Shown here: one piece after another, positions 1 through 64,000 of the stretch
How positions within the stretch are numbered: position 1 is the stretch's first letter
Layout: every line of letters begins with the position of its first letter
Origin: a virus
Strand: one strand, 5' to 3'
Length of the DNA: 64,000 nucleotides
Virus record (IMG/VR): IMGVR_UViG_3300044959_000131
Location: 32,001-96,000 of that record
Program-made: the position numbers and the translations under genes
The notes under the pieces: model-generated
Database searches by the model: none
Told to the model about the DNA's origin: nothing
What the model saw: only the letters and a program-made list of their open reading frames with translations

Positions 1-2
1 GA

Positions 3-182
3 TTCATCGTCGATGGTAGACCTGTCATCATCAAACTCATCAACAACCCGACCATCGACGACATCGTTGTTACCGAGGCCCGTGTCTACGCAACGTCCAT
101 CGAACGTGGGAACGTAGACACGAATCGTCGTGTATCAAGAGGCTTGAGAGATTTCCTCATCCGACTTGGAGTCGAAAGATGA
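3..182 (+). CDS. 3' end of an upstream gene (partial, hypothetical, probably virion structural)
   Basis: Open frame from base 3 (FIVDGRPVIIKLINNPTIDD...LGVER) ending at TGA 180-182, which overlaps the ATG of the next gene (ATGA coupling). Not in the ORF track because it has no start in the window. Confidence 0.75.
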   Translation, partial: FIVDGRPVIIKLINNPTIDDIVVTEARVYATSIERGNVDTNRRVSRGLRDFLIRLGVER

Positions 183-1522
183 TCGCCATCTCCGTCATTG
201 AGGACCGCTTCAGTGCAATTCAGAAAGACAAGTCGTTTTTCGAAGACATCTTCAATTGGTCGAAGAGTGCAGAAAGGACCGTACGTCGGCCGGTTCGTGG
301 AATCACATTGAAGGAAGACTCTTTTGCGACTCTTCGTGTCGTAACAGGTGGTAAAAAACACATCCTTCTTACAGATGCTGGAGGGAAGGAGGGCAGTCAA
401 GATCACCGTCAGACTCAGATCTACTCCAACTTCCTACTACAGCAAGTTAGCGAAGAGAGAATGGAGAAACAGCAAATTCTCGAGACATTCGGTGAGCCGT
501 ACATCTTCCTCTTTGGCGAAAGAGCAAGGGTCATGACGTTTGCCGGTGTTCTGCTGAACACCTTCGATTTCAATTGGGAGGCGGAGTGGTGGGAAAACTA
601 CGAAAAGTACCTTCGAGGAACGAGATGTATAGAGAATGACGCAAGAGTCTTCCTGTCATTCGACCAGACACTCGTCAGTGGATACATCATCGGTGCCAGC
701 TCATCGAAGAATACGCAGGAACCGAATCACGTGAACTTCCAGTTCACGATGTTTCTTACTGGATACACGAACTTTTCAGAAATCGGAAATGGAACGGCTG
801 TTCCTCTTCGATCTCGTGAGAGGGCTAAAAAGATCAACGGCCTACGTACTGACAAGGCACGAGAAATCGTCGATGCCGAATTCGCCGTACAGGGACCGAA
901 AGAGCTACAATCTGGACAAGTCATTACCGGACGAGTCGTTGATGGGAAGGTCCAGCCACAATCACTTGTGGAGGGTTTGACGGCTGGTATTTCTACTGTC
1001 GTTAATACATGGAACCGAGCTCAAGAACTTGTTAATAGTGTGGCACGACAACTCTCAAACGTAGCAAAGGGGGACATCTTACGTGTTCCATTTGGTTTTG
1101 CCGGAGTCATGGCGTATGACGCTGTTGACATTGTGAGAGATCCAATCGTCACATCTTACGGCGTCGTAAAGTACGGAGAGTTCAACGAGAACACGGACGA
1201 ATACATCGGGTCCTCATCCCACTATGGGAGCTCGACAATTACCAACCTCCTATCGTCCGATCAGATCCTACAATCAGCGACGAGAAATCAGGAGCTCGTG
1301 AACAGGGCAAAAGAGGCTTGGGAATCGGCTGGATTCAAGATGCCATCAGATGCGGAGGCTGAAGTTGCGAGCTTCATCATCAGAAACGGAGTTGGACTCA
1401 TACCAGTTGGAAACACGGCTGTATGGCAAGCGGCTGAGTTAGCGAACACCGGGCTCTCAGTTCTGAACGTGACACCTCAAACGGCGGCACGAGCTGTTTC
1501 ACCAGTTCCAATTCCTGGATAA
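179..1522 (+). CDS. Putative tail/baseplate structural protein (tail-tube-initiator-like N-terminal domain)
   Basis: 447-aa ORF coupled to the upstream stop. The segment QQVSEERMEKQQILETFGEPYIFLFGE...AGVLLN resembles tube-like baseplate proteins, and the gene lies immediately before the hub-like gene. Confidence 0.45.
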   Translation: MIAISVIEDRFSAIQKDKSFFEDIFNWSKSAERTVRRPVRGITLKEDSFATLRVVTGGKKHILLTDAGGKEGSQDHRQTQIYSNFLLQQVSEERMEKQQILETFGEPYIFLFGERARVMTFAGVLLNTFDFNWEAEWWENYEKYLRGTRCIENDARVFLSFDQTLVSGYIIGASSSKNTQEPNHVNFQFTMFLTGYTNFSEIGNGTAVPLRSRERAKKINGLRTDKAREIVDAEFAVQGPKELQSGQVITGRVVDGKVQPQSLVEGLTAGISTVVNTWNRAQELVNSVARQLSNVAKGDILRVPFGFAGVMAYDAVDIVRDPIVTSYGVVKYGEFNENTDEYIGSSSHYGSSTITNLLSSDQILQSATRNQELVNRAKEAWESAGFKMPSDAEAEVASFIIRNGVGLIPVGNTAVWQAAELANTGLSVLNVTPQTAARAVSPVPIPG

Positions 1523-1534
1523 GGAGTCGATGAC

Positions 1535-4500
1535 GTGGCTTCTGGAGTCGGTAGACCTTTAAAGCTGCGTCTTTTCCTGGAGGGCCAGGAAGTCCCAGTC
1601 ATTGCTGCGAACGTCAGCATTGGTGTTAACCAACCTGCTGCGGCTTCGATTCAAATCGTCCCTCTTGACTCCGGCATGGAATTCAAGCCGAGGACGATGG
1701 TCCATCTGTTCTACTTGGACAGCGTATCGCTGCTTGAAAAAGAGATACAGTCGGCCCGTGAGGTCGGTATAGACCCGAACGAAACCAATCTCAGGTACAA
1801 GCTTCTCTTCGCCGGAGAGATAATCGGATTCGCGTTCGCCCAGACACCCATATCCAGAAGTCTGGTGCTTCAGTGCTTGGACTTCTCAAGCTACTGGGAC
1901 TCATGCCATGCGACAGCAATAGAGTACGGGCCTGGTGGAAACGCATTCCACAATCTGTCGTCCGTCTATGCTTCGAACGCATCTCTTTTTGACGATATCG
2001 TCAATTTCCAATCAGAGAGATTGGTCTCGTGGCTCAGAACAAAACCAAAAACACCCGGTCTCCAGACCGTTTCGGGTCTAGCTGGAGGAATCATATCCAT
2101 CCTTGAAGCGATGGGAGGTGTCCCGAATCACTTCAAGGGCGTGAACGACTTCTTTACGTTTGCCGAACTTCGGTGCCGTCTACTCGCTCAAATTACCGCC
2201 GAAGAGAATGATAGCACGGCGAGCAATCTGATTTCAGTAAAAGTCTTTGATGAGTGGCTACGTAATGGCCTTCAGAATATTGGCCAGCAAGTCACATTCA
2301 GAGACATGATCAATCTACTCTGCAGGTACATCTACTACGACTTCGTACCGAATCCAGCAGCGAAGTATGATCGTAGCATCGATGGAACGACAGAGAAGAC
2401 GACAACAACATCGAATCTAAACCAGCACCCAGTTGTCCGTTCTGCCAAATCTGACCTTGAGAACATCAATATCAACGTTAGCGCAGCGTTGAGCTATGAC
2501 ACTGTAGATAATGCTGGTGCAATAGCGAATACAGCCCGTATTAACTCAGACGCTTTGGGCGCTGTAAACAACAAGCTGAGAACAGTTGGTCAAGCGGCAA
2601 AAGACATCATCTCCAGCATTGAGTCCGCTAAAATAAAGTTGCAGCTCCTAGCTAATGATATCGTTAAAGAAGGAAAGAGAGGAGCTGATCTGAAGACATC
2701 GTTACAAAAAGCTCTAGAGGACATCGGAGACGCGATACTCAAAATTGATGGAAGCACTACCAAGATAACATTCACATCTGGAGTTCGCTCTTCGGTAACG
2801 ACCTCCAGATTGCGATCTCAAATCTTCAGGCCTGATTGCTTCTTCGCTCCAGCTCCGCGTTGTAACGTCATCTTTCCGGAGCACTACGTCCACGTTGCAT
2901 TCGATAGGAATTACCTGTCGGAGGTGACACGCTCACTGACGATGGGATACCTCACTATTGTCGGTAAAGACCCACTCTTGGCCACTGACAAAGTGATGGC
3001 CCCGAACATCGGGCTCGATATGGAAAAAATTCAGAAGCAGACCGGAGCTTCTGGATATCGAATCCTCATGCCACATGAGAGGCATACGGGTATCATTCCA
3101 AGAACTGAATGGCTAGCAAATACGGCAACTTTCAATCACAGCACCGACAGCAACAAGTCTAAGTTACGTGGCGCCAGGTTGAGCTGGATGAACCGTGCCG
3201 CCCTGTTTCACTTCTTCAAGTACAGGTTCGGACCGAGGCGTGTCACTCTAGCTGGAAGGTTCAATCCGTATGTCGTCTGTGGATTCCCGGCTGTCATCAT
3301 CCTCAAACCATTCATCCCAGACGCCGCCAAGCTTCGAGAAGCCTTGAAGCTCAAGGAAGACGAGCCAATCGACGCGACGAGCAAGAAGGTCTTGAACGTT
3401 GTTCAGTCAAACGGAACAGCTGGTGTCTCTCTCGGAGCTCCGTTCCAGCTTATTGGAATGATAGGTAGCGTGACGCATTCTATCGATCAGCGTGGAGGGA
3501 CGACAAGCCTTTCGATGCACCACGTTCGTAGGCATCTTGGCTCAGACGACGAGTTCGTTGGCGTCTTCTCCGAGCAGCTTGAAAAAGCCAAGTCCCGCAT
3601 TCGTATACCTATAACGGCAGATGCCGCGTTCAATCAATCAAATGCAAGAGACCGAGACAGCCTGACGAAAGTTCTCGTCGGAGTCACCCCTCAGAACGGG
3701 GTCAAGACAACGGTCTCTTCGACGGTAAAAGGGAAGAATGAACGTTCAATCAGTTTTGTTAGGTACACTGTGGACCCTCAGTCCAAGAAGGTCGTCACAG
3801 AGGTTCTGACAAAGACAATCTCTCAAGGAAAAGAAACGACCAAGACAGTCCAAAGAGACCCAGTCAATCCACATGGCCGGATTGATGGTCTAAGCAGAGA
3901 AGTTCAGATTCCAGACCCTCCTGGATCGATTACGACTGGTTCGAAGGCGGTTTTTGGAGCGAGAGGGAAAGTTCTCGGTGTCGAGGTCGTAGATCCGACA
4001 CTTGTAACGGTTCCATCTGGTACTTTCAAAGGAAAGAAGGTCTTTCGGTCCGTCATCATTCATGAGGAAATTGAGGTAACCGTAAAGGACCTTGCTCCGG
4101 TAGAGGAGATCATTCGACCAACTTGGTTCTCTCCAAACTACGCAAACTCGAAGATCGGGCAGAACATCTACATGCCGTTCTTCGGAACGACCTCTATCAT
4201 CGACGAGCTGAAGTTTACAGGTCTTGTGCAGGGTGGATTGAATAACGTCGATGATGTCGAAGGAACCGTCTACGACCCGAATACGCCATTTGAGAAGATT
4301 CAGCAAGTAGAGATAGAAAAGCACAAGATCAGGACGCAGCTCTCCATAGAGAAGGCTGTCAACATACTTGCGTACTTTTACGGTCTGGTTCGGAGCGGCC
4401 GAAATGACATCGACCAATTCATCCGTGAGTACACCCAACGTCCGATCGCTACGATGATCGACATCTTTGGTACGCCAGACTTGGAAATCACGTACAATTC

Positions 4501-4744
4501 AAAGGGAGCCCCAACAATCACGAAGGGGAAGCCTGGATTCCACAGTCTTGCTGTAGATCGGCTGGCTATCGAGAAAGGTAACCTCGCAGGACTTTTGGAA
4601 GACCCAGACAAGCATCTACCCAGAATCAATGGGACTGGTAAAAAAGAGCCAATCTCTCCCGTGTACGACGTTCGAAAGGAGAAGCTTGAGATGGTCGACA
4701 AGTACGTACTTGAGCTCAAGAAGGGTCCAGGATTGCGTGGATAA
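1535..4744 (+). CDS. Baseplate hub protein (gp27/GpD/VgrG-like N-terminus) with long extensions
   Basis: GTG start with AAGGAG RBS. The N-terminal LFLEGQEVPVIAANVSIG...LFAGEIIGF...SLVLQCLDFSSYWD pattern is typical of hub/late-control-D proteins. Baseplate gene context. Confidence 0.6.
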   Translation: MASGVGRPLKLRLFLEGQEVPVIAANVSIGVNQPAAASIQIVPLDSGMEFKPRTMVHLFYLDSVSLLEKEIQSAREVGIDPNETNLRYKLLFAGEIIGFAFAQTPISRSLVLQCLDFSSYWDSCHATAIEYGPGGNAFHNLSSVYASNASLFDDIVNFQSERLVSWLRTKPKTPGLQTVSGLAGGIISILEAMGGVPNHFKGVNDFFTFAELRCRLLAQITAEENDSTASNLISVKVFDEWLRNGLQNIGQQVTFRDMINLLCRYIYYDFVPNPAAKYDRSIDGTTEKTTTTSNLNQHPVVRSAKSDLENININVSAALSYDTVDNAGAIANTARINSDALGAVNNKLRTVGQAAKDIISSIESAKIKLQLLANDIVKEGKRGADLKTSLQKALEDIGDAILKIDGSTTKITFTSGVRSSVTTSRLRSQIFRPDCFFAPAPRCNVIFPEHYVHVAFDRNYLSEVTRSLTMGYLTIVGKDPLLATDKVMAPNIGLDMEKIQKQTGASGYRILMPHERHTGIIPRTEWLANTATFNHSTDSNKSKLRGARLSWMNRAALFHFFKYRFGPRRVTLAGRFNPYVVCGFPAVIILKPFIPDAAKLREALKLKEDEPIDATSKKVLNVVQSNGTAGVSLGAPFQLIGMIGSVTHSIDQRGGTTSLSMHHVRRHLGSDDEFVGVFSEQLEKAKSRIRIPITADAAFNQSNARDRDSLTKVLVGVTPQNGVKTTVSSTVKGKNERSISFVRYTVDPQSKKVVTEVLTKTISQGKETTKTVQRDPVNPHGRIDGLSREVQIPDPPGSITTGSKAVFGARGKVLGVEVVDPTLVTVPSGTFKGKKVFRSVIIHEEIEVTVKDLAPVEEIIRPTWFSPNYANSKIGQNIYMPFFGTTSIIDELKFTGLVQGGLNNVDDVEGTVYDPNTPFEKIQQVEIEKHKIRTQLSIEKAVNILAYFYGLVRSGRNDIDQFIREYTQRPIATMIDIFGTPDLEITYNSKGAPTITKGKPGFHSLAVDRLAIEKGNLAGLLEDPDKHLPRINGTGKKEPISPVYDVRKEKLEMVDKYVLELKKGPGLRG

Positions 4745-4750
4745 GTGTCG

Positions 4751-4779
4751 TTGGCACGCGGATGAATAACGTGTACAGT
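4751..4779 (+). promoter_or_regulatory. sigma70-like promoter for the motif-protein/sigma operon
   Basis: TTGGCA (4751-56), 17-nt spacer, TACAGT (4774-79), in the 70-nt intergenic gap. AAGGAG RBS precedes ATG 4815. Confidence 0.55.
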
Positions 4780-4814
4780 TGTACCGCTGCTAAACTCTCA
4801 AAAAGGAGAAGGAA

Positions 4815-5138
4815 ATGGATTACTTCTCGGCAATGAAAGCTGGTTTCGAGGATGAGCTCTTAAGCATCTGCCGGATGACGAAGTATGCCGGATTTCTAAG
4901 ATCCGGTCGTCGCCCATTCAAGGCAACGACCCTCTTGCACAAGAGCATCCAACCGCCGAAACCCAAGCTTGCTACAATGGTAAAGCTCTCGTCTGAAGCG
5001 CCAAAGGGATTTCTGAGACGTCATGGGAAGTCGATTGGCCTTCTCGGCTTAGGAATGCTCGCCATGGACCAAGTACAGAAGGCCAAGAGAGATTGGGAAC
5101 TTGGACGTGCTATCAGGCTTCAACAACAGGGTTCGTAA
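4815..5138 (+). CDS. Small basic protein with GFEDELLSI...KYAG/KLSS motifs (candidate internal virion protein)
   Basis: Good RBS. N-terminal F-x-D-E-L motif shared with the ORFs at 5142, 53639 and 55107. Hydrophobic stretch IGLLGLGMLAM. Confidence 0.7.
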   Translation: MDYFSAMKAGFEDELLSICRMTKYAGFLRSGRRPFKATTLLHKSIQPPKPKLATMVKLSSEAPKGFLRRHGKSIGLLGLGMLAMDQVQKAKRDWELGRAIRLQQQGS

Positions 5139-5141
5139 TAC

Positions 5142-5624
5142 ATGGACTGGGAATCCATCATGAGTTCGTTCTCGGACGAACTCGAAAAGATCGCCTCTGA
5201 GTTAAAGAAAAAAAAGCCTCTTCATGAGAAAATTGTCGAAGTCGGTGCTCCTGTACTTGTAGGTTCTGGCGTCGGAAGGACTCTCAGCGAACTATCGTTC
5301 TCGAAGACTCATGGGGCCTCTCCAAGAAGGAAAACAATCGGCACCATTCTTGGTGCTCTTGGAGGTCTGGGATGGAATAGGCTTAAGGCCGAAAAGAAGC
5401 GTAGAAAGCGTTTAGAAAGACGTTTACGTGTATCGATGAAGCATCATCCGGTAGCGACTACAGCAGTGACTCCGCCTCAACCAACATCACAGATCAAGAC
5501 TGCTGCCGACCTGTTCAAATTCAAAGGAGTGGCCACGCCGAGATTCCTCAGCAAACCTGGAAAAAGCATTAGTAGCCAAGTACCAAAGATTGGGCGTCTA
5601 GGGACTCTTCCGAAGATGCCATAG
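5142..5624 (+). CDS. Small basic protein with FSDELEKIAS and KTAA motifs and Gly-rich hydrophobic segments (candidate internal virion protein)
   Basis: Tightly packed ORF. Contains SFSDELEKIASE, VLVGSGVG, IGTILGALGGLG and IKTAAD. Confidence 0.7.
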   Translation: MDWESIMSSFSDELEKIASELKKKKPLHEKIVEVGAPVLVGSGVGRTLSELSFSKTHGASPRRKTIGTILGALGGLGWNRLKAEKKRRKRLERRLRVSMKHHPVATTAVTPPQPTSQIKTAADLFKFKGVATPRFLSKPGKSISSQVPKIGRLGTLPKMP

Positions 5625-5632
5625 GAGAAACG

Positions 5633-6070
5633 ATGAGCAAGAATAAAGAAGCGGTTGGGAATCTTGGTGAGGAGGAGCTAAACTTCCTCAGGCTCGTTCG
5701 TCAATCGAGGCAGGATACTCGACGCGATGCCGACGCTCTATTCAAGACCGCACCACAAAACAGAGAGCGTGACATCAAGCTGATGAATAAGCTCTTTGTC
5801 CAAGCACCAGGCGCAATAACGATGGCCGACAACCTACTGAAGAATGCCTCGGCCGAGGAGTTCGAGAAGTTTGAGAAGATGAAGATTGCATATAACGTTT
5901 ATGCTTTCTTCGATGGTGGATTTCACTATTCACCAGCACAACGTCGTTACCCAGAACTCTTGAAAGTCGCAAAGAGCAGACCGGCAGTCGTAATGAAGAA
6001 AACTCCAGATCCAGAAACCAAAACTGGAAATACATCTGGAGGCAGGACTCTTTCCGGTGCTATCGACTAA
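5633..6070 (+). CDS. Hypothetical protein with KNAS / KIAY..YAFFD / KVAK motifs
   Basis: AGGAG RBS. KIAYNVYAFFD resembles KAASIYAFFD in ORF 53639. Confidence 0.7.
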   Translation: MSKNKEAVGNLGEEELNFLRLVRQSRQDTRRDADALFKTAPQNRERDIKLMNKLFVQAPGAITMADNLLKNASAEEFEKFEKMKIAYNVYAFFDGGFHYSPAQRRYPELLKVAKSRPAVVMKKTPDPETKTGNTSGGRTLSGAID

Positions 6071-6073
6071 GAA

Positions 6074-7039
6074 ATGCAACTTTCCTCCGACAGACTCGGA
6101 GCTCTCGAATGGGCGTTGCAGAAGCTTTCGGCTAAGAAAGCTGGAACAAAGAAGAATCAGCCTCCAATCGGCATCCCAAAGGCAGAAGTTCTAAAGCCAG
6201 CCGAGGTGACTTTCTTCCCAGCCAAGCCAAAGGCGCCGAAAGCTCCAGCAGCAGTTACTCCTCTAATTACTGCTGCACCATCGCCAATCGTTTCTACTTC
6301 GACGCCTGCTCAGAAGAAAAAAGAGCTCGGATCGAAGAAGAAGAGCGAGCTTGAGCTGTGGGAGAAGTGGAATAGCGGTGGACGGAAGCCACAAGACCTA
6401 GACCCTCTACTCAAGTCTCTGCAACCGCTCATTGAAAATCGAGCCCGAATCTACAAGAACAACGTCGAGATTCCAAACGCGGCGATAGACTTCGAGCACA
6501 AGAGACTCGCCGTCGAGGCCCTTCAGAAGTACGACCCTTCAAAAGGCGCTTCTCTTGGAACATGGGTCTCGAACTACTTGAAGAAGGCAAGTCGATTCAT
6601 TCAAACCAACCAGAACTTTGCTCGAATTACTGAGCCCATTGCCGCAAAGATCGGAAAGTTCAACGCAGCTCGTGCCGAACTTACAGAGCGCCTAGGATTC
6701 GAACCGGATGCGCAGACGTTGGCCGAGGAGACCGGGTTCTCATTGAAGGAGATCAAGCGTCTGACCAAAGAACAGAGGAAAGGACTTGTTTCATCAGGTA
6801 TTACAGGAACAGAAGTAAGCCCTGCCCATTTACTCTCCTCACGCGAACAGGAAGTCATACACCTTATCTACCACCAGCTCACTCCTGAAGAGAGAGTCGT
6901 TCACGAGTACACTTTTGGGTTGATGGGTAAGCCGGCTCTAAAGCCGGGACAAATTGCTAAACAGCTCAAGATGGACAGCTCGAAGGTGGCCAAGATTCGG
7001 ACCTCCATCTTCAACAAGATGAAGCCTTACTTGGAGTAG
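6074..7039 (+). CDS. Phage-encoded sigma70-family RNA polymerase sigma factor with a Pro/Ala/Lys-rich N-terminal extension
   Basis: Region 2 AVEALQKYDPSKGASLGTWV, region 3 ELTERLGFEPDAQTLAEETGFSLKEI, and region 4 LTPEERVVHEYTFGL...QIAKQLKMDSSKVAKIR match sigma70 architecture. Confidence 0.88.
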   Translation: MQLSSDRLGALEWALQKLSAKKAGTKKNQPPIGIPKAEVLKPAEVTFFPAKPKAPKAPAAVTPLITAAPSPIVSTSTPAQKKKELGSKKKSELELWEKWNSGGRKPQDLDPLLKSLQPLIENRARIYKNNVEIPNAAIDFEHKRLAVEALQKYDPSKGASLGTWVSNYLKKASRFIQTNQNFARITEPIAAKIGKFNAARAELTERLGFEPDAQTLAEETGFSLKEIKRLTKEQRKGLVSSGITGTEVSPAHLLSSREQEVIHLIYHQLTPEERVVHEYTFGLMGKPALKPGQIAKQLKMDSSKVAKIRTSIFNKMKPYLE

Positions 7040-7043
7040 CTCG

Positions 7044-7253
7044 ATGGCAGATAGACTATCGAGGCTCAAAGAGCTCGAAAATGCTGCCAAGGAATACATC
7101 AAGGCAGAGCGTAAGAGGGTAGAGAACGAGGTAAAGTCACTGCAGGACATTCTAGATGGCCGTACCGGTGGAGCTGGAATTCAGGCCATAAGCGTGAATA
7201 TCGTGGCGGCGGTCGCCAAAAAGGACCTTGAGGAGTATCTGAAGGGGAAGTAA
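7044..7253 (+). CDS. Hypothetical helical protein
   Basis: 69-aa ORF 4 nt after the sigma stop, within the operon. Confidence 0.65.
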   Translation: MADRLSRLKELENAAKEYIKAERKRVENEVKSLQDILDGRTGGAGIQAISVNIVAAVAKKDLEEYLKGK

Positions 7254-7257
7254 GTAA

Positions 7258-7551
7258 ATGGAAGACTTGGCTCAGCTCGTCATAAAAACGTACGGAATAG
7301 CTGGGCTCATAATGATTAGCCCGTTCATAGCTGTTGTGTTCCTCTGGAGACACTGTGTCTCTCAAGCTAAGGAACAGGCGGCTGAAATTTCACGTATCAA
7401 CGAACAGCGCGTGGCTGAGCTCAAGGCTACGACTGAAAAGCTCGTCGCGTTGATTAGTGAGCAAAGCGCCTTGAATAAAGAAACGAACATGGCTCTTGAG
7501 AGAGTCGGTGATGTACTGTTGCATCTTCCGAGTATCAACCAGAAGCGGTAG
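7258..7551 (+). CDS. Single-pass membrane protein with a C-terminal coiled coil (holin-like topology)
   Basis: N-terminal hydrophobic YGIAGLIMISPFIAVVFLW followed by a heptad-like charged helix. Confidence 0.55.
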   Translation: MEDLAQLVIKTYGIAGLIMISPFIAVVFLWRHCVSQAKEQAAEISRINEQRVAELKATTEKLVALISEQSALNKETNMALERVGDVLLHLPSINQKR

Positions 7552-7562
7552 CCGGAGGTTCC

Positions 7563-7790
7563 ATGTTATTTCGAAGGAAGAAGAGAATCGAGCCAGAAGA
7601 ACAGAAAGCTCTTGCTGAAACTTTTTCCGAGATCGGTGACGTGGAATCGCCGACTGGCGTATTCAAGATTGCAATGAACCGCTTAGACGATGCAATTAAG
7701 CAGAAGAAGAAAGTCATCGCCTCGGTAAGAGACATCACCAAAAAGCTTGCTGACAGTGTTCCTCAGACAACTAGCAAGGCGCGAACCTAA
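7563..7790 (+). CDS. Hypothetical small basic protein
   Basis: GGAGG RBS. 75 aa. Follows the membrane-protein gene. Confidence 0.6.
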   Translation: MLFRRKKRIEPEEQKALAETFSEIGDVESPTGVFKIAMNRLDDAIKQKKKVIASVRDITKKLADSVPQTTSKART

Positions 7791-7828
7791 TTTGATCCGT
7801 CTGTAACCTGTGACTGTAGAGAGACCAA

Positions 7829-8761
7829 ATGGTTGTCCAGTTCTCGATTTTGGTTGCGAATAATGACGACCTGATTGGTCTTGGCTACACGACCATCGAA
7901 ATTTGGCAGTCGGTTGACCATGGAAATTCCTACCAAGAAATTACTGCTCCGACTCCACAATCTGCATACGTGGATTCCTTACAGGCTCAGACGACATTTC
8001 AGATGGGAGGTCGTCTGTTAAAGGTCATCGTCAATGGTGGTTCTGAGCAATCAATACCGTTCAGCCATCTGACTCAACATTGGACCCCTCAGCAGGTTGT
8101 TGATCGAATAAACGAAGTTGTCCCTGGTCTCGCTTCACTCGCCTCTCCGAACGTCGTACGGTTATCGTCTCCAACGACTGGTAGAGCATCGAGTATCGGA
8201 GTTACGTACTGCGATGCTTACGACCTGTTCCCAACAGGTCTCTCCTCATATGGTCGAGACGCAAGGATTGCCCTCGTTCCAGGGACGACAATCTATCAAT
8301 ACTCAGACGTCGCTGGATCTACATCCGCTCGATACAAATGGCGATTTACGGCGAATGGATCCAATCCAAAGTCGAACTTCTCGCCATACGTTTTCGGATC
8401 CACAGCTCCGCTTGTAAACCCAGCGAATCTGTCTGTATGTCATGCCAAGTTTGTCGGCTTGGATGGAAAGCCAGTCAAGACGAAACTGGTCATTGTGAGT
8501 GAGCAGAATCCGTCGTCGACAGGCAACCTTATCGTAACTAGCACCGCGCCACTTCAACTCGAGTCAGACGATCTCGGATTCATCCAGTTCAGCTTGGTGC
8601 GTGGGACTCGAGTCAAGGTAGCTATTGAGGGTACTTCATTCGTTCGGGAATTCACTGTACCAGATGCCGCATCTTTCGATCTCCTTGCGGCGATGGCATC
8701 GGCTCCAGACCCATTTACGGTTCAGACGGTCCCACCGTTCCTTATTCGGAGGAGCGTCTAA
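7829..8761 (+). CDS. Virion structural protein (beta-rich)
   Basis: 310 aa, beta-strand-rich. Carries the VIVNGGSEQS...TPQQVVDRIN module also seen in other tail proteins of this window. Confidence 0.55.
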   Translation: MVVQFSILVANNDDLIGLGYTTIEIWQSVDHGNSYQEITAPTPQSAYVDSLQAQTTFQMGGRLLKVIVNGGSEQSIPFSHLTQHWTPQQVVDRINEVVPGLASLASPNVVRLSSPTTGRASSIGVTYCDAYDLFPTGLSSYGRDARIALVPGTTIYQYSDVAGSTSARYKWRFTANGSNPKSNFSPYVFGSTAPLVNPANLSVCHAKFVGLDGKPVKTKLVIVSEQNPSSTGNLIVTSTAPLQLESDDLGFIQFSLVRGTRVKVAIEGTSFVREFTVPDAASFDLLAAMASAPDPFTVQTVPPFLIRRSV

Positions 8762-9784
8762 ATGGCTGTCGCCGTCAACGTCTTCGTAAAAGATACCAAC
8801 GTCCCTCCGCAGCCCATACCTGGGGTTGTAGTCAACGTCTATGACGCATCGACTTTGACATTTGTTACGAGCGGAACGACAGACGCACTCGGAAAAGCCT
8901 CTTTCCTCCTACCAGGATCGCCTGCACCCGGAACAAGCTACGAACTTCGTTTTTTCAAGTCTGGGGTCGTCTTCCAGAATCCAAAGTTGATCGCCGTTCT
9001 TGAACCAGTAGCCCCACCGAACACAAATGACTTCGATGTTTCTGGAACCGTTGTCAATCTGCCAATCGCAACGGACCCAAGGATGTGTCGTTGCACTGGC
9101 CAATTTGTAAACTTCGGTGGGCAACCGGTTCGAAACACACTCGTCAAGGTGAGTTCGATACTTGGGGCTGGAAACCTTACGAAGCCACCTGACAAGCCAA
9201 TTGTACCTTGGCTTCAGGTCCCACCTCCGTCTCCTCCAAATATTCTTACCGGATTTCAAGTCCCGAAAGTCGTCGACGGAAAGATGGTCTCTGTATCGAC
9301 GATGGAGTACAGGACAGATGATAATGGGAAAGTCACATTCGATCTCATTCGTAATGGACAGTACTACGTTACGTTCGCTGGTGAAGAGGACCACATCTGG
9401 CCTATAGTTGTCCCGGACCGACCTTCGGCCAATCTCATCGATCTCATTCACCCAGAGCCAAAAACCCTTACCTGGGATCCAGTCGACGCTCCAGGAGATT
9501 CAGTCTCGTTATCTGTCGGTCAAACTAAGAGCGTCAAGTTCTCAGTTCTTTTCTCGAACTTCATTTCGTACTCCGCACACCTGTCTCACATCATCCAATT
9601 CACTAACTCCGACGGTAACAAGGCTGATGTTTTCTACGATTCCGGTAACGGGGTCTTGAAAATCACTGGGAAGTCAGTAGGAGCTCTAAACGTCACAGTC
9701 TCTGTACTTCCAAACCTTACTCCTGTAAGAGTCCCGCCATATTCTATTACATCAGCCCCTCTCTCGGTAACTGTCACTCCATAA
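8762..9784 (+). CDS. Virion structural protein with carboxypeptidase-regulatory/Ig-like domains
   Basis: VNVFVKD...PIPGVVVNVYD...SGTTDALGKASF is a typical carboxypeptidase-regulatory-like start. A second repeat (YRTDDNGKVTFDL) and an Ig-like C-terminus follow. Confidence 0.6.
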   Translation: MAVAVNVFVKDTNVPPQPIPGVVVNVYDASTLTFVTSGTTDALGKASFLLPGSPAPGTSYELRFFKSGVVFQNPKLIAVLEPVAPPNTNDFDVSGTVVNLPIATDPRMCRCTGQFVNFGGQPVRNTLVKVSSILGAGNLTKPPDKPIVPWLQVPPPSPPNILTGFQVPKVVDGKMVSVSTMEYRTDDNGKVTFDLIRNGQYYVTFAGEEDHIWPIVVPDRPSANLIDLIHPEPKTLTWDPVDAPGDSVSLSVGQTKSVKFSVLFSNFISYSAHLSHIIQFTNSDGNKADVFYDSGNGVLKITGKSVGALNVTVSVLPNLTPVRVPPYSITSAPLSVTVTP

Positions 9785-9793
9785 GGTCGTATC

Positions 9794-10180
9794 ATGATAG
9801 AGACGTGGACTCCGCCTCAAGATGAGTTCGCTGGGACAGTATCTACAGGAAACAGAACCGTTGAGAGGTACGCTGGCTATAAGGCGCTTTGGATGAGAGT
9901 TATCATCCGAGCAGCTTTCGACTTGGCCTCATACAAAGACGACCGTCGAGTGGCGTTGCGAAAGTACGCCGAAAGCGCCCACAAATGGCTGTTCGAAAAG
10001 AGCCTGCTGTTCAACTCGTTTGAGAATATCTGTGCGATGCTAGGCATCGAGCCAGATCCTATTCGGGAGTGGGCCTCGACATTGACCAAAGAAGATGTTC
10101 AGAAGATGGAGCATCTAGAGAGAGGCGGGGTCAGGGACGTGGTCAAAGACGTGAGGCTTATGCTATCGAGGCGAAGTTGA
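9794..10180 (+). CDS. Conserved-type phage protein of unknown function (helical, possibly DNA-binding)
   Basis: ALWMRVIIRAAFDL...AHKWLF...SFENICAMLGIEPDPIRE is a pattern I recognise from many phage hypothetical proteins. Function not assignable. Confidence 0.6.
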   Translation: MIETWTPPQDEFAGTVSTGNRTVERYAGYKALWMRVIIRAAFDLASYKDDRRVALRKYAESAHKWLFEKSLLFNSFENICAMLGIEPDPIREWASTLTKEDVQKMEHLERGGVRDVVKDVRLMLSRRS

Positions 10181-10207
10181 GAGCGAACATGTCGAGGATC
10201 GAAAACA

Positions 10208-12388
10208 ATGAGGTCTGTGTCAGACCAATCTCGATTCCTCCTATCCAGGAGAGTTGCAGAAGCTAGACGTTCCGGGGCGATGTCTCCGGATGCAGAAGCC
10301 CTGGCATTGTTCGAGAGCATTGCACTTAATCTCCTGCTGCATCCAAGAAGCGTTCTTCTCTTCGCCATCCTCGCTAAAAATGGCTTGAGGAAGGCAGTTC
10401 TCGACGAACGGTCTGTTATTTCAGATATCAAGTCTGCTCTCGAAGACATCGGAAACGTAAGCTTAGATGTCACTTCGACAAAGCATCTGAAGACAGCTCG
10501 TAATGCACTTCTTCGGCTTGAGGAACTCGACCGAATCTCTACGGACCACAATCAGTACAAGAAGTTCGATGCGTCGGTTTCGGAGTTTCTCAACAATGTA
10601 ATCTCGAAGAGCGTCCGTAGGCCTGGAGCCACAAGCCTGGTGCGTCCTGGAACAGAGGCGAGCCTGGACTTCGCATCGTCTTTAGATTTGCTGACTGAAC
10701 TTCACTCGGATCTACTTGACCGTCTCTATGCCATTGCAGTCGGCGTCAACAACTTCTTGACGTCTCCGATATCGACGGTCATTGGTGTGACAACGGCGGC
10801 GAGGGCCAGATCCGACATAGAAGATATCATTCAAAAAATCGAGGAGAATGGAAGTGCTCCGGCTGATAGAGACATGGCCATACGTCTCATTACCGATAGA
10901 GCCGCTGTGAAGGCCATTGGCTCTCTGCCCAACATCTTCGATCCAGTCATTGATTCTACAAGGCAATTACCTCTCACTTACAGTCTGAGAGCAGCGAGCG
11001 ATTTGTCGAGAGCATCCGTCAAATCGCTCCAAGGACCGTTTGTACTTCCGGCACTCGCAAAGATTGCCATCACTGTAAACGGGACGTCGATTCCTTTAAC
11101 AAGCTTTCCTCAGACGGATGTCGACCTCAACAACAAAGCTGCCATCGTAGGGAACCCTGTCAGCTTCCCAATTTCTATTCCTCCGAACAGCTACCTTTTT
11201 GTCATCGTTAATGATACATCTCACAAGATTGGCCCTCTGACACCAGGTTCAATTTCGAAGAGCGCCTTCCTTGCCGACATCGCAGCAAAAATCTCAAGCT
11301 CAACACTCTCCGGAGAGTTGGTCGTAAAGGAATTCGTCAAGCCTGGTACAGACCGTATTCTCATCTATGCCAACACGGCGTCCAAGCTTCGAATCGTCGA
11401 CCTCCACGTTGGTAATGACACGGACATCATCGGAGGAAGTGAGGCTACTACACCAAGTCGTGCCATTTACGACAGGTCGATCCATGGACTCATCGGATTC
11501 GAAGGGACAGAAATCGGATACGCTGGCGCAACTACGTTACAGGTCGTAGTAGATGCGCTGAATTACATCTTCGGTTCCATTGTCACAGTCACTCGTAACG
11601 ATGATTCGAGATTCACATTAACAACAAACTCATCGTCGATTGGGACGTCGATGACCATCGATGCTCCTACTGTCTTGGGAATCTCTGGCACCTTCAAGGC
11701 GTCTTCTCCGACGTTCAGACTGTACGGAACTGTAAATGGCGTACCGACTGACCCAGTGAGCCCGGTTGGATTGTTGGACATCGGAGATGTAGTCGAGACT
11801 CCAACTGGTTCAGGGAAGGTTGTTGGTGTCACAAAGTCACGTGTAACTCTGTCCAACTCAATTCCAACATTCGATGGTAATATCGTCGTCAAAAGCGCAC
11901 TTACGATTGCCTATCAATCACTGGAATCGATGTTGCGGCCGTTTCTTGAGAAATGGCTCAATGAAGAATTCGCAAGTGACTTGCGGAAGTTGATCATTGC
12001 AGCCTCTTCAATACGAGCCGGGTCTCCGCAGTCCCAGAGGAATGTTGTTCTAGATTTTCTGAATCGACTTGATCAACAGCTTGCAGATCTTCTATCGAGG
12101 CTCGATGACCCGTCTACAGTCCTTCCGAGCCAATCGGCATCGAAGGAGAGAATCATCGTTGACGGAATAACCACTTCTTTGGAGGAGAGGAAGTTTGATA
12201 GGGCTTTGGATCTTTTCCTACGCTGCAAAATCCAAGAGGCCCTTGAGTCAACTTTAGATACAGCTTCCTATGGAGGGTCCCTTCTCAAAGCGATTTCTGA
12301 TTTTGCCAGGACGGATATGGTCGTTCCAAATCGCGCTTTGGACGAGGGTCTTGAGAGTACTCATTCACAGGATATCAAGGGTCTATGA
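10208..12388 (+). CDS. Large baseplate/tail structural protein
   Basis: 726 aa, helical ends with a beta-rich middle. GAGG RBS. Lies upstream of the gp25-like and baseplate-J genes. Confidence 0.55.
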   Translation: MRSVSDQSRFLLSRRVAEARRSGAMSPDAEALALFESIALNLLLHPRSVLLFAILAKNGLRKAVLDERSVISDIKSALEDIGNVSLDVTSTKHLKTARNALLRLEELDRISTDHNQYKKFDASVSEFLNNVISKSVRRPGATSLVRPGTEASLDFASSLDLLTELHSDLLDRLYAIAVGVNNFLTSPISTVIGVTTAARARSDIEDIIQKIEENGSAPADRDMAIRLITDRAAVKAIGSLPNIFDPVIDSTRQLPLTYSLRAASDLSRASVKSLQGPFVLPALAKIAITVNGTSIPLTSFPQTDVDLNNKAAIVGNPVSFPISIPPNSYLFVIVNDTSHKIGPLTPGSISKSAFLADIAAKISSSTLSGELVVKEFVKPGTDRILIYANTASKLRIVDLHVGNDTDIIGGSEATTPSRAIYDRSIHGLIGFEGTEIGYAGATTLQVVVDALNYIFGSIVTVTRNDDSRFTLTTNSSSIGTSMTIDAPTVLGISGTFKASSPTFRLYGTVNGVPTDPVSPVGLLDIGDVVETPTGSGKVVGVTKSRVTLSNSIPTFDGNIVVKSALTIAYQSLESMLRPFLEKWLNEEFASDLRKLIIAASSIRAGSPQSQRNVVLDFLNRLDQQLADLLSRLDDPSTVLPSQSASKERIIVDGITTSLEERKFDRALDLFLRCKIQEALESTLDTASYGGSLLKAISDFARTDMVVPNRALDEGLESTHSQDIKGL

Positions 12389-12699
12389 GCGACTTGAGAA
12401 AGATCCTTCACTCGGCCTACACCTTCATCCGTAGCCAGGAAATAAACAAGGCCACGGCTTCTCTGACTCTTGACCACCTGATCCAAGAACAGATTACGAG
12501 GCTCAAGAAAGGAGAAACACGGGCAGTACTTGATGCAAAGGGCGAGAGCATGGGGAACAGAATCTCGTACCTTGACACTTTGGACTCACTTGAGAAGGAG
12601 CTGAGCGACGTCATCAAGGCAGTACAGAACGCAGGAAATGACCAAGATAAGCTTGCAGAACTCGGTCTTGAGGTTCTCGATAAGGAGACCGAATCGTGA
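12385..12699 (+). CDS. Hypothetical helical protein
   Basis: ATGA overlap with the upstream stop and GTGA overlap with the downstream start. Confidence 0.7.
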   Translation: MSDLRKILHSAYTFIRSQEINKATASLTLDHLIQEQITRLKKGETRAVLDAKGESMGNRISYLDTLDSLEKELSDVIKAVQNAGNDQDKLAELGLEVLDKETES

Positions 12700-13343
12700 A
12701 AGATTTCAAAATCGTCCACACTAGAAGCCTGCTTGATGTCTACTCGATAGCTCCGATTCGAGGTTTCAGCCCTCCATCCATAGTGGTCGTAGGTCCAGAC
12801 ATGGCTTCAGCGAGTGAAGTCATTTACAATGGTATCTTGGCGACCGAGTTCATTGTATCTTCGCCAACAAGACTAATCGTCCGAATTCCGCCAACTCAGG
12901 TTGGTAAGGACCTTACAGACTTCAAGGTTTTTGCGTCAAAGCCAGTTCTTCGTGGAGATGCGTCACTTGTCTTGGAACTTTCAAAACCACTTCAGTCCGT
13001 ATCAGGGATGGACAGACTTGTTCAGAGCTGGGTGATGATTTTCCTGACGACTCCTGGCTCAGATGTGTTCTCTCCGCAGAGCGGTGGTGGAGCAATGTCA
13101 ATCATCGGCGCACCAATTAATAGAAGGGGGAAGAGCGCGGCTGCGGATTTAAGCCTCGCAATCGACAATACACAAAGAGAGCTCATCAAGCTCCAATCTC
13201 AAACTCGAGGTATTCCACCGGAAGAACGTCTCTTGTCGAGCTCTCTTGAATCTATCGTGTCAGACGAGTCGACAGGAACATTGTCAGCTCGGGTTTTGAT
13301 CAAAAACATGGTAAACCAAACCGCCCAAGTATCGCTGAGCTAA
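12696..13343 (+). CDS. Baseplate wedge protein, gp25/GPW-like C-terminal domain with an IPT/TIG-like N-terminus
   Basis: VSGMDRLVQSWVMIFLTTPGSDVFSPQSGGG resembles the gp25 family. Directly precedes baseplate J. Confidence 0.7.
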   Translation: MKDFKIVHTRSLLDVYSIAPIRGFSPPSIVVVGPDMASASEVIYNGILATEFIVSSPTRLIVRIPPTQVGKDLTDFKVFASKPVLRGDASLVLELSKPLQSVSGMDRLVQSWVMIFLTTPGSDVFSPQSGGGAMSIIGAPINRRGKSAAADLSLAIDNTQRELIKLQSQTRGIPPEERLLSSSLESIVSDESTGTLSARVLIKNMVNQTAQVSLS

Positions 13344-13346
13344 ACA

Positions 13347-16300
13347 ATGGCCAAGTCAAACCTCAGATCATTCTTAGAAGATCGTCTACGGTCTCTTGAC
13401 CCTACTATTGACCTTAGTCCTGGGTCTCCGGCTCAGGTCCAGTTTATCGAACCTGTTCTGAAGTACCTTGGAACTGATCCGTTCGAGACTGATATTGACT
13501 CATTTATCACCGACAGGTTCGCTCAAGAGTTCCCAGACATCTTCGCCGGGGATCCAGGTGTCGTACGGGACATCTTTATCAAGCCTCTCATCCTACTTCT
13601 CGAGCCTTTCAAGCGAGAGACGGAAGCCATCAAGAGGAACCAGTCTCTAAAAGACCCGACTGTCCTATCAGACGAGGATGCTGATGCCCTCGTTGCAAAC
13701 GTCTTCGATGAACGAGATTCTGGATCATTCGCGACCGGGACCGCGAGGGTTATTTTTCCGAACCCGACAAACGTCCAGATCGAAATTACCACTCGGTTCT
13801 TCACCGCCGACGGATTGAGCTACTACCCAACAAATCCCATCTCCATCACTGCAGAGGAGATGGCATTTAACAAGACTGGCACACAGTACTTCATCGACGT
13901 TCCTGTAAAGGCCGAGAAGCAAGGATCGGAGTACAATATCGACGTTGGGACTCTCTCTGGAGTGGATGGCCTCTTCGGAGCCGTCCGAGTCACGAATCTA
14001 CACAAGTTTGAGAACGGAACAGCCAAGGTCGACACACCAACATTCATTGCACAAGCCAGAGAGGCAATGAATGAGAGATCCCTTGTTACGAGACGTGGAG
14101 CCACGGCTCGAATTGGTGATGTCTTTCAGACAGAGATCAGAGCTATTCAAGTAATCGGAGCCAAAGATCCAGAGATGGAGAGAGATATCTTAGTTGCTCT
14201 TTCCCCTGGACATCAGTGGATTACTGGCGTCGTCTCTTTTTGGAAGAAGATGGCCCTTGTTCGTGCAAGAACGATCGAGGGAGACGAAACAGACATCCCT
14301 GTTCCAGGAGATACACTTTACTGCTATCTCCCTAAGTCATTATTTCCAGCACTGGATCAGAGGTCACGTCTCGTAAGGTTGAAGGTTGAGCAGTTATACA
14401 TCGGACCTCTACCTATATCATCGCCATATCAGACGATGTACATCGTTCAGTGGTCCGGGAGCTTCCCGCCTGGCGTGGTCATCGCCGACGGAAGTTCTTT
14501 TGAAGGTGGCTTCTCTAAGAAGGGAAACATCGCCATCAGATCTCTCCCAGGACTTGGTTCTACGAGTATCACCGTACCAAACGGAGAGGTTCATGTATTT
14601 GGCCATACAGACTTCTACGTGCGGCCAATACTTCAGAAGACCTCGACCGCTATCATCAATGAACTCGCAGATAGCAGGTCAATAGTGGAGAGACTGACAC
14701 TCCAAACATTTGGTCTGACAACGGAGAAGAACAAGGTACAGGACACTGGGGCTCCCTCAATTGACTTTGTAAGTCTTGGCGTAGAGCCAGGAGACCTTCT
14801 CAGCATCGAGACAGGAGACGACACCGGCGTATACACCATTCGCGAGGTTACACCTTCGACTTTGTGGCTCGGATCGAATCTTACAAAGTCTCAGTCAAAC
14901 ATTAGATACCGAATTATCAAGAGCATCACCATAGACCCATTCGAGCCAAAGATTCACAAGTTCCCGTTTGCATCTATACTAGCCAACGATTTGCAAACGA
15001 CAATCGGTTCGAACCTCTTCAAGCTCACGTCAAACGACATGACAAGTTTTGGCGTGAAAGTAGGGGATGTCATCAGGGTAAAAAGCGATATTATCGCTGG
15101 CGACTACACGATAGTTGGATTCGACTCAGTTCTCGGTGGACGAGGTCTTCTCGTAGACAGGAAGGCGTCAGCGACGATATCAGGTCTGCAGTACGAGATT
15201 TTCACTCCGCTTGAAAAGATTGAAAGGCCGCTTGTCAGAATCAAGGACATCACTCTTCTAGACTCCGCTGGTCAAGCAACTGGCATCTCAATTCCACTTG
15301 CACAGCCAGTTGGAGTCGTACCAACAAGTAACTTCTCCTCTGCAAGAGTTCGCGGATCCAGCCAGAGACGAAGTGGATTTGTACTACCGAGCTTCAAGAC
15401 CACACCTTTCACAACATACCTTTCTGGAGGACCGGTAAGTGCTCCATCAGGAGACCGTAGATACTCACTTGGATTTGACACTCCAGAAGGGTGGTACTTC
15501 CCGGTCCAATTTGCCGACTTGACGTACGCTGAGTTGGACTACAGAGCAAATCCGTTATCTGGCAAAGGGGATCAGCTTGAACCAGCAAGTTACTTTGTCT
15601 GCGTAGCTGAAGAACTCGATGATTCAGAGAACTTCCCGCCGATCGATCCGAAGCCTGGAGAGTGCCTGAGCATCAAAAACGGCCCGAACAAGGGAAATTA
15701 CATCATCAAGGACGTCATCAAATTCAAGCATCGTCTTACGGCTCCATCGAGGACCGTTTGGACATACTTCATCAAAATCTATGGCTCCTTCCCTGTTGAC
15801 GTTCTCGGCCAACTCTTTGACTTCTTGAACGACGTCGGAGGCGCGGCCGCAGTAACAGAACTGCCGATAACGGGAACCGTCCCTTACCCAGACTTCTTCA
15901 AGAACCTCTACAACTCGCTCGGTACGAAAATTCATGCCGCGCTTTCCATTCTTGGAGTCTCTAGTCCTCCATCTGCAAGCGATCTTCAGGCGGCCCTCGA
16001 TTCGCTTGTCTTCAGCGATTATGACTGGGGAGACCCAGCCCGAGGTGTACTACGTACGTTCTTCCAGAGCCCTACTCTCTTTGAGCAGAGAACAGGTGAT
16101 AAAAACCCAACGACGTACAGCTTCGTCACCAAATCCGGTGAAACAATTCGATTCAGGTGCGACACCAATCGGTACAGGAAGCAGGAGATCATTCCTCCAA
16201 GACTGACGTCTGATGCAGATCCTTTGGACTATCCAAGAGATCTCGACGTTGCGATAACTCTCACCTACTCGGCTCAGACATCGAACTTCACGGTCGGCAA

Positions 16301-18026
16301 GAAATTGACTGGACAGTCGAGTGGGGCATCAGCAATCATCATCGCTGATACCGATTCTGGTTCCACAGGAACACTAACCCTGAAGAACGTAGTCGGAGCA
16401 TTCGAGCCTGGAGAAGTAATCGTCGACGATAATGCTGTTCCTGGTAGTGCTACGGCTGGGTCGGTTGGTGCATCGAATATCGTCAACTTTACCGACATCT
16501 CTCGACCATCGATCTTCTCTCTTGGGGTCGTCCCTGGAGATGTCCTTTCTGTGCATGAGGAGATCTTCTTCCACGGAACAGACAATAGCCGTCAGACAGC
16601 TGTTCAGACGATTGCTGGGACCCCTCAAATCACAGCTCCATCGACATCTGGAAACATCTTCACTCCCGACATGGTTGGCAACTTGCTCTACATCGAACAA
16701 GGGCAAGACGCTGGTGCCTACCGCGTCGTCAAGTTCATCGATGGTAGAAACATTGTTCTCGATAAAGCCCTGACAGAGTCGACTCCGACAATCCTAGCAC
16801 AGGGTATTTTGACCTCTTGGGGGCACGATGGTGGGGCCAATAAAATCATGTCCGTTCCTCCACCTCCTTCTCCTCCATTCGACTTCAGCCCATACATAGG
16901 GAAGTTCATCACCATCTATGGGATGAGCTACAAGTTCCAAGGCTCTTACGAGATTACTGGAGCCCCTGCTCTTGGTGCATGTATCATCTCGAAACCGTCT
17001 CCAGACTTCCCAGGATCGCCCATACTTCACTCTGAGACGGACGCGCATTGGGTCATTACTGATGCCCCGGTCTCCCCTCCAGCAACATCTGAGAGTGGTA
17101 CTGAACTCTACGCTTTGCGTCCGATTCGGATGTACAAGTCGGCCGCAAAAGACATTGTGATAACTTCTAGAGTCAACAACGACCTGTCTCTATCTCAGGC
17201 CGTCATAGCGACTTCTCCAACCTTGACGCCCGGTCTCAGGCAGCCTTTCAGGATCTATCGAAAGGACGTTCGTCGTGTAACTCCATCAGAGATGGAAGAG
17301 AACAGGTTCGGTCAGCTTGTGTACTTCGACACCGAGGTGAGCTCTTTATCACCGTATGAATCGGCAAACATCGATGCGGAGTCGTTCCTAACTGTCGATG
17401 AGGGAACGTACTCCTCATTTGGGTACAGACACCACCCGGACGACAGAACACTGACCTACTCGATGAAGGAGAGCGGTACTCTGAGTATTTCTCCACGTAT
17501 CCTACCGGTTGGAAGTCCGGATAGCGAGGATAATTTCATCAATCTCCTAGGCTCGTCGGTGAGGGTCACCTACGAGAGGTCAGACTTGGTAGAGAAGGTC
17601 CAAGAGTTCGCTGATTCCGCTCAAGACCGTGTTACGTCAGCAAACATCTTGGTCCGGCACTTCCTGCCTGCTTATGTCTCGTATGATGCAGAGTACTTTG
17701 GAGGAAGCGCTCCTAGTGTCATTGCATCGGATATAATCAATTACATCGACAATCTACCTGTTGAGCAGCCGCTGGACGTCTCAGAGATTCAAGACTTGAT
17801 ATCAAGACGTGGTGGCAACATAGTCACTCCAACGACTGTTCAGATTCTAATTCATGACTGGTCGAGGAGAGTATGGCTTGAGTTCAGCTCTAATCAGGTT
17901 GGTGGGACTGTTACCAAGGTACCATACGATGGTACTCCTCGGGTCTCATTCTTCATCCCAGGTCCGGATGTTTCTGGGCAAGACCCAATCCCTGAAGGAG
18001 AGCGAATCAATCTGACTCGGTATTAG
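13347..18026 (+). CDS. Giant baseplate J / gp6-like wedge protein with about 1100 aa of inserted beta modules
   Basis: The N-terminal DLSPGS...RDIFIKP...ATGTARVIF...YFIDVPVKAEKQGSEYNI...VRVTN...G is baseplate-J-like. The C-terminal NILVRHFLP...IINYIDNL is J-like. Confidence 0.8.
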   Translation: MAKSNLRSFLEDRLRSLDPTIDLSPGSPAQVQFIEPVLKYLGTDPFETDIDSFITDRFAQEFPDIFAGDPGVVRDIFIKPLILLLEPFKRETEAIKRNQSLKDPTVLSDEDADALVANVFDERDSGSFATGTARVIFPNPTNVQIEITTRFFTADGLSYYPTNPISITAEEMAFNKTGTQYFIDVPVKAEKQGSEYNIDVGTLSGVDGLFGAVRVTNLHKFENGTAKVDTPTFIAQAREAMNERSLVTRRGATARIGDVFQTEIRAIQVIGAKDPEMERDILVALSPGHQWITGVVSFWKKMALVRARTIEGDETDIPVPGDTLYCYLPKSLFPALDQRSRLVRLKVEQLYIGPLPISSPYQTMYIVQWSGSFPPGVVIADGSSFEGGFSKKGNIAIRSLPGLGSTSITVPNGEVHVFGHTDFYVRPILQKTSTAIINELADSRSIVERLTLQTFGLTTEKNKVQDTGAPSIDFVSLGVEPGDLLSIETGDDTGVYTIREVTPSTLWLGSNLTKSQSNIRYRIIKSITIDPFEPKIHKFPFASILANDLQTTIGSNLFKLTSNDMTSFGVKVGDVIRVKSDIIAGDYTIVGFDSVLGGRGLLVDRKASATISGLQYEIFTPLEKIERPLVRIKDITLLDSAGQATGISIPLAQPVGVVPTSNFSSARVRGSSQRRSGFVLPSFKTTPFTTYLSGGPVSAPSGDRRYSLGFDTPEGWYFPVQFADLTYAELDYRANPLSGKGDQLEPASYFVCVAEELDDSENFPPIDPKPGECLSIKNGPNKGNYIIKDVIKFKHRLTAPSRTVWTYFIKIYGSFPVDVLGQLFDFLNDVGGAAAVTELPITGTVPYPDFFKNLYNSLGTKIHAALSILGVSSPPSASDLQAALDSLVFSDYDWGDPARGVLRTFFQSPTLFEQRTGDKNPTTYSFVTKSGETIRFRCDTNRYRKQEIIPPRLTSDADPLDYPRDLDVAITLTYSAQTSNFTVGKKLTGQSSGASAIIIADTDSGSTGTLTLKNVVGAFEPGEVIVDDNAVPGSATAGSVGASNIVNFTDISRPSIFSLGVVPGDVLSVHEEIFFHGTDNSRQTAVQTIAGTPQITAPSTSGNIFTPDMVGNLLYIEQGQDAGAYRVVKFIDGRNIVLDKALTESTPTILAQGILTSWGHDGGANKIMSVPPPPSPPFDFSPYIGKFITIYGMSYKFQGSYEITGAPALGACIISKPSPDFPGSPILHSETDAHWVITDAPVSPPATSESGTELYALRPIRMYKSAAKDIVITSRVNNDLSLSQAVIATSPTLTPGLRQPFRIYRKDVRRVTPSEMEENRFGQLVYFDTEVSSLSPYESANIDAESFLTVDEGTYSSFGYRHHPDDRTLTYSMKESGTLSISPRILPVGSPDSEDNFINLLGSSVRVTYERSDLVEKVQEFADSAQDRVTSANILVRHFLPAYVSYDAEYFGGSAPSVIASDIINYIDNLPVEQPLDVSEIQDLISRRGGNIVTPTTVQILIHDWSRRVWLEFSSNQVGGTVTKVPYDGTPRVSFFIPGPDVSGQDPIPEGERINLTRY

Positions 18027-18285
18027 CCCGAGTGACAATGTTGCTATAAGGATCAAACTCTGATTGACACTGGACGCATTTGAGGAGCTTGTTTGGTAGT
18101 GGTACTCCGGCGGTGAAGGGGTTTTTCGTGTTCAAGAATACTTCGTGGTTGCGTGAGCCACAGACAGGACACGAAGAATTTCTGAAGAAGGCATCTTCCT
18201 TCTTCGCCATCGGTGTGAGTACATCTTCATGTCCTTCAAGCGCCTTTATGATGATTTCTGGATCCAACTCTCTGAACGCGGGCAT
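18007..18285 (-). CDS. Small Zn-ribbon protein encoded antisense within the structural operon
   Basis: AAGGAG RBS 6 nt before the ATG. CPVCG and CVQCQ pairs. Fills the gap between two + strand genes and overlaps the J stop by 20 nt. Confidence 0.75.
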   Translation of the reverse strand: MPAFRELDPEIIIKALEGHEDVLTPMAKKEDAFFRNSSCPVCGSRNHEVFLNTKNPFTAGVPLPNKLLKCVQCQSEFDPYSNIVTRANTESD

Positions 18286-18308
18286 CTACGGCTCCTTGTG
18301 AGGTTTCA

Positions 18309-21020
18309 GTGGGTCTTCGACTCGTAAATACAGCACCCGGAGAGGTTACCGACCCGATCAAACCTGGTCAGCTCATTCACATGGGTTTGAAGTCTGAAAC
18401 CCTCTCTGTGCAGCTCGCAAGCGTAAATGTCGATATTGGTCTGTCTAGCTTCTGCCACTTTGGAACTCTACCAGAAGATAGTACTAAGCTGGCTGATATC
18501 GGGGTCATCCAATCTTTCGAGACCTCCGAGCGTCGTCGACCTATTACTGGAGAAGTTGCGAAGTCTCTATCGGCTGGTAGCATTGTTCTCACCAAGACAT
18601 CGAACAGTCTTGGTGAAAAGGGAATCTACGAGCTCAAGATTCCTATCACTCCCGTCAGCTCTATACTTGCATACTTCAAGTTTCGAAAGAAGTCTGCTTG
18701 GACGACCTATAACCCGGATTGGTGCAGCCTCACTAACATGGTGGGGATGTACTTTGGGGTTGAGCACGGGACGTTCAATACTGCTGCCTATGCCTTTTTG
18801 AGGGACAACGGAAGCGGAGGCTCAATCGTCTTCTGTGGTCCTTTGCAATCCTACAACACTGCACGACCTGGGCAGATAGAGCTCGCAACGGATCTAGACC
18901 CTGCAAGCGCGGGCTCTCAGGGATGGATGAGTCTTGCAGATAACGCAGTTATCGAGCTCTTCATCCGGATCAATACCTACACAAACCCATTTAGAGCAGA
19001 GCTGTGGACGAGGATTGCATCGACTCCGGCTCCTGTTTTTCAAGGCAGCATCCCTCTTGCCAGCCTTGGCCAGTTTCCAAATAGCGTATTTACGAACTCC
19101 AGGTCAGGTACGTCAGAAACAGCAACTCTCTTCTTTGGAAACATTGGCAGAGCCGGAGACGTGCTTCAAATCGACGATTGGGCTCTCTTCCCAGACTTTC
19201 GGACCAATATCAAGTCTGGCATTCCAATGTCGAACTGCGGCAGGCTGATCGTTCCAGACGTACCGATTCTGTACCGAAGCGCGGATAGAAAACTTCCGTC
19301 AGAACTCAAAGTCGCTCGTTGGTTCCAGGTTACCGGTCCTGGTACCATTCAACCAGATCCAAAACTTTTCTACCAACCTGGAACGTACCTAAAACCGGCT
19401 TGGATGAGCCTTACCAAGTCAGAGGCCGGTGTCAAAGCGTTCAAGAGGACTGAGCCTCGGCTTGAGACTATGAGCGATGGGTTCATGGTTGAGGCTTTCC
19501 TAGCCGGTACGAGTAAAAATCGAGATGGTGACTTGGTAGGTCCTGGATTCGTCGTCGAAGATGGGACGCGAGCTTACCGAGTCGTAATGCTTGAGACATC
19601 GTCTCAAAAGCTATACGGTCTACACTCGTCCGGGCCAGTGACGGCGTCGTCGAGCTATTACCTACCTGACCACGAAATAGACTTCAGAAGCCTGAAGCTC
19701 GTACGTCTCACGGTCGATAGATTGAGGTCAAAGGTCTACGTACACGTGGACAACGAGAAAGTTATCGAGGCCCCAATTAATACCAGGCCACAAATCAACT
19801 CTGGTATTCAATCGTTCCCTGTTACGAACGTCAGCGGGAATGATCTCATCATCGATGTGACGACAGACGGTGGGGCCTCGTGGACTCCTCACACGCATAC
19901 CTTTTCGTCGAACCCAACAAGCATCTCTGCAATCGTCTCAGAACTGAATGGAGATGCTGGGTTTGTTGGAGTCGGACCTTCTCAAATCGAAGCTCTGGAC
20001 AGAGGTAACACTTTCGCGATCAGAACCATTCACTCTGGTCCTCTCATGGGAATCAGAATCAACGGGGCCAGCTCGGCAGTTGGTGTGGGCGGTCTCAATA
20101 TGACCATCCCGAGCACGACGTTTGGTGAGTCTGGTGTGTTCCCGTCCGCATCTGACACAGTCGGAAAAGTCATCTTTGGTCATCCTCTCCAACAGACTTA
20201 CGACGCCGAACTGAAGTTGGCCTCCATCAGCTACATGACTCGGTATCTGGCGTGGGAGGCTGAGGACTCTCTTGCCCCAGACTCTGTAGGAATCGAGCCA
20301 GCCCGTCGATTTAACCTCGTATCTATTGGCGCAGGATCGTCTGATATAGATTCATCAAAGTTGACGATTACGAAGGCCGACTTTTCGAACATCAACGCAA
20401 GGCGCTACTACAAAAAGGACCAGCCATTAAGTAACGTTGGAGGCATCGTCGTAGACTTCGGATTCAGGGTTACTAACTACACCAATCATCTCGGTCGAGT
20501 AAACGCCCCGAACGTTGCTTTGGGAGCCGGGGTCGTCATCTTCTTGGGAGATAAAAGGGTCTTCTTAAATCTATACGATTGTGGGTTGAGTGGAAGGAAG
20601 ATCGGCATCATTCCAGGGTCTGGATCTGAGAATGACATTATCAACCAGACTGAGTTGGGTCTGAAATTCTCGGCTCCAGTCGATTGGACCCGTCACAACT
20701 TCTACAGATTGTCAGTACGAAGCTTCCACGCAATCGAGCTCTGGGCTGGTTCTGTGACTCAGGATCCAATTGTTTCGATACCATGGAGAAACGATATAGA
20801 CGGGTTCGATTTGCCGAATGATCTGACGAGCCCAGGTGTCGCCTTTGGGCACTTTCACTTTTTGACGAGTCCAAGTTCTACTGCCGTAGAGTGGACACAC
20901 TTCAGGTGGGGGTTCTCGAACGGCTACGAAATGGCTCTGAAACAGGAGTACCCAGAAGGGATGCCAAAATATCTGTTTGGCGGAAGGGCCTTCATTCTCA
21001 CCGATTTTGATGAAGCCTAA
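18309..21020 (+). CDS. Baseplate/tail structural protein, beta-sandwich rich
   Basis: 903 aa with a GTG start after GAGG. Its stop overlaps the next start (TAATG). Composition is beta-rich. Confidence 0.55.
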   Translation: MGLRLVNTAPGEVTDPIKPGQLIHMGLKSETLSVQLASVNVDIGLSSFCHFGTLPEDSTKLADIGVIQSFETSERRRPITGEVAKSLSAGSIVLTKTSNSLGEKGIYELKIPITPVSSILAYFKFRKKSAWTTYNPDWCSLTNMVGMYFGVEHGTFNTAAYAFLRDNGSGGSIVFCGPLQSYNTARPGQIELATDLDPASAGSQGWMSLADNAVIELFIRINTYTNPFRAELWTRIASTPAPVFQGSIPLASLGQFPNSVFTNSRSGTSETATLFFGNIGRAGDVLQIDDWALFPDFRTNIKSGIPMSNCGRLIVPDVPILYRSADRKLPSELKVARWFQVTGPGTIQPDPKLFYQPGTYLKPAWMSLTKSEAGVKAFKRTEPRLETMSDGFMVEAFLAGTSKNRDGDLVGPGFVVEDGTRAYRVVMLETSSQKLYGLHSSGPVTASSSYYLPDHEIDFRSLKLVRLTVDRLRSKVYVHVDNEKVIEAPINTRPQINSGIQSFPVTNVSGNDLIIDVTTDGGASWTPHTHTFSSNPTSISAIVSELNGDAGFVGVGPSQIEALDRGNTFAIRTIHSGPLMGIRINGASSAVGVGGLNMTIPSTTFGESGVFPSASDTVGKVIFGHPLQQTYDAELKLASISYMTRYLAWEAEDSLAPDSVGIEPARRFNLVSIGAGSSDIDSSKLTITKADFSNINARRYYKKDQPLSNVGGIVVDFGFRVTNYTNHLGRVNAPNVALGAGVVIFLGDKRVFLNLYDCGLSGRKIGIIPGSGSENDIINQTELGLKFSAPVDWTRHNFYRLSVRSFHAIELWAGSVTQDPIVSIPWRNDIDGFDLPNDLTSPGVAFGHFHFLTSPSSTAVEWTHFRWGFSNGYEMALKQEYPEGMPKYLFGGRAFILTDFDEA

Positions 21021-24000
21021 TGAGTCTAAAAACCCTTATCACCGCATCCGTACTACCGGAGAAAAAGATTCCTACGGCATCGGTCAAAGTTGACCCTGCC
21101 TTCGGAGTCATTGGCTCCGTCGTGAAATTGGATGGCCGACAGAGCTCGGACCCGGACAAGTCGCCACTCACATATACGTGGACTTTCGACTCCGTTCCTA
21201 TTGGTTCCAGAGTAGCCAGGGAGGGTTTCCGTCTACTTGATCCTGATGGATCTGTCGTCTCGTTCTCTCCAGACGTCGTTGGCGAGTACGTCATCGGTCT
21301 GACTGTGTCGAACGGCATGTTCGAGAGCGAGAAAGTTCAAGCCGTCACCAGCATCCGAGCAATATTGGTCCCTCACGGGCGCGGACTAGTACCAGATGGA
21401 AAGTGGATTTGGAGTTACATCAGAGACGTTTGGCAGAGTGTCGAAAACAAAGAGATGTTCGAGACACTCTGGTCAGCTCTCATTCAAATCGTAGGTGCCG
21501 AGCTTTTGAAGCTCTATCAGGTCGATTTCAACAAGAGCATCAGAGACATACAAGACCTATATCAAAGAAGATGGCTATCGTACGAGCCAAAGCTGGACAT
21601 TAAAGCCAACGGACCAAACTTCTTCTTCGGTAACCACTATGCCGGTGTCAATGCATCGACCGTCAACTTAGGTCTGGAAGGATTGGCAATAGTTCTTAGC
21701 AGCACTGAGGTCGTAATCATTGAGGGATCTGTTCTACAGAACGTGGCTGGTGAGTCTTTTACTCTGAAATCGAGCATCGACCCTGCCAACAACAAGTCCT
21801 TCAAGATTACTGGCACAAACAGTTACGGTAACGGGTACAGGCTATCTATTACGTCTCCAATCCCGAACCCTGAGTCAGAGCATATTGACTCGGGAGTTGG
21901 CTTTGTATTCGCTGCGCGCTCCACTCAATGGAATATACATGGCGCTCATGGTAAGCCGTACGCAGAGTTGATGTCAGAGTATGGCTCTCCTCTCGACTAC
22001 CTTTTGCCTCTGTTCATGAATAAATCTGGTGGGGTTCTAGAGACACAGGTCGGTGATGTCATTCACTTCAAGACTGGACCGAACAAGGGCTTCTATCGAA
22101 TCGTTCAGAAGAGCGGTACTTTCATCACCGTCGACCGTGCTCCACCAAGTTTCTCCGACGAGACAACCATACTGAACCATACTGCAGACATTTACCGCCC
22201 AATACGGTTTGAGGTAACCCAGCCGGACAACCTCCTCACCGACACGATTGCCATTCCGTACGATGCCTCAAAGGACATCAGCTCGCTCGCGCCAGGTCGT
22301 GTAATCATCATCAATGGTCTGACATACACCATCGTTCGATGCAAGATCGATAAAAATCAACACACGCCATCCGTTCTCATCACCATCGACCGGCCGATTC
22401 TTCAGAGTGGTCTCCAAGGTTTAAGTTGGAGAACACCTCCAACGCTTGTATCGACGACTCAGAACTTTGAAGAAGAGGGTGTTTCACCGGGCGACGTTAT
22501 TGTGTTTGATATCGTTCAGGACGGAGCCGAAATCTCACATGTTCCGTGCCAAGTTGTAGGTGTCGACAGAGGAAGGATCGGGTTCGTGTTTACCACAGAA
22601 CCTGTAGCTCTTGGTCAGACACCTGAAGTACCGGCTGATGTCATTCTTAAGCTTGCTGATGACTTCCACATCGATGGTCTCATAAAGAACGGCGATGGAT
22701 CACTGACGTACACAGGACAAGCTAAGAAGTACTACGAAACAATAAACTCTACACAGTTCAAGAGGTTGTACTGGAACAAAGAGTTGACTCCAACGACTGA
22801 TATCAGCGTCAATCCGAACTACCAAATCAAGCCTAGGTGCATCTATAGAACGAAGCTCATACCCGTCGACTCGAGCCTTCGCTCTATCCCTCTCCTCCAA
22901 AACCACATCGCTCCGAATAATGTGGTTGAGAGGAACGGCAAGTTCTACAAGCAAAGGAACGGCGTGGAGTATGAAGTACCAGCTCCAGTGTTCCTCAAGG
23001 AGAACATCGACTACATCATTGATGGTGAGTACGCTTTCAGTGGTCGGATGACGTTCAAGACTGGAAGTGACATCATCGAGGTAGATGATGGAGACTTCGT
23101 CGACCGTGGGATTGGACCTGGAGATCAATTCATCATCAAAGAGCCAGTTACACTGGCCAAGACGTACTATGTACAGGCGGTTCTCAGTCCAACCAAACTG
23201 AAGCTCACGAGAGAGGTCCCACTATACGCATTTGGTGACTACGTCACAGCCAATGTTCAAATCAAGCGTAACCGTTCGGGACACTTCATCCGGTTTGCTC
23301 CGGGTCGGTTTACCGCAAAATCTCCTCCCCCAGATAGGCTCTGGGCAGAAGTCTCATTCTTCGACAACAACGAGAACATCGAGAACAACTTCGGAATCCT
23401 TGTTGGTCTTACAAGAGAAGATATCCAAGCAGTCTCGAAAAATCTGAATTACCGGCAAGCTGTGTCCGGTATCATGTATGCCTATCTTCGCGGATCTTCC
23501 ATCGAGAAAGTCAGGCTCGGGGCTCAGATTCTTCTCGGACTTCCTTTTGCTGAACACCGAGGAATCATTCGTTCCATCGAAGATGACTACCGCCTGGACA
23601 TCCATGGGAAGCCGGTTCTTGGACGTATTCTCATAGAAGACGTCGACAATACTGGAACCCCTCTTGGAATTCTCCGTATCTACACATTCCCGATTGAGCC
23701 AGGATCCGAGCTTGCCGGTCTTGAGAAGAATCCAGCAACGGGAGACGTCTACAAGGTTGGAGATATCGTAGAGAAGTTTGCGGCCCTTAGTAAGGGAGTT
23801 GAAATCACCGACTACATCATCAATCCTCTGGACAAGAACCACTCCGTCGAGAGACTTCTTCAGCAGTTCCACTCGATCAGAGTACGTATCAATGACAACA
23901 TCTTTAATCTCAATGAGATTAGCCTTGTCTCTAAGTTCTTGAGGAAGATTACACCCTCGTATATCGCGTTCTTCGTCTCCAGCCTGTCTGAGTTCTTCGA

Positions 24001-25282
24001 CGACGCAAATGTTCTGGACAAGATCGCTCTCAAGAACTCTCTGGGTCCGAGTACGTTGGTGGACAATGCATCTCTGTGCATCCCACCAACTATCAAGATG
24101 GATTCGAGGAGCGTCTCTGGGTTCCATCAAATCTACTTCGATGGTGGAGTCTTCTGGGTCAGAAGAGTAGGAAGTGACCTGACCACATCGACAGGGTCGT
24201 TGGATGTCAGCATACCATCTGGAGGAATACTAAACCCCAAGGCTGGTGAAGTCTTCGAGAGCCCACTGACTAAGGTCGGAGACAGTGTCATCATTCAAAA
24301 CGGTGTCAACAAAGGCATCTACACCATCACGGCAATCGCCAATGACCATACGATGACGCTTGACGGACCGGCCTTTGGATTCACCGGAGAGACCGGCATT
24401 CGATATGCCATCGTACGTCGCATCGGTACCATCATAAGGTCGAGCGAACCCTACTCCTTCTCTTCTGGAAGCCCAGTCGTAACTGGGACTGGAGGGCTCA
24501 GAACTGATGGTGTATCTCCAGGAGATTGGTTCTTGAACATCAACAACACGGCTGGTTTCCGAAGCCGACACCAGATCATTGAGGTTCTTGAGTCGACTCC
24601 TGGTTCTGGTGTATGGGACCAGCTGCGAATCAGCCCTGCACCGACAGCGACAGGTTCAGATAACTTCGCCATCGTCAGGTCCAAGGTCTTTGAATCCCCA
24701 TTCCCAACGATTTTTACAGTAACAGGAATCCCTGGTAACAGAATCAGCGTTCCAGCCGGTTCACTTCTCAAGGGCCTCGTTGAAACGGGCGATATTCTTC
24801 AAGAGTACGATGTATTCTACGACCGGTTGGGCAAAGAGCACATTGTCATTGACAGAGAGGAGCTATACCTGTCTCCACCCATCCCTCCTCTCACGACTGT
24901 CAACGTCAAACTATTCAAGAAGAATAGACCAAGCACTGGTATCGGATGGGACACCATTTCTCAGTGGGATCCGATCGACGTTTTGGATGTGTCCATTGTT
25001 GAGACGCAGTCTCTCGCGTCTTGTGTTGCATCGTCTACCGACGTCACTCTGCAAATGGAAAGAACGACGCCACCGGCCTCGGGGCCGTCGCCTGTCGACC
25101 CAACTCTCCTGAACATTCGTCCGATGGACTATCTGAAGCTGGAGGGAATGTCGTCTCCGTTGGATATCGGCTACGGTGCTGGAGTTTTCCCGATCGTTGA
25201 AGTAACCCCTACTCTTGTTCGCCTTTCCGTGGCATTACCAACTACTGAGACCCTTCCGTGGAGCATCATTCGGAGAGTGTGA
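21020..25282 (+). CDS. Large baseplate wedge protein with an N-terminal PKD/Ig-like domain
   Basis: VKLDGRQSSDPDKSPLTYTWTF...SFSPDVVGEYVIGLTVSNG is a PKD-like signature. It carries repeated GVxxGD beta modules and follows baseplate J. Confidence 0.65.
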   Translation: MSLKTLITASVLPEKKIPTASVKVDPAFGVIGSVVKLDGRQSSDPDKSPLTYTWTFDSVPIGSRVAREGFRLLDPDGSVVSFSPDVVGEYVIGLTVSNGMFESEKVQAVTSIRAILVPHGRGLVPDGKWIWSYIRDVWQSVENKEMFETLWSALIQIVGAELLKLYQVDFNKSIRDIQDLYQRRWLSYEPKLDIKANGPNFFFGNHYAGVNASTVNLGLEGLAIVLSSTEVVIIEGSVLQNVAGESFTLKSSIDPANNKSFKITGTNSYGNGYRLSITSPIPNPESEHIDSGVGFVFAARSTQWNIHGAHGKPYAELMSEYGSPLDYLLPLFMNKSGGVLETQVGDVIHFKTGPNKGFYRIVQKSGTFITVDRAPPSFSDETTILNHTADIYRPIRFEVTQPDNLLTDTIAIPYDASKDISSLAPGRVIIINGLTYTIVRCKIDKNQHTPSVLITIDRPILQSGLQGLSWRTPPTLVSTTQNFEEEGVSPGDVIVFDIVQDGAEISHVPCQVVGVDRGRIGFVFTTEPVALGQTPEVPADVILKLADDFHIDGLIKNGDGSLTYTGQAKKYYETINSTQFKRLYWNKELTPTTDISVNPNYQIKPRCIYRTKLIPVDSSLRSIPLLQNHIAPNNVVERNGKFYKQRNGVEYEVPAPVFLKENIDYIIDGEYAFSGRMTFKTGSDIIEVDDGDFVDRGIGPGDQFIIKEPVTLAKTYYVQAVLSPTKLKLTREVPLYAFGDYVTANVQIKRNRSGHFIRFAPGRFTAKSPPPDRLWAEVSFFDNNENIENNFGILVGLTREDIQAVSKNLNYRQAVSGIMYAYLRGSSIEKVRLGAQILLGLPFAEHRGIIRSIEDDYRLDIHGKPVLGRILIEDVDNTGTPLGILRIYTFPIEPGSELAGLEKNPATGDVYKVGDIVEKFAALSKGVEITDYIINPLDKNHSVERLLQQFHSIRVRINDNIFNLNEISLVSKFLRKITPSYIAFFVSSLSEFFDDANVLDKIALKNSLGPSTLVDNASLCIPPTIKMDSRSVSGFHQIYFDGGVFWVRRVGSDLTTSTGSLDVSIPSGGILNPKAGEVFESPLTKVGDSVIIQNGVNKGIYTITAIANDHTMTLDGPAFGFTGETGIRYAIVRRIGTIIRSSEPYSFSSGSPVVTGTGGLRTDGVSPGDWFLNINNTAGFRSRHQIIEVLESTPGSGVWDQLRISPAPTATGSDNFAIVRSKVFESPFPTIFTVTGIPGNRISVPAGSLLKGLVETGDILQEYDVFYDRLGKEHIVIDREELYLSPPIPPLTTVNVKLFKKNRPSTGIGWDTISQWDPIDVLDVSIVETQSLASCVASSTDVTLQMERTTPPASGPSPVDPTLLNIRPMDYLKLEGMSSPLDIGYGAGVFPIVEVTPTLVRLSVALPTTETLPWSIIRRV

Positions 25283-25283
25283 G

Positions 25284-25946
25284 ATGTTCAAAGACATCGT
25301 TCGAGTCGCAGACTCAGGATTCACGAAGCTTCGTAGCCGTGTTGGGAAGCTTCTTGATGCGAGAGCTTGGTTCGAGCCATCCGACGAAAAGTCCGTTGTC
25401 GAGGTCAAGGGGTGGGTCAGCCTATGCCTACGGGAAAGGGGTAAGATCGTCCCTGGCTCTAGGCGTGAGGGTCATAACATTTGGACCAACACGGGCCGAG
25501 AGTACCTCGCCCTCTTGATGAGCATCGAGACGCCGCCAACTTCGGCGTTCAGAAACGACAGAATCGCGTACATTGGTGTAGGTACTGGGTCCACTGTCGA
25601 GGACGTAGGAGTCATTAGACTCGCCAATCCAGTGCAGTACGTCATTGGACAGTTCCTCGCGCCTCTGGATGTGCCGCCGACCTTCCCACTCACTCCAACA
25701 CGAACGACTGTCCGTTACCATAGGACCTTTGCTGAAAACGAAATTACGATTACTCCTGGATCGCGGGTCGACATCAGCGAGATGGGATTGTTCACGAACG
25801 GTTCGCCAACGTCTCATGTCCCAGGTACGAGGGATACCGGAATCGCGAATGCTGGTTCTCAGTCTCCATGCGCATACAAGACGTTTGAACCTATCGGTAA
25901 GACGGACTCCCTAGAGCTCGAGGTCTCTTGGGAGATCAGGTTCTAA
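25284..25946 (+). CDS. Tail-collar/fibre-attachment-like protein
   Basis: HNIWTNTGREYLA...IAYIGVGTG...ISEMGLFT resembles tail-collar fibre proteins. Start moved to ATG 25284, 1 nt after the upstream TGA and following GGAG. Confidence 0.6.
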   Translation: MFKDIVRVADSGFTKLRSRVGKLLDARAWFEPSDEKSVVEVKGWVSLCLRERGKIVPGSRREGHNIWTNTGREYLALLMSIETPPTSAFRNDRIAYIGVGTGSTVEDVGVIRLANPVQYVIGQFLAPLDVPPTFPLTPTRTTVRYHRTFAENEITITPGSRVDISEMGLFTNGSPTSHVPGTRDTGIANAGSQSPCAYKTFEPIGKTDSLELEVSWEIRF

Positions 25947-25961
25947 TTAGGAGAGTTTCCA

Positions 25962-28900
25962 ATGGCTCAGATGGAATTCTTCCGTAGGCCACAGCTTGCT
26001 GGAAACAACATCCCTCGTCTCATTTCCGCGACAGTTCGAGGAAGTATTCGCCGTTCTGACCCAGATGGAATCTCACCGAGTCCGTACTTTCCAGGAGTCT
26101 CGGCAGGTCAGACACTAGACCTGAAGATCGATGGCGCTCCAGTTTCCGTGACATTGACTGGAAACACGCTATCGACAGTTTTAGACGACATCAATACGGC
26201 ACTTGGGCCTTCAGGGTACGCATACTCAGAAGACGGCGTCATCGCTATTCAGACGAATCAGCTTGGCGCAAATGGGTCGGTTGAAATCGTTGGTGGTACT
26301 GCGGCAGCCGCTCTTGGATTCGATATCTCTCTTGGACAGATTCGTTCTACCGGTGGAGACATTCCGAGCACGCCAGAGGGTCGAGTTGGGAACTGGTTCG
26401 GTGTCAGCTTCCCGAACAGGAATGACAATCTCACATCTGAGAGTCTGAACCGGCCTTTGGCACGTCTGGCCGGTAACCTCGACGTTCTGTTCTCAGAGCA
26501 CGTTCGTGAGGATGCGCTTCCGAGGAAGATCAACTTCACCGTTTCTCCAGACGGTAGGATTCTTACGCCGAACTCTGCAGACGATGTTCGCGTATTTACA
26601 GGACTTGGACTCCTCTCAAAGGACTCTACAAAGGAAGAGTTGGCCCCGTTTTTCTTCCTGGTAGACACAGTTACCAAACTTCCTCCCGCAAGCCGAGTGG
26701 TTGGAGTCGTTCGCGGAACTCCGTCAGGCTTGCCTCCGTACGCCGACGCAACGTCCTGGACAGGACCTGGCAGCACCGGAAACGTTCTTGGTGTCGACCT
26801 TCAAAAGTCGGCTGGAACCATCACCAGCATCAAGAACGGTCGGGTCATCCAAGTCGCTGGGGCAAACTTCATAGCAGACAAGGTCCGGCCTGGAGACTAC
26901 GTCAAAATCACTGGCGCCACCAACCTAACGCCGTGGAGCAACAACGGATACAGATGGGTCGTTGAGGAGGTCATCGACGCTCAGCACATCGCCGTGAGGC
27001 CGATGTCGAAGTCCGAACTGGCTCATGTAGGAACGTCATCGACTGAGGCTCAGCCGATCGTCGAACTCAACATGGCCAAGTCTGCGACCGAGGTCTACGG
27101 TTCCGTCGAAATCTGGACCGGAACGTACATGAACGACGTCCGTATCGTCGTCGACCCGCCAATTCCTTCCGGTGCAACGTATGAACTCTTCTTGTCATCT
27201 CCTGGAGACCTCAGGTCAAAGCGTACCTACGAGTCTCAGTTCAAAGACGTTGCAAATAGAGAATGGGCATCTGACCTGCGCCCATCTCCAAACGTGCTGT
27301 TGGTGTCTCCGACCGTAGCCTCGTGGAACTCATCTTCTGTCGTTCTAACAGGAGGCTACGCACGGTTCTCAGACCGTGTTGTTTACATCCCACCAAAGAC
27401 CTTCACCGCAGCCGATTTCAGCACTCCAGGTGTCAACTACGTCTACTGGGACAAGGACACAAACGAAATCAAGACTACCAGAAGCCACGTCAAGGTGGTG
27501 AACTCAGACCCGACTCAGCCACCCGGTTCTGGGTTCGCTGGAGATACACAGGCATCTCAACACATCATCGCGGAAGTCTGGAAGAGCGGTTCGAACATCT
27601 CGTCTGTACTCTTCGAGGGTCGGGCAGTTGGAGAAGAGGCTTCTCATCGAGTTGTAACAGTCGGCGTCGGAGGGCAGTTCTCCAAGCTCGAGGACGCTGT
27701 CAAATTCATCAATCGATGGGCCAAGGGAAACAACTTCCGAACCAGCACATACCCGCAGTTCGAGATTGTAATTGTCAGTGACACAACTGTCGACTTCTCG
27801 ACAATCACGAATAACAACAACGACTATCCGGGTTTACCAAGCATCTTTTTTGATGCTTCAGTCAGAGTTCGTGGAGCTAGTCCAAACGTAAAGCTCGTCC
27901 TCAAGAACTACGCTTCTGGAACTCCATTCGACTGCGGGTACTCTGGTTCTGGTACCTACCAGTTCGAAGATTTGACCATCACGTGTGATAGCTCGTTCTC
28001 GTCTGCCACACTATTCTTTGCCAGATCTGGATCCAACATCTTCTTCAAGAATGTCAGGACTCTTACTGATCAAGGTGTTGGCGGATTCCTTGAGTCTAGT
28101 GGCCTGACCGCCGTAATCGACTCCTGCGTCATTACAGGAATCAGGGCGTCTCTCGTCAAGACATCTGTTGCGAGCTCATCCTGCGACTTCGAAGTTTTCA
28201 ATTCGAAGGTCTCGATGCACTCGGTCGTAAACAGCTCACCGGGCATCTTCTACGGCACGGTCGGTGAAGTATTCTATGCAAGAAGACTCGTTGTTAGAGA
28301 CTGTGCGTTTACCGATCTTAGTACCGACCAGGGATACGCTGGACGACCGTTGATTGGGAAATTCTTCTTATACACTGTGTTCGATGGATGTACTTTCTCA
28401 GGGGTCTCAGGAGGTCTAACACCGGGACAGAACTCCGTTCTTTTCAAGTTTGTAGCCGGTGGTGATGGGGGACTTTTCATCTCGAAGTGCCAGACGTCTC
28501 TGTTACTACCTCCAACGAGGTGCTTCATCGACTCTGGCTCTCAGCAGGACCGTTGCTACATCGACAGCTGCCGAATCGTACTCAGTCCAGATGACCCAAG
28601 CGCTCCTGGCATCAGAGCAGGATCCGTTACCAACTGTGACATTATTGGCTTGACAGGAACGAATCAAACACTTGTCGCCGTCTCAAGAAGGTTTGCCGGA
28701 AACCACGTCTCTGGATCTGCGGCAATTGGCGTACGAAATGACCTGACGTATCAAACGGGCTCGAACTTCTTCGCGGACATTTCGTACAACAGATTTGAAC
28801 TCTCTGGCGGTACTTCGATCCTTGTCACGTCCAACGGACAGAACAACAACGGTGTAACGGTTCATGGAAATCAAATCTTGTTGCAGGGAGCCAACGCGGT

Positions 28901-31223
28901 AGGGATCAAGACGTGGGAAGGTTCCAATGACCTGCCTCACGGAGAGATTTCTGGAAACATCGTTCGAATCCGTACCGGTGACGGAGGTAATAACAAGATC
29001 GGCATCTACGCCAGAGGTTCTTGCAGCCTAATCGGAAATCAAATCTTCAACGCCGCCGGAGAGGTAACAGGTACAACAGGACACATCGGAATTCGTCTTG
29101 ATTCAGAAACAGAGACGAGGGTCATTGGTAACTCAGTCATCTTCTCTGCTGGTAGCTACATATGCATGTCAGTTGAGGGTGTCACACATGCAGCCCTCAT
29201 CAATAACAACGTATTCCAGTCAACCGGAAAGGCACTCGTTTTCTCTGGCGGTTCGTCGACAAGGCTCGTTGCCTCTTACAATAGAATTGTAGGAACCGCA
29301 GCAGCTGTTGAGGTACTGATCGCGGATATCTTCAACGGTAACTACCTCGTCGGTCCTGTAACGAGGCCCAATCCTGGTAGATTCCGTTCCATCGACGGGA
29401 ATTTCTTCTATGGAGACGTCAACATAACAATCAATGGTTCTACTTATGGTGGATCTTCTGTATCGAACAACTGGTTCAATGGAACTCTTGATCTTGAAGG
29501 GTCGGGATCCGAGCACGTAGACTTCTTTGGAAACCTTTTTGGTGGAGCATTCTCGACAACAGACGTAATTGTAAATGCACACAAGAACTATTTTGTTGGA
29601 TCCGAAACAACAGTCAATTTCGGATATGCAGGAATACAGCCACACATCATCAAAGACAACGTCTTTAGCGGATCGAATCAGACTATTAACATCGACGCAT
29701 CGGCTAGGGTCATAGGCAATAGTTTTATTGGTATCTCTCAAACATTGAACTTCGGAGATTCTGGTCACGGTAGTAATTCATACCGCCAAGAGTTCAAAGA
29801 CAATTACTGTCTCTGTAATACGAACATCTACTCGGATTTTACAACTTATTTGGTTGTCGAAGGAAACTTCATGATCGGACCTTCATCAATTGAGGAGGTA
29901 GACCGATTTAGCAACAACGTATTGTACGCTCTATACGCTCCTGCAAGTGGAAAGATCGTAGGACGTAGTTTTCTCGATACTGGAGGTAGAGCACCTGCAT
30001 CTGGAAATGTTATCTTCATTCCCTCTGGTAGCTTGAGCTTCGAGAATCTCGATTTCAGTTCTTGTGATATCAGAATAGTGAGTGGTGGATTAGCTCGATT
30101 CAAGGACTGCTCTATCCTTGGATGCAGTCTTCGTGTACAAGGATCTGGAGGATTCCCACTTGCTACATATGGTGGATCAACTGGTGGTTGTAGGATTGTC
30201 GGTTGCAAGGCCTACTCTGGTTTGTCTATTACGGTTAACGATGCCGACACTGAAGTACTCGTCGCCGACACGAAAGTATCAGGAGTATCAAGCGCGTTGA
30301 CCATCTCAAAGACTAACAACAATCAGAGGGCTGTCGTCAAAGACTGTGTCGTATCTGGAAATTTGATCGTCTCTGGAGGCTTCTTCCAGGACAGCATCGA
30401 TATTTCCGGCTGTATCGTAGGCGGCTATCTGAGCGCGCAGTCCGGTGGCGGTGTTGGTCGATGCACGGTATCGAACAGTACATTTAACTCCCTCGCCATA
30501 CATTCTGTAGGAGCTGGACAAGAGGTTCATGTAGATGGATGCCTATTCAAAGGTAAACTTACCATAGGAGGATATGGCAATATAGTTACTATCAGCAGTA
30601 ACTTCATTGGAAATGGACTTGAGTTTGTCAACGATGCTTCAGGCGGTACAGGTCTCCGCTACACAATTGATGGTAATACCATCATCTCTGATCACGGTAC
30701 TCACGGTATCTCTTTCCCAGCCATTAATTTAGGAGTCGACGGTTTTCAGCATATCGTCATTTCTAACAACAACATCAATGTCGCAGAAGGAACAGCCAGC
30801 GCCGGACCAGCTGTCATGGCTTCTGGGATCTACTTTGCTGATGGAGTTAGTAATGTAGTAATTGTTGGTAACTCCATCTCTCTGGGCAACGGAGTTGGCG
30901 ACCCAGGAGGAACGGGCTCTTACGTGTACGCCGGTATTCAAGCTGGTAGTGTCAACACGGGTGGTGGACCGGTCTCAGCCTGTAGAAACTGGGTCATCTC
31001 AGGTAATCGAATCTCCATTGGTAGTTCCTTAAGTGGGCATTCTTTCAGATCAGGTGCATTGACGATTTCCTACATGTACATTCGACTTAACGGAAACGCT
31101 TATGGAACAAGCGTCTCCGGGAACATAATGACCCAATCGTACGGTTTACCGTCAAACACTGCTCCACAGAACGGAGCTCACTACTTTAGAGACGTTACAA
31201 CTGCACCTTACACTGTTCCATAA
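25962..31223 (+). CDS. Tail fibre/tailspike with extensive right-handed beta-helix (pectin-lyase-like) repeats; putative depolymerase
   Basis: VVTVGVGGQFSKLEDAVKF is the typical beta-helix cap. More than 1100 aa of IxxN/IxGN ladder repeats follow. It is the last structural gene before the lysis genes. Confidence 0.8.
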   Translation: MAQMEFFRRPQLAGNNIPRLISATVRGSIRRSDPDGISPSPYFPGVSAGQTLDLKIDGAPVSVTLTGNTLSTVLDDINTALGPSGYAYSEDGVIAIQTNQLGANGSVEIVGGTAAAALGFDISLGQIRSTGGDIPSTPEGRVGNWFGVSFPNRNDNLTSESLNRPLARLAGNLDVLFSEHVREDALPRKINFTVSPDGRILTPNSADDVRVFTGLGLLSKDSTKEELAPFFFLVDTVTKLPPASRVVGVVRGTPSGLPPYADATSWTGPGSTGNVLGVDLQKSAGTITSIKNGRVIQVAGANFIADKVRPGDYVKITGATNLTPWSNNGYRWVVEEVIDAQHIAVRPMSKSELAHVGTSSTEAQPIVELNMAKSATEVYGSVEIWTGTYMNDVRIVVDPPIPSGATYELFLSSPGDLRSKRTYESQFKDVANREWASDLRPSPNVLLVSPTVASWNSSSVVLTGGYARFSDRVVYIPPKTFTAADFSTPGVNYVYWDKDTNEIKTTRSHVKVVNSDPTQPPGSGFAGDTQASQHIIAEVWKSGSNISSVLFEGRAVGEEASHRVVTVGVGGQFSKLEDAVKFINRWAKGNNFRTSTYPQFEIVIVSDTTVDFSTITNNNNDYPGLPSIFFDASVRVRGASPNVKLVLKNYASGTPFDCGYSGSGTYQFEDLTITCDSSFSSATLFFARSGSNIFFKNVRTLTDQGVGGFLESSGLTAVIDSCVITGIRASLVKTSVASSSCDFEVFNSKVSMHSVVNSSPGIFYGTVGEVFYARRLVVRDCAFTDLSTDQGYAGRPLIGKFFLYTVFDGCTFSGVSGGLTPGQNSVLFKFVAGGDGGLFISKCQTSLLLPPTRCFIDSGSQQDRCYIDSCRIVLSPDDPSAPGIRAGSVTNCDIIGLTGTNQTLVAVSRRFAGNHVSGSAAIGVRNDLTYQTGSNFFADISYNRFELSGGTSILVTSNGQNNNGVTVHGNQILLQGANAVGIKTWEGSNDLPHGEISGNIVRIRTGDGGNNKIGIYARGSCSLIGNQIFNAAGEVTGTTGHIGIRLDSETETRVIGNSVIFSAGSYICMSVEGVTHAALINNNVFQSTGKALVFSGGSSTRLVASYNRIVGTAAAVEVLIADIFNGNYLVGPVTRPNPGRFRSIDGNFFYGDVNITINGSTYGGSSVSNNWFNGTLDLEGSGSEHVDFFGNLFGGAFSTTDVIVNAHKNYFVGSETTVNFGYAGIQPHIIKDNVFSGSNQTINIDASARVIGNSFIGISQTLNFGDSGHGSNSYRQEFKDNYCLCNTNIYSDFTTYLVVEGNFMIGPSSIEEVDRFSNNVLYALYAPASGKIVGRSFLDTGGRAPASGNVIFIPSGSLSFENLDFSSCDIRIVSGGLARFKDCSILGCSLRVQGSGGFPLATYGGSTGGCRIVGCKAYSGLSITVNDADTEVLVADTKVSGVSSALTISKTNNNQRAVVKDCVVSGNLIVSGGFFQDSIDISGCIVGGYLSAQSGGGVGRCTVSNSTFNSLAIHSVGAGQEVHVDGCLFKGKLTIGGYGNIVTISSNFIGNGLEFVNDASGGTGLRYTIDGNTIISDHGTHGISFPAINLGVDGFQHIVISNNNINVAEGTASAGPAVMASGIYFADGVSNVVIVGNSISLGNGVGDPGGTGSYVYAGIQAGSVNTGGGPVSACRNWVISGNRISIGSSLSGHSFRSGALTISYMYIRLNGNAYGTSVSGNIMTQSYGLPSNTAPQNGAHYFRDVTTAPYTVP

Positions 31224-31236
31224 GGAGGAAAAGACC

Positions 31237-31818
31237 ATGAGAACGATTGTACTTTCTGCTCTACTTACATCCTCTGTTGCTTTCGCAGACGTCGAAATCC
31301 AAGATTCCGGCACCAATTTAGATGGTGGAGTTTCATCTTCTGTCGAAGCTCCTGCTCCGATGGGTCTAGGAGAGGCATCGAATCTCGTGAAAACCGTGTT
31401 CACGAGCGTCAAAGAGGGCAACTGGTGGATGGCAGCCGGTGCCTTACTCGTTTTGGTTGTCGGCCTCTTGAGAGGCATCGGCAGAAAGTTCCACGAGTGG
31501 CTTCCAGACAACAACATCATGGATAAGCCACTTATCTTCCTCTACGACACAAAGATTGGTGGATGGGTGCTGAACTGGTTGACTGCGACAGCCGGAGGCA
31601 TCGCAACAGCCATGGCTGCTGGTGTAACCGTTGACTGGTCTCTCTGGAAGTCAGTTCTCATGGTCTCGACATCCGGCACGGCTCTGTTCGAGCTCTACTC
31701 CGACATCAAGGAGTGGTGGGTTGCGAGACAAGAGGCCAAGAAGAAGGCTGCCGAAGAAGAAGCTGCAAAGAAAGAAGCACTTGTATCCACTCAGCCGACG
31801 GACGTTCAAAATCCCTGA
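31237..31818 (+). CDS. Multi-pass membrane protein with a signal-peptide-like N-terminus (holin/lysis-associated candidate)
   Basis: MRTIVLSALLTSSVAFA (AFA cleavage-like site), 2-3 hydrophobic helices and a highly charged C-terminal tail. Directly precedes the spanins. Confidence 0.55.
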   Translation: MRTIVLSALLTSSVAFADVEIQDSGTNLDGGVSSSVEAPAPMGLGEASNLVKTVFTSVKEGNWWMAAGALLVLVVGLLRGIGRKFHEWLPDNNIMDKPLIFLYDTKIGGWVLNWLTATAGGIATAMAAGVTVDWSLWKSVLMVSTSGTALFELYSDIKEWWVARQEAKKKAAEEEAAKKEALVSTQPTDVQNP

Positions 31819-31821
31819 CCA

Positions 31822-32127
31822 ATGGCTACTGCTATCCTGTCCGCACTGGCCGCTCTCTTTGGCCTCATCAGCACAGCCCTGACTTCTGGAGTGAATACGC
31901 TCAAGAAGGAGAACGAGGCTCTCAAGAAGGAGAACGCCGACCTCAAGGCTCAACTACAGTCGGCCAAGGAGACGGCGGCGACCGAGCTCAATGAGGCTAT
32001 AGCGCGTCGAGAGAAGGTCATTTCTGAACTCAAGGCAGAACTTGAGCGCTTGGAGAAGGACAATGAGGCCCAGAAAGATCCTTCTGTTGTCAGGGCTCGT
32101 CTTAGCCGGTTGCTCAACCCTCTGTAG
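31822..32127 (+). CDS. Inner-membrane spanin (Rz-like)
   Basis: N-terminal TM (AILSALAALFGLISTAL) plus a long coiled coil. A lipoprotein gene overlaps its 3' end. Confidence 0.75.
   Translation: MATAILSALAALFGLISTALTSGVNTLKKENEALKKENADLKAQLQSAKETAATELNEAIARREKVISELKAELERLEKDNEAQKDPSVVRARLSRLLNPL
31900..31947 (+). repeat. 21-nt tandem duplication encoding coiled-coil heptads (LKKENEA-LKKENAD-LK)
   Basis: ctcaagaaggagaacgaggct / ctcaagaaggagaacgccgac / ctcaag. Confidence 0.85.
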
Positions 32128-32395
32128 GGACTATTGCAGGCAGGATGAGCAAACACCCGTGCAGGTGGTGTCATCAGTAACCCCCTGCCTCGCAGAGCCG
32201 CCGCCGGTCGAGAGGTCGGTCACGCCGACCGTCGATGAATCCTGTCCAAAACAGTTCGTTCTCTGCTTGGAAGTTGATGCGGGGCTGGATTTGGAGTACA
32301 ACATCCGCACAACGAGACGGTGGATGAAAGAGGCTTGGGCTCGTTGTGGAACTGTGCTCGATGCCGGAGTGATGGCATTTGACGCCGGTGACTAA
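32063..32395 (+). CDS. Outer-membrane lipoprotein spanin (Rz1-like)
   Basis: Start at ATG 32063 after GGAG gives MRPRKILLLSGLVLAG-C (lipobox LAGC, Cys17). Pro-rich middle, several further Cys. Overlaps the i-spanin by 65 nt in another frame. Confidence 0.8.
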   Translation: MRPRKILLLSGLVLAGCSTLCRDYCRQDEQTPVQVVSSVTPCLAEPPPVERSVTPTVDESCPKQFVLCLEVDAGLDLEYNIRTTRRWMKEAWARCGTVLDAGVMAFDAGD

Positions 32396-32434
32396 ACCGT
32401 ATCCCAGAGGCACTTTCAGCTCTGTGGAGGTACC

Positions 32435-32686
32435 ATGGGACTGAGAGAACGCCTGCTCGGTGTTGCGGGTAGCGGTAAGAGACCAACTCTCGTCATCTAC
32501 TGGGCTGACACACGAAAGCTTCTGACGTACATGGAGAGGGTACTTCTTCACCAATCCGCAGAGGTAATCTCTGTGACTCCTCTTGAGGTACTACTCCAGG
32601 ATATCAAGAGTGGTAGAAAGGTAGTCGTTCGGGGCATTACTGATGAGCATTTGCCGGAAGGCCTTTACTTTGACTCTGAAAGCTAA
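32435..32686 (+). CDS. Hypothetical protein
   Basis: GGAGG RBS. 83 aa. Last gene of the + block. Confidence 0.65.
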   Translation: MGLRERLLGVAGSGKRPTLVIYWADTRKLLTYMERVLLHQSAEVISVTPLEVLLQDIKSGRKVVVRGITDEHLPEGLYFDSES

Positions 32687-32714
32687 AAAAGAGGCTAGGA
32701 GTCCCTAGCCTCTT
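32685..32714 (-). terminator. Rho-independent terminator at the convergence of the two gene blocks
   Basis: 11-bp inverted repeat AAGAGGCTAGG (32689-99) / CCTAGCCTCTT (32704-14) with a 4-nt loop. On the - strand the stem is followed by TTTTTT. Confidence 0.85.
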
Positions 32715-32735
32715 AAAGCCCTACGGTGCCCCTGC

Positions 32736-32939
32736 TCACCTCGAAGCGACCGCTGCATTCACGATCTTCGTGAGGATTACGGAGCGCTTCGTACCTCGCG
32801 GAATGACGATTCCGAGCTTCGTATCAGCGAACTCGATGAGCTCTTCGTCAGAGAGCTTCTCCAGGTCTGCGCTGTCGACCGCTAGGTACGTCGTAGGGGC
32901 AATGGTATTCGGACGCCGACCAGCAGGAGGCGGGCTCAC
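32736..32939 (-). CDS. Small protein with a Rho N-terminal-like (helix-extended-helix) domain; start uncertain
   Basis: DLEKLSDEELIEFADTKLGIVIPRGTKRSVILTKI resembles Rho_N. The GTG start has no properly spaced RBS. Confidence 0.55.
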   Translation of the reverse strand: MSPPPAGRRPNTIAPTTYLAVDSADLEKLSDEELIEFADTKLGIVIPRGTKRSVILTKIVNAAVASR

Positions 32940-32965
32940 CTCCTGCTGCGTCTGTGCCGACGTCC

Positions 32966-33937
32966 CTACTGAGGGAGGTACTTGCTGATGTACGTCTTGA
33001 AGCCTGGAAGAGTGGTACCTTCCTGTCCAGCGCTCTGGCCCAGAGTCCCAGTGCTGAGGTAGATGTGGTGGACAGCAGCCATCAGCATCTCGACTGACTT
33101 CTTGAGATCGACGAACTGCGTTGCCAACGACATCAGGGATTTGTTGGTCTCAGACGTCTGGGCCGATAGGTTCCCGACCATCGTCCTGAAGTCTTTTCCC
33201 TGCCGTTCGAGCTCTTCAGACACCATCGACAGCCCCTTACCAATGGAGTCGATCTTGGACACAATGTCGTTCAGGATGGACGTCTGTTGGGAAGGCTGTG
33301 GTGGCGACACTGGTGAAACTGGGGCAGAAAGAACCACCGCCCCAGAATTTTGAACAGGTGGTGCGACCGGAACCTGTGCTGGCTGAACAGCAGGAACCTG
33401 TGCTGGTTGAACAGCAACAGTAGGTGCAGCAACAGGTGCCGCGAGTGGCGGTGGTGCTACTGCTGACTGTAGACCTTTTGGAGCTGGCCTCTTGAGCCCT
33501 GTAGTAGGCGGTGCAGAGGGAGGATCCTGTGGAGGGGGAATCGGAGTCTGAGCAGCGGCAATGGCCTGTGCCGGAGAAGCTACCGGTTGAGGCTGGAACT
33601 GTTGCATGGAGATAGGTGATTGTACGGCGGGTCCTGAATTGGTTCCGTTAGTTTGCACAGTTGCTCCAATCTGTTGCGACGCTTGGTTGTTGACTACCTG
33701 TGAATTGTTTCGGTCATCCGTAATCCATCCCTGAGCGAGCTCGTATTCGAGAACTTTGTTCCTTACCATATCTCTATCGCTCAGGGTTTCGTGGTAGCTC
33801 ATCAGTGCTGTGCCGTCTGGCTTCTTGTACTGCTCCGTTACGGCTTTCCTGATAGCCAGGAACTTGCACGTCAGGAGCTGTTCTTTCCTCACCGAGTATG
33901 GGATCGGAGACTCTGGAGGGAACTTAGGGTCACTCAT
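32966..33937 (-). CDS. Pro/Gln/Ala-rich protein with a C-terminal coiled coil
   Basis: 323-aa ORF with a folded N-terminus, a low-complexity linker and a heptad C-terminus. Confidence 0.75.
   Translation of the reverse strand: MSDPKFPPESPIPYSVRKEQLLTCKFLAIRKAVTEQYKKPDGTALMSYHETLSDRDMVRNKVLEYELAQGWITDDRNNSQVVNNQASQQIGATVQTNGTNSGPAVQSPISMQQFQPQPVASPAQAIAAAQTPIPPPQDPPSAPPTTGLKRPAPKGLQSAVAPPPLAAPVAAPTVAVQPAQVPAVQPAQVPVAPPVQNSGAVVLSAPVSPVSPPQPSQQTSILNDIVSKIDSIGKGLSMVSEELERQGKDFRTMVGNLSAQTSETNKSLMSLATQFVDLKKSVEMLMAAVHHIYLSTGTLGQSAGQEGTTLPGFKTYISKYLPQ
33369..33416. repeat. 24-nt tandem duplication (AVQPAQVP x2) in a low-complexity linker
   Basis: ggaacctgtgctggctgaacagca / ggaacctgtgctggttgaacagca. 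Confidence 0.85.
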
Positions 33938-34151
33938 TGTTTTCTCCTTCTTCTTGTCGTTCTTCTGGTTTCTCCAACATGGCTTTGACAGCTAATTCTT
34001 CGCCAAATTTCTCCATCATCTGAGCCCTTGCCAGGTAAACCGGCTCTTCCACCGGTTCGTAAAGAACGCAAGTGAAATCTGCGAGAACCTTTTCGACACT
34101 CGTCTGTGCGCAGTTACCTAGGCGCGAGCAGCTCAGACAGTCGCCTCTCAT
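33930..34151 (-). CDS. Small Cys-rich protein
   Basis: CLSC...C...C. ATGA-coupled to the upstream gene. Confidence 0.7.
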   Translation of the reverse strand: MRGDCLSCSRLGNCAQTSVEKVLADFTCVLYEPVEEPVYLARAQMMEKFGEELAVKAMLEKPEERQEEGENNE

Positions 34152-34480
34152 TTGATACCTACCACATTCTTGTTTGGCTCAAAGCACAAAGCATGTCGGC
34201 CCTCTGAGCATGGGAAGGTCGTACACTTCCCATTGCATCCCGGAAGCTGACTCCTGCACTTATCCCAGTACCTGGCAATGAAGTCCTCGAGCATCTTCCG
34301 GCTATATTTCGTGTCGGCATAGTGCTCAGGAGCTGGGTCCTCTTCTCCTCGTACGATTCTGACTAGGAGGTCTTTCGGAAGACCTCTCCGGAGATGTCCC
34401 AGTCCCTGAGCCTTTGCCAACGCTAGTAGCTCTGTCTCGTTACAAGTGTAAAGAACCGAATCGTCAATCTGTGTCGTCAT
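34148..34480 (-). CDS. Rho_N-like domain plus C-terminal Cys cluster
   Basis: Start moved to ATG 34480 (AAGGAAG RBS). CNETELLALAKAQGLGHLRRGLPKDLLVRI is Rho_N-like. C-terminal C..C.GKC..FPC....H..C. Confidence 0.65.
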   Translation of the reverse strand: MTTQIDDSVLYTCNETELLALAKAQGLGHLRRGLPKDLLVRIVRGEEDPAPEHYADTKYSRKMLEDFIARYWDKCRSQLPGCNGKCTTFPCSEGRHALCFEPNKNVVGIK

Positions 34481-34886
34481 CGGCTTCCTTGGTGAATCGC
34501 TTCCATCTAGAGAGCCACCCATATTTGGACTTGTCGATATGAAGCTCTGCGAGCTCCTCTACCGATGGACATGAGCCGCAGAATGGGAACGGCATCTCTT
34601 TGCACGTCGCGAGTTCTGTTATTACATATGTCTCTGGTTGTTCTCCCCTGTGTAAGTCAGCTATCGACTTCCATCGTGGACACATCACCTGTTCGATCTT
34701 CTTCTCTTGAACCTCGAAGAAGAGCGTAAACCTACTATTCGGGCAAGTATGGCAATGTGGCCTAGTCTTCAACAGGCACGAGGCCCTATGTACTTTCTCG
34801 ACGATCTCTGGGTCTTCTGGAACAGGATGACAGAGTACAAACCGTCCTGACACTCCCTCCTTTATCGGCTTGTCGTCATCACTCAC
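34464..34886 (-). CDS. Cys-rich hypothetical protein
   Basis: Start moved to GTG 34886 after AGGAGGAGG. Contains CHTC, CPRW and FCGSCPS motifs. Confidence 0.65.
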   Translation of the reverse strand: MSDDDKPIKEGVSGRFVLCHPVPEDPEIVEKVHRASCLLKTRPHCHTCPNSRFTLFFEVQEKKIEQVMCPRWKSIADLHRGEQPETYVITELATCKEMPFPFCGSCPSVEELAELHIDKSKYGWLSRWKRFTKEADDDTD

Positions 34887-34896
34887 ATACCTCCTC

Positions 34897-35337
34897 CTAG
34901 AAGATGCCAAACAGTTTCGGATTTAATTCTTCAATCTCGATCTCGACTCTCGGATTCTTCTTGTCGAGGTGTTTCTCTTGAGAAGCCGCAAATGTCTGGG
35001 AATCGTCGATGTCCAACGCATCCCTGACACAGTCTTCCAAGAGCTTAATCCTGTTTGTGAGGTCAATCCTCTTATACCGAGACTTTGCCCTTCTTGATGG
35101 TGGCTTTGTAACGTCGTCCCAAGTTTCGTTGATGAGATTGTCGAAGAAGAACTTGAGATGAAGACCGAATATCCCCTTGGTGTTCATCTCCGAAATCTCT
35201 GGGAGGAACTGCTTGGCGAAGGCGGCAAATTTCTCTGCGTAGACTCGAGCTTCTTTTGTCAGGATGGTCCCTCGAATGTATATCTTGTTTGATGTTGGAG
35301 GTAGTTCGTTGAACACCATCTTCAAGTAGGTGCGCAT
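34897..35337 (-). CDS. rusA: RusA-family Holliday junction resolvase
   Basis: LPPTSNKIY...DLTNRIKLLEDCV...DDSQ...PRVEIEI motifs. Confidence 0.85.
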   Translation of the reverse strand: MRTYLKMVFNELPPTSNKIYIRGTILTKEARVYAEKFAAFAKQFLPEISEMNTKGIFGLHLKFFFDNLINETWDDVTKPPSRRAKSRYKRIDLTNRIKLLEDCVRDALDIDDSQTFAASQEKHLDKKNPRVEIEIEELNPKLFGIF

Positions 35338-36341
35338 CAGAGAATCTCCGCCCCTGCCTTGTAGAGCTTTTCGAAGAACTCATTTCTCTTGGATCCGGAC
35401 AGTCCTGATTCCTCTGCCGCCTCGAACTGGTTCCAGTTCCCGTACATCATCATCCGAATGGCTTTGATTTCAGAGCGGCTGAGTGTTGTTCCATACAGGT
35501 CGTACTCCTCGAATAGTGACCAAACTCTCGGCCAGATGCTCTTGATGATCTCTCCGACGGCATTTGCGTACTGTCGGATTTCCCATTGTGCAGCTGGTCG
35601 CATTCGAAGATTGAGGAATCCAAGCCAGTTCCTGAGATTGGCCTTCGCTCGCATCTTCGAGTAGCGAGAGACTGGGGTGTTGAGTCGAGCAACCTCCTTC
35701 GGAACCCCAGCCTTCAAGCTCTCTTCGTAGTTATCGTAGATCTCTCGCTGCTCTTCGACGAAAACATTCCTGATATCATCGAAGTTCGCTTCAATGTGAT
35801 CGTACGATGTAATGCTCGATTCCTGCTTGTTACCAGATTTCTTGGGTGTGAACCGATCAATCTCAGGGACGTAGTGAAGGTCTGGCATCTGAGAGTATCG
35901 AGCCGAGAACTCGTTGAAACTTTGGGTGCGGTGCCGCATCCACTCTCTGAACACCATGATTGGCGCCTGGACTTCGATGACGAGCTCACACATCTCGAAG
36001 GGTGTAGCATGCTTGTGGCGCCATAGGTTATCGAGAAGTCCAAGGTCCCCTTTCGGGAAATGAGTGAACTCTTGGGATGTGACCGGATTGTTCTCACACT
36101 TATCGCAGGTCTTTTCTGCTCCATCTTGGTTGAACGGAATCGGCTTTGACTTCTCTGGATCCGATTGGTCCAGTTTCCAGACGGACTCGCATGTCTTGCA
36201 GCGGTAGTATGGATCCCACGACACGAATCCCCTGCCTGTGCTCATCCGTGCGGCTTCGACGATGGTCTCGTCGGTGCCCATCGAATCGATGTACTTCACG
36301 TATCCATGGTCGAGAACTTTGAAGGTAGTTCCTTTTTCCAT
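35337..36341 (-). CDS. thyX: FAD-dependent thymidylate synthase with a Zn-ribbon-like insertion
   Basis: VLDHGYVKY...IVEAARMS...HATPFE...REWMRHRTQSFNEFSARYS (ThyX motif). Confidence 0.95.
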   Translation of the reverse strand: MEKGTTFKVLDHGYVKYIDSMGTDETIVEAARMSTGRGFVSWDPYYRCKTCESVWKLDQSDPEKSKPIPFNQDGAEKTCDKCENNPVTSQEFTHFPKGDLGLLDNLWRHKHATPFEMCELVIEVQAPIMVFREWMRHRTQSFNEFSARYSQMPDLHYVPEIDRFTPKKSGNKQESSITSYDHIEANFDDIRNVFVEEQREIYDNYEESLKAGVPKEVARLNTPVSRYSKMRAKANLRNWLGFLNLRMRPAAQWEIRQYANAVGEIIKSIWPRVWSLFEEYDLYGTTLSRSEIKAIRMMMYGNWNQFEAAEESGLSGSKRNEFFEKLYKAGAEIL

Positions 36342-36351
36342 GATCTACTTT

Positions 36352-36558
36352 CTAAAGTGAATCTGCATACTTCTCAAACGCTTCTGTAGCCTCATCAAGA
36401 GACTCGAATGGGCCATATAGAAAGGCCCATGTTTCGTCGGAGAAGTACCATCCAGCTTTTGTTACACCAGACCCTGGCTCGTACTTTTTGAGATCGTCTT
36501 CTGAAATGAACATGAGTGGGCTTCTGATGTTTAGCTTATCTTCTTGTCTTTCACTCAT
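36352..36558 (-). CDS. Hypothetical protein
   Basis: 68 aa with AGWYFSDETW..LYGPFES. Overlaps the upstream stop. Confidence 0.65.
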   Translation of the reverse strand: MSERQEDKLNIRSPLMFISEDDLKKYEPGSGVTKAGWYFSDETWAFLYGPFESLDEATEAFEKYADSL

Positions 36559-36814
36559 TTTCTTCTGCCTCGGCGAGTCTTTTGTACATCATGTCCATCG
36601 CTTCTTTCGTAGGAACCCCCTCATGAAGTGAGTGGTAATGGCTCGCTGCGTGTGTGCCGTTCTTCTTGATTAGGACGTAGCCAATCGAGCTGAAACCGCG
36701 AGAGGCATGACGATTCAGTTTTACAATGGCCCATTTCTTACCCTCCTTGACGACTTCCGGATTGAGGACATCAAAGTCCTTTCCGTAGTACATCTTCAAC
36801 CACTGCGCCGACAT
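36551..36814 (-). CDS. Hypothetical protein
   Basis: AAGGAG RBS. 87 aa. Confidence 0.65.
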   Translation of the reverse strand: MSAQWLKMYYGKDFDVLNPEVVKEGKKWAIVKLNRHASRGFSSIGYVLIKKNGTHAASHYHSLHEGVPTKEAMDMMYKRLAEAEENE

Positions 36815-36834
36815 CTACTTCTCCTTCAATGAAG

Positions 36835-37497
36835 TCAACAGGCTTTGGGCCGGTCGAATGTAGGTAGTTTCTTCAACATTTTGTCTACTTCTTCGTAGAG
36901 CTGAGACAGAGATCCAGTATTGTTGATGGTGTAGTCGAAGTCATCATCGGTCAATGACTTCTGCTCTTCTTCAGATGAGTGTCCTTTCAGACCTACAAGG
37001 CCAATAGCACCTGGCCTAAGAACTCGGACTACGAAACCGTTTGTCCTCCTACGAATTTTATCGACCTCGTTCTTGAATCGAACATCTGAGAAGACGACTC
37101 CTTGTCTATTTCGAGACATGAGGCTTCTCCACCAGCTAGGCTTCGATACGCCTTTCTTCGGGTCGTAGTGCATGCCACGAGACAAGATGTCGTCTGCGAC
37201 TTTGAGGCCGTAATTTATCCACGTATCAAGGTACAGCGAACGGCCCCACTCTGTCCCAAGAGTCTGTAACGCAACTCTAGGAGATAGATATCCCTTCCCG
37301 GTTGGGTATCTGAAGTCTGGTGAGTTTCTCATGTCAGGCGGACCCCACAACTGCAAATCGCTGAAGCCGTATACTTCTTTGCAGATTCGCTTGAGTGGGT
37401 CTGCGAGTGCAACCTTCACGAAACGATACTTTTTGACGAGGTAGTCGGCGATTGTGTCCTTGCCGGAACCAGATTGTCCGAGAATTCCAATAATCAC
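36835..37497 (-). CDS. Deoxynucleoside monophosphate kinase (T4 gp1-like)
   Basis: IIGILGQSGSGKDT Walker A; LADPLK; PRVALQTLGTEWGR; SDVRFKNE; TINNTGS. Confidence 0.9.
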   Translation of the reverse strand: MIIGILGQSGSGKDTIADYLVKKYRFVKVALADPLKRICKEVYGFSDLQLWGPPDMRNSPDFRYPTGKGYLSPRVALQTLGTEWGRSLYLDTWINYGLKVADDILSRGMHYDPKKGVSKPSWWRSLMSRNRQGVVFSDVRFKNEVDKIRRRTNGFVVRVLRPGAIGLVGLKGHSSEEEQKSLTDDDFDYTINNTGSLSQLYEEVDKMLKKLPTFDRPKAC

Positions 37498-37499
37498 TC

Positions 37500-38084
37500 C
37501 TACCTCCTGAACGGGTTCCGCAAAGTCGACTGATTTACCTGATTTGCCACTGTCTCCACTCTTCGCATCCTCTCGATGTCTTGACCGCGCTGAGTGATCC
37601 TTCTCGATACCGTTTCCCAGGAACGTTGCGCCATCTCCTTTAGAGATTTCAGTACGTTGTACCTTGTGAAGTGGAACAAGTACTTTGAGTGTGCGGCAGA
37701 GACACGGACATCGTTTCTCATGGCGTCCGTCTTGTCCTGGACTGTCATCCTTCCATCATGGTGAGCTTTGAGAGCAATGCGCACGCTGGATTGGATGAAC
37801 TCAAGCTGAGCCTTGGCTACTTCGAGTTCACTTTCGGCCTTGGCGAATTCAGCCCCAATGAACCCGCACCAGTTACTGAGCTGCTGTAGAAGATCTCCAA
37901 GTTCATCATCTCCAAGATCCGTAAGTGACGCCGGAATTGTTCCGTTGAATCCATTCTGAGGCTTTGATGGCAAAACGATACCGGATTCGTAGAGTGAGCG
38001 CATTGCGTCTTCGATCACATCAAGTTGCTTCAGGCCAGTATCTGGGTCGATAGTAGTCAGGTTCAGAGAACCGAGAGTTGGCAC
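37500..38084 (-). CDS. Helical protein, possibly a UvsY-like recombination mediator
   Basis: Long amphipathic helices with G.MTVQDK..AM.ND...Y...YNVLKSL...WETVSRRIT, reminiscent of UvsY. Lies in the recombination cluster. Confidence 0.4.
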   Translation of the reverse strand: MPTLGSLNLTTIDPDTGLKQLDVIEDAMRSLYESGIVLPSKPQNGFNGTIPASLTDLGDDELGDLLQQLSNWCGFIGAEFAKAESELEVAKAQLEFIQSSVRIALKAHHDGRMTVQDKTDAMRNDVRVSAAHSKYLFHFTRYNVLKSLKEMAQRSWETVSRRITQRGQDIERMRRVETVANQVNQSTLRNPFRR

Positions 38085-38098
38085 AGTTTCCTCACTAT

Positions 38099-38989
38099 TT
38101 ATTTCTTGGCTGGTGTCGAATTCTTTGTCAGCGCCGCGTATGCATCACAGTCATAGACATACGGGCACTGATTACAGTGGAAGCCGGTCGTTGCAGGAGG
38201 CGGAGTCTTCGATTCGAAGTGACTTTTCAGAAGACGAGCTTTCCCTTCAATGACCGCCCATAGTTCAGGATCAAACTCCACTGGGAAGTCAGCGATGTTC
38301 GAGTCATTCTTATTGAAGTAGAGGTATACGACGACCGGCCTGTTAAGGGCCGCAGCATATACCATTGCCTGAAACTTGTGCTCAGGCTTTGGTCTTGTAA
38401 GCTTCTCGAAGCCGCTGGAGTTAATGCTCTTGTATTCATGCACCAGACCGACTTCGTAGATGTATGGTGAGTCAGGTATGTCGTCGATGATGAGGATGTT
38501 TTCTGCGTCTGCGTGACCTTCAATCATGAGACTTTCTGAGAGCTCTTGTAGGTCCTTAGAAAGTCTCACTTCGTGGTAGTACTCGGGCCCCCAAGCGCCC
38601 ATTCTTCCATAGCTCTGGAGCATGTCGTGTATCGCGTGCCCCAGATCGAAGATGAGCATTGTTCTGGCCTCGATCTTCTCTTGGCCCTCTTTGCCTATCA
38701 TCTCGTTGTACGTCTTTAGAAGGCACGGATGAGGGAGTTGAGATGGATGGATTCCTGGCAGTCTTGGTTCGGTCGGAATCCACCCACGCTTGTCACAAAC
38801 TGGGCAAGGTCTCCATTTTGAGTCCTCGTTGTGTATTGTCTTTTTCTTGTTGTCCGACCACTTTTCTTTCAGGAACTTGTAGAGTCGGTCCTTCAGCTTG
38901 ATGTGCTGGAGGATGATTGGCCTCATCGCTTTGTCGAGCTCCATCCACTGATCAATTGTGTGGAGCTTGACTATTTTCTTGGCTGTCAA
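38099..38989 (-). CDS. Cas4-like PD-(D/E)XK exonuclease
   Basis: IHPSQL..PC, GHAIHD, GHAD...EYKS, QAMVY and C-terminal CNQCPYVYDC. Confidence 0.85.
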   Translation of the reverse strand: MTAKKIVKLHTIDQWMELDKAMRPIILQHIKLKDRLYKFLKEKWSDNKKKTIHNEDSKWRPCPVCDKRGWIPTEPRLPGIHPSQLPHPCLLKTYNEMIGKEGQEKIEARTMLIFDLGHAIHDMLQSYGRMGAWGPEYYHEVRLSKDLQELSESLMIEGHADAENILIIDDIPDSPYIYEVGLVHEYKSINSSGFEKLTRPKPEHKFQAMVYAAALNRPVVVYLYFNKNDSNIADFPVEFDPELWAVIEGKARLLKSHFESKTPPPATTGFHCNQCPYVYDCDAYAALTKNSTPAKK

Positions 38990-39327
38990 GATTGATTCCT
39001 CGTATCAGAATTCTGGCTACGCAAGTCCAAGTATTCCTGCCAATCAATCACGGCGAATCTCTTTGGCGGATTCCCTTGGAACTCGATTTGGAACGCCCAT
39101 CCCTCCATACCACCCATTACGGCTTCAGCCCTGATCTTCTCAAGGTCGGCCAACTGTAATCGGTAGGACTTGGCAGAGGTTGTCTTGCACTCCAATCTCA
39201 TGTCACCTGCTTTTCGAGCGTCGCTTTTGTAGAACTCTGGTGCGCCTGACCCTGGCTGTACTCTTCCGCCGATGTCTATTGCGGCGCGTCTTTCTTGAAG
39301 CTGACTTTTTCTTCGATTTCTGTTCAT
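38986..39327 (-). CDS. Hjc-like PD-(D/E)XK Holliday junction resolvase
   Basis: QERRAA...GGRVQPGSGA...KSD...LECKTT...FQIEF. ATG 39327 follows AGGAG. Confidence 0.75.
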   Translation of the reverse strand: MNRNRRKSQLQERRAAIDIGGRVQPGSGAPEFYKSDARKAGDMRLECKTTSAKSYRLQLADLEKIRAEAVMGGMEGWAFQIEFQGNPPKRFAVIDWQEYLDLRSQNSDTRNQS

Positions 39328-39601
39328 CAACTAGTCTCCTCACATGCGATTCAATCTGCCGATTGACGTCAAAAAGTACCGCCCCTGGCATCCTCTTGTG
39401 CGACGAGAACGTCTTCCTTCCGCATTCGACCATCAAGGCGAATTCATCCGTCTTGAGGCTATGCTGCATGGTAACGAACACCTTCTCCCCAGAGGCGACA
39501 GACAATCTCGTCGCATTTTTAGCCAGCATCGAGAACTGCTTCTCCAAGTACCGGTTACGCTCTGGCGCCTTCGGGGAGAAGGTGAATGATGTCTTCATCA
39601 T
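39203..39601 (-). CDS. Hypothetical basic protein whose Arg-rich tail overlaps the resolvase gene
   Basis: Fills the gap between recA and the resolvase. The first ~95 aa look protein-like. Overlap with the resolvase is 125 nt. Confidence 0.5.
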   Translation of the reverse strand: MMKTSFTFSPKAPERNRYLEKQFSMLAKNATRLSVASGEKVFVTMQHSLKTDEFALMVECGRKTFSSHKRMPGAVLFDVNRQIESHVRRLVDEQKSKKKSASRKTRRNRHRRKSTARVRRTRVLQKRRSKSR

Positions 39602-39607
39602 ATACTT

Positions 39608-40903
39608 CTACTTCCAGTTGTTGTACTTGATGTCGATTCCGACTTTCCTGAAGCAGGCCTCACGGATGTAGTTCATGTATGTGTTACCATCTCCGGCTTT
39701 GCTCTTTTCGATGACGTCATCCTTGAGGGCTTTGATGAAGGCGTCCTTTCCTTGGGCACGTACAAGGTACTTACTATCGTCGAATGGGTCTCTGACACCG
39801 AGCCACGCACCCGATTGTTCGATGACGCCGTGAGTAACTCCAGCGACTAGTGTGTCGAGGAAAAAGTCAAAGTTGCTCGTATCGTACAAGAATACGAACT
39901 TACCTTTACCTCCTTCGTGCATCCCGGCCTTGCCCTTTACAATCTTCCAGTTCACTTCCTTCCCGTATGGAATGAACTGCTGCTTCCATCCAGCAGGCGT
40001 GTAAACGGCTTGATCATTACCGAGCATCGTTCCGGACTCGACGTACAAATCGACCAACTTGGCGTGCTCTAGTGCATTACCTCCAGGTGCTTTGTACGGC
40101 GCGTTCGGGTCTTTGATGTTGTCTCGGACCTGGTTGATTCCAATGATGCAGGTGTCCCGGACATCGCCCCAGTCCGTTTCCATCGTCAGCATGTTTGTTA
40201 GCTTCTTGAGGAACATGGTGTTTGGGGCTGACGTTCCACCGTACGTCTTATCGTGAACTGACTCGTTCTCTTGCTCTGCGTTTGCCAGAGCGTTTCCGAT
40301 GCTGTCGATGATGATGAGGTGGTATGTGTTCTGCTCTACCGCCCGTAGAATCACGTCGTAGAAGTCTTCAGCCGCCATTGCGTGAAGCTCGTGAATGGTC
40401 CCAATCTGAGGGAACAGTTCATCGGCTTCCTTGCGGGTGAGTGGCTTCTCTCCCTTCATCATCCTCCCTTCGTTCAGGGCGTAGAGTTCATCGTCACCGA
40501 GGTGGATCTGAACCCCCACTTTTCGTGCCTGGGATCGGTCGGCAGGAATTTCCGTCATCGCCAACAGGACCATCAGGTTGTCACCGATGAAGTGCTGGAG
40601 CTGGCGAACGCATTGCCACGCAAGAAGTGTCTTTCCTGCGTTCCTGCGACCGATGATTTGACTGATTCCACCGCACGGAAAACCTCCACGGAGCTCGATG
40701 TCTAGAGTCAAAAGACCCGTCGGCACCCTCTTGGTGGACCATGGAAGAACGTATTCCGAAGCGGGCTTCAGGATCGCACGGCCCCTCATCTTCTTGTTCA
40801 CTTCGTCCATCAAAGCAGCGGCACGTTCTGCCCTGCTCAGAGGAGCCCCATCCTTTTGGTTTTTGACAGACTTTTCCTCTTCAGCCTTCTTCTTGGCCGC
40901 CAT
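39608..40903 (-). CDS. recA: RecA-family recombinase
   Basis: VPTGLLTLDIELRGGFP, Walker A GRRNAGKT, IIIDSI, INQVRDNI, PGGNALEH. Confidence 0.92.
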   Translation of the reverse strand: MAAKKKAEEEKSVKNQKDGAPLSRAERAAALMDEVNKKMRGRAILKPASEYVLPWSTKRVPTGLLTLDIELRGGFPCGGISQIIGRRNAGKTLLAWQCVRQLQHFIGDNLMVLLAMTEIPADRSQARKVGVQIHLGDDELYALNEGRMMKGEKPLTRKEADELFPQIGTIHELHAMAAEDFYDVILRAVEQNTYHLIIIDSIGNALANAEQENESVHDKTYGGTSAPNTMFLKKLTNMLTMETDWGDVRDTCIIGINQVRDNIKDPNAPYKAPGGNALEHAKLVDLYVESGTMLGNDQAVYTPAGWKQQFIPYGKEVNWKIVKGKAGMHEGGKGKFVFLYDTSNFDFFLDTLVAGVTHGVIEQSGAWLGVRDPFDDSKYLVRAQGKDAFIKALKDDVIEKSKAGDGNTYMNYIREACFRKVGIDIKYNNWK

Positions 40904-40930
40904 GACACTCCTCTTAAGTTTGTGTGATGA

Positions 40931-41107
40931 CTACTTCACTCTGATAGGAGGACGCTTTTCGAATGGCTCAGTACCACAGTTTGGACACCACATGAGGAAC
41001 TGGCTGTTCTCAATGCACTCCTCGCCGCATCTGGGACAGATCAATGTTTTCTTCGTTGAAGCTGTCTTTACTGCTTCGTCTTCGTAGACGACTCCGAGCT
41101 TCTCCAC
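40931..41107 (-). CDS. 58-aa Zn-ribbon protein with a KTAS motif (missing from the ORF track)
   Basis: AGGAGG RBS, then GTG: MEKLGVVYEDEAVKTASTKKTLICPRCGEECIENSQFLMWCPNCGTEPFEKRPPIRVK, ending at TAG 40931-33. Confidence 0.85.
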   Translation of the reverse strand: MEKLGVVYEDEAVKTASTKKTLICPRCGEECIENSQFLMWCPNCGTEPFEKRPPIRVK

Positions 41108-41352
41108 TTTGACCTCCTACTTGACTTGAATCGAACTCTCACTCTTGGACCCACTTTTTGTTTACCACCGAAGTACGACATTGGGCCGACGACTGTCGGT
41201 GTCAGTGTACCGAACGCCCTCAGTTTGACAGGTTCTCCATCTTTGAGAGCGTCCGACATCTCGGACAGTAGCATGTTGAAAATGCGTGCTACGAGAGACT
41301 TATGAATGCCCGATTTCTTCGCTACGGACTCTATTAGTTCGACCGAAGTCAT
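41068..41352 (-). CDS. HU/IHF-like histone-like DNA-binding protein
   Basis: MTSVELIESVAKKSG...ALKDGEPVKLRAFGTL...VRFKSS. Confidence 0.85.
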   Translation of the reverse strand: MTSVELIESVAKKSGIHKSLVARIFNMLLSEMSDALKDGEPVKLRAFGTLTPTVVGPMSYFGGKQKVGPRVRVRFKSSRRSKWRSSESSTKTKQ

Positions 41353-41367
41353 CTTCCAATCAAGTGC

Positions 41368-43356
41368 CTACTTGGCAGCTGCCCACGAGTACCCATCTCC
41401 AACTTCTGCTGGCAGTGGGACACGAAGCGGAGTATCGAATGGGTTTTCCATGAGTTCCTTCGCCCTCTGTTTGACCTTTTCAACGGTCTGAGGGTCATCT
41501 GGGCACTCCCAGATGAGCTCGTCATGGATCTGAAGCAGTAGCTTCGCTCCGAGCTCATTCATGATAGGATCATGCTCAGATGCGATCATTACCACCTTTG
41601 CGATGTCGGCTGCGCTCCCTTGGATGATCGAGTTTACGCCCTGACGCTCGGCTTGACTTCGGTCCTTTGGAGACATTGATTTTAAGTCTCCAAACCTGCG
41701 ATAGCGTCCGGTTATTGTTTGAACGTATCCGTTCTTATACATGAACTCGTGGGTCGCTTGGATGTACCTTCTAACGCCTGGGAAGACGTTGAACCATTTC
41801 TCAATGAGCTGAAATCCCTCTTCCTCGGTAACGACCTTATTCATCTTGGCCGCGGCAGCAGCCTGTGTAAGACCGATCGCTAGACGCTTCCCTCCGATGC
41901 CGTAGATGATTCCGAAACCAGTTGCCTTGGCAGATTGCCTCATGAACAAGAGCTCTTTCTCCCGTTCTGTAAGCTCTCTTCCAAGACTTCCCTTCTTGTG
42001 TTGCTTCTCAGCCTTCACGGCTCCAATGACCTCGTCGTACGGGATGCCGTGAATTTCGGCGACCGTAAGACAGTGCAGGTCGATTCCGTCGTGAATGGCC
42101 TGGATCATCTTCTCATCGCCAGAGAAGTGAGCCATGAGCCTCATCTCAAGCTGGGAATAGTCAGCGACGATGAGACGCTGTCCAGCTCCAGCAATGAATG
42201 CCTCTCGTATGACGAACTCATCTTCAGAAGCACGGGGTATGTTCTGAAGATTTGGGTCCGAAGATGAGAGTCGACCTGTTACGGTTCCGTGTTGATTCAG
42301 AGTCGAGTGAATTCGATGGTTGTCATCAATCCAGCTCTGAAGACCGACGACGTAGGTGCCATAAATCTTGGATATACCTCTATACCTCAGCATGAGCTGA
42401 GCCCAAGGATCCCCATCGTCGGCCCACTTCTCTAAGACGTCAGAGTCGGTCGAGGGCTTTTTAACTCCCGTCCTACCGCCCTTCGTCATTTTCACAACCT
42501 TCTTCTGAAGGTGATCGATGAAGAACCAACGAATGTCGTTCGTCGAGTTAAGGTTTATTGGTCTTCCAGCTTCCTTCGCAAACTCCTTGTCGATTCGAAG
42601 CATCTCCTTCTCCATCGGAGCTTGTAGCTCTCGGAGATAGCCTCCATCGACCGTGATACCTCGGCGCTCCATTTTGTAGAGCACCTTCGTGAATGGGACT
42701 TCGATTTCGTAGAACAGCTCGTACAACCCAGCTTTCTTCAGAAGCTTGTCGAAGTGCCTTCTAAGCATCGTTGAGTTGTAGGCATCTAGGCTGGCGTAAT
42801 CTACTGCCGCCATCCTCTTTTCTGGGTCGTCGAACGCCTCGCGAATGAGCTCGCCAGTTGTCTTGACTATTGGATTTGTCTTCGTTCTTCTATGGACCTT
42901 GCCGAATGTTTGTTCGAAAGTTGGAGTTACGCGGCCAAAATGGTCTTGGACGCATTCCTTAAGACCGTGACGGCCTTGGTTGTTCTCATTCAGCATCCAC
43001 GACTGAATCATCGTGTCGCACCACCGGCCTGCTTTGGTCAGGTCGATTCCGGTGTTGGCAAACATGTGAGCGTCGAACTTTGCGTTCGTGAAATCGAAGT
43101 TGATTTCAGGATTTTCGAGAATCGGCTCCTTGAACAATGGTAGCAACGATGCTGGTAGGCAGATGCGATGAATGCCGTCCGATAACGACCACACTACAAC
43201 GACGTCTTTATGTCGAACGAGACCAGTTGTCTCTGAGTCAATTCCAAGAGAGCCTTGTGTCTTATGACTCTTCTGGAAATACTCTATCCACTTCAGTGCC
43301 TCTTCTTCAGTGTCGACGAGATGGCCAGCAGGAATGCTGAGATCGAAGCCTTGCAT
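41368..43356 (-). CDS. polA: Family A DNA polymerase with a 3'-5' exonuclease domain (no 5'-3' exonuclease)
   Basis: GIDSETTGL, DYASLDA, TVTGRLSSSDPNLQNIP, ADYSQLEMR, AKATGFGIIYG, QIHDEL. Start placed at ATG 43356 because the region up to 43437 contains a terminator. Confidence 0.95.
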   Translation of the reverse strand: MQGFDLSIPAGHLVDTEEEALKWIEYFQKSHKTQGSLGIDSETTGLVRHKDVVVVWSLSDGIHRICLPASLLPLFKEPILENPEINFDFTNAKFDAHMFANTGIDLTKAGRWCDTMIQSWMLNENNQGRHGLKECVQDHFGRVTPTFEQTFGKVHRRTKTNPIVKTTGELIREAFDDPEKRMAAVDYASLDAYNSTMLRRHFDKLLKKAGLYELFYEIEVPFTKVLYKMERRGITVDGGYLRELQAPMEKEMLRIDKEFAKEAGRPINLNSTNDIRWFFIDHLQKKVVKMTKGGRTGVKKPSTDSDVLEKWADDGDPWAQLMLRYRGISKIYGTYVVGLQSWIDDNHRIHSTLNQHGTVTGRLSSSDPNLQNIPRASEDEFVIREAFIAGAGQRLIVADYSQLEMRLMAHFSGDEKMIQAIHDGIDLHCLTVAEIHGIPYDEVIGAVKAEKQHKKGSLGRELTEREKELLFMRQSAKATGFGIIYGIGGKRLAIGLTQAAAAAKMNKVVTEEEGFQLIEKWFNVFPGVRRYIQATHEFMYKNGYVQTITGRYRRFGDLKSMSPKDRSQAERQGVNSIIQGSAADIAKVVMIASEHDPIMNELGAKLLLQIHDELIWECPDDPQTVEKVKQRAKELMENPFDTPLRVPLPAEVGDGYSWAAAK

Positions 43357-43386
43357 TTCGCTCTCTTTTGAACGTGTGTTCAGTAC

Positions 43387-43428
43387 AAAACAAAGAGGTC
43401 CCCTATCTGTGGACAGATAGGGGACCTC
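43387..43428 (-). terminator. Rho-independent terminator/attenuator between the SSB and polA genes
   Basis: Perfect 15-bp stem GAGGTCCCCTATCTG (43395-409) / CAGATAGGGGACCTC (43414-28), followed on the - strand by TTTGTTTT. Confidence 0.85.
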
Positions 43429-43437
43429 CTTACTCAC

Positions 43438-44853
43438 TTACTTACTGAAGTTTGGCTTGAACGGTGGCTGGAAAGGCTGTGGTCCAGGAACGTTCGTCAG
43501 AGTCTGCGATGGATTGTATGGAGCGTACTGAGGCGCGGCAGCCGGCTGCTGCGGAGAGTACGGCACATATGGCGCGTATTGCTGCTGGATAGGCGCTCCT
43601 TGTACCTGTTGAGGCATTCCCATCGCGTTGGGTGGTACGAATGGAGAGTAGGCGCTGACTTGTGGTGCGCCGAGTTGAGGTAGGTTGAGCTCCAGTCTCT
43701 TCGCCTGTTCTTCGAGAGATCTTGGCCTGAAGATATTGTCGAAGTCGAATGGCTCGGACAGCTCCTCGATGACGTCTTGGACGCTCTTACCGCCCAACAG
43801 CTGTTGGATGTGAGGCGGCAACGTCCTCTGGAACTCTTCAATAGTTTGGAATTGCTGTAGGAACAGCTGGCTTTGAGTCCCTTCTCCCTGCCTCTTCCCC
43901 CACAGGACGACGTCCTTGAGTCCGAGTTGAGAGAACTGTCGACCAGCACTGGCGCACATCTCGCAGCTCACGACCTCTTTTAGCCAGACTCTCTTCTGGC
44001 ACTTCAAGCAGACGTATGGCTTCGCGGCCACCATCTCGAGCTCTTTGTCGCTGCGAGGATCCGTGGCAAGGTCGATGAGTACGCTACCGCACTGAGAGCA
44101 GTTATATGACTCTCTCGTGAGCTGCTGCGAGCATCGAGCGATCAGTTGCCCCTGTTGGTTGTAAATCAGTGCGCTGCACTGACTCGAAATCTGAAGATCC
44201 CACGCCTGAAGATTGGCGAGGTGGTTCTTACCGACTTCGATGTACCGTCTGTGCCCGAATTCCGTTGTGATGTCGTTCGGGTTGTATGGGAATGATTCCC
44301 CATGTTGTAGTACAGGGGGCTGGCCCGACTTTACCCGGCAGAAGTTGCAAGTCCGACCCTCGCACTCCGAGTAGGTGAAAACAGGACCGGAGTTGTCCTG
44401 CCTCATCCGTACCTGTCCGGTTTTGTAGTCGATGTACGGGTGGCGGTGATAAGGCGTCAGGTGAACGATACCGAAAGCGAATCTTTCAGACCTTGTTACT
44501 GATTTATCTCCCATGTCCTGAGCCATGCATCCGGCGCAGGGCTTTGGGTTGTGAGGGTCGTGTCCTTGTGAGCATGTCTCTTTCGGGAAGTACTCTTTCC
44601 CGTTCTTGAAAATCTTCCTCGTGTGCTGCTGGAACTTGAAGAAGATGTTTTTGACAGGAAGTGGCTTTCCATCCGGACCGAACTCGACGGTCTCAGGCGG
44701 CGGATTCGGGTCGATGTATTCTGCGTTGATGATGACGAATGGGGTGGCGTTTCCGTGTGGCAATCGGTAGTTGTCGTACCATCCACCTCCTCCACCACCG
44801 CCCTTCGGCTTTTGCTGCGAGTTGGCCATTGCACTGCGACGGAACTGATTCAT
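43438..44853 (-). CDS. gp32-like single-stranded DNA-binding protein with multiple CxxC pairs and a Pro/Gln-rich tail
   Basis: FFKFQQH...GKEYF..TCS......PCAGC resembles T4 gp32-type SSB. Sits between primase and polA. AGGAG RBS. Confidence 0.6.
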   Translation of the reverse strand: MNQFRRSAMANSQQKPKGGGGGGGWYDNYRLPHGNATPFVIINAEYIDPNPPPETVEFGPDGKPLPVKNIFFKFQQHTRKIFKNGKEYFPKETCSQGHDPHNPKPCAGCMAQDMGDKSVTRSERFAFGIVHLTPYHRHPYIDYKTGQVRMRQDNSGPVFTYSECEGRTCNFCRVKSGQPPVLQHGESFPYNPNDITTEFGHRRYIEVGKNHLANLQAWDLQISSQCSALIYNQQGQLIARCSQQLTRESYNCSQCGSVLIDLATDPRSDKELEMVAAKPYVCLKCQKRVWLKEVVSCEMCASAGRQFSQLGLKDVVLWGKRQGEGTQSQLFLQQFQTIEEFQRTLPPHIQQLLGGKSVQDVIEELSEPFDFDNIFRPRSLEEQAKRLELNLPQLGAPQVSAYSPFVPPNAMGMPQQVQGAPIQQQYAPYVPYSPQQPAAAPQYAPYNPSQTLTNVPGPQPFQPPFKPNFSK

Positions 44854-44864
44854 TTGTATGTCTC

Positions 44865-45929
44865 CTAAGATGTGTATTGCTGCCTCCGAAGAGGTCCTTG
44901 ATATACGAATTGAGTTGATGACAACACCATTTCTCGAAGTTGCTCTAACGGGTAATCGTCAGGTTGTGTATTGTTGTGGTGTATAGGGTATTGAAGAACC
45001 TTCACTCTCCCGTACATCGGTTTCCAGAGAAGATTTCCTACCCGTTGCGTAGCCCTCCTTCCAGCCTCGTCGTTGTCGAAACATAGTACCACGGTTCCGC
45101 CGAGACGGTGAATTAATCTTTGCTGTCGCTCCGATAAGTAACTTCCCATCGCAGCAACCGTGTTCTTGAACCCAGCTTGAATCATCCACAAACAAGCTTT
45201 GAATCCTTCGACGATGTAGACCGTGTCATCTTGGTCTGACATCTCGACGATCCTTGGAAACACTCGATTGAAGTTCCACAGGAAGTCATGGTTTTCGCAT
45301 TTGTAGCCAGGGTACTGTTCATCGAACCATTTACCGAAGTCGCCTTCGATCCACAGTGAGCCTCGGCGGTGACCACCCTGGTATACCTTGTACTTCGGAT
45401 ACTGTCCCTCCTGTGTCGCGCCCCCAGAGATGCCAGCGAGATTCCCGTAGACATCTCTCAGTGGGTACGTGATGCGATTGTTTTTCCTATCGAACCCGAT
45501 CTCCATGTCCTGCAAAAGGTTCGGGTCGAACCCTTTTTGGACGAGCTGTAGAGGCATCCAATCAAAGACTCCCAGTATTGCCTCTGGCAGTACGTAGTCG
45601 GCCTTGAATGGATCCTTATCCGAGAAGAAGTTATCGATATTTGATTTGTAGATCTCCCTTTGACGTTCTAACTCAGGTCCGATGACGGCGAGTTCTGCGT
45701 CGATTGTTGCTCTTTGTACACCGAGTAGCCTGAGAAGTCGTCTCAGGTCTCCGCTTTCATGGCACGCAAAGCAGTTGAAGATTCCTCCTTTCACGAAGTT
45801 AACGCCGAACGACGGATTCGTTTCCTGCCCGCCTTTGTGGAACGGACATCTGCAGACGATGTTGTTCCCACTTACCTTGAACGGTCCTGGCAAGTATCGT
45901 CCAAGCAAGGCAAGGATCTGGTCTTTCAT
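44865..45929 (-). CDS. dnaG: DNA primase (CHC2 Zn finger plus Toprim)
   Basis: CPFHK...PSF...FNCFAC; IVEGF; VLCFDNDEAG. Confidence 0.92.
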   Translation of the reverse strand: MKDQILALLGRYLPGPFKVSGNNIVCRCPFHKGGQETNPSFGVNFVKGGIFNCFACHESGDLRRLLRLLGVQRATIDAELAVIGPELERQREIYKSNIDNFFSDKDPFKADYVLPEAILGVFDWMPLQLVQKGFDPNLLQDMEIGFDRKNNRITYPLRDVYGNLAGISGGATQEGQYPKYKVYQGGHRRGSLWIEGDFGKWFDEQYPGYKCENHDFLWNFNRVFPRIVEMSDQDDTVYIVEGFKACLWMIQAGFKNTVAAMGSYLSERQQRLIHRLGGTVVLCFDNDEAGRRATQRVGNLLWKPMYGRVKVLQYPIHHNNTQPDDYPLEQLREMVLSSTQFVYQGPLRRQQYTS

Positions 45930-47383
45930 GACACGTCTTTTACGATCTTCATCGGAATCTTTGGGTCTTTGAAGTTAGCTTTCTTGAATGGATTGTTGAT
46001 AGGCCCAGGTCCTTGTTGAGGAGGCTTTTTTGCGTATGCTGATTTGTCGTCTTCATCAGCATCTAAATTGACGATTGTTCTTATGTAGTCGAAGTTAGTG
46101 GCAGGCTCCCCGTTGATGACGATCCCGTCGAACCTGCCTTCACGAAGACCTGGTGCTGTAATGTACAGCTCCGTCCTTCTGACGTTGTTCTCGTCGATTC
46201 GGTCCTTCTTTGAAATTCGGAACACAGCATCTGCGTCTTGACCGAATGCATCAGCATACGCCAGTTCTGTTAGATCCTCTCCCTTGGACTTGTCGGCGGC
46301 TCTGTTTGCCTGAGTCACTCCGATAATTGGTATGTCGAAATCTTGAGCCGTGAGCTTCAGATCTTGGGAGATGTGTGCAATGGCCTTCCAGTCAACGGTT
46401 CGCTGGCCGGAACGGTCATCCTTCATGAGGTACATTCCATCGACAATGACAAGGTCTGGCTTTACGTCCCGAATCTTCGACTGAAGCCAAGCAACGCCTC
46501 CACCGCCAGAGCCTCCAGAGGCGGCACTTCGGTCGGACGTAATGATGAAGCACGGTGGGCGACCGCCTTCCGTCGACAAGGATTTCTCGTCATCAAGGAG
46601 CTCTTTCAGCAACGTGAAGACATTTTGCTTGATGTGAGGTTGTAGAGTTCCGTTCTTGAATGCCTTGTAGTCAACTCCTGCGATAGTCGCGGCGACACGC
46701 TGAGCTACGAGGAGTGGACCCATCTCTCGAGTATAGAAGAGAACTCTCTTCCTCGAGTGTATATAGGCGTGGACGCCGATCTTGATGGCGACCCACGTCT
46801 TCATTGATTTTGGGCGACCGTACAGGATGATGAATTGGCTCCCCTGCATCCCCTGAGTTTCTTCGTTCAACTGATCCCATGGATAAGGGATGCCGAGTAA
46901 TCCATGTGCGGCTGCAACGGCCTCGTATCTATCTAGAAGAGTACTATATGCAGATGAGATTGGAAGATCCTCGCCGACTTCAGCTAGAGAAGCCATCTTG
47001 GCCGCTTCAGTTCTAAGAATTGAGATTGCCTCCATCGGGTCTTTGTCTACGATGGCCAACAGATCTTGTGATATTTTCCGAACCTCAAGCTTTATTCTCT
47101 CTCGGCGTAGGTGGTTACAGAGAATCGCTACAGAGTCGAATGCCGGTGCAAAAAAGAAGGACGGAAACCTAAGCTTCACCATCTCCGCACTCGGCACCTG
47201 GCCGTGGGAGTGCGGGTTGAAATACTCGCTCCGTATGTACCTGTAAACCTCACGAACTTCTGGACTCGTGAAGTAACTCTCGTCAATCTGTAGCTTTGTG
47301 AGAGTGTGGAAGTCTTTTGTGTTGATTACCTGTGTGATGAGAGCGTATTCGATGTTCGCAGACACGTAATCTCTTCCCCTCAA
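45926..47383 (-). CDS. dnaB: Replicative DnaB-family helicase (start may be GTG 47365)
   Basis: YGRPKSMKT Walker A; DLVIVDG; LKLTAQDFDIPIIGVTQANR; AYADAFGQDAD. Confidence 0.9.
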   Translation of the reverse strand: MRGRDYVSANIEYALITQVINTKDFHTLTKLQIDESYFTSPEVREVYRYIRSEYFNPHSHGQVPSAEMVKLRFPSFFFAPAFDSVAILCNHLRRERIKLEVRKISQDLLAIVDKDPMEAISILRTEAAKMASLAEVGEDLPISSAYSTLLDRYEAVAAAHGLLGIPYPWDQLNEETQGMQGSQFIILYGRPKSMKTWVAIKIGVHAYIHSRKRVLFYTREMGPLLVAQRVAATIAGVDYKAFKNGTLQPHIKQNVFTLLKELLDDEKSLSTEGGRPPCFIITSDRSAASGGSGGGGVAWLQSKIRDVKPDLVIVDGMYLMKDDRSGQRTVDWKAIAHISQDLKLTAQDFDIPIIGVTQANRAADKSKGEDLTELAYADAFGQDADAVFRISKKDRIDENNVRRTELYITAPGLREGRFDGIVINGEPATNFDYIRTIVNLDADEDDKSAYAKKPPQQGPGPINNPFKKANFKDPKIPMKIVKDVS

Positions 47384-47498
47384 CGAGTGAAGATTGAAAG
47401 GGTCCCTGACGGCTGAGGCTTACGCCTCAGCCGTCGGTCTTCCTTATCCCGAAGAATGATGGTTTCTTACTATCGCCTTCGTTCAGAAGGCGGTGCCC
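47384..47498 (-). promoter_or_regulatory. Structured 5' leader of the helicase-primase-SSB operon (candidate cis-regulatory RNA)
   Basis: 12-bp perfect stem GACGGCTGAGGC-GTAA-GCCTCAGCCGTC (47408-35, GNRA loop on the - strand, no U-tract) and a 7-bp stem CGCCTTC-TGAAC-GAAGGCG. Confidence 0.5.
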
Positions 47499-47526
47499 AT
47501 ACTACTCTTCGAAGTGTCCGAGTCAA
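47499..47526 (-). promoter_or_regulatory. sigma70-like promoter upstream of dnaB
   Basis: TTGACT (47526-21), 16-nt spacer, TAGTAT (47504-499) on the - strand. Confidence 0.55.
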
Positions 47527-47832
47527 CTAGAGGCCTGGTATCTCATCCTCTAGAGGCATTTCGTGTTCATGGACTCTATCGGTAGTAGGTCCATCGGAGA
47601 ATACGACCGTGCAGATGTCCTTCTCCATCGAGTTGATGAGCTCGTTGAACTTCGTTGCGGTCTCATCGCTCCATGTGGAGAATGTCCCAGATCCAAATAG
47701 CTCGCCAGTTGTCGAGTTCATCAATACAAACTTGGCCTCGACCCCAGCACCTGGGATTTGTGGTCTTGTTACGAGGGTAAGCTCGACAACCTTGACCGCG
47801 TCGATTCTGCAGGTTCCTTGTCCCTTTGTCAT
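47527..47832 (-). CDS. Hypothetical protein
   Basis: 101 aa, starting 1 nt after the upstream stop. Confidence 0.7.
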   Translation of the reverse strand: MTKGQGTCRIDAVKVVELTLVTRPQIPGAGVEAKFVLMNSTTGELFGSGTFSTWSDETATKFNELINSMEKDICTVVFSDGPTTDRVHEHEMPLEDEIPGL

Positions 47833-47833
47833 C

Positions 47834-48166
47834 TTAGAAAGGTGACTTTTTCTGACGGCTCTTCATGAGCTCTTGCTCAGCGAGTTTCTGATGCTCGACG
47901 CAATACTCCCTCGCCAGTTTACCAGCAAGGTCGATCGCCTGTTCAATTGTTTCTGCATCTTGGTTACAGCTCAGGGTGACTGTGACCATTGCTCCAGCTC
48001 CTGAACCGAACTCCTTGAGAGACATATCGGCTGATACTGAGACTCTGGCCTTAGCGTCACCTAGAAGCTTCTTGTAAATGTCCATGTAGCTCTCCGGTAG
48101 ATCAAACTGACCGATTTCGATTTGGTCTCCCCACGTCCTTGAGATTGAAACTTTTGGAAGCTGCAT
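47834..48166 (-). CDS. Hypothetical protein
   Basis: TGATG coupling at 48166. ARVSVSADMSLKEFGSGAGAMVTVTLSCNQD. Confidence 0.7.
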   Translation of the reverse strand: MQLPKVSISRTWGDQIEIGQFDLPESYMDIYKKLLGDAKARVSVSADMSLKEFGSGAGAMVTVTLSCNQDAETIEQAIDLAGKLAREYCVEHQKLAEQELMKSRQKKSPF

Positions 48167-48759
48167 CAATCATCCTTTTTCTTCTCTCCGAAGAAAGCGA
48201 TGGGCTTTGGACCTTTCACCGTAGGGGTTCCTTCTTTCTCGTCGTAAACACCTTCGATGACGTCTGTGTGTCCATGAAGCTTTAGCCACTGCATGATTCC
48301 GTCATAGTCGACAACGAATTCGTTTCTGACGAGGTGATATTCGCGACCATCTTTGGATACTCCCTTCAACGCCATCATCTCATCGAAGAATCCCTTCCTT
48401 TTCGCAAGCTCTATTAAAGTCGATGCATCGATTGATCGCCTCGTAAATGACGATACGGTGAAAGGTCCATATGTCAGTGTCGTCGGTTTTCCATCTGGAC
48501 CGCGCCATTGTGACGACCCGAGCTGGACGGCGGATCTCATTGCGTTCTTTGCCGTCAAGAGCTTTGAGTTTCTGTCCTCAAGAAGCCTTTTTAATTCCTC
48601 CAATACGAGTTTGAACTCTTCGATGATTCGCTCTACAGGCACGTCTGGAACGATGAGTTCCTTCAAGATTAGGCCCGACATGAACCTCTCTTCCAGTTCA
48701 GCGTACTTTCTGTCTGCCTCAACGAAATCATCGACAGCCTTCTCGTACTCCGGTTTCAT
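48166..48759 (-). CDS. Hypothetical protein (coiled coil plus beta C-terminus)
   Basis: ATGA-coupled to the UDG gene. 197 aa. Confidence 0.7.
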   Translation of the reverse strand: MKPEYEKAVDDFVEADRKYAELEERFMSGLILKELIVPDVPVERIIEEFKLVLEELKRLLEDRNSKLLTAKNAMRSAVQLGSSQWRGPDGKPTTLTYGPFTVSSFTRRSIDASTLIELAKRKGFFDEMMALKGVSKDGREYHLVRNEFVVDYDGIMQWLKLHGHTDVIEGVYDEKEGTPTVKGPKPIAFFGEKKKDD

Positions 48760-49580
48760 GAAATTCCTCTGTTCGGCTGTGGGATACCGAAGTTCTTCTC
48801 CATCAGAAAGTCATACACTCTGAACGCTTTCATGAAGTCCATCAGCGTCTTCGAGTAGTCACCGCCTGGTACATTCCAATCAGCTTTTCTTAAGAGGTAC
48901 GACGGGTGGAGGGTGATGATGACTGGGTAGGTTAGCTCTCCGACCTTACCTTTCATTCTCATGTCGAACAGCTCGCCTCGTTTCGTCGTCACCTCGAGCT
49001 TCTTGTTTATCAAAGTCTCAGCAGCAGTTTTTCCAGAAGCAATGATGACGATTGGATCGACGATGTAGATGATGTTCATCAATCGCTCGTTACAAGCCTT
49101 TATCTCTGGGGGTATTGGCTGTCTATTCTCTGGTGGCCTACAGCTTACGATGTTCGTTATGAAGACGTTTTTCTCTCTCCATCTGAACATGAAGTCGTGA
49201 AATTCACGCTCGGCGTTCCTTGAACGTGTGCTCTTGAGGTATTTGACGTACTCTGTCTTTACCTCCTGGTCTGCTGCTGTAGCCGCCAATATCTGGTTCA
49301 GAAGTTTACCGGAGCGACCGACGAAGGGTACCAGTTCCTTCATCTCTTCCTCTCCTGGAGCCTCTCCGACAATCATGACTCCGGAGTCCGGGTTCCCACT
49401 GCAGAATACGATGTCTTCTATCTCCTGACCATCATCAGTGCACCGGAAGTCTTTTAGACCGCATCTCTGACACTTGAACCACTGGTCATATAGAGATTGG
49501 AGCTGCTCTTCTTTTGAGCCGCGAAACGTGTGTATGACGGTTGCTGTATCTTCCTGTTGTTTGTTTGCCTTTTTTGTCAT
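48756..49580 (-). CDS. Family-4 uracil-DNA glycosylase (Fe-S type)
   Basis: CQRC..L...C, MIVGEAPG..E...PFVGRSGKLL, ITNIVSCRPPENR.P...EI.AC, TLHPSYLLR. Confidence 0.92.
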   Translation of the reverse strand: MTKKANKQQEDTATVIHTFRGSKEEQLQSLYDQWFKCQRCGLKDFRCTDDGQEIEDIVFCSGNPDSGVMIVGEAPGEEEMKELVPFVGRSGKLLNQILAATAADQEVKTEYVKYLKSTRSRNAEREFHDFMFRWREKNVFITNIVSCRPPENRQPIPPEIKACNERLMNIIYIVDPIVIIASGKTAAETLINKKLEVTTKRGELFDMRMKGKVGELTYPVIITLHPSYLLRKADWNVPGGDYSKTLMDFMKAFRVYDFLMEKNFGIPQPNRGIS

Positions 49581-49582
49581 TC

Positions 49583-50044
49583 CTACCTCTTGAATGGGCT
49601 GGTCACTCTTCTTTCAGGAAGAATAAGCCCAGCATCTTCAGCCTTGAGATGGACCTTTCTATCCAGGTATTCCTTGTATAGATTAAGGATAGCTAAGACG
49701 GTCTTCGGGCTCTGTGACACGACTCTGTACCAGCAGGTCGGAGCTATGTTGATTTGCCCTTGCTCGACAAGATCGAAATCTCCCATCATGTAGCTGAGTA
49801 TGACTCCATTCCCTTGCACCTGTTGTAATCGAAGAATCCTTTTTGGATTGTGTATGCAGATGAATCCGTTCTTCTTGAGTTTCTCATTGATATGATTGAA
49901 ATCATCGTCCTCGTGTAGCTCTGCCATGATCTGATCAGAACCGACGTGGAAGATGACCAAATTCTTGGCGATTACACCTCTTTGTTTCAGCTCATCGATT
50001 ACCTTGTTGACTTCTTCGTGACCATCAATCGTATTCTGAGTCAT
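49583..50044 (-). CDS. Hypothetical protein
   Basis: GGAGGAGG RBS. 153 aa. Confidence 0.7.
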   Translation of the reverse strand: MTQNTIDGHEEVNKVIDELKQRGVIAKNLVIFHVGSDQIMAELHEDDDFNHINEKLKKNGFICIHNPKRILRLQQVQGNGVILSYMMGDFDLVEQGQINIAPTCWYRVVSQSPKTVLAILNLYKEYLDRKVHLKAEDAGLILPERRVTSPFKR

Positions 50045-51488
50045 CTTCCTCCTCCTTCAACGATTTGAATTCTGCGTCGTACACGGCCTGCACGTCTGGC
50101 GGCAGAGTGCTTGGGACCTCGAAATCTGATGGTTTGAACACCTCAAATTTGAACCCCCAATGCCTCAAACTTGTACGGATGCTAGAACAGAGCTTCTTCA
50201 GTGGTGGAGCCATCCAGTCCTCGAAGACAATCATAACCGGATGCTTCTTACCTTCTCTGAACCTTTGAATACGGCCCATCGACTGCTGGAGAGCCACCTT
50301 CGACCTGAAAGGAGTCAACCAGAACAGAGTATCGAGTCTGTCATCATCAACGCCTACGGATCCGAGTCGCGCGATGGCAAAACAGAGTCGACTGTTTCTG
50401 AGTAGATCAGTCCGTTCGTTACGATCTGTCTCTGAGACAATGAGTGAAGACCCTGGAAACATCTTGTGGAAGAGCCTTAGCTGAGCCTTTGAATGAGACA
50501 GGCAAAGTATCTTTCTTCCGTTGTCGAGAGCGCGTTTGATGCACCAATATCTGTATGTGTTCCCGGATAGGTCTTTCCCTAGAATCGTTCTTAGAATTGA
50601 GACGTTCGTTGTGTTGTTGATTTTGGCTTTCTCGAAATCAATCCTTGCCGGAGTCTGTTGGAAGTAAATGTACGGTATCAGGTCTTGTTTCAGGTCCGTG
50701 TAGAACGGCTCTCCAATGTGGTATCGATAGATTGGGTCGAGCCCATCTTCCCTCTGCACGGTCGCTGTAAGACCGATACGGTCGCCGTAGAAAGGGGATG
50801 CTGTCAGGCTGAAGACAGGTGCACCAATCTGATGTACCTCGTCGTAGATGATTTGTCCGAAGTATCTGAATAACTCTTCAGGAATCCGCCCATCACGAAT
50901 CTGAAGAGCAAGTGTGGTCACCAAGGCCAATGTGACTGGATGCTTCCAATCAAACGTTTTTCCTTGGATGATACCCAGCTTGCCATGAAACCTCAGACCT
51001 GGAGGTGTCTCGCCGTCTCCGTATATTGACCTCTTCCATTGGTCCAGAATTCCGCCATCTGGAACGATGACTAGAGTTGGAACCCCTCTCTGAGCGATCT
51101 TTTTGATAGCGAGTTTTGTCTTACCCTTCCCACACCCCAAGTTGAGGATTCCATTGTCGTTCTGAGCTAACGCCTGCCACGCCTTTTCTTGCTCTTCGTT
51201 TCTCGGAACGACCAAATCCTCGAACTCGACTTTTTCAAACTCTGGACTGATGTCTACAAACGGAAACTTGTAGTTGACGTACTCAGATGGTCTTAGAAAC
51301 TCCCTCGGGCAAATGATGTGGTGCTTAGTCTCAGACCACATCCTATGAGTTTCTTGCTTCCCCTGAACGTTAACAGTGAATTCCAGAGCTCGTTGAACTG
51401 GTCCAACTCGAATTCCGGACTTTGGGAGCCATAGGCTGTTTGAGACGTAAGCTTTATCGGGTTCTTTCTCAACGAACTCCAGAATCAT
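50025..51488 (-). CDS. Superfamily II DNA/RNA helicase (UvsW/ResIII-like)
   Basis: PRNEEQEKA, GCGKGKT, TLVIVP, IYDEVH, GLTAT, QSMGRIQR. Confidence 0.9.
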   Translation of the reverse strand: MILEFVEKEPDKAYVSNSLWLPKSGIRVGPVQRALEFTVNVQGKQETHRMWSETKHHIICPREFLRPSEYVNYKFPFVDISPEFEKVEFEDLVVPRNEEQEKAWQALAQNDNGILNLGCGKGKTKLAIKKIAQRGVPTLVIVPDGGILDQWKRSIYGDGETPPGLRFHGKLGIIQGKTFDWKHPVTLALVTTLALQIRDGRIPEELFRYFGQIIYDEVHQIGAPVFSLTASPFYGDRIGLTATVQREDGLDPIYRYHIGEPFYTDLKQDLIPYIYFQQTPARIDFEKAKINNTTNVSILRTILGKDLSGNTYRYWCIKRALDNGRKILCLSHSKAQLRLFHKMFPGSSLIVSETDRNERTDLLRNSRLCFAIARLGSVGVDDDRLDTLFWLTPFRSKVALQQSMGRIQRFREGKKHPVMIVFEDWMAPPLKKLCSSIRTSLRHWGFKFEVFKPSDFEVPSTLPPDVQAVYDAEFKSLKEEEDDSEYD

Positions 51489-51501
51489 TTGTACCTCCTA
51501 C

Positions 51502-52125
51502 CTACTTATTCTCCTTGTCGTTTTTAGGCGCCCACAAGAATTGTCTGACGCCGAGAAGTAACTCACCTAGTGCTGACTCAACGGACGCAAGTAGCATGTT
51601 CTTCGCGACTCGCTGAACAAAATTCTCGTTTCCGAGCTGTGGCCGCATGACACTTGGAGTGCCCTTGAGAGCGGAAAACAGTGGGTCTTGGAACTGCCCG
51701 TACCGATCGTCGATGACGGGTATCAATGAATTGACTACGGTTGGTTGCTGAACAACTGTCCTCACCTGTGTCGGAGCCTGTATCGGAGCCTGCGGAGCAG
51801 GTTTTACTGGAATGACTTGTGGAGCAGCTGGTGGAGGTTGTGGGGCTTGAATAACCTGAGGCGTTGCGTACTGGGACTGTGGCTGGAACTGGCTAAAGTA
51901 GCTAGCCACTGGTGCCGGAACCGCTGTAGATACCGGAGCTGTCGTAGATACTGGAGCTGGGGCCGCTGTCTTGGACTTAATGGCCTGGTCCCGACACGTA
52001 TTTTGGAACCCACAGGCTCTGCACTCTCTATCCTCGTTGTCGTACTTTGAAGTTCCCCAACATGGTGGTCTCGGACCTAAAAGTTGAGAAGTCCCTGAAG
52101 GGTCTCCGTATCTAAAAACTGTCAT
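51502..52125 (-). CDS. Protein with an N-terminal Cys cluster and a Pro/Gln/Ala-rich linker
   Basis: PPCWG...ECRACGFQNTC. GGAGG RBS. First gene of the - block. Confidence 0.7.
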   Translation of the reverse strand: MTVFRYGDPSGTSQLLGPRPPCWGTSKYDNEDRECRACGFQNTCRDQAIKSKTAAPAPVSTTAPVSTAVPAPVASYFSQFQPQSQYATPQVIQAPQPPPAAPQVIPVKPAPQAPIQAPTQVRTVVQQPTVVNSLIPVIDDRYGQFQDPLFSALKGTPSVMRPQLGNENFVQRVAKNMLLASVESALGELLLGVRQFLWAPKNDKENK

Positions 52126-52201
52126 TGAACCTCCGAATGATAAGTCCGCACTGCAAAGTACTTATCCCGACAGTTTGGCCTTTATTGGTAACCCGTTTTG
52201 A

Positions 52202-52231
52202 TTGACCGAGACCCTGAATAGGGCTTAAACT
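52202..52231 (+). promoter_or_regulatory. sigma70-like promoter for the head/portal operon
   Basis: TTGACC (52202-07), 18-nt spacer, TAAACT (52226-31). AGGAG RBS precedes ATG 52263. Confidence 0.5.
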
Positions 52232-52262
52232 GGGAGAGATAACTCCACTGCAGGAGAAACAA

Positions 52263-53639
52263 ATGAAGACCGCGGGCGTCGTTCTCGATTTCTACGATGA
52301 TGTTTCTGGTGCTTATCTCAAGAGGTTATTCCCATCCCCTGATGAACTACCAGAGTGCATTAAGACGGCTCACATTTTGACGCCAGAAGAGAGAGAGGTT
52401 CTTAGAGACGAGGCGTACGCCCTTATCATGAATCAGAACGGCAAAGTTCTACGCAAGTTTGCATGTGTAGATGAGGGCAACACAGTTCTCTCTGTTCTCT
52501 ACTTCTTGGCTAACAAGGACAAGCTTCCAGAGGAAGCAGTAAAAACAGCAGCCGCGAACCTATCATACTTTTGTGAAGAGTTCGGCCTGCCGATTCCTAA
52601 GACCGTAAAGCTGGCAGCTCGGTCTGGGATGGCACGGACCCGGGACCCAATCAAGCAGCCCATTCTCGGAGACTCCGCAGATTGGGCTCAGCGAACCAAC
52701 CTCGTTTCGGTTCGTGGAGGAGCAGACCAAGGCCGCGTCATACCAACTGCTAGTCAAATGAAGACAGCAGAAAAGAAGCAATCGAGCGATCGTGGAACAG
52801 GAGCGACTAACCTTGGTGGTGGTGAGGTTCTCACAGACGACAAGCGTCACATCGGCGTCAAATCCAAGATGCCAAGGCTGAATGAGAACGACAGAATCAA
52901 CCTCGATAGTTTCCACCGCCTCAATCCGAGTGCGAAGCCAAAGACCACGATGGTTGACGTCACCGGTAAAGAGACGAAGCCAAAAGTAAAGAGGTCTTCT
53001 GCGAATCTAACTGCCCTTGGAGGAAGATACCCACTCGACTCGATGGCTGATGTTCAAAAGGCGATTCAGTACTTCGAAGAGAATCGCAAGGAGATGGAGC
53101 CGATCGAGGTTCATATCTTCGCCGTCAAGACAGCAGCGCGCGCCGAAGAGCTCGGGTTGCCGATTCCTGAAGACATGCGCAGATACGGCTCAATCGAGTT
53201 CGCCCCAGACGTAGACTTCCACATGGCTAATAGGCTGGCTGTCTGCGCACCTGAGTACAAAGAGTTGTACACAACTCTGCGAGAGAAGAGAGCTTACATG
53301 GAGCCAGAAGAGTTCGCTGAACTCCTGACACAAGCTGATACCGTGTCCAATCTTCGATGGTATTGGGGAGGTGAGATTGCCGATCCCTACTACGCAACGT
53401 TCGGCAAGACGGCTTCTTCTTGGAGCTGGCAAAGCAGGACCGGGGACTTCGTCTCAGAGGACGACCTCAAGTGGCTCGCCAGAAATGGTCGTCCTCTCAT
53501 TCACAAACACTTCTCAAGCGAGCTTGTGAATGAGTTCATCAAGGATCCTATTGCCATCTTTGAGTCTCTACCAGATGACTCAAAGGTGATTATTGCTCGC
53601 TTGGCCGCAGATAGATTCGATGGATTGGGGGCAAACTGA
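52263..53639 (+). CDS. KTA-repeat-rich protein, probably a head/prohead component
   Basis: Six K-T-A and one K-L-A tripeptides in 458 aa. First gene of the operon that ends in the portal. Confidence 0.6.
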   Translation: MKTAGVVLDFYDDVSGAYLKRLFPSPDELPECIKTAHILTPEEREVLRDEAYALIMNQNGKVLRKFACVDEGNTVLSVLYFLANKDKLPEEAVKTAAANLSYFCEEFGLPIPKTVKLAARSGMARTRDPIKQPILGDSADWAQRTNLVSVRGGADQGRVIPTASQMKTAEKKQSSDRGTGATNLGGGEVLTDDKRHIGVKSKMPRLNENDRINLDSFHRLNPSAKPKTTMVDVTGKETKPKVKRSSANLTALGGRYPLDSMADVQKAIQYFEENRKEMEPIEVHIFAVKTAARAEELGLPIPEDMRRYGSIEFAPDVDFHMANRLAVCAPEYKELYTTLREKRAYMEPEEFAELLTQADTVSNLRWYWGGEIADPYYATFGKTASSWSWQSRTGDFVSEDDLKWLARNGRPLIHKHFSSELVNEFIKDPIAIFESLPDDSKVIIARLAADRFDGLGAN

Positions 53640-54112
53640 TGCTACACTCAACTGTTGAAGGGTTCATGTCTGGTCTCAAGGCTCTTCCAAAGGTCGGGCC
53701 AGAACGTGGTCGATTCATCACTGCTCATATGAGCCACGCACCGTTTCAATCTGCTCTGCAGGCGCATCCGCAGGGTCCTCAAATCCGTTCTATGTTGAAT
53801 CAGTACCTCAATTCGAAAGCCAATGCTGGATTGAGGCCTGGTTCCACGGTAACGAAAGCTGCGTCTATATACGCCTTCTTCGACGAACTCTACAAGATTG
53901 CGGACGCCGGTCATATTGCCGAGCTTACCGGTCTTGGAATTCTCGCAGCACCGAGCGTCAAGACTCTGTTAGACCCAAAAGCATCTAATAAGGAGAAGTC
54001 TCACGCCAAGTTTGAAACAGTAGGACTTGGAGTTCTCGCGGCGCCGAGCGCTTACAAGCTCCTTACAAAGAGGGCGGCCAGATACCACACTGGTTCACCA
54101 TACAGATGGTAG
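53639..54112 (+). CDS. Small protein with the FFDELYKIA motif and a duplicated GLG(I/V)LAAPS segment
   Basis: TGATG coupling. KAASIYAFFDELYKIAD; ELTGLGILAAPS and ETVGLGVLAAPS. Confidence 0.7.
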   Translation: MLHSTVEGFMSGLKALPKVGPERGRFITAHMSHAPFQSALQAHPQGPQIRSMLNQYLNSKANAGLRPGSTVTKAASIYAFFDELYKIADAGHIAELTGLGILAAPSVKTLLDPKASNKEKSHAKFETVGLGVLAAPSAYKLLTKRAARYHTGSPYRW

Positions 54113-54174
54113 CACCATCGGTCCGGTCAAGTGGTTTGATTACATGAATCGGTAAGTTCTTCAAGGGTTTATAA

Positions 54175-55110
54175 GTGCAAAATCCAGAACTCGACTTGTT
54201 TGAGCGCTTGAAGGGCGTAGCTAACGTCAAGCCAACGGCTCCTTCAGAGGGGTCCGCGATGGAAGAGGAGTTGAAAAAGTCGAACCCAGACTATTCGACT
54301 CCTCTCTCCATCAGCAACCTCTTCACTCATCACGATGTTCATCCAGTCGTTCTGGATTTTGCTCTCCTCAAAGCGTTCGGCACCGATTGGTTTGGATGGG
54401 ATACGACGACGGTCTTTCAGGAAATAAAGAGAGTTTTCTCTTCGCAGATTTCTGAACACTCTCGGGCGAAGATTCAGGCTGTCAAGACCCTACATCTCGT
54501 AGGAACACCTTGGACAAGTTGGCAGGTCTTCGAGAAGATCATCCAAGCATTGAATAACAACATTCCTAGATGGGAATTGATGCAGGCACCGACTCTTGAG
54601 CAGCTCTACGCCGGCATCGACATCATGGATGAGATTCGTAGAGAAGAATTCGACGACGAAGTCAAGCAGTACATGGCTGCTGCCGTTCTGAACGAGGACG
54701 TTTTCTTTGTACCCCCTCCTCTCGACTTCATTCAGCTTGAAGTCAGTCAGCCGCACTATGTCTGCTTGGACTGCGGCAATCAAGATTCTGCCCTTTTCAG
54801 CGACGGCACTTGTGATACCTGCACACGCAAGTACGCTCCAGAGAACGGACTTTCGTTCAGGCCGGATCCTGATGTTCTAGACAGTGGTAAGGGTAAGAAC
54901 CTTAAGCTTGTGCTGAGGTTCGACCCGAGCCCAGTTGAGGCTCGGTGGAACCAGGTTTCGCATATGGCGAGTAAGGATGTAGATCTGCAAGAGAATCAGG
55001 TTGACATCCAAGTTGCAAAGCTGCTCGTAGCAAGAGATTACATGAACATTCGCAGGCGTCAACTTGCGGATCAGCTCATCGCATTGAAGTCTTGGTTGGG
55101 GTCCGCATGA
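54175..55110 (+). CDS. Hypothetical protein with a CxxC...CxxC insert
   Basis: 311 aa, GTG start. CLDC and CDTC pairs. Its stop overlaps the next ATG. Confidence 0.7.
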   Translation: MQNPELDLFERLKGVANVKPTAPSEGSAMEEELKKSNPDYSTPLSISNLFTHHDVHPVVLDFALLKAFGTDWFGWDTTTVFQEIKRVFSSQISEHSRAKIQAVKTLHLVGTPWTSWQVFEKIIQALNNNIPRWELMQAPTLEQLYAGIDIMDEIRREEFDDEVKQYMAAAVLNEDVFFVPPPLDFIQLEVSQPHYVCLDCGNQDSALFSDGTCDTCTRKYAPENGLSFRPDPDVLDSGKGKNLKLVLRFDPSPVEARWNQVSHMASKDVDLQENQVDIQVAKLLVARDYMNIRRRQLADQLIALKSWLGSA

Positions 55111-55607
55111 ACATCCACATGATTTCTGCGTTCACAGATGAACTCGAGAAGATTGCCCTCACCGAACGTGGTGCCGAAGTTTTTAGGAAGCAGGTCAAAG
55201 AGTATCGAGAAAGGGCATCGAAGCCTGGATTCAAGCGATCGCAGCAACTGCCCGGTTTCTGGAAAGGTATCATCAATAACATCCGGGCTACGGGCCGTCG
55301 ATTCAAGAATCCGAAGATGATGCTGAAACGATTCAAATGGTCGCTCACGGCTCCAGGTGTACCTAGGTACATAAAAGCCCTATCTGGACTTGGAATTGCC
55401 TATGAAGCTCGCGAAGTTTTGAAGAAAGGTGATGAAGGGACTAGCAGACTGCGACGTGCTCTTGAGGGAGCAGGAGGTCTCATTGGTGGGACTGCAGGAA
55501 GGGGGATTACTGGTTCAATTGTTGGCGGCACAGCAGGTGCGTTAATTGGAAGCCAAGCTGGTAAGGTAATCGACAAGATTCGAGGCTACAAGCCACATAA
55601 AGAGTAA
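55107..55607 (+). CDS. Basic protein with FTDELEKIA and a glycine-zipper C-terminus (candidate ejected/internal virion protein)
   Basis: Start moved to ATG 55107 (ATGA overlap). AGGLIGGTAGRGITGSIVGGTAGALIGSQAG. Confidence 0.7.
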   Translation: MNIHMISAFTDELEKIALTERGAEVFRKQVKEYRERASKPGFKRSQQLPGFWKGIINNIRATGRRFKNPKMMLKRFKWSLTAPGVPRYIKALSGLGIAYEAREVLKKGDEGTSRLRRALEGAGGLIGGTAGRGITGSIVGGTAGALIGSQAGKVIDKIRGYKPHKE

Positions 55608-55613
55608 TCAACG

Positions 55614-57674
55614 ATGTCATTCGACAGCCTCAGCCTTGGATTTGGTGGAACTTCACGCTTTTCTGGTCAGCGTGGACGTACTGCGGACGGCATGTCACGG
55701 AGCGGTATTCGTTACCCGTCTCCGTTCTTTGACATCGGACATACCTACCTGCCGCCGTCCCTCAAGGCTCTTCTCAGGTGGTGTAGGTACTACTACCTCG
55801 TGAATCCGCTCATCAACGCGGTCATTCACAAGATGTCGGAGTATCCAATCACCGAAATTGTCATCGACGAAAAGGACCCCGAAATCAAAAACAAATGGGA
55901 CTCTCTCCTTGGAGAGATTCTTCGGATTCGTCCATTTCAAATAGAGGTTGGCCTGGACTACTACACATACGGGATGTGCATTGTCACGATTCACTTCCCG
56001 TTCGACAAGTTCCTTATCTGCAGGAACTGCGGATTCAAAGACAAGGCGACGAAGATCAACTACCGTTGGCGTAACCTCGACTACATTGTCGATTGCCCAA
56101 AATGCGGCCACTCGGGACCTGCAAAGGTTCAGGACTTCTACAAGCGAGATGTCAACGGCATCCGATTGATGAGGTGGAATCCAGAGTACGTGAACATCGA
56201 TCCGGCATTTGCTGGTGCAGATCCAGTCTACACATTCGAGCTCCCACTTCAGGTCCGGAATGACGTCATCCTCGGTAAGAAGAGTGTGCTCGACACCATC
56301 CCGGACACATTCATCGAGGCGATGAAGAGGAACAAGTATGTCCGTTTCTCAGACGACAACCTCTTTGTTTTCAAGCGGCCCATCATCAGCCAGAAAGATT
56401 CTGGTTGGGGTATGCCGCTCATCTTCCCTGTCCTCAAAGACACGTTCTATCTACAGATATTGAGGAAGGCACAAGAGGCTATTGCTGCTGAGCACATTGT
56501 TCCACTCCGAGTTCTCTTCCCACAACCCGGCTCTGCATCCTCGGATCCATACTCGACGATTTCACTCGACTCGTGGAAGAGCAGGATCGAAAGCGAGATC
56601 GCGAAGTGGAAATACGACAACAACTACATTCCTATTCTCCCTCTTCCAATCGGAAATCAGACCATCGGCGGGCAAGGCCGTGCGTTGATGCTTCACCAAG
56701 AGATGGAGGTCTGGTCTAGGCAGATCGTTGCTGGGATGGGTGTTCCGCAGGAATTTGTATTCGGTGGAATGCAGTACTCTGGATCCAATGTCTCGATGCG
56801 AATGGTCGAGAACATGTTTCTTGGGTACAGAACCGATCATGATTTGATGCTCAATCACTTTGCCATCAAGCGCATCGCTCATTTCATGGGGTGGCCGCCT
56901 GTGAAGGCACACATGAGACGATTCAAGATGGCAGATGACCTACAACGTTCAGCCTTCTTCTTTCAGCTAAATCAAGCTGGAAAGATTTCAGACCAGACGT
57001 TGCTGCAAGAAGTTGATTTCGATCCAGCAACTGAGGAGACTCGTCGCAAGATTGAGCTAGACAAGCAACTTGAGTTCAATCGCAAGATGCAAGTCGCTCA
57101 AGCTTCTATTCAGGGCGAGATGCAAATCGTTCAGGCTCGCTATCAAAAGCGGGTTTCAGAGCTTATGCAGCCTCCTGCCGAGAATATGTCTCCTGTAGCT
57201 CCTCAAATGGCTGAATCCGGAGGTGGTGCTCTAGTAGAGCCGCCTCCTCCAGAGAATCCTTCAGAGAACACTGAAGGCGGTCCAGTTACGACACCGGAAG
57301 GTGAAATGCTACCTGGTAAACAAGTCGACCCGGCCATGCCTTCTAATTCGACAGTGTCATTCGAGAATGCTCAGAGTGCTCCATCAGAGGGTATCCCACC
57401 AGAGATGATGAGCCCACTCTCGGCGAGCATGAAGGGCGGTGGATTCAATCTTCTCTATTTGGCACGACGTGCGGCAACCGCGCTTCTCAAGATGGATGAA
57501 GGTCAGAGGATGGCCGAGATGAACAACATGAAGATGACCAACCCTCAGCTATACAGCCTAGTATTACAGCTTTTGAATCGCGAAAGAGGATCGCAGGAGA
57601 ATCCTCTTGATGCTGTTCAAAGCCCTCAGCCGCAGATTAAGCCCTCACGTCGTGCGAGCTCAACTGGTGTTTGA
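55614..57674 (+). CDS. Portal protein with a Zn-ribbon insertion and a long Pro/Glu-rich C-terminus
   Basis: LLRWCRYYY..NPLINAVI.KM.EYP, GLDYYTYG, WGMPLI, AIA...PLRVL, MGVPQEF.FGG..YSG are portal-type motifs. Confidence 0.8.
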   Translation: MSFDSLSLGFGGTSRFSGQRGRTADGMSRSGIRYPSPFFDIGHTYLPPSLKALLRWCRYYYLVNPLINAVIHKMSEYPITEIVIDEKDPEIKNKWDSLLGEILRIRPFQIEVGLDYYTYGMCIVTIHFPFDKFLICRNCGFKDKATKINYRWRNLDYIVDCPKCGHSGPAKVQDFYKRDVNGIRLMRWNPEYVNIDPAFAGADPVYTFELPLQVRNDVILGKKSVLDTIPDTFIEAMKRNKYVRFSDDNLFVFKRPIISQKDSGWGMPLIFPVLKDTFYLQILRKAQEAIAAEHIVPLRVLFPQPGSASSDPYSTISLDSWKSRIESEIAKWKYDNNYIPILPLPIGNQTIGGQGRALMLHQEMEVWSRQIVAGMGVPQEFVFGGMQYSGSNVSMRMVENMFLGYRTDHDLMLNHFAIKRIAHFMGWPPVKAHMRRFKMADDLQRSAFFFQLNQAGKISDQTLLQEVDFDPATEETRRKIELDKQLEFNRKMQVAQASIQGEMQIVQARYQKRVSELMQPPAENMSPVAPQMAESGGGALVEPPPPENPSENTEGGPVTTPEGEMLPGKQVDPAMPSNSTVSFENAQSAPSEGIPPEMMSPLSASMKGGGFNLLYLARRAATALLKMDEGQRMAEMNNMKMTNPQLYSLVLQLLNRERGSQENPLDAVQSPQPQIKPSRRASSTGV

Positions 57675-57708
57675 TGGCATCGTACTTCGAGGCCTAAAAA
57701 AGGTCGGA

Positions 57709-57939
57709 CTACTCGTCCGCCTTCGGGAAACAACTCTTGATCTCTAACAGCTTGAGATGCGCTTGTCGGAAGTGCTCATTTATCTCGGCCAATCTCTGAA
57801 GTAGCCCTTCAGGAGCCCCTTGATGGTGTGCTCTCTGCCAGAACCGATACTGAGTCTTCCACATCGCTAGCGCATCTTCTGCGAATCGTTCGATGTCGTC
57901 CTGCCAGATTTGCTCTTCCAAGTCAGTCTTCTGGGCCAT
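57709..57939 (-). CDS. Hypothetical helical protein
   Basis: ATG 57939 after GAGG. Overlaps the upstream stop. Confidence 0.55.
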   Translation of the reverse strand: MAQKTDLEEQIWQDDIERFAEDALAMWKTQYRFWQRAHHQGAPEGLLQRLAEINEHFRQAHLKLLEIKSCFPKADE

Positions 57940-58276
57940 CGAGCTGTGCCTCACACGCGGCACAATACCGTGCTGAGCTTAAAAGCTCTGAGTATGGAAC
58001 ACCGAACATGTCTCCTGTGAGTTCGTCGATGACGGCTTCGTACTCGTCTGTGCTATCGACGATGTTCATTACGAGGTATGCCACAGAACAGAGCTCGTGC
58101 ATGACGGCATCTCCTGTGGTGCTATCACCATCAACAACAATTGGCTGACCACTTTTTCGACCCTTCCCCAATACTCCGTGATGGATGTAAACGGACCTGT
58201 CGCCAAGAAATATTGGCCTATCACACCACTTGCACATGGTGTGAGAAGGAGGCTTGTACGGCAATTCTTCACCCAT
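57923..58276 (-). CDS. Zn-finger protein (CxxC...HxxC plus a C-terminal CxxC)
   Basis: Start moved to ATG 58276 (ATGGGTGA overlap). CKWC, HELC, CAAC. Confidence 0.7.
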   Translation of the reverse strand: MGEELPYKPPSHTMCKWCDRPIFLGDRSVYIHHGVLGKGRKSGQPIVVDGDSTTGDAVMHELCSVAYLVMNIVDSTDEYEAVIDELTGDMFGVPYSELLSSARYCAACEAQLDGPED

Positions 58277-58490
58277 CGATTCGTTCTCCATGCGCACCGA
58301 TGAGTGACATCGGAGCACCGCTCTTCACTGGACAGAGGTAGTGCGCATACCGCTCATCGGATCCATCGTCGAAACGTCTTCGTAGAAGTGTGAATTTAGG
58401 GTATAGATCTTCGTTCTTGAATCGATAGACTGTCAGTCGAAGAATCCAGTCGTCCTCCTTGAATTCTTCACCGCAGATGCAGCAGTTCAT
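58269..58490 (-). CDS. Small Zn-finger protein (CxxC...HxxC)
   Basis: MNCCICG...AHYLC. ATGA-coupled. Confidence 0.7.
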   Translation of the reverse strand: MNCCICGEEFKEDDWILRLTVYRFKNEDLYPKFTLLRRRFDDGSDERYAHYLCPVKSGAPMSLIGAHGERIDG

Positions 58491-58891
58491 GTTGTTCTTC
58501 TAAGAACGAGTTGAAGAACCATCGATCCCCATCCACATCGAGTGCATCCATCCAAGAATCGTTCTGGCTCAACCAACTCCCTGTCCTCAGGTGGACCGCG
58601 ATACCTGCTTGACTGATAAAACTTAGGTGTCCACCTTGGTGTATCTTTGGTCTCCTCTAGGCAGTGAACACATTCCCATCCAATCTGGAATCCTTCTGCT
58701 GCCCTCTCATTGCACCATCGAACGAGAAGCTCGCACTCTCCACAGTCGTACGCTTCATCGCATTTGCCTCGAATGAACGTTCTGGCCTCCTGAGTCTGTC
58801 GAAAGATGGGACGACCTTTCTGGTCGAACTGACCACCATTCGCTGCGAACAAAAGTGGGCAGAAGGCTACTCGGACCGGGTTTTCAGGCAT
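58487..58891 (-). CDS. Cys-rich protein
   Basis: CGEC, CVHC and CTRC pairs. Confidence 0.7.
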   Translation of the reverse strand: MPENPVRVAFCPLLFAANGGQFDQKGRPIFRQTQEARTFIRGKCDEAYDCGECELLVRWCNERAAEGFQIGWECVHCLEETKDTPRWTPKFYQSSRYRGPPEDRELVEPERFLDGCTRCGWGSMVLQLVLRRTT

Positions 58892-58979
58892 TTTGCTGGA
58901 GTTTTACTAGTGCCGCCGTAAGTCTGGCGGCGAGGTAAGTCATGAAGCTCAGAAAAAATGAAGCTAAGAAGAGTTTCAT
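58884..58979 (-). CDS. 31-aa hydrophobic peptide (missing from the ORF track)
   Basis: MKLFLASFFLSFMTYLAARLTAALVKLQQNA. Its start overlaps the upstream stop (ATGA) and its stop overlaps the downstream start (ATGCCTGA). Confidence 0.65.
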   Translation of the reverse strand: MKLFLASFFLSFMTYLAARLTAALVKLQQNA

Positions 58980-59116
58980 TCTTCCTCGGTCTCCGTCTCG
59001 TCGACAGCGTCTTCGTCGTTTTCTTCGTCTTGCTCAGTCGGATAAAGAATTTGCCCCAAGATCGAGTTCATCAAGTCTTCTTGGAACATGTCCAACTGAG
59101 TAACTTCTTTTGGCAC
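58976..59116 (-). CDS. 46-aa protein with a highly acidic C-terminus
   Basis: GGAGG 7 nt before GTG 59116. Tail EQDEENDEDAVDETETEEE. Confidence 0.6.
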   Translation of the reverse strand: MPKEVTQLDMFQEDLMNSILGQILYPTEQDEENDEDAVDETETEEE

Positions 59117-59190
59117 TGTCAGGCCTCCGATTCTTGAGGCCAGCGTATCGCTGACCAACTTCTTATACCGAGGCCTATTGAGGTTCTTCG

Positions 59191-59220
59191 TTGACGTTAT
59201 TTACGAGCAGACTGTATTCT
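59191..59220 (+). promoter_or_regulatory. sigma70-like promoter upstream of the RNAP gene
   Basis: TTGACG (59191-96), 18-nt spacer, TATTCT (59215-20). Confidence 0.55.
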
Positions 59221-59314
59221 GCCGTCCAAGGCTCAACGACCTCAGATGCGTAGAGGTAGAGCCTGGCAAGCCATAACCCACCTACGCATAGTGGGCGACA
59301 TTAGAGAGGGCACC

Positions 59315-62300
59315 TTGTCGACGCTAACACCAGAGGGTTCTTTCGAAATTCTCAAGAACAACGTCGTACGCGCCATCTCTTCCTACTTCCCCTACGAGGG
59401 AAAACAGAGGAAGTTGGAGCTACACAAAGTCTGGGTTGATGACAAACTTCATACTGATGACATCAAGTCACAGACTGAGGCAAAGGACCTAGACAAGACG
59501 TGGGGCGTACCAGTCAAGGCAGATGTCTCTCTCGTCGACAAAACGACAGGCAAAGTCATCGATCGAAAGACGATGACCATTGCCAGATTACCGAAGATGA
59601 CGAACCGGTACGGGTTCATCGTCGATGGGAATGAGTACCAGATCGACCATCTCTTCCGTTTGAAGTCCGGGGTGTACGCCAGAATTCAGGACAACGGCGA
59701 CCTGGAGTCAGAGTTCAACCTCGTCAAGGGACCTGCTGGTAACAGGTTCTCAATCCTCCTTGAGAGAGAGTCCAAGAAGTTCTTCCTGAAGCAGGGGGAC
59801 GCAAAGATTCCACTATACCCAATACTCAAGTCTCTAGGTGTATCAGACGATGAGATTGAGAAGAGTTGGGGAAAGGAAATACTCGCTGCCAATCGACCAA
59901 AAACCGAAGAGAAGACCTTAAAGAGTCTTCAGACCTTTTGGAAGAAGACGTCGTTCGAAGACCAGACGGAGCCGAGTGATTTAGGTGGTTATGCCCGCTA
60001 TGTACACGACTTCTTCGATAAGACGGTCCTTCGACCAGACACAACAAAGATCACTCTTGGAAAGCCAGCAACTAAGGTTGATGGTTCTGTTCTTCTGACG
60101 GCCGCGAACAAGATTCTCGGTGTTTCTAGAGGGACCCATCAGCCAGACGATAGAGACAGCCTTGCGTTCAAGGAGATCGTATCGATAGAGGACTTCCTGC
60201 CAGAGAAGATTGAGCGATCCATGAGGACGATTCGTGGAAAGCTCCGTAACACGATTGACCTCAAAGACAAGAAATCTGTCTCTGAAGTTTTGTCTACTGA
60301 CCTTTTTGCTCGCCCAATCCGTGAGTTCTTCACAAAGGGCGGCTCTTTGACGGAGAGGCCTGACCAGACGAATCCTATTCAAATGATGTCTGGTCACAGG
60401 AAGACGACGTTGATGTCTTCCGACCTTGGAGGAATCAAGAAAGAACATTCCATCACGGATGAGATGCGTGTCATCAATCCGAGCCACTTTGGGTTTCTAG
60501 ACCCAATGCATACCCCGGAGTCAGAGAAAACAGGCATCACTCTACATCTGGGAATGGCGGCTAGGAAAAATGGAAAAGATCTTGAGACTCCTGTCTTCAA
60601 CGTCAAAGAAAACAAGATTCAATACCTAAATGCAACAGACTTTCATAACAGTCATGCTGTTCTACCAGACCAGGTTCGCTGGGTCGGTGGCAAGCCTGTT
60701 CCGATAGCCGAAAACGTCAAGATGAAGCTCCCAGGTGGGAGCATCGAGGTTCGACCATTCAGAGAAGCTCAATACGTCATGCCGTCCGCAAAGGGCATGT
60801 TCGACATCGCTTCGAATCTCATACCTTTCTTACCATCGAACCAAGGCAACCGTGTTTCGATGGCTGATAAGCAGATGGAGCAGGCCATCTCTCTAAAGTA
60901 TAGAGAGGAGCCTCTCGTACAAACCAAGACCGACCATGCGGACCCGAATCTGACATTCGAAAAAGTTCTCGGTGGGTTCACATCTCATAGAGCTCCAGTC
61001 TCAGGTAAAGTCGTCTCCGTAAAGAACGATTCAATTACCATCAGTGACGGTAAGAAAAAGCACCAAGTTCATCTCTATGAACACTTCCCCCTCAACGACC
61101 CAAAGGGGATGATGCACTCAGAGCCTGTCGTGAAGGTCGGAGACACGGTCCGACAAGGACAGGTTATTGCTGACAACAACTTCACCAAGAATGGAACGCT
61201 CTCGCTTGGAGTGAATCTTCGTGTCGGATACATCCCTTACAAGGGCTACAACTACGAAGATGGTATCGTTATATCTGAGAGCGCCGCAAAGAAACTCACG
61301 TCCGAACACCTCTATAAGAAGAAGATCGAACTCGATCCTGAGAACGACGTCATTTCAAAGAGCAAGTTCATCGCTTATGCTGCTACCAAAGCCAATCAGC
61401 TAACAAAAGAGCAGCTTGATCTATTGGACGATGATGGAGTCATTCGAGTTGGTTCCAAGGTTCGTCCAGGTCAAGTTCTGATTGCAGCAGTCGGTAAGAA
61501 CCTTACGACACGCCAAGGTAGTGCTCTCGCAGCTCTAGGAAAGAGGGCCTTTCAGCCGTACAAGGATAAGTCACTTGTATGGGACGAAGACCACGTTGGC
61601 GAAGTCGTAAAGGTCATCAAAGATCCATCTGGAAAAGGGGTCAAGGTATACGTCAAAACTGAAGAGCCACTGGTTGTAGGTGACAAGTTGTCAGGCCGTC
61701 ACGGTAACAAAGGAATCGTGACGATGATCCTTCCTGACCACGAGATGCCGTTCACCATAGACGCCGACGGAAAACGACGTCCACTTGAAGTCCTTCTCAA
61801 CCCAACAGGTGTTCCAACACGTATCAATGTTGGTCAAGTTCTGGAAACGGCGGCCGGTAAAATTGCTGAGAAGACAGGAAAGCCGTACATCGTCAATAAC
61901 TTCTCAGGCCCGAACACGAACTACCGTGAACAGGTACTGAAAGACCTTCGTGCTCATGGCCTTAGAGACGAAGAGCTTGTCTACGACCCAAAGGACCCGA
62001 AAAGGCCACTTGGCTCGGTTCTCGTCGGTCCTCAGTATCTTTTGAAGCTTAAGCATCAAGTTGAGAAGAAGCTCACAGTTCGTGGAGGTGGGACGGATGT
62101 TACCGGTCGTGGACTTCCATACGATATAGATAGGACCCCGACAAAGGGAGGAGAGAGAGGGGGCCAAGGCTTTGGAGCCCTCGACGTCTACGCCCTTCTT
62201 GGACATGACGCTCGCCATAATCTTCGTGAGATGGCGACTCAAAAATCCGACTTCCAAGACATGACGTTCTGGAACATGGTCCAAGAAGGCCATGAACCAC

Positions 62301-64000
62301 CTCCCCCGAAGCCGCCGTTCAGCTACGAAAAGTTTGTCAGTCTACTGAAAGGTCTCGGAGTCAACGTCGAAAAGAAAGGAACGGCTCTTCAACTCTCTCC
62401 ACTCACAGACCGTCATGTCATCGAGATGGCTGGAGGCCATAAGGGTGAGTTGAAGAATCCACATCTCGCCCTTCGAGCTAAGGACCTGAAAGAAGAACGT
62501 GGTGGTCTGTTCGACCCAGTTGCGACTGGCGGTATCGTTGGAGACAAGTGGAGCTATATCAAGCTCACGGAGCCGATGCCGAACCCAATCTTCGTCGGCT
62601 CAAACAACCGTCCTGGACCCATTCCGGCTCTACTTGGATTGAAGCTCAAAGAGCTTGATGAGGTCATGAAAGGCGTTCGACAGATCGACGGTAAGACAGG
62701 TGGCATGGCCATATACGATGCCTTGAAAAAGGTTGACGTCGACAAAGAACTCGCTGCTCTTCGTGAGAAGCTTCCTACACTCACAGGTGCAGCTCTCGAC
62801 CGTGCGAATAAGAAGTTCAAATATCTGTCGGCTCTGAAGGAAGCAGGTCTGAAGCCTCATGAAGCGTACGTCATGAACGTAGTTCCGGTCATCCCTCCGG
62901 TGTTCCGACCTGCTACCGTCACACAAAATGGCGATGTTCAGTACTCGTCTTTGAACGGACTATACAAAAACATCGCCATACTCAACAACAAGCTCAGCGA
63001 AGTAGATCCAAAGGTATTCTCTGAAGAACACAGGTCTCCTCTTCGCTGGCAGCTCTACGACAGCCTGAGGGCTCTTCAATCGGTTGGCGGTTCCGTCGGC
63101 TACGACATCGACTCTCCAGGAAGCAAGAGAAAGTTAAAGGGAATCCTCGACATCATAGGTGGAGGAGAGGGTGAGCAGCCGAAGGAAGGCTATTTCCAGT
63201 CCAAGCTGGTCAAGCGAAGGCAGAATCTATCCATCCGCTCAACAATCGTTCCAGAGCCAAAACTTGGAATCGATGAAGTAGGTATTCCAAGAGGCGCAGC
63301 GATGGAGTTGTACAAGCCATTCGTTGTAGCCGAGCTAGCTCACCACGGCTTTGATCCTCTATCTGCTCAGCAAGAGATGAGGAACGGAACGAAGGCTGCG
63401 TACGACGCACTTGAGAAGGTCATCAAGGAACGGCCTCTTCTTCTCAAACGCGATCCAGCTCTTCACAAGTTCTCGATCATGGCCTTTACACCTAGGCTCG
63501 TAGAGGGAAAGGCCATTCAGATTCATCCTCTAGTTACTGGTGGATACAACGCCGATTTCGACGGTGACACGATGGCCGCAACTGTCCCTCTAACAAGAGA
63601 GGCCGTCGAAGAAGCGAAGAAGATGTTTCCTTCGAAGAACCTCTTCTCCCCTACAACCGGTGGTGTAATGTATTCGCCGACTCAAGAAGCGCTCCTCGGA
63701 CTTCATCTTCTTTCGAAGTGGGGCAAGCCTATCGGCAAAACATTCTCAAACCCACTCGAGCTGAACAAAGCTGTTCAGAGAGGAGAGGTTCACCCAACAG
63801 ACGTCGTAAAGGTAGGAAACAAGGAAACGACATTTGGACGATTGCTTCTTGAGTCTAGAATGCCAAGGGACTTCTACCTCAATAAAGACATTCTCCACAA
63901 CCCATCATTCGTTATCGACAAGAAGACACTCAATAGCCAAATCATCACACCTCTTGCTAAGAATCACACTCGAGAATTTGCTTCCGTCGTTGACGAATTG
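59315..64000 (+). CDS. rpoBC: Fused DNA-directed RNA polymerase beta-beta' subunit (3' truncated by the window end; missing from the ORF track)
   Basis: Hand translation shows no stop from 59195 to 64000 (TTG 59315 follows a GAGG RBS; ATG 59246 is an alternative start). Beta motifs: LPKMT..GFIVDG, DQTNP, PSHFG, NLIPFL, GYNYED, GDKLSGRHGNKG, NPTGVPTRIN, GGQGFG. Beta' motifs follow in the same frame: GGLFD, VPVIPPVFRP, KEGYFQSKL, RDPALHK, YNADFDGDTM (63548-63568). Confidence 0.97.
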   Translation, partial: MSTLTPEGSFEILKNNVVRAISSYFPYEGKQRKLELHKVWVDDKLHTDDIKSQTEAKDLDKTWGVPVKADVSLVDKTTGKVIDRKTMTIARLPKMTNRYGFIVDGNEYQIDHLFRLKSGVYARIQDNGDLESEFNLVKGPAGNRFSILLERESKKFFLKQGDAKIPLYPILKSLGVSDDEIEKSWGKEILAANRPKTEEKTLKSLQTFWKKTSFEDQTEPSDLGGYARYVHDFFDKTVLRPDTTKITLGKPATKVDGSVLLTAANKILGVSRGTHQPDDRDSLAFKEIVSIEDFLPEKIERSMRTIRGKLRNTIDLKDKKSVSEVLSTDLFARPIREFFTKGGSLTERPDQTNPIQMMSGHRKTTLMSSDLGGIKKEHSITDEMRVINPSHFGFLDPMHTPESEKTGITLHLGMAARKNGKDLETPVFNVKENKIQYLNATDFHNSHAVLPDQVRWVGGKPVPIAENVKMKLPGGSIEVRPFREAQYVMPSAKGMFDIASNLIPFLPSNQGNRVSMADKQMEQAISLKYREEPLVQTKTDHADPNLTFEKVLGGFTSHRAPVSGKVVSVKNDSITISDGKKKHQVHLYEHFPLNDPKGMMHSEPVVKVGDTVRQGQVIADNNFTKNGTLSLGVNLRVGYIPYKGYNYEDGIVISESAAKKLTSEHLYKKKIELDPENDVISKSKFIAYAATKANQLTKEQLDLLDDDGVIRVGSKVRPGQVLIAAVGKNLTTRQGSALAALGKRAFQPYKDKSLVWDEDHVGEVVKVIKDPSGKGVKVYVKTEEPLVVGDKLSGRHGNKGIVTMILPDHEMPFTIDADGKRRPLEVLLNPTGVPTRINVGQVLETAAGKIAEKTGKPYIVNNFSGPNTNYREQVLKDLRAHGLRDEELVYDPKDPKRPLGSVLVGPQYLLKLKHQVEKKLTVRGGGTDVTGRGLPYDIDRTPTKGGERGGQGFGALDVYALLGHDARHNLREMATQKSDFQDMTFWNMVQEGHEPPPPKPPFSYEKFVSLLKGLGVNVEKKGTALQLSPLTDRHVIEMAGGHKGELKNPHLALRAKDLKEERGGLFDPVATGGIVGDKWSYIKLTEPMPNPIFVGSNNRPGPIPALLGLKLKELDEVMKGVRQIDGKTGGMAIYDALKKVDVDKELAALREKLPTLTGAALDRANKKFKYLSALKEAGLKPHEAYVMNVVPVIPPVFRPATVTQNGDVQYSSLNGLYKNIAILNNKLSEVDPKVFSEEHRSPLRWQLYDSLRALQSVGGSVGYDIDSPGSKRKLKGILDIIGGGEGEQPKEGYFQSKLVKRRQNLSIRSTIVPEPKLGIDEVGIPRGAAMELYKPFVVAELAHHGFDPLSAQQEMRNGTKAAYDALEKVIKERPLLLKRDPALHKFSIMAFTPRLVEGKAIQIHPLVTGGYNADFDGDTMAATVPLTREAVEEAKKMFPSKNLFSPTTGGVMYSPTQEALLGLHLLSKWGKPIGKTFSNPLELNKAVQRGEVHPTDVVKVGNKETTFGRLLLESRMPRDFYLNKDILHNPSFVIDKKTLNSQIITPLAKNHTREFASVVDEL

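What the first reader, a model, noticed from the sequence alone, without database searches (positions are those of the whole stretch)
6074..7039. Phage sigma factor sits among virion genes and has a ~85-aa disordered leader that starts with the K-x-S motif
Seen: the sigma core starts near residue 90. The preceding segment is Pro/Ala/Lys-rich and begins LEWALQKLSAKK, resembling the motif in the three genes directly upstream in the same operon. Established: group 1 sigma factors have an acidic region 1.1, not a basic low-complexity leader. Inference: this sigma may be packaged into the head and processed like its neighbours, so it is delivered pre-made; alternatively the leader controls its stability or localisation.
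Basis: partly seen in the sequence, partly recalled or inferred. Interest (0 to 1): 0.7.

Follow-up and report, generated by a model that had tools for sequence, protein, structure and literature searches.

The report
Phage sigma factor with head-type leader
A large uncultured phage encodes, among its tail genes, a sigma factor with an extra front end: a short acidic helix ending in the signal that marks the phage's head proteins, then a floppy basic linker. This suggests the sigma is loaded into the capsid and trimmed so that it arrives ready-made with the DNA, but neither loading nor cutting has been measured.

Summary
ORF 6074-7039 encodes a sigma-70-family protein (regions 2-4) in the baseplate gene block of a 177-kb phage that also encodes a single-chain beta-beta' RNA polymerase.

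The leader has three parts:
- Residues 4-20 form a helix.
- Residues 21-77 are a disordered K/P/A-rich basic linker.
- The conserved block and confident fold start at residue 78; the sigma core proper starts near residue 90.

The helix ends in L-Q-K-L-S-A. K17 is invariant in 36 aligned homologues, and W13 and L15 are at least 90% conserved. This hexamer fits a pattern found 19 times in the phage proteome against about 3 expected, 11 of them in the head block. Among 123 diverse relatives with a leader, 75 carry K-x-small-small near the N-terminus against about 26 expected.

Salmonella phage Arash is a distant cultured relative. Its published virion proteome contains sigma, beta and beta'. But its sigma has no leader, and 116 proteins were detected in that preparation.

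My best reading, at about 45%, is a T4-CTS-like capsid-targeting propeptide on a sigma that is packaged and delivered. Cleavage and packaging are inferred, not shown. The resemblance to the upstream genes is limited to the six-residue site and is clear for two of the three.

The scan flagged the same feature on another genome. That follow-up judged the peptide not to be the head leader, and I agree only for the whole leader, not for the site.

The parts
6074..7039 (+). Sigma-70-family factor gene, 321 aa plus stop
   Evidence: ORF; Pfam Sigma70_r3 and PHROG 351; PDB profile match to RpoS at 3e-12; Foldseek top hits are all sigma factors; 102 close homologues
6074..6133 (+). Leader part 1, residues 1-20: N-terminal amphipathic helix. 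It is net neutral here and acidic (median net -3 before the Lys) across the family. It ends in L15-Q-K17-L-S19-A20 (nt 6116-6133), the putative recognition and cleavage site.
   Evidence: AF2 helix 4-20; K17 invariant, W13 and L15 at least 90% conserved in 36 sequences; about 95 of 102 homologues carry the motif with W at position 13; charges; hexamer enriched 19 vs 3
6134..6304 (+). Leader part 2, residues 21-77: disordered basic K/P/A-rich linker of variable length
   Evidence: pLDDT under 50; net charge +7; family linkers are 18-75 aa, median net charge +6, with 24% K, 14.5% P and 12.7% A; length varies across the alignment
6305..7036 (+). Conserved sigma body, residues 78-321: basic helix KKKEL..ELWxxW, then sigma regions 2, 3 and 4
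   Evidence: High pLDDT; core HMM starts at residue 90; r3 at residues 192-238; alignment to RpoS 136-327
5142..5624 (+). Small Gly-zipper protein with N-terminal SFSDELEKIAS (K16-I-A-S)
   Evidence: homologues with F.DEL.KI[AS] lie upstream of sigma in L003-L010
4815..5138 (+). Small protein with an imperfect copy of the leader (GFEDELLSIC...TKYAG)
5633..6070 (+). Third upstream small gene. It has no N-terminal motif, only internal K-x-A sites (FKTAP, LLKNASA, LLKVAKS).
   Evidence: conserved N-terminus MSKNKEAVGNLG.EEL in L003, L004 and L007
1535..4744 (+). 1069-aa probable baseplate hub or structural protein upstream of the module
   Evidence: Three collinear weak matches to Arash structural gp8, best E 4e-4. 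A large protein (917-1274 aa) with a similar N-terminus where the whole ORF is seen (L003, L004, L007, L008, L010) stands at the same place in L003-L008, L010 and L012
7044..7551 (+). Two conserved small genes after sigma: a 69-aa coiled-coil protein and a 97-aa protein with an N-terminal membrane segment
   Evidence: The 69-aa protein follows sigma in L003-L010; the membrane protein is seen in L003-L007. Only sub-threshold FlgM and PspB hits
12696..18026 (+). Baseplate wedge genes downstream
   Evidence: PHROG 43 and PHROG 6 hits
55614..57674 (+). Portal protein, at the start of the head block that carries the K-x-A sites
   Evidence: PHROG portal families
59246..64000 (+). Single-chain beta-beta' RNA polymerase, the presumed partner of this sigma; it runs past the window end
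   Evidence: Pfam Rpb2 and Rpb1 domains in one ORF; ORF of 2109 aa in the genome; no N-terminal K-x-A site and no enrichment, 3 vs 4.5

Best explanation
The gene encodes the sigma subunit for the phage's own single-chain beta-beta' RNA polymerase. It is expressed with the late virion genes.

Its roughly 85-residue leader is a pro-region with three parts:
1. An N-terminal amphipathic helix, acidic in most relatives.
2. The site hydrophobic-(E/Q/D)-K-hydrophobic-(A/S), followed by A, that marks the phage's head-assembly proteins.
3. A flexible basic Lys/Pro/Ala tether.

Proposed mechanism, by analogy with the T4 capsid targeting sequence:
1. The helix docks sigma, alone or bound to the polymerase, into the assembling prohead core.
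2. The head-maturation protease cuts after Ser19 and removes about 19 residues.
3. The mature sigma, still carrying its basic tail, stays with the packaged DNA.
4. Sigma is ejected into the next host and starts transcription from phage-specific promoters.

Shown: sigma identity, leader architecture, conservation and enrichment of the site, conserved gene position, and virion detection of sigma, beta and beta' in a distant cultured relative.

Inferred: targeting, cleavage, ejection, and pairing with the phage polymerase.
For: 1. Sigma identity and leader anatomy.

2. The N-terminal peptide is under selection. K17 is invariant, and W13 and L15 are at least 90% conserved in 36 sequences down to 44% identity. 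The linker between the peptide and the core varies freely in length and sequence.

3. The site is the shared element of otherwise divergent leaders. Of 123 family representatives (one per 50%-identity cluster) with a leader, 75 carry K-x-[ASG]-[ASG] against 25.9 +/- 4.2 in shuffles (highest shuffle 39). The first site lies at residues 5-19 in 64 of those 75. After excluding the 24 leaders of this phage's own type, 46 of 99 have it in the first 25 residues against 8.3 +/- 2.8. Versions with R or E in place of K are not enriched.

4. In this genome, K-x-[AS]-[ASG] is enriched only in the head block (63 vs 29.8 +/- 5.3). It is not enriched in tail genes (14 vs 15.6), the polymerase (3 vs 4.5) or the remaining genes (58 vs 59.1). 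An N-terminal copy occurs in 10 of 37 head-block ORFs and in 0 of 18 tail ORFs, but does occur in sigma and in two of its three upstream neighbours.

5. The six-residue pattern occurs 19 times against 2.96 +/- 1.63 expected, 11 of them in the head block. Sigma has it at residue 15, next to near-identical placements in 5142 (residue 14) and a 293-aa protein (residue 13).

6. The site sits at the helix-to-disorder boundary, so it should be accessible.

7. Arash head proteins gp220-225 share the enrichment, for example 7 vs 1.3.

8. Arash virion mass spectrometry found sigma Gp10 (24 peptides, 467 spectra). Beta (Gp206) was the most-detected protein, and beta' (Gp216) was also present (PMC10585845). 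Arash beta begins MPKSAS.

9. The sigma and polymerase genes lie in late structural blocks. The phage-specific promoter word TCGGKATAAG occurs 4 times against 0.13 expected, all on the opposite strand from the structural genes. A polymerase needed before late genes are expressed would have to be brought in ready-made.

10. Precedents: the T4 CTS (PMC9958956), and the SPN3US head-packaged polymerase with N-terminal propeptides of 20-24 residues (PMC10052503).
Against: - No cleavage or packaging data exist for this phage or for any leader-bearing relative.
- The sigmas of Arash and Vibrio D69, and 27 of the 150 best family representatives, have no leader. Virion association in Arash therefore does not depend on a leader.
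- The Arash virion preparation contained 116 proteins, including metabolic enzymes, so cytoplasmic carry-over is plausible.
- Profiles of the whole sigma leader do not match the FxDELxKIA leaders above reversed-sequence controls. Matches to head proteins are weak, at 4-6 bits.
- The leaders across the family may share one ancestor (EFLKxAA resembles EWVLEKLSA). If so, the enrichment partly reflects descent rather than independent selection.
- I did not identify the head protease. PF03420 found nothing in the genome, and Pfam and PHROG scans of head-block ORFs named none.
- The sigma gene sits in the baseplate block, not the head block.
- The polymerase itself carries no N-terminal site.
Confidence: 0.45

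Rival explanations
1. The leader is a regulatory module of the sigma and is not cut. The tethered N-terminal helix docks on the sigma core, the phage polymerase or an anti-sigma partner, acting as a minimal functional analogue of region 1.1. The basic linker contacts DNA. The K-x-A likeness to head proteins then reflects helix composition or shared ancestry of leaders.
For: - The architecture (a small, usually acidic helical element on a long flexible tether ahead of region 1.2) mirrors region 1.1 of group 1 sigmas in layout.
- Conserved W13 and L15 on one helix face suggest a protein-protein contact.
- Whole-leader profiles do not match the head or FxDELxKIA leaders significantly.
- A conserved small membrane protein with faint FlgM similarity follows the gene.
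- An earlier follow-up on another genome (e1-5745705) also concluded that the peptide is not the head leader.
Against: - The part conserved across very divergent leaders is precisely K-x-small-small. R or E cannot replace K.
- The same site is enriched only in head-block proteins.
- The linker is basic, not acidic like the region 1.1 linker.
- This reading does not explain why a sigma and polymerase needed for non-structural genes are encoded in late structural blocks.
Confidence: 0.25
2. The protein is a pro-sigma timing device. The leader keeps sigma inactive or sequestered until a phage protease removes it in the cytoplasm or at the assembling head. This would couple a transcription switch to morphogenesis, as with Bacillus pro-sigmaE and pro-sigmaK, without packaging sigma into the virion.
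For: - The leader is a short N-terminal amphipathic pro-sequence of about 20 residues ending in a protease-type site. Bacillus pro-sigmaE and pro-sigmaK have prosequences of similar length (my own knowledge, not tested here).
- The site is shared with protease substrates.
- The sigma is co-expressed with assembly genes.
Against: - Head-maturation proteases of tailed phages are known to act inside assembled proheads (PMC9958956).
- Sigma was detected in Arash virions.
- Leaderless family members exist.
- I did not look for a membrane protease of the SpoIIGA or SpoIVFB type.
Confidence: 0.12
3. The protein is an ordinary late sigma that redirects the host polymerase to late promoters. The leader is a tolerated low-complexity extension with no specific role, and the motif match is chance.
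For: - Many large phages encode sigma factors that use the host core enzyme (PMC7824862).
- Within this one protein the count of K-x-[AS]-[ASG] is only 4 vs 1.5 +/- 1.1 expected.
Against: - The N-terminal residues are invariant or nearly so across more than 100 homologues.
- The site is enriched strongly and at a fixed position across the family.
- The phage encodes its own beta-beta' polymerase.
- Sigma was found in Arash virions.
Confidence: 0.08

Closest known systems
Bacteriophage T4 capsid targeting sequence (CTS) on internal proteins IPII and IPIII, removed by prohead protease gp21
   Same: Both are short N-terminal peptides on non-shell proteins that end at the head-protease site. The T4 CTS directs cargo into the prohead core and is then cut off, and the cargo is injected with the DNA (PMC9958956).
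   Different: The T4 CTS is about 10 residues and is cut after Glu (L/I-x-E). Here the peptide is about 19 residues and the inferred site is K-x-(A/S) followed by A. The cargo would be a transcription initiation factor. Targeting and cleavage are not demonstrated, and the whole-leader sequence is not shared with other proteins.
Virion RNA polymerases of phiKZ-like phages (for example the SPN3US five-subunit vRNAP) and of N4
   Same: A phage polymerase made late is packed in the head and ejected to transcribe early genes. SPN3US head proteins have N-terminal propeptides, some only 20-24 residues long (PMC10052503).
   Different: Those enzymes have no sigma-70-type subunit (PMC7824862). Here the partner is a near-cellular beta-beta' fusion with a true sigma regions 2-4 factor, and it is the sigma that carries the tag.
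Salmonella phage Arash Gp10 (sigma) with Gp206 and Gp216 (beta and beta')
   Same: The sigma is homologous (29% identity over the core) and sits at the same place after the large structural or hydrolase protein. Arash shares the K-x-A enrichment in head proteins. Its sigma and polymerase were found in the virion proteome.
   Different: Arash sigma is 234 aa and starts directly at the core, with no helix and no linker. Its polymerase is split into two genes. A K-x-A-S site is instead at residues 3-6 of beta.
Bacillus subtilis pro-sigmaE and pro-sigmaK
   Same: Both are sigma-70-family factors made with an N-terminal prosequence of 20-odd residues whose removal is tied to a morphogenetic stage (my own knowledge).
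   Different: Those are cut by dedicated membrane proteases (SpoIIGA, SpoIVFB) and are not packaged. There is no sequence likeness to them, and this comparison was not tested here.
Region 1.1 of group 1 sigma factors
   Same: Both are N-terminal elements tethered by a flexible linker ahead of region 1.2.
   Different: Region 1.1 is an acidic helical domain of about 90 residues with an acidic linker. Here there is a single helix of about 17 residues and a strongly basic linker.

Membership tests
Sigma-70 family | Sigma2 domain (regions 1.2-2.4) that binds the beta' clamp helices and the -10 element | tested here: met
   The family profile aligns to RpoS from residue 136 onward, including region 2. 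NCBIfam FliA/WhiG and RpoD models align from residues 81-94 or 147. AF2 predicts confident helices at 78-179. Foldseek aligns 250-290 columns to sigma chains.
Sigma-70 family | Sigma3 domain | tested here: met
   Pfam PF04539 scores 27.9 bits against a cut-off of 25.3, at residues 192-238.
Sigma-70 family | Sigma4 helix-turn-helix (region 4.2) | tested here: met
   The profile alignment reaches RpoS residue 327. RpoD_Cterm aligns to residues 147-317. There is no separate Pfam r4 hit.
Named sigma subfamilies (RpoD, RpoS, FliA/WhiG, SigB/F/G, ECF) | Score above the curated NCBIfam cut-off | tested here: not met
   The best hit is 37 bits against a cut-off of 384, and all 16 hits are far below their cut-offs. 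The protein belongs to a separate phage clade with 6300 library hits at E <= 1e-3.
Group 1 sigma | Acidic region 1.1 domain | tested here: not met
   No family, solved-structure or fold match reaches the leader. The model shows a single helix followed by a disordered basic linker.
T4-type capsid targeting sequence | Short peptide at the extreme N-terminus of the cargo | tested here: met
   The motif lies at residues 11-20 here and at a fixed position (W at residue 13) in most of the 102 homologues.
T4-type capsid targeting sequence | The same peptide is shared by several head-cargo proteins | tested here: inconclusive
   The six-residue site is shared and enriched (19 vs 3), and N-terminal copies occur in 10 of 37 head-block ORFs. 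Whole-leader profiles do not match other proteins above controls.
T4-type capsid targeting sequence | The peptide ends at a site cut by the prohead protease and is removed in mature virions | not testable with these tools
   This needs N-terminal or semi-tryptic mass spectrometry. I did not identify the protease gene.
T4-type capsid targeting sequence | The peptide is sufficient to load a foreign protein into capsids | not testable with these tools
   This needs a reporter-fusion experiment.
Virion-packaged RNA polymerase systems | Polymerase subunits present in purified virions | not testable with these tools
   This is known only for the distant relative Arash, from a published proteome of a preparation with 116 proteins. 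There are no data for this phage.
Pro-sigma factors (sigmaE/sigmaK type) | Dedicated SpoIIGA- or SpoIVFB-type processing protease | not tested
   I did not search for these proteases.

The most novel reading that the evidence does not exclude
A sigma-70-family initiation factor has acquired a capsid-targeting, protease-removed propeptide. It acts as the adaptor that loads a near-cellular single-chain RNA polymerase holoenzyme into the phage head. A complete bacterial-type transcription initiation machine is then injected with the genome. The tag has moved between subunits during evolution: it sits on sigma in this clade and on beta in Arash.
Probability: 0.2. Interest if true: 0.85.

Novelty: new variant of a known kind. 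Interest (0 to 1): 0.6.

Why it matters
All studied virion-packaged phage polymerases lack a sigma-70-type subunit. N4 has a single-subunit enzyme, and phiKZ-like phages have split multisubunit enzymes.

If this reading is right, it would show three things:
- A true sigma factor can be virion cargo.
- Phages can tag a cellular-type transcription factor with a head-loading and cleavage signal.
- A very large uncultured phage group (6300 sigma relatives at E <= 1e-3) starts infection independently of host transcription.

The short leader would also be a candidate portable tag for loading foreign proteins into capsids. It would give a direct handle on the proposed Lys-x-Ala cleavage rule, which differs from the cut-after-Glu rule of T4 and phiKZ-type proteases.

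If the leader is instead regulatory, it would be a new kind of sigma N-terminal control element.

Tried and rejected
I used the search for related loci instead, which returned 10 viral loci.
- A profile of the sigma leader (16 residues around K17, 116 sequences) searched against the phage's own ORFs gave only weak non-self hits. The best were three head-block proteins at 4.3-6.4 bits and one ORF outside that block at 5.6 bits, against 0.4 bits in a reversed control. The FxDELxKIA proteins scored about -0.5 bits. I therefore reject whole-leader homology with the upstream genes.
- A profile built from the other leader types gave 4.6 bits on the real ORFs against 4.1 on the reversed ones, which is not significant. 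Only the ranking, with 11 of the top 16 hits being motif carriers, is suggestive.
- PF03420 (T4 prohead protease) found nothing in the genome. PHROG and Pfam scans of head-block ORFs named no protease, scaffold or capsid protein. The protease remains unidentified by me.
- The single-chain polymerase has no N-terminal K-x-A site and no enrichment, so I dropped the idea that it carries its own tag.
- The promoter and terminator scan showed no internal signal separating sigma from its neighbours.
- I considered a wrong start codon, which would leave the leader untranslated. I rejected this because the leader's N-terminus is conserved at the protein level across more than 100 homologues.
- I considered region 1.1 and rejected it on charge and fold.
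Full report
**What is there.** The window is bases 32001-96000 of a 176,945-base viral contig rated 93% complete. ORF 6074-7039 (+ strand, 321 aa) starts three bases after the stop of the preceding gene. It is a sigma-70-family protein on four lines of evidence:
- Pfam Sigma70_r3 scores above its cut-off, 27.9 against 25.3 bits, at residues 192-238.
- PHROG 351, 'RNA polymerase sigma factor', matches at 1.5e-11.
- A profile of 36 homologues matches RpoS, RpoD and SigA chains of solved holoenzymes at up to 3e-12, from region 2 to region 4.2.
- All top Foldseek matches of the AlphaFold2 model are sigma factors.

No curated NCBIfam subfamily cut-off is approached; the best hit is 37 bits against 384. 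The protein therefore belongs to a separate phage clade. That clade is large: 102 close homologues of 269-334 aa and 6300 library proteins at E <= 1e-3.

**Leader anatomy.** The AlphaFold2 model (mean pLDDT 77) has three parts:
- a helix at residues 4-20 (pLDDT 59-74);
- no structure at 21-77 (pLDDT under 50);
- a confident all-helical body at 78-320.

Residues 21-77 contain 11 Pro, 10 Ala and 9 Lys+Arg, with net charge +7. Across 101 homologues the stretch before the conserved Lys is acidic (median net -3). The linker after it is 18-75 residues long and basic (median +6), with 24% Lys, 14.5% Pro and 12.7% Ala. This is not region 1.1.

**Conservation.** In the 36-sequence alignment, which reaches down to 44% identity, K17 is invariant and W13 and L15 are at least 90% conserved. 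The consensus is ALxWVLxKL(S/A)AxKK. The linker has no fixed length or sequence. About 95 of the 102 close homologues have the motif, with Trp at residue 13. The leader is therefore translated and selected, and the selected part is the first 20 residues.

**Position among virion genes.** Upstream lies a 1069-aa protein with three collinear weak matches to Arash structural protein gp8. Downstream are baseplate-wedge matches, PHROG 43 at 12696-13343 and PHROG 6 at 13347-18026. Seven related viral loci at 41-80% sigma identity keep the following order:
1. a large hub-like protein;
2. one to four small proteins starting with F-x-D-E-L-x-K-I-A/S;
3. sigma;
4. a conserved small coiled-coil protein of 68-86 aa (five of the seven also keep the small membrane protein after it).

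An eighth locus, L009, lies at a contig end and shows the same order from the small proteins onward. A locus at 26% identity (L012) keeps the hub, a small motif-bearing protein and sigma in that order. The portal (55614-57674) and a single-ORF beta-beta' polymerase (from 59246) lie in the head block of the same window.

**Is the motif the head-protein motif?** I tested this myself rather than relying on earlier notes.

K-x-[AS]-[ASG] counts in this genome, against within-protein shuffles:

| Gene group | Observed | Expected |
|---|---|---|
| Head block (37 ORFs) | 63 | 29.8 +/- 5.3 |
| Tail and baseplate ORFs | 14 | 15.6 |
| Polymerase | 3 | 4.5 |
| All other ORFs | 58 | 59.1 |
| Three small upstream genes | 5 | 1.7 |
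| Sigma | 4 | 1.5 |

A copy within the first 32 residues occurs in 10 of 37 head-block ORFs and in 0 of 18 tail ORFs, but does occur in sigma and in two of its three upstream neighbours.

The longer pattern [LIVFMAT][EQDG]K[ILVMF][AS][ASG] occurs 19 times against 2.96 +/- 1.63 expected (highest shuffle 7). Eleven of these are in the head block. Sigma has it at residue 15 (ALQKLSA), 5142 at residue 14 (ELEKIAS) and a 293-aa protein elsewhere at residue 13 (ELEKIAA).

A profile of the whole sigma leader gives only weak hits to head proteins, at 4.3-6.4 bits against 0.4 bits in a reversed control. It gives none to the FxDELxKIA proteins. The shared element is therefore the site of about six residues, not the whole leader.

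**The wider family.** Among the 150 best 50%-identity representatives, 27 have no leader and 123 do. Of those 123, 75 carry K-x-[ASG]-[ASG] in the leader against 25.9 +/- 4.2 in shuffles (highest 39). The first site lies at residues 5-19 in 64 cases. Replacing K by R or E removes the enrichment.

I then excluded the 24 leaders of this phage's own type. Of the remaining 99, 46 have the site within 25 residues against 8.3 +/- 2.8, and 82 of 99 have at least K-x-[ASG] against 36.7. Typical forms are NPxEEFLKTAA, LLKLAA and FLKFAG. These leaders may share one ancestor, so the counts are not fully independent. Even so, the site is what has been kept.

One relative (P0170, 436 aa) has an FISELQKLA start and a Gly-zipper segment, like the small upstream proteins, fused to the sigma core. 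That points to a functional or evolutionary link between the two.

**Evidence from a cultured relative.** Salmonella phage Arash has a homologous sigma, gp10, with 29% identity over the core, at the syntenic position. Its published virion proteome lists Gp10 with 24 unique peptides and 467 spectra. Beta (Gp206) is the most-detected protein at 3516 spectra, and beta' (Gp216) has 1210 (PMC10585845). Arash head proteins gp220-225 show the same K-x-A enrichment, for example 7 vs 1.3 and 6 vs 1.4.

Three cautions apply:
- That preparation yielded 116 proteins, including ribonucleotide reductases, and the authors themselves raise carry-over as a possibility.
- Arash sigma is 234 aa and begins at the core with no leader, as does the Vibrio phage D69 sigma.
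- Arash beta begins MPKSAS. This is suggestive of a tag on another subunit, but it is a single observation.

**Mechanism.** My best reading, at about 0.45, is that the first roughly 19 residues work like the T4 capsid targeting sequence (PMC9958956). The steps would be:
1. An N-terminal peptide brings sigma, possibly with the polymerase, into the prohead core.
2. The head protease removes the peptide at K-L-S, before A20. The site lies exactly where the helix gives way to disorder.
3. Sigma is delivered with the DNA.

The phage-specific promoter word TCGGKATAAG occurs four times against 0.13 expected, all on the strand opposite to the structural genes. This fits a pre-made polymerase acting on non-structural genes, as in SPN3US, whose head-packaged polymerase and 20-24-residue propeptides are documented (PMC10052503). 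Targeting, cleavage, ejection and the sigma-polymerase pairing are all inferences.

**Rivals.**
- An uncleaved regulatory or docking helix, at about 0.25.
- A pro-sigma timing device without packaging, at about 0.12.
- An ordinary late sigma with a meaningless extension, at about 0.08.

The remaining probability is unassigned.

**Relation to earlier scan notes.**
- Notes on this genome proposed the K-x-A code (e1-5802889, e1-5802905), the small-protein family (e1-5802881), the single-chain polymerase (e1-5802887, e1-5802891) and the promoter (e1-5802894). My own tests agree with the enrichment, the polymerase and the promoter word.
- The same sigma feature was flagged on another genome (e1-5745718, e1-5745705). 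That follow-up concluded the N-terminal peptide is not the head-protein leader. My results agree for the leader as a whole. They disagree for the terminal site, which matches and is enriched.

**Novelty.** My three literature searches and the four papers I read turned up no description of a sigma-70-family factor with a capsid-targeting or protease-type propeptide. The components are known: the CTS, packaged polymerases and pro-sigmas. I therefore rate this a new variant of a known kind.

**Limits.**
- I did not identify the protease.
- I could not run any complex prediction.

Noticed in passing
window 7258-7551 (+), with 7044-7253: The 97-aa protein after sigma has an N-terminal membrane segment and sub-threshold Pfam hits to FlgM (anti-sigma-28, 15.5 bits) and PspB (15.8 bits). 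Sigma is followed by a coiled-coil protein of 68-86 aa in L003-L010, and that in turn by a membrane protein of about 105 aa in L003-L007. It could be a membrane anti-sigma, but this is unverified.
   Followed up: partly
proteins P0120, P0122, P0123, P0129, P0133, P0136, P0142, P0163, P0175, P0176, P0186, P0196, P0202, P0218, P0221: Many distant sigma relatives carry a twin motif directly after the K-x-A site: V-(R/K)-x-H-x-R ... G ... V-x-x-H-x-R. An example is VKEHVRHQGKTTTVVDAHVRHQ. It looks like a second, unexplained leader module.
   Followed up: no
protein P0170 (436 aa): This is a natural fusion. An FISELQKLA start and a Gly-zipper segment, like the small proteins upstream of sigma, are joined to a sigma core that starts near residue 200.
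   Followed up: no
L018:8094-9201 (Arash gp206, RNA polymerase beta): Arash beta begins MPKSAS, so a K-x-A-S site lies at residues 3-6. The Arash sigma has no leader. The tag may sit on a different subunit in that branch.
   Followed up: partly
L016:1381-2262 (genome 6880-7761, outside the window): A 293-aa protein with no Pfam match starts MNLQMLKSFRMELEKIAATR. It has the same leader site at residue 13 and lies far from the head and tail blocks, so it may be another cargo candidate.
   Followed up: partly
window 52263-53639 (+): This 458-aa protein beside the portal starts MKTAG and repeats hydrophobic-K-T-A through its length (IKTAH, VKTAA, MKTAE, VKTAAR, GKTAS). That is the pattern expected of a scaffold or core protein cut into pieces.
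   Followed up: partly
L014:3249-8273 (window-equivalent 81249-86273): This 1674-aa head-block protein has FEKIAG at residue 27. It also has a GCFPAGSIV stretch that looks like an intein N-terminal junction.
   Followed up: no
window 6191-6235 (sigma residues about 40-54) and homologues P0003-P0005, P0011, P0015: The closest relatives share a mini-motif inside the otherwise variable linker: VEVF-x-FPKAP, which is AEVTFFPAKPKAP here. It may be a short linear interaction motif.
   Followed up: no
L013:4757-5836 and L013:7846-9276 (beyond the window end): A DnaJ-domain protein and a protein combining a LigD phosphoesterase with an ATP-dependent DNA ligase lie within the block of K-x-A-rich head-region genes.
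   Followed up: no

Follow-up and report, generated by a model that had tools for sequence, protein, structure and literature searches.

Phages phiKZ and AR9 encode two-barrel RNA polymerases (RNAPs) that lack alpha and omega and consist of four or five polypeptides in two paralogous sets, one of which the virion carries for early transcription. These RNAPs have no sigma70-type factor (PMC7824862). A second group, mReC, comprises tailed metagenomic phages whose beta and beta' subunits are detectable with COG and Pfam models and fall outside the cellular clades. In the accessible portion of the paper describing them, the two subunits are encoded by separate genes (beta ~960-1490 aa, beta' ~900-1370 aa), and neither a sigma factor nor a fusion within mReC is mentioned (PMC7481178).

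Fused enzymes also occur in the cultured Salmonella phage Arash (OQ632216) and in the Vibrio phages D69, D148, and D181, whose beta-to-beta' junction is fused as in the phage described here. RNAP identity to these phages is 32-34% and sigma identity 29-30%, but their beta' is split after approximately residue 1528, yielding proteins of 1525 aa and ~606 aa, whereas here the entire beta' is joined to beta. The available part of the Arash paper annotates the RNAP and sigma proteins but does not comment on the promoter, the missing alpha, or the fact that the subunits are fused (PMC10585845).

The locus analyzed here belongs to IMG/VR record IMGVR_UViG_3300044959_000131 (176,945 bp), and coordinates refer to a window of 64,000 nt, i.e. 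the whole stretch of DNA that was analyzed (record positions 32,001 to 96,000). As in mReC, beta and beta' are recognized by Pfam models and branch outside the cellular clades, but here they form one gene, and in contrast to phiKZ and AR9 this single fused gene is accompanied by a recognizable sigma factor. A full-text literature search for a fused phage RNAP with a sigma factor returned nothing specific; the moraphages are unrelated because they have no RNAP. The sequence-only reading had regarded the system as biochemically uncharacterized to its knowledge; the cultured Arash and the three Vibrio phages, which carry a related RNAP and sigma, make it less of an unknown than that reading assumed. 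With moderate confidence, we take as most likely the reading that this phage carries in its virion an alpha-less, two-protein holoenzyme that reads GGnATAAG promoters, in which packaging, alpha independence, promoter use, and sigma binding are all inferred.

A single gene encodes the beta and beta' modules

The RNAP gene, identified by ORF listing, translation, and Pfam searches, lies on the plus strand from 59315 to the window end at 64000 and continues beyond it to window-equivalent position 65575 (genome position 97575), where extension of the contig recovered the end of the full ORF. The frame is open from 59195. Its first ATG (59246) would give 2109 aa, whereas a TTG at 59315 gives 2086 aa, the same length as relative P0004, which is 87% identical. 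This TTG follows a GAGAGGG ribosome-binding site at a distance of 5 nt and agrees with the N-termini of the relatives; by sequence comparison, it is therefore the likely start. Along the protein, Rpb2 domains 2, 3, 6, and 7 are followed by Rpb1 domains 1 to 5, so that beta and beta' form one polypeptide, as the sequence-only reading had proposed. Rpb2_6 (PF00562) reaches 214.5 bits, where the cut-off is 23.4, and Rpb1_2, Rpb1_3, Rpb1_5, and, marginally, Rpb1_4 exceed their Pfam cut-offs. Searches of the PDB gave bacterial beta' chains as the best matches (E 1e-119 to 1e-103); the phiKZ and AR9 enzymes are far more diverged, with PHROG matches of only E 1e-26 to 1e-8. These far weaker matches, together with the split subunits and missing sigma of phiKZ and AR9, led us to reject an enzyme of the phiKZ/AR9 type.

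Alignment with E. coli beta and beta' delimits a beta module of ~1023 aa counted from the TTG (59315-62383, plus strand), the final residue of which aligns with E. coli beta E1342. The junction (62342-62500, plus strand) contains no stop, frameshift, or long linker and is open in five genomes. The end of beta had earlier been recognized by the motif LLKGLGVNVE, which we place at 62342-62371, but the proposed linker of ~10 aa was not borne out, as 24 residues lie between VNVE and GELKNP. From the last beta residue to the ERGGLF motif there are 37 residues, compared to 57 in E. coli beta'; therefore, there is essentially no free linker, and the N-terminus of beta' is shortened instead.

The catalytic NADFDGD motif aligns at 63548-63568 on the plus strand (residue 1435 from the ATG, 1412 from 59315, as previously estimated), and D1437-D1441 are invariant across 38 family members. 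The magnesium-binding loop with this motif, the bridge helix, and the trigger loop align with those of E. coli, with the C-terminal half of the trigger loop unresolved; judged by these alignments, all catalytic motifs of the fused RNAP are intact. Both elements that had been noted as retained sigma contacts are present in the alignment, namely the flap-tip segment of beta (61484-61567, plus strand), which is 4 aa shorter than in E. coli, and the beta' clamp helices (62921-63100, plus strand), the predicted sigma docking site with predicted interface residues 1223-1273. The zinc-binding domain of beta', in contrast, is deleted (aligned site 62490-62575, plus strand): E. coli C70, C72, C85, and C88 are missing, leaving a 32-column Cys-free gap in all aligned family members displayed, while the second beta' zinc site (C814, C888, C895, C898) is retained. 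In the rifampicin pocket, the alignment contains the substitutions Q513E, F514R, S531T, and I572T, which suggest, by inference from sequence alone, that the enzyme may be insensitive to rifampicin.

The fusion is conserved in a large phage family outside the sampled bacteria

The RNAP family comprises more than 120 clusters at 90% identity, which are 49-94% identical and nearly all 2080-2130 aa long. Among the best 150 representatives (50% clustering), most have the fused layout, down to 36% identity; approximately one tenth are shorter proteins or fragments in which the layout is unreadable. Each of the five genomes checked has one RNAP gene with a single uninterrupted frame of 2105-2126 aa. 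The family consists of myovirus-like phages of ~180-210 kb and is very large in metagenomes, with contigs carrying the fused RNAP reaching ~220 kb. Portal, large terminase (TerL), major head protein, sheath, and baseplate genes confirm the phage origin of the present record.

In bacteria, rpoB and rpoC adjoin, and both might conceivably become fused through the loss of a stop codon. An assembly or gene-calling artefact, or the recent capture of a cellular rpoBC operon, can nevertheless be practically dismissed and is already contradicted by the data. We found no evidence in its favor, and the uninterrupted fusion, with the same junction, is present in hundreds of assemblies obtained independently, at identities as low as 36%, which excludes chance or misassembly, as do the uninterrupted frames in the five genomes. 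Capture is further opposed by the identity to any bacterial enzyme, which is only 26-32%, and by the tree, in which all 17 sampled bacteria, from at least nine phyla, form a clade separate from that of the phages (support 100 for each clade, FastTree). As placed in this tree, the fused RNAP thus does not nest in a cellular clade but branches outside all sampled bacteria. The tree is limited to FastTree, lacks an archaeal outgroup, and was flagged for compositional heterogeneity. Searches of 185,579 species genomes found no close relatives except phage-sized contigs binned into MAGs, and the beta' half alone as query likewise found no close relative there.

Cellular beta-beta' fusions occur in Helicobacter and other Campylobacterales and in Wolbachia and other Anaplasmataceae, where one polypeptide runs from the C-terminus of beta directly into the N-terminus of beta', as it does here. 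They are ordinary enzymes of ~2800-2900 aa that work with alpha and omega, whereas the phage enzyme has ~700 aa fewer and no longer contains the zinc-binding domain. The sampled Wolbachia fusion and a Campylobacterales sequence, the latter reading as two overlapping ORFs in its assembly, group inside the bacterial clade and not with the phages (support 100, FastTree only), and descent from these fusions was rejected on this basis.

The sample identifiers of six relatives are absent from the mReC contigs, and the sole match in the mReC supplement is a TerL reference contig. In mReC, the major capsid protein belongs to PF07068 / VOG11186 and TerL to PF03237 / VOG01069. PF07068 has no match here at E <= 1; the major head protein of this phage matches phrog_2522, and its TerL scores 22.6 bits with PF03237, just above the cut-off.

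A diverged sigma factor accompanies the polymerase

A second gene (6074-7039, plus strand) encodes a 321-aa protein that was assigned to the sigma70 family by Pfam, PHROG, PDB, and fold matches, in agreement with the sequence-only reading, although the protein is diverged. Its N-terminal ALEWALQKLS peptide is conserved and its Pro/Lys-rich leader variable, and the sigma2-sigma3-sigma4 core starts at approximately residue 86. Region 3 exceeds its Pfam cut-off (PF04539, Sigma70_r3, residues 192-238, 27.9 vs. 25.3 bits), whereas region 2 scores just 12.5 bits against a cut-off of 24 (PF04542, Sigma70_r2). In phmmer searches of the PDB, residues 145-245 align to sigma-S 126-228 (E 2.8e-5), and phrog_351 matches residues 148-320 (E 1.5e-11). 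In the sigma-S alignment, W433 is replaced by N and Q437 by K, according to a manual mapping onto sigma70 numbering that is not tool output. The AlphaFold model (pLDDT 77.7) matches sigma-S, sigma-B, and sigma-A chains with probability 1.00 in alignments spanning mostly ~250-290 columns, and both the region 4 helix-turn-helix and the sigma2-sigma3-sigma4 architecture are present.

An orthologue of this sigma factor co-occurs with the fused RNAP in all five related genomes, and its phage-database matches are confined to phages that also hold a related RNAP. Modeled as a complex, the two proteins reach an ipSAE of 0.83, compared to 0.00 for the best control. Of 80 solved complexes, 58 attained this mark, as did 2 of 110 mismatched pairs; the runs share at least 52% of contacts, with a partner pLDDT of at least 75. 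The modeled interface joins RNAP residues 1223-1273 to sigma residues 132-147, placing the sigma factor on the clamp helices. Because sigma-clamp-helix complexes have been solved, this result may reflect likeness to known complexes, and binding of the sigma factor to the RNAP clamp helices is inferred from the model without any binding data.

Alternatively, the sigma factor could redirect the host core RNAP, with the fused polymerase using another factor or none. Phage-encoded sigmas that reprogram the host core are common in large phages (PMC7824862), and the shortened flap tip and the lost zinc-binding domain mean that part of the usual sigma-contact surface of the phage RNAP is altered. We consider such a role improbable, as the sigma family occurs only alongside the fused RNAP family and is modeled on the phage clamp helices, with the reservation given above; the promoter-like element discussed below argues in the same direction.

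No alpha or omega gene was detected

Bacterial RNAP is thought to require an alpha dimer for assembly. Profile searches for alpha (PF01000, PF01193) and omega (PF01192) found no match at E <= 10 in the whole 176,945-bp record, which extends the absence of both genes previously noted for the window. PF01000 also had no match in four complete relatives, so that five genomes in all lack a detectable alpha gene; omega was searched in this one genome only. Positive controls for these searches matched in 14 of 14 genomes. Alpha independence of the fused RNAP is nevertheless an inference from absence of evidence only, and it remains unproven because host alpha might still be recruited.

Assembly of the fused core may still depend on a platform supplied by the host, namely the alpha dimer and perhaps omega, which would make the active enzyme a phage-host hybrid, and the natural beta-beta' fusions of Helicobacter and Wolbachia do retain alpha. 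On the other hand, the five family genomes lack an alpha gene and the one searched genome lacks omega, the phiKZ and AR9 polymerases work without alpha, and the covalent fusion takes away the main role of alpha in assembly. A packaged enzyme would, in addition, have to work on arrival in the cell. We therefore regard a need for host alpha as unlikely.

A promoter-like element is confined to the strand opposite the polymerase gene

Before the strand was taken into account, k-mer enrichment in upstream regions yielded no more than weak signals (ATAAGT, CTTCTTA) over the full set of genes. Exact GGnATAAG with CAAAW 14 nt upstream is nearly confined to the strand opposite the RNAP gene, and for GGnATAAG the opposite strand outnumbers the RNAP-gene strand by 115:2 across six genomes. 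The corresponding counts of GGNATAAG per genome are 24:0, 25:0, 15:0, 24:1, 12:1, and 15:0. No single-base variant of GGNATAAG, including GGNATAAT, is strand-biased. Intergenic DNA makes up 6% of this genome and contains half of the sites (12 of 24). The upstream CAAAW is conserved even though it was not used for site selection; 52 of 64 sites have an A at -17. In the 64-kb window by itself, GGNATAAG is no more common than in shuffled sequences (5 found, 3.8 expected), and what distinguishes the element is its strand and position rather than its number.

All elements in the window are on the minus strand. A promoter-like GGTATAAG element (59162-59169) heads a small minus-strand cluster (57709-59158) and is directed away from the RNAP gene; 15 of 15 relatives have kept it upstream of their RNAP gene, at -123 to -153. 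A GGGATAAG element (52161-52168) heads the minus-strand replication module, as judged by the annotation of the downstream genes, another (47443-47450) lies upstream of a DnaB-like helicase gene, and two further GGnATAAG elements (34259-34266, 35071-35078) are located within the minus-strand module. In Arash, which likewise has the GGTATAAG element on the strand opposite its RNAP gene, GGNATAAG occurs at 36:7, mostly as GGTATAAG followed after 22-60 nt by a ribosome-binding site and a start codon. Vibrio phage D69 lacks the strand bias (11:13), and the promoter link therefore does not span the whole wider clade. The strand-asymmetric word scan found no plus-strand-specific promoter motif, and most plus-strand genes could not be assigned to any promoter class; the remaining word asymmetries look like codon-usage and terminator effects.

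Bacterial sigmas read -10 elements via a highly conserved, near-universal T at -7. The two-protein holoenzyme proposed here would instead recognize xCAAAW-N16-nATAAG with GG at the extended -10 position and G, not T, at -7, although both the use of this promoter and the identity of its reader are inferred. That GGnATAAG is common to phages of 51-63% G+C and to a Salmonella phage points to a phage-borne reader and counts against a sigma factor that serves the host core.

Gene neighborhood and possible virion packaging

The portal protein gene (55614-57674, plus strand; PHROG portal match, tblastn to the Arash portal E 4e-78) adjoins the RNAP gene, an adjacency also found in Arash (gp204, gp206), with which this genome has 15 collinear proteins in common. 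The RNAP and sigma genes both lie within virion-gene blocks, and in Arash, as here, the sigma gene is located among baseplate and structural genes; the Arash sigma is only 234 aa long and lacks the ~85-aa leader. According to the part of the Arash paper available to us, Gp206, Gp216, and the sigma factor Gp10 were detected in purified virions by mass spectrometry; among the virion proteins, Gp206 gave the most spectra, exceeding even the major capsid protein, and coverage of the sigma was 100% (PMC10585845). Packaging in the present phage is inferred by analogy with these data.

A bacterial-consensus-like promoter, TTGACG-N18-TATTCT (59191-59220, plus strand), lies upstream of the RNAP gene, and TTGAC with an 18-19 nt spacer and TAnnnT is found at this position in 10 of 15 relatives. 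Host RNAP could therefore make the enzyme after infection, and a non-virion, middle-gene polymerase would fit this observation equally well. Following the logic of T7, host RNAP with its primary sigma would transcribe the RNAP and sigma genes from TTGAC-N18-TAnnnT, and the phage holoenzyme would then take over GGnATAAG without anything being packaged. Only one to three intergenic TTGAC-N17-19-TAnnnT sites occur per genome, too few for statistics, and two of the three in this genome head long plus-strand blocks, which is compatible with such a program. The Arash authors also allow, in the accessible text, that abundant infection proteins and enzymes can contaminate virion preparations by co-purification (PMC10585845). 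Against this stand the top spectral count of the Arash polymerase and the full coverage of its sigma, as well as the position of both genes in virion-gene blocks, on the virion-gene strand, and next to portal and baseplate genes, which is conserved to Arash. We consider post-infection synthesis without packaging not likely, but it retains real weight.

For the virion-carried holoenzyme that we favor, the following mechanism may be envisaged. The catalytic core of a bacterial-type multisubunit RNAP is made as one chain, with beta head-to-tail with a beta' that has lost ~20 N-terminal residues and the zinc-binding domain, and sigma region 2 would dock on the retained clamp helices. The phage promoter would head the genes opposite the virion-gene strand, including the replication module. 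Polymerase and sigma would be expressed together with the virion genes, enter the particle, and reach the next cell along with the DNA, where they would initiate transcription, as suggested by analogy with Arash. Only if this reading holds would there be a likeness to coliphage N4, which injects a virion polymerase, uses phage-specific early promoters, and has host-consensus-like promoters on its virion genes, the polymerase gene among them. The N4 enzyme differs in being a single-subunit, T7-like polymerase that reads hairpin promoters, compared to the two-barrel core, the sigma factor, and the bipartite -35/-10-type promoter proposed here.

Biological implications

It is possible, though we advance this only tentatively, that the family represents the smallest known self-sufficient bacterial-type transcription machine: a ~2090-aa beta-beta' protein plus a sigma, without alpha, omega, or the beta' zinc finger, carried in the virion and reading a bipartite promoter with G at -7 that is common to phages of unrelated hosts. 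As Arash is in culture, every inferred step is directly testable. A single-gene core with one factor and a short defined promoter may also offer an orthogonal expression system. If true, the system would provide a compact model for the role of the accessory parts of RNAP (alpha, omega, and the beta' zinc finger), as well as for the rewiring of sigma specificity (nATAAG) and for the escape of phages from host transcription and host-directed inhibitors. The great size of the family in metagenomes and its position outside the sampled bacteria also make it relevant to the question of where phage polymerases came from.

Gene structure and family of the fused polymerase

On the + strand, a single uninterrupted frame runs from window position 59195 past the window end to the window-equivalent position 65575 (the window covers bases 32001–96000 of a 176,945-bp IMG/VR virus record with an estimated completeness of 93%). 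Followed beyond the window, as the sequence-only reading had proposed, it gives a complete ORF of 2109 aa from the first ATG (59246) or 2086 aa from a TTG at 59315. The TTG, already favored in that reading, is preceded by a GAGAGGG ribosome-binding site at a distance of 5 nt, agrees with the N-termini of 14 relatives (3–8 residues ahead of LTPEGSF), and yields the exact length of P0004, a protein relative with 87% identity. The one protein contains Rpb2 domains 2, 3, 6, and 7 and then Rpb1 domains 1–5 (Pfam), confirming the observation of β and β′ in a single polypeptide. Its closest solved structures are bacterial β′ chains from many phyla, with comparable scores (E 1e-119 to 1e-103).

Among the matches listed from a search of 5.8 billion proteins, more than 120 clusters are 49–94% identical to the fused RNA polymerase (RNAP), nearly all of 2080–2130 aa and on contigs of up to 220 kb, with intein or homing-endonuclease domains in longer members. 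An exhaustive search with the β′ half found at least 150 representatives at 50% clustering, with identities as low as 36%. In most of them the β′ portion starts near residue 1000 of a ~2000–2100-aa protein, and further in where inserts are present; about one tenth are shorter proteins or fragments. Each of five genomes, three of which have terminal repeats and a size of 196–209 kb, contains a single RNAP gene, whose frame of 2105–2126 aa is uninterrupted, in line with the reported absence of a stop or frameshift at the junction. The fused RNAP is thus neither an artefact nor rare.

Many family members reach 2400–4739 aa (P0005, P0011, P0019, P0022, P0067, P0082, P0090, and P0297) owing to one or more inserts in their RNAP gene. 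Intein or homing-endonuclease domains on record in members from the listing of more than 120 clusters are PF14528, PF14890, and PF05204, and in long members the first insert is frequently found around residue 394 of the β′ half, in the vicinity of NADFDGD. No such insert is present in the gene of the window.

In an alignment with E. coli β and β′ and 23 family members, all positions originally assigned to the β end, NADFDGD, flap tip, and clamp helices proved correct. The proposed linker of ~10 aa did not hold up: residue 1046 is the last β residue (E. coli E1342), β′ starts immediately afterwards, and the end of β is 37 residues from the ERGGLF motif versus 57 in E. coli. As judged from this alignment, there is no real linker and the β′ N-terminus is shortened instead. 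The four-Cys zinc-binding domain of β′ is deleted throughout the family, and an SI3-type insertion is absent from the fused RNAP. The clamp helices, NADFDGD, bridge helix, N-terminal part of the trigger loop, and second zinc site are retained, as is the flap tip, 4 aa shorter. Since several residues of the rifampicin pocket are replaced (Q513E, F514R, S531T, and I572T), the alignment suggests, without showing it, that the enzyme is insensitive to rifampicin.

The record is a myovirus-type phage, and its DNA is present in hot-spring and microbial-mat metagenome runs. The portal gene (55614–57674, + strand) immediately precedes the RNAP gene and a baseplate-like gene (+ strand) lies directly 3′ of it; TerL, major head protein, and sheath are also among the + strand virion genes. 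The minus strand carries a replication module (32966–52125) annotated with thymidylate synthase, a Cas4-like exonuclease, a UvsX-like recombinase, family A DNA polymerase, primase, a DnaB-like helicase, and a further helicase. The family A polymerase seemingly occupies two separate minus-strand genes, 41368–43437 (689 aa, matching the polymerase part of phrog_17) and 48756–49580 (274 aa, matching phrog_17 positions 477–619).

Phage-sized contigs with a fused RNAP (L068–L073, 71–176 kb) have been binned into MAGs labeled Desulfatibacillum, Anaerolineales, Leptolyngbyaceae, and Deltaproteobacteria, which reflects either binning errors or, as a weak indication, the hosts. Of these labels, Anaerolineales and Leptolyngbyaceae would be consistent with the origin of the window in a hot-spring mat.

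Evolutionary position

In a FastTree phylogeny of concatenated β and β′ (35 rows, 2007 columns; a quick method without outgroup), the fused family groups with Salmonella phage Arash and Vibrio phage D69 in one clade (support 100). A second clade (support 100) unites all 17 bacteria, which represent at least nine phyla, the natural Wolbachia fusion and a Campylobacterales sequence among them. These separate clades, together with only 26–32% identity to bacterial enzymes, make a recent capture of a cellular RNAP unlikely on phylogenetic grounds, as the earlier interpretation required. Between the two clades branch the β′ of Rhizobium phage TM30 and the fused protein of L074.

The latter is a distinct single-ORF β-β′ fusion (L074:5980-12933, 2318 aa, 29% identity) on a contig of 15 kb that was assigned to a Bacillus sp. 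MAG, and may represent a further phage lineage whose polymerase is fused. The cultured 207-kb RHph_TM30 (L148, Kleczkowskaviridae) has a stand-alone 1127-aa β′ gene adjoining its DNA polymerase A gene (27.6% identity), which might be an mReC-like, unfused state.

The published entries seen for the multisubunit-RNAP-encoding Caudovirales (mReC) have β and β′ as separate genes, and that paper mentions neither sigma nor a fusion within mReC (PMC7481178). The mReC capsid family was not detectable in the record either. For these reasons we did not file the phage as mReC, although a sister relation is not excluded.

Sigma factor and missing alpha and omega

ORF 6074 (6074–7039, + strand, 321 aa), near a baseplate wedge gene on the same strand, had been read as a sigma70-type factor, and this was borne out. 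It exceeds the Pfam cut-off for sigma70 region 3 (27.9 bits), its residues 148–320 match a PHROG sigma family (E 1.5e-11), and it aligns with sigma-S in the PDB (E 2.8e-5); region 2 alone stays below threshold (12.5 bits). An AlphaFold model (41 homologues, pLDDT 77.7) matches sigma-S, sigma-B, and sigma-A chains, mostly over ~250–290 columns with probability 1.00. The sigma family comprises 102 clusters, and many of these share their large contigs with the fused RNAP; an orthologue is present in five of five related genomes, and the only four phages matched in a phage database all have a related RNAP as well.

Modeling RNAP residues 1047–1520 with sigma residues 86–321, one of the checks proposed earlier, placed sigma 132–147 on the clamp helices (1223–1273) with a score of 0.83, compared to 0.00 for the best of three controls (contact agreement between runs of at least 52%, partner pLDDT of at least 75). 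Of 80 solved complexes, 58 attained this mark, as did 2 of 110 mismatched pairs. Because sigma-core complexes have been solved, the passing score indicates likeness only and is no proof of binding. Six-frame searches of the whole record for alpha and omega (PF01000, PF01193, and PF01192) gave no match at E <= 10, extending their reported absence beyond the window, and PF01000 was also without a match in four complete relatives; controls were positive in 14 of 14 genomes. The earlier interpretation of a fused core with its own sigma is supported overall, with binding of the two resting on the model alone.

Seven proteins with no other relation to each other share a cassette, F-x-[DNS]-E-L-x-K-I-[AS], mostly near the N-terminus: 5142–5624 (residue 10), 53639–54112 (residue 80), 55092–55607 (residue 14), and genes g16, g123, g137, and g204 of the genome. 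Six of the seven belong to + strand virion-gene blocks, and the cassette could be a capsid-targeting or prohead-protease signal. ORF 6074 has a similar ALEWALQKLS at the equivalent position (residue 10), of which W13, L15, K17, and A20 are conserved throughout the sigma family.

A promoter-like element on the opposite strand

Our k-mer screen singled out ATAAGT, and strand bias was tested in the form GGnATAAG. Exact GGNATAAG occurs 24:0 (minus:plus) in the record, 25:0 and 15:0 in two complete relatives, and 24:1, 12:1, and 15:0 in three further ones, always on the strand opposite the RNAP gene. Strand bias is seen in none of the 21 single-base variants, the sigma70-like GGNATAAT among them. 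Arash has a count of 36:7 (7:8 for a reversed-pattern control), and its 30 GGTATAAG sites mostly lie 22–60 nt ahead of a ribosome-binding site and start codon; Vibrio D69 is without the bias.

Half of the sites in the record are intergenic, compared to 6% of the genome. CAAAW, not used in site selection, is conserved at −19 to −15, with A at −17 in 52 of 64 sites. The putative promoter would thus read xCAAAW-N16-nATAAG with GG at the extended −10 position, a predicted sigma70-type geometry with a differing consensus, notably G at −7. Minus-strand elements head the replication module (52161), the DnaB-like gene (47443), and a small antisense cluster beside the RNAP gene (59162, conserved in 15 of 15 relatives). 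That the element is conserved in phages of 51–63% G+C and in a Salmonella phage speaks for a reader supplied by the phages themselves, and ORF 6074 is the sole sigma-like gene found. In a single pairwise alignment with sigma-S, it has replaced the equivalents of W433 and Q437 (sigma70 numbering, mapped by hand), which act at −12; tentatively, this may match the degenerate −12 of the element.

Genome-wide, TTTTAGC is strongly biased to the GGnATAAG (minus) strand, 15:3 and 13:5 in two genomes.

Cultured relatives and proposed mode of delivery

In Arash and in Vibrio phages D69, D148, and D181, a protein of 1525 aa corresponds to residues 40–1528 of the fused RNAP in the alignment and comprises β and the N-terminal part of β′, whereas a second protein supplies the remaining β′. 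The fusion at the junction is therefore common to both, and only the later split differs. Arash and the record share 15 collinear proteins, including portal (E 4e-78), RNAP, TerL, major capsid protein, sheath, baseplate, and sigma, and the Arash sigma gene gp10 is located among structural genes. According to the Arash study, Gp206 had the top spectral count of the purified virion proteins (3516), Gp216 was also detected (1210 spectra), as was Gp10 (100% coverage), and the authors propose early transcription (PMC10585845).

We lean, with some reservation, towards an alpha-less, two-protein, sigma-dependent single-chain polymerase that would read GGnATAAG promoters and is probably delivered with the virion. 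The main rival, a non-virion polymerase made from host-type promoters, appears rather unlikely but draws on two points: the caution, in the same study, that abundant proteins may co-purify with virions (PMC10585845), and a TTGAC-N18/19-TAnnnT sequence upstream of the RNAP gene in the record and 10 of 15 relatives. The latter allows a T7-like scheme, with the phage polymerase made early by host RNAP, but is equally compatible with an N4-like scheme that leaves the virion genes to host RNAP, and the evidence does not decide between them.

These bacterial-consensus-like sites (59191–59220 and 52202–52231, and the related loci L017, L018, L021, L022, L025, L027, L028, and L031) stand back to back with antisense GGnATAAG and head long + strand blocks that include the RNAP gene.

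The favored virion-delivered, sigma-dependent enzyme combines known kinds, namely phage multisubunit RNAPs, natural β-β′ fusions, and virion RNAPs, in a variant that is new, and this reading is directly testable in Arash.
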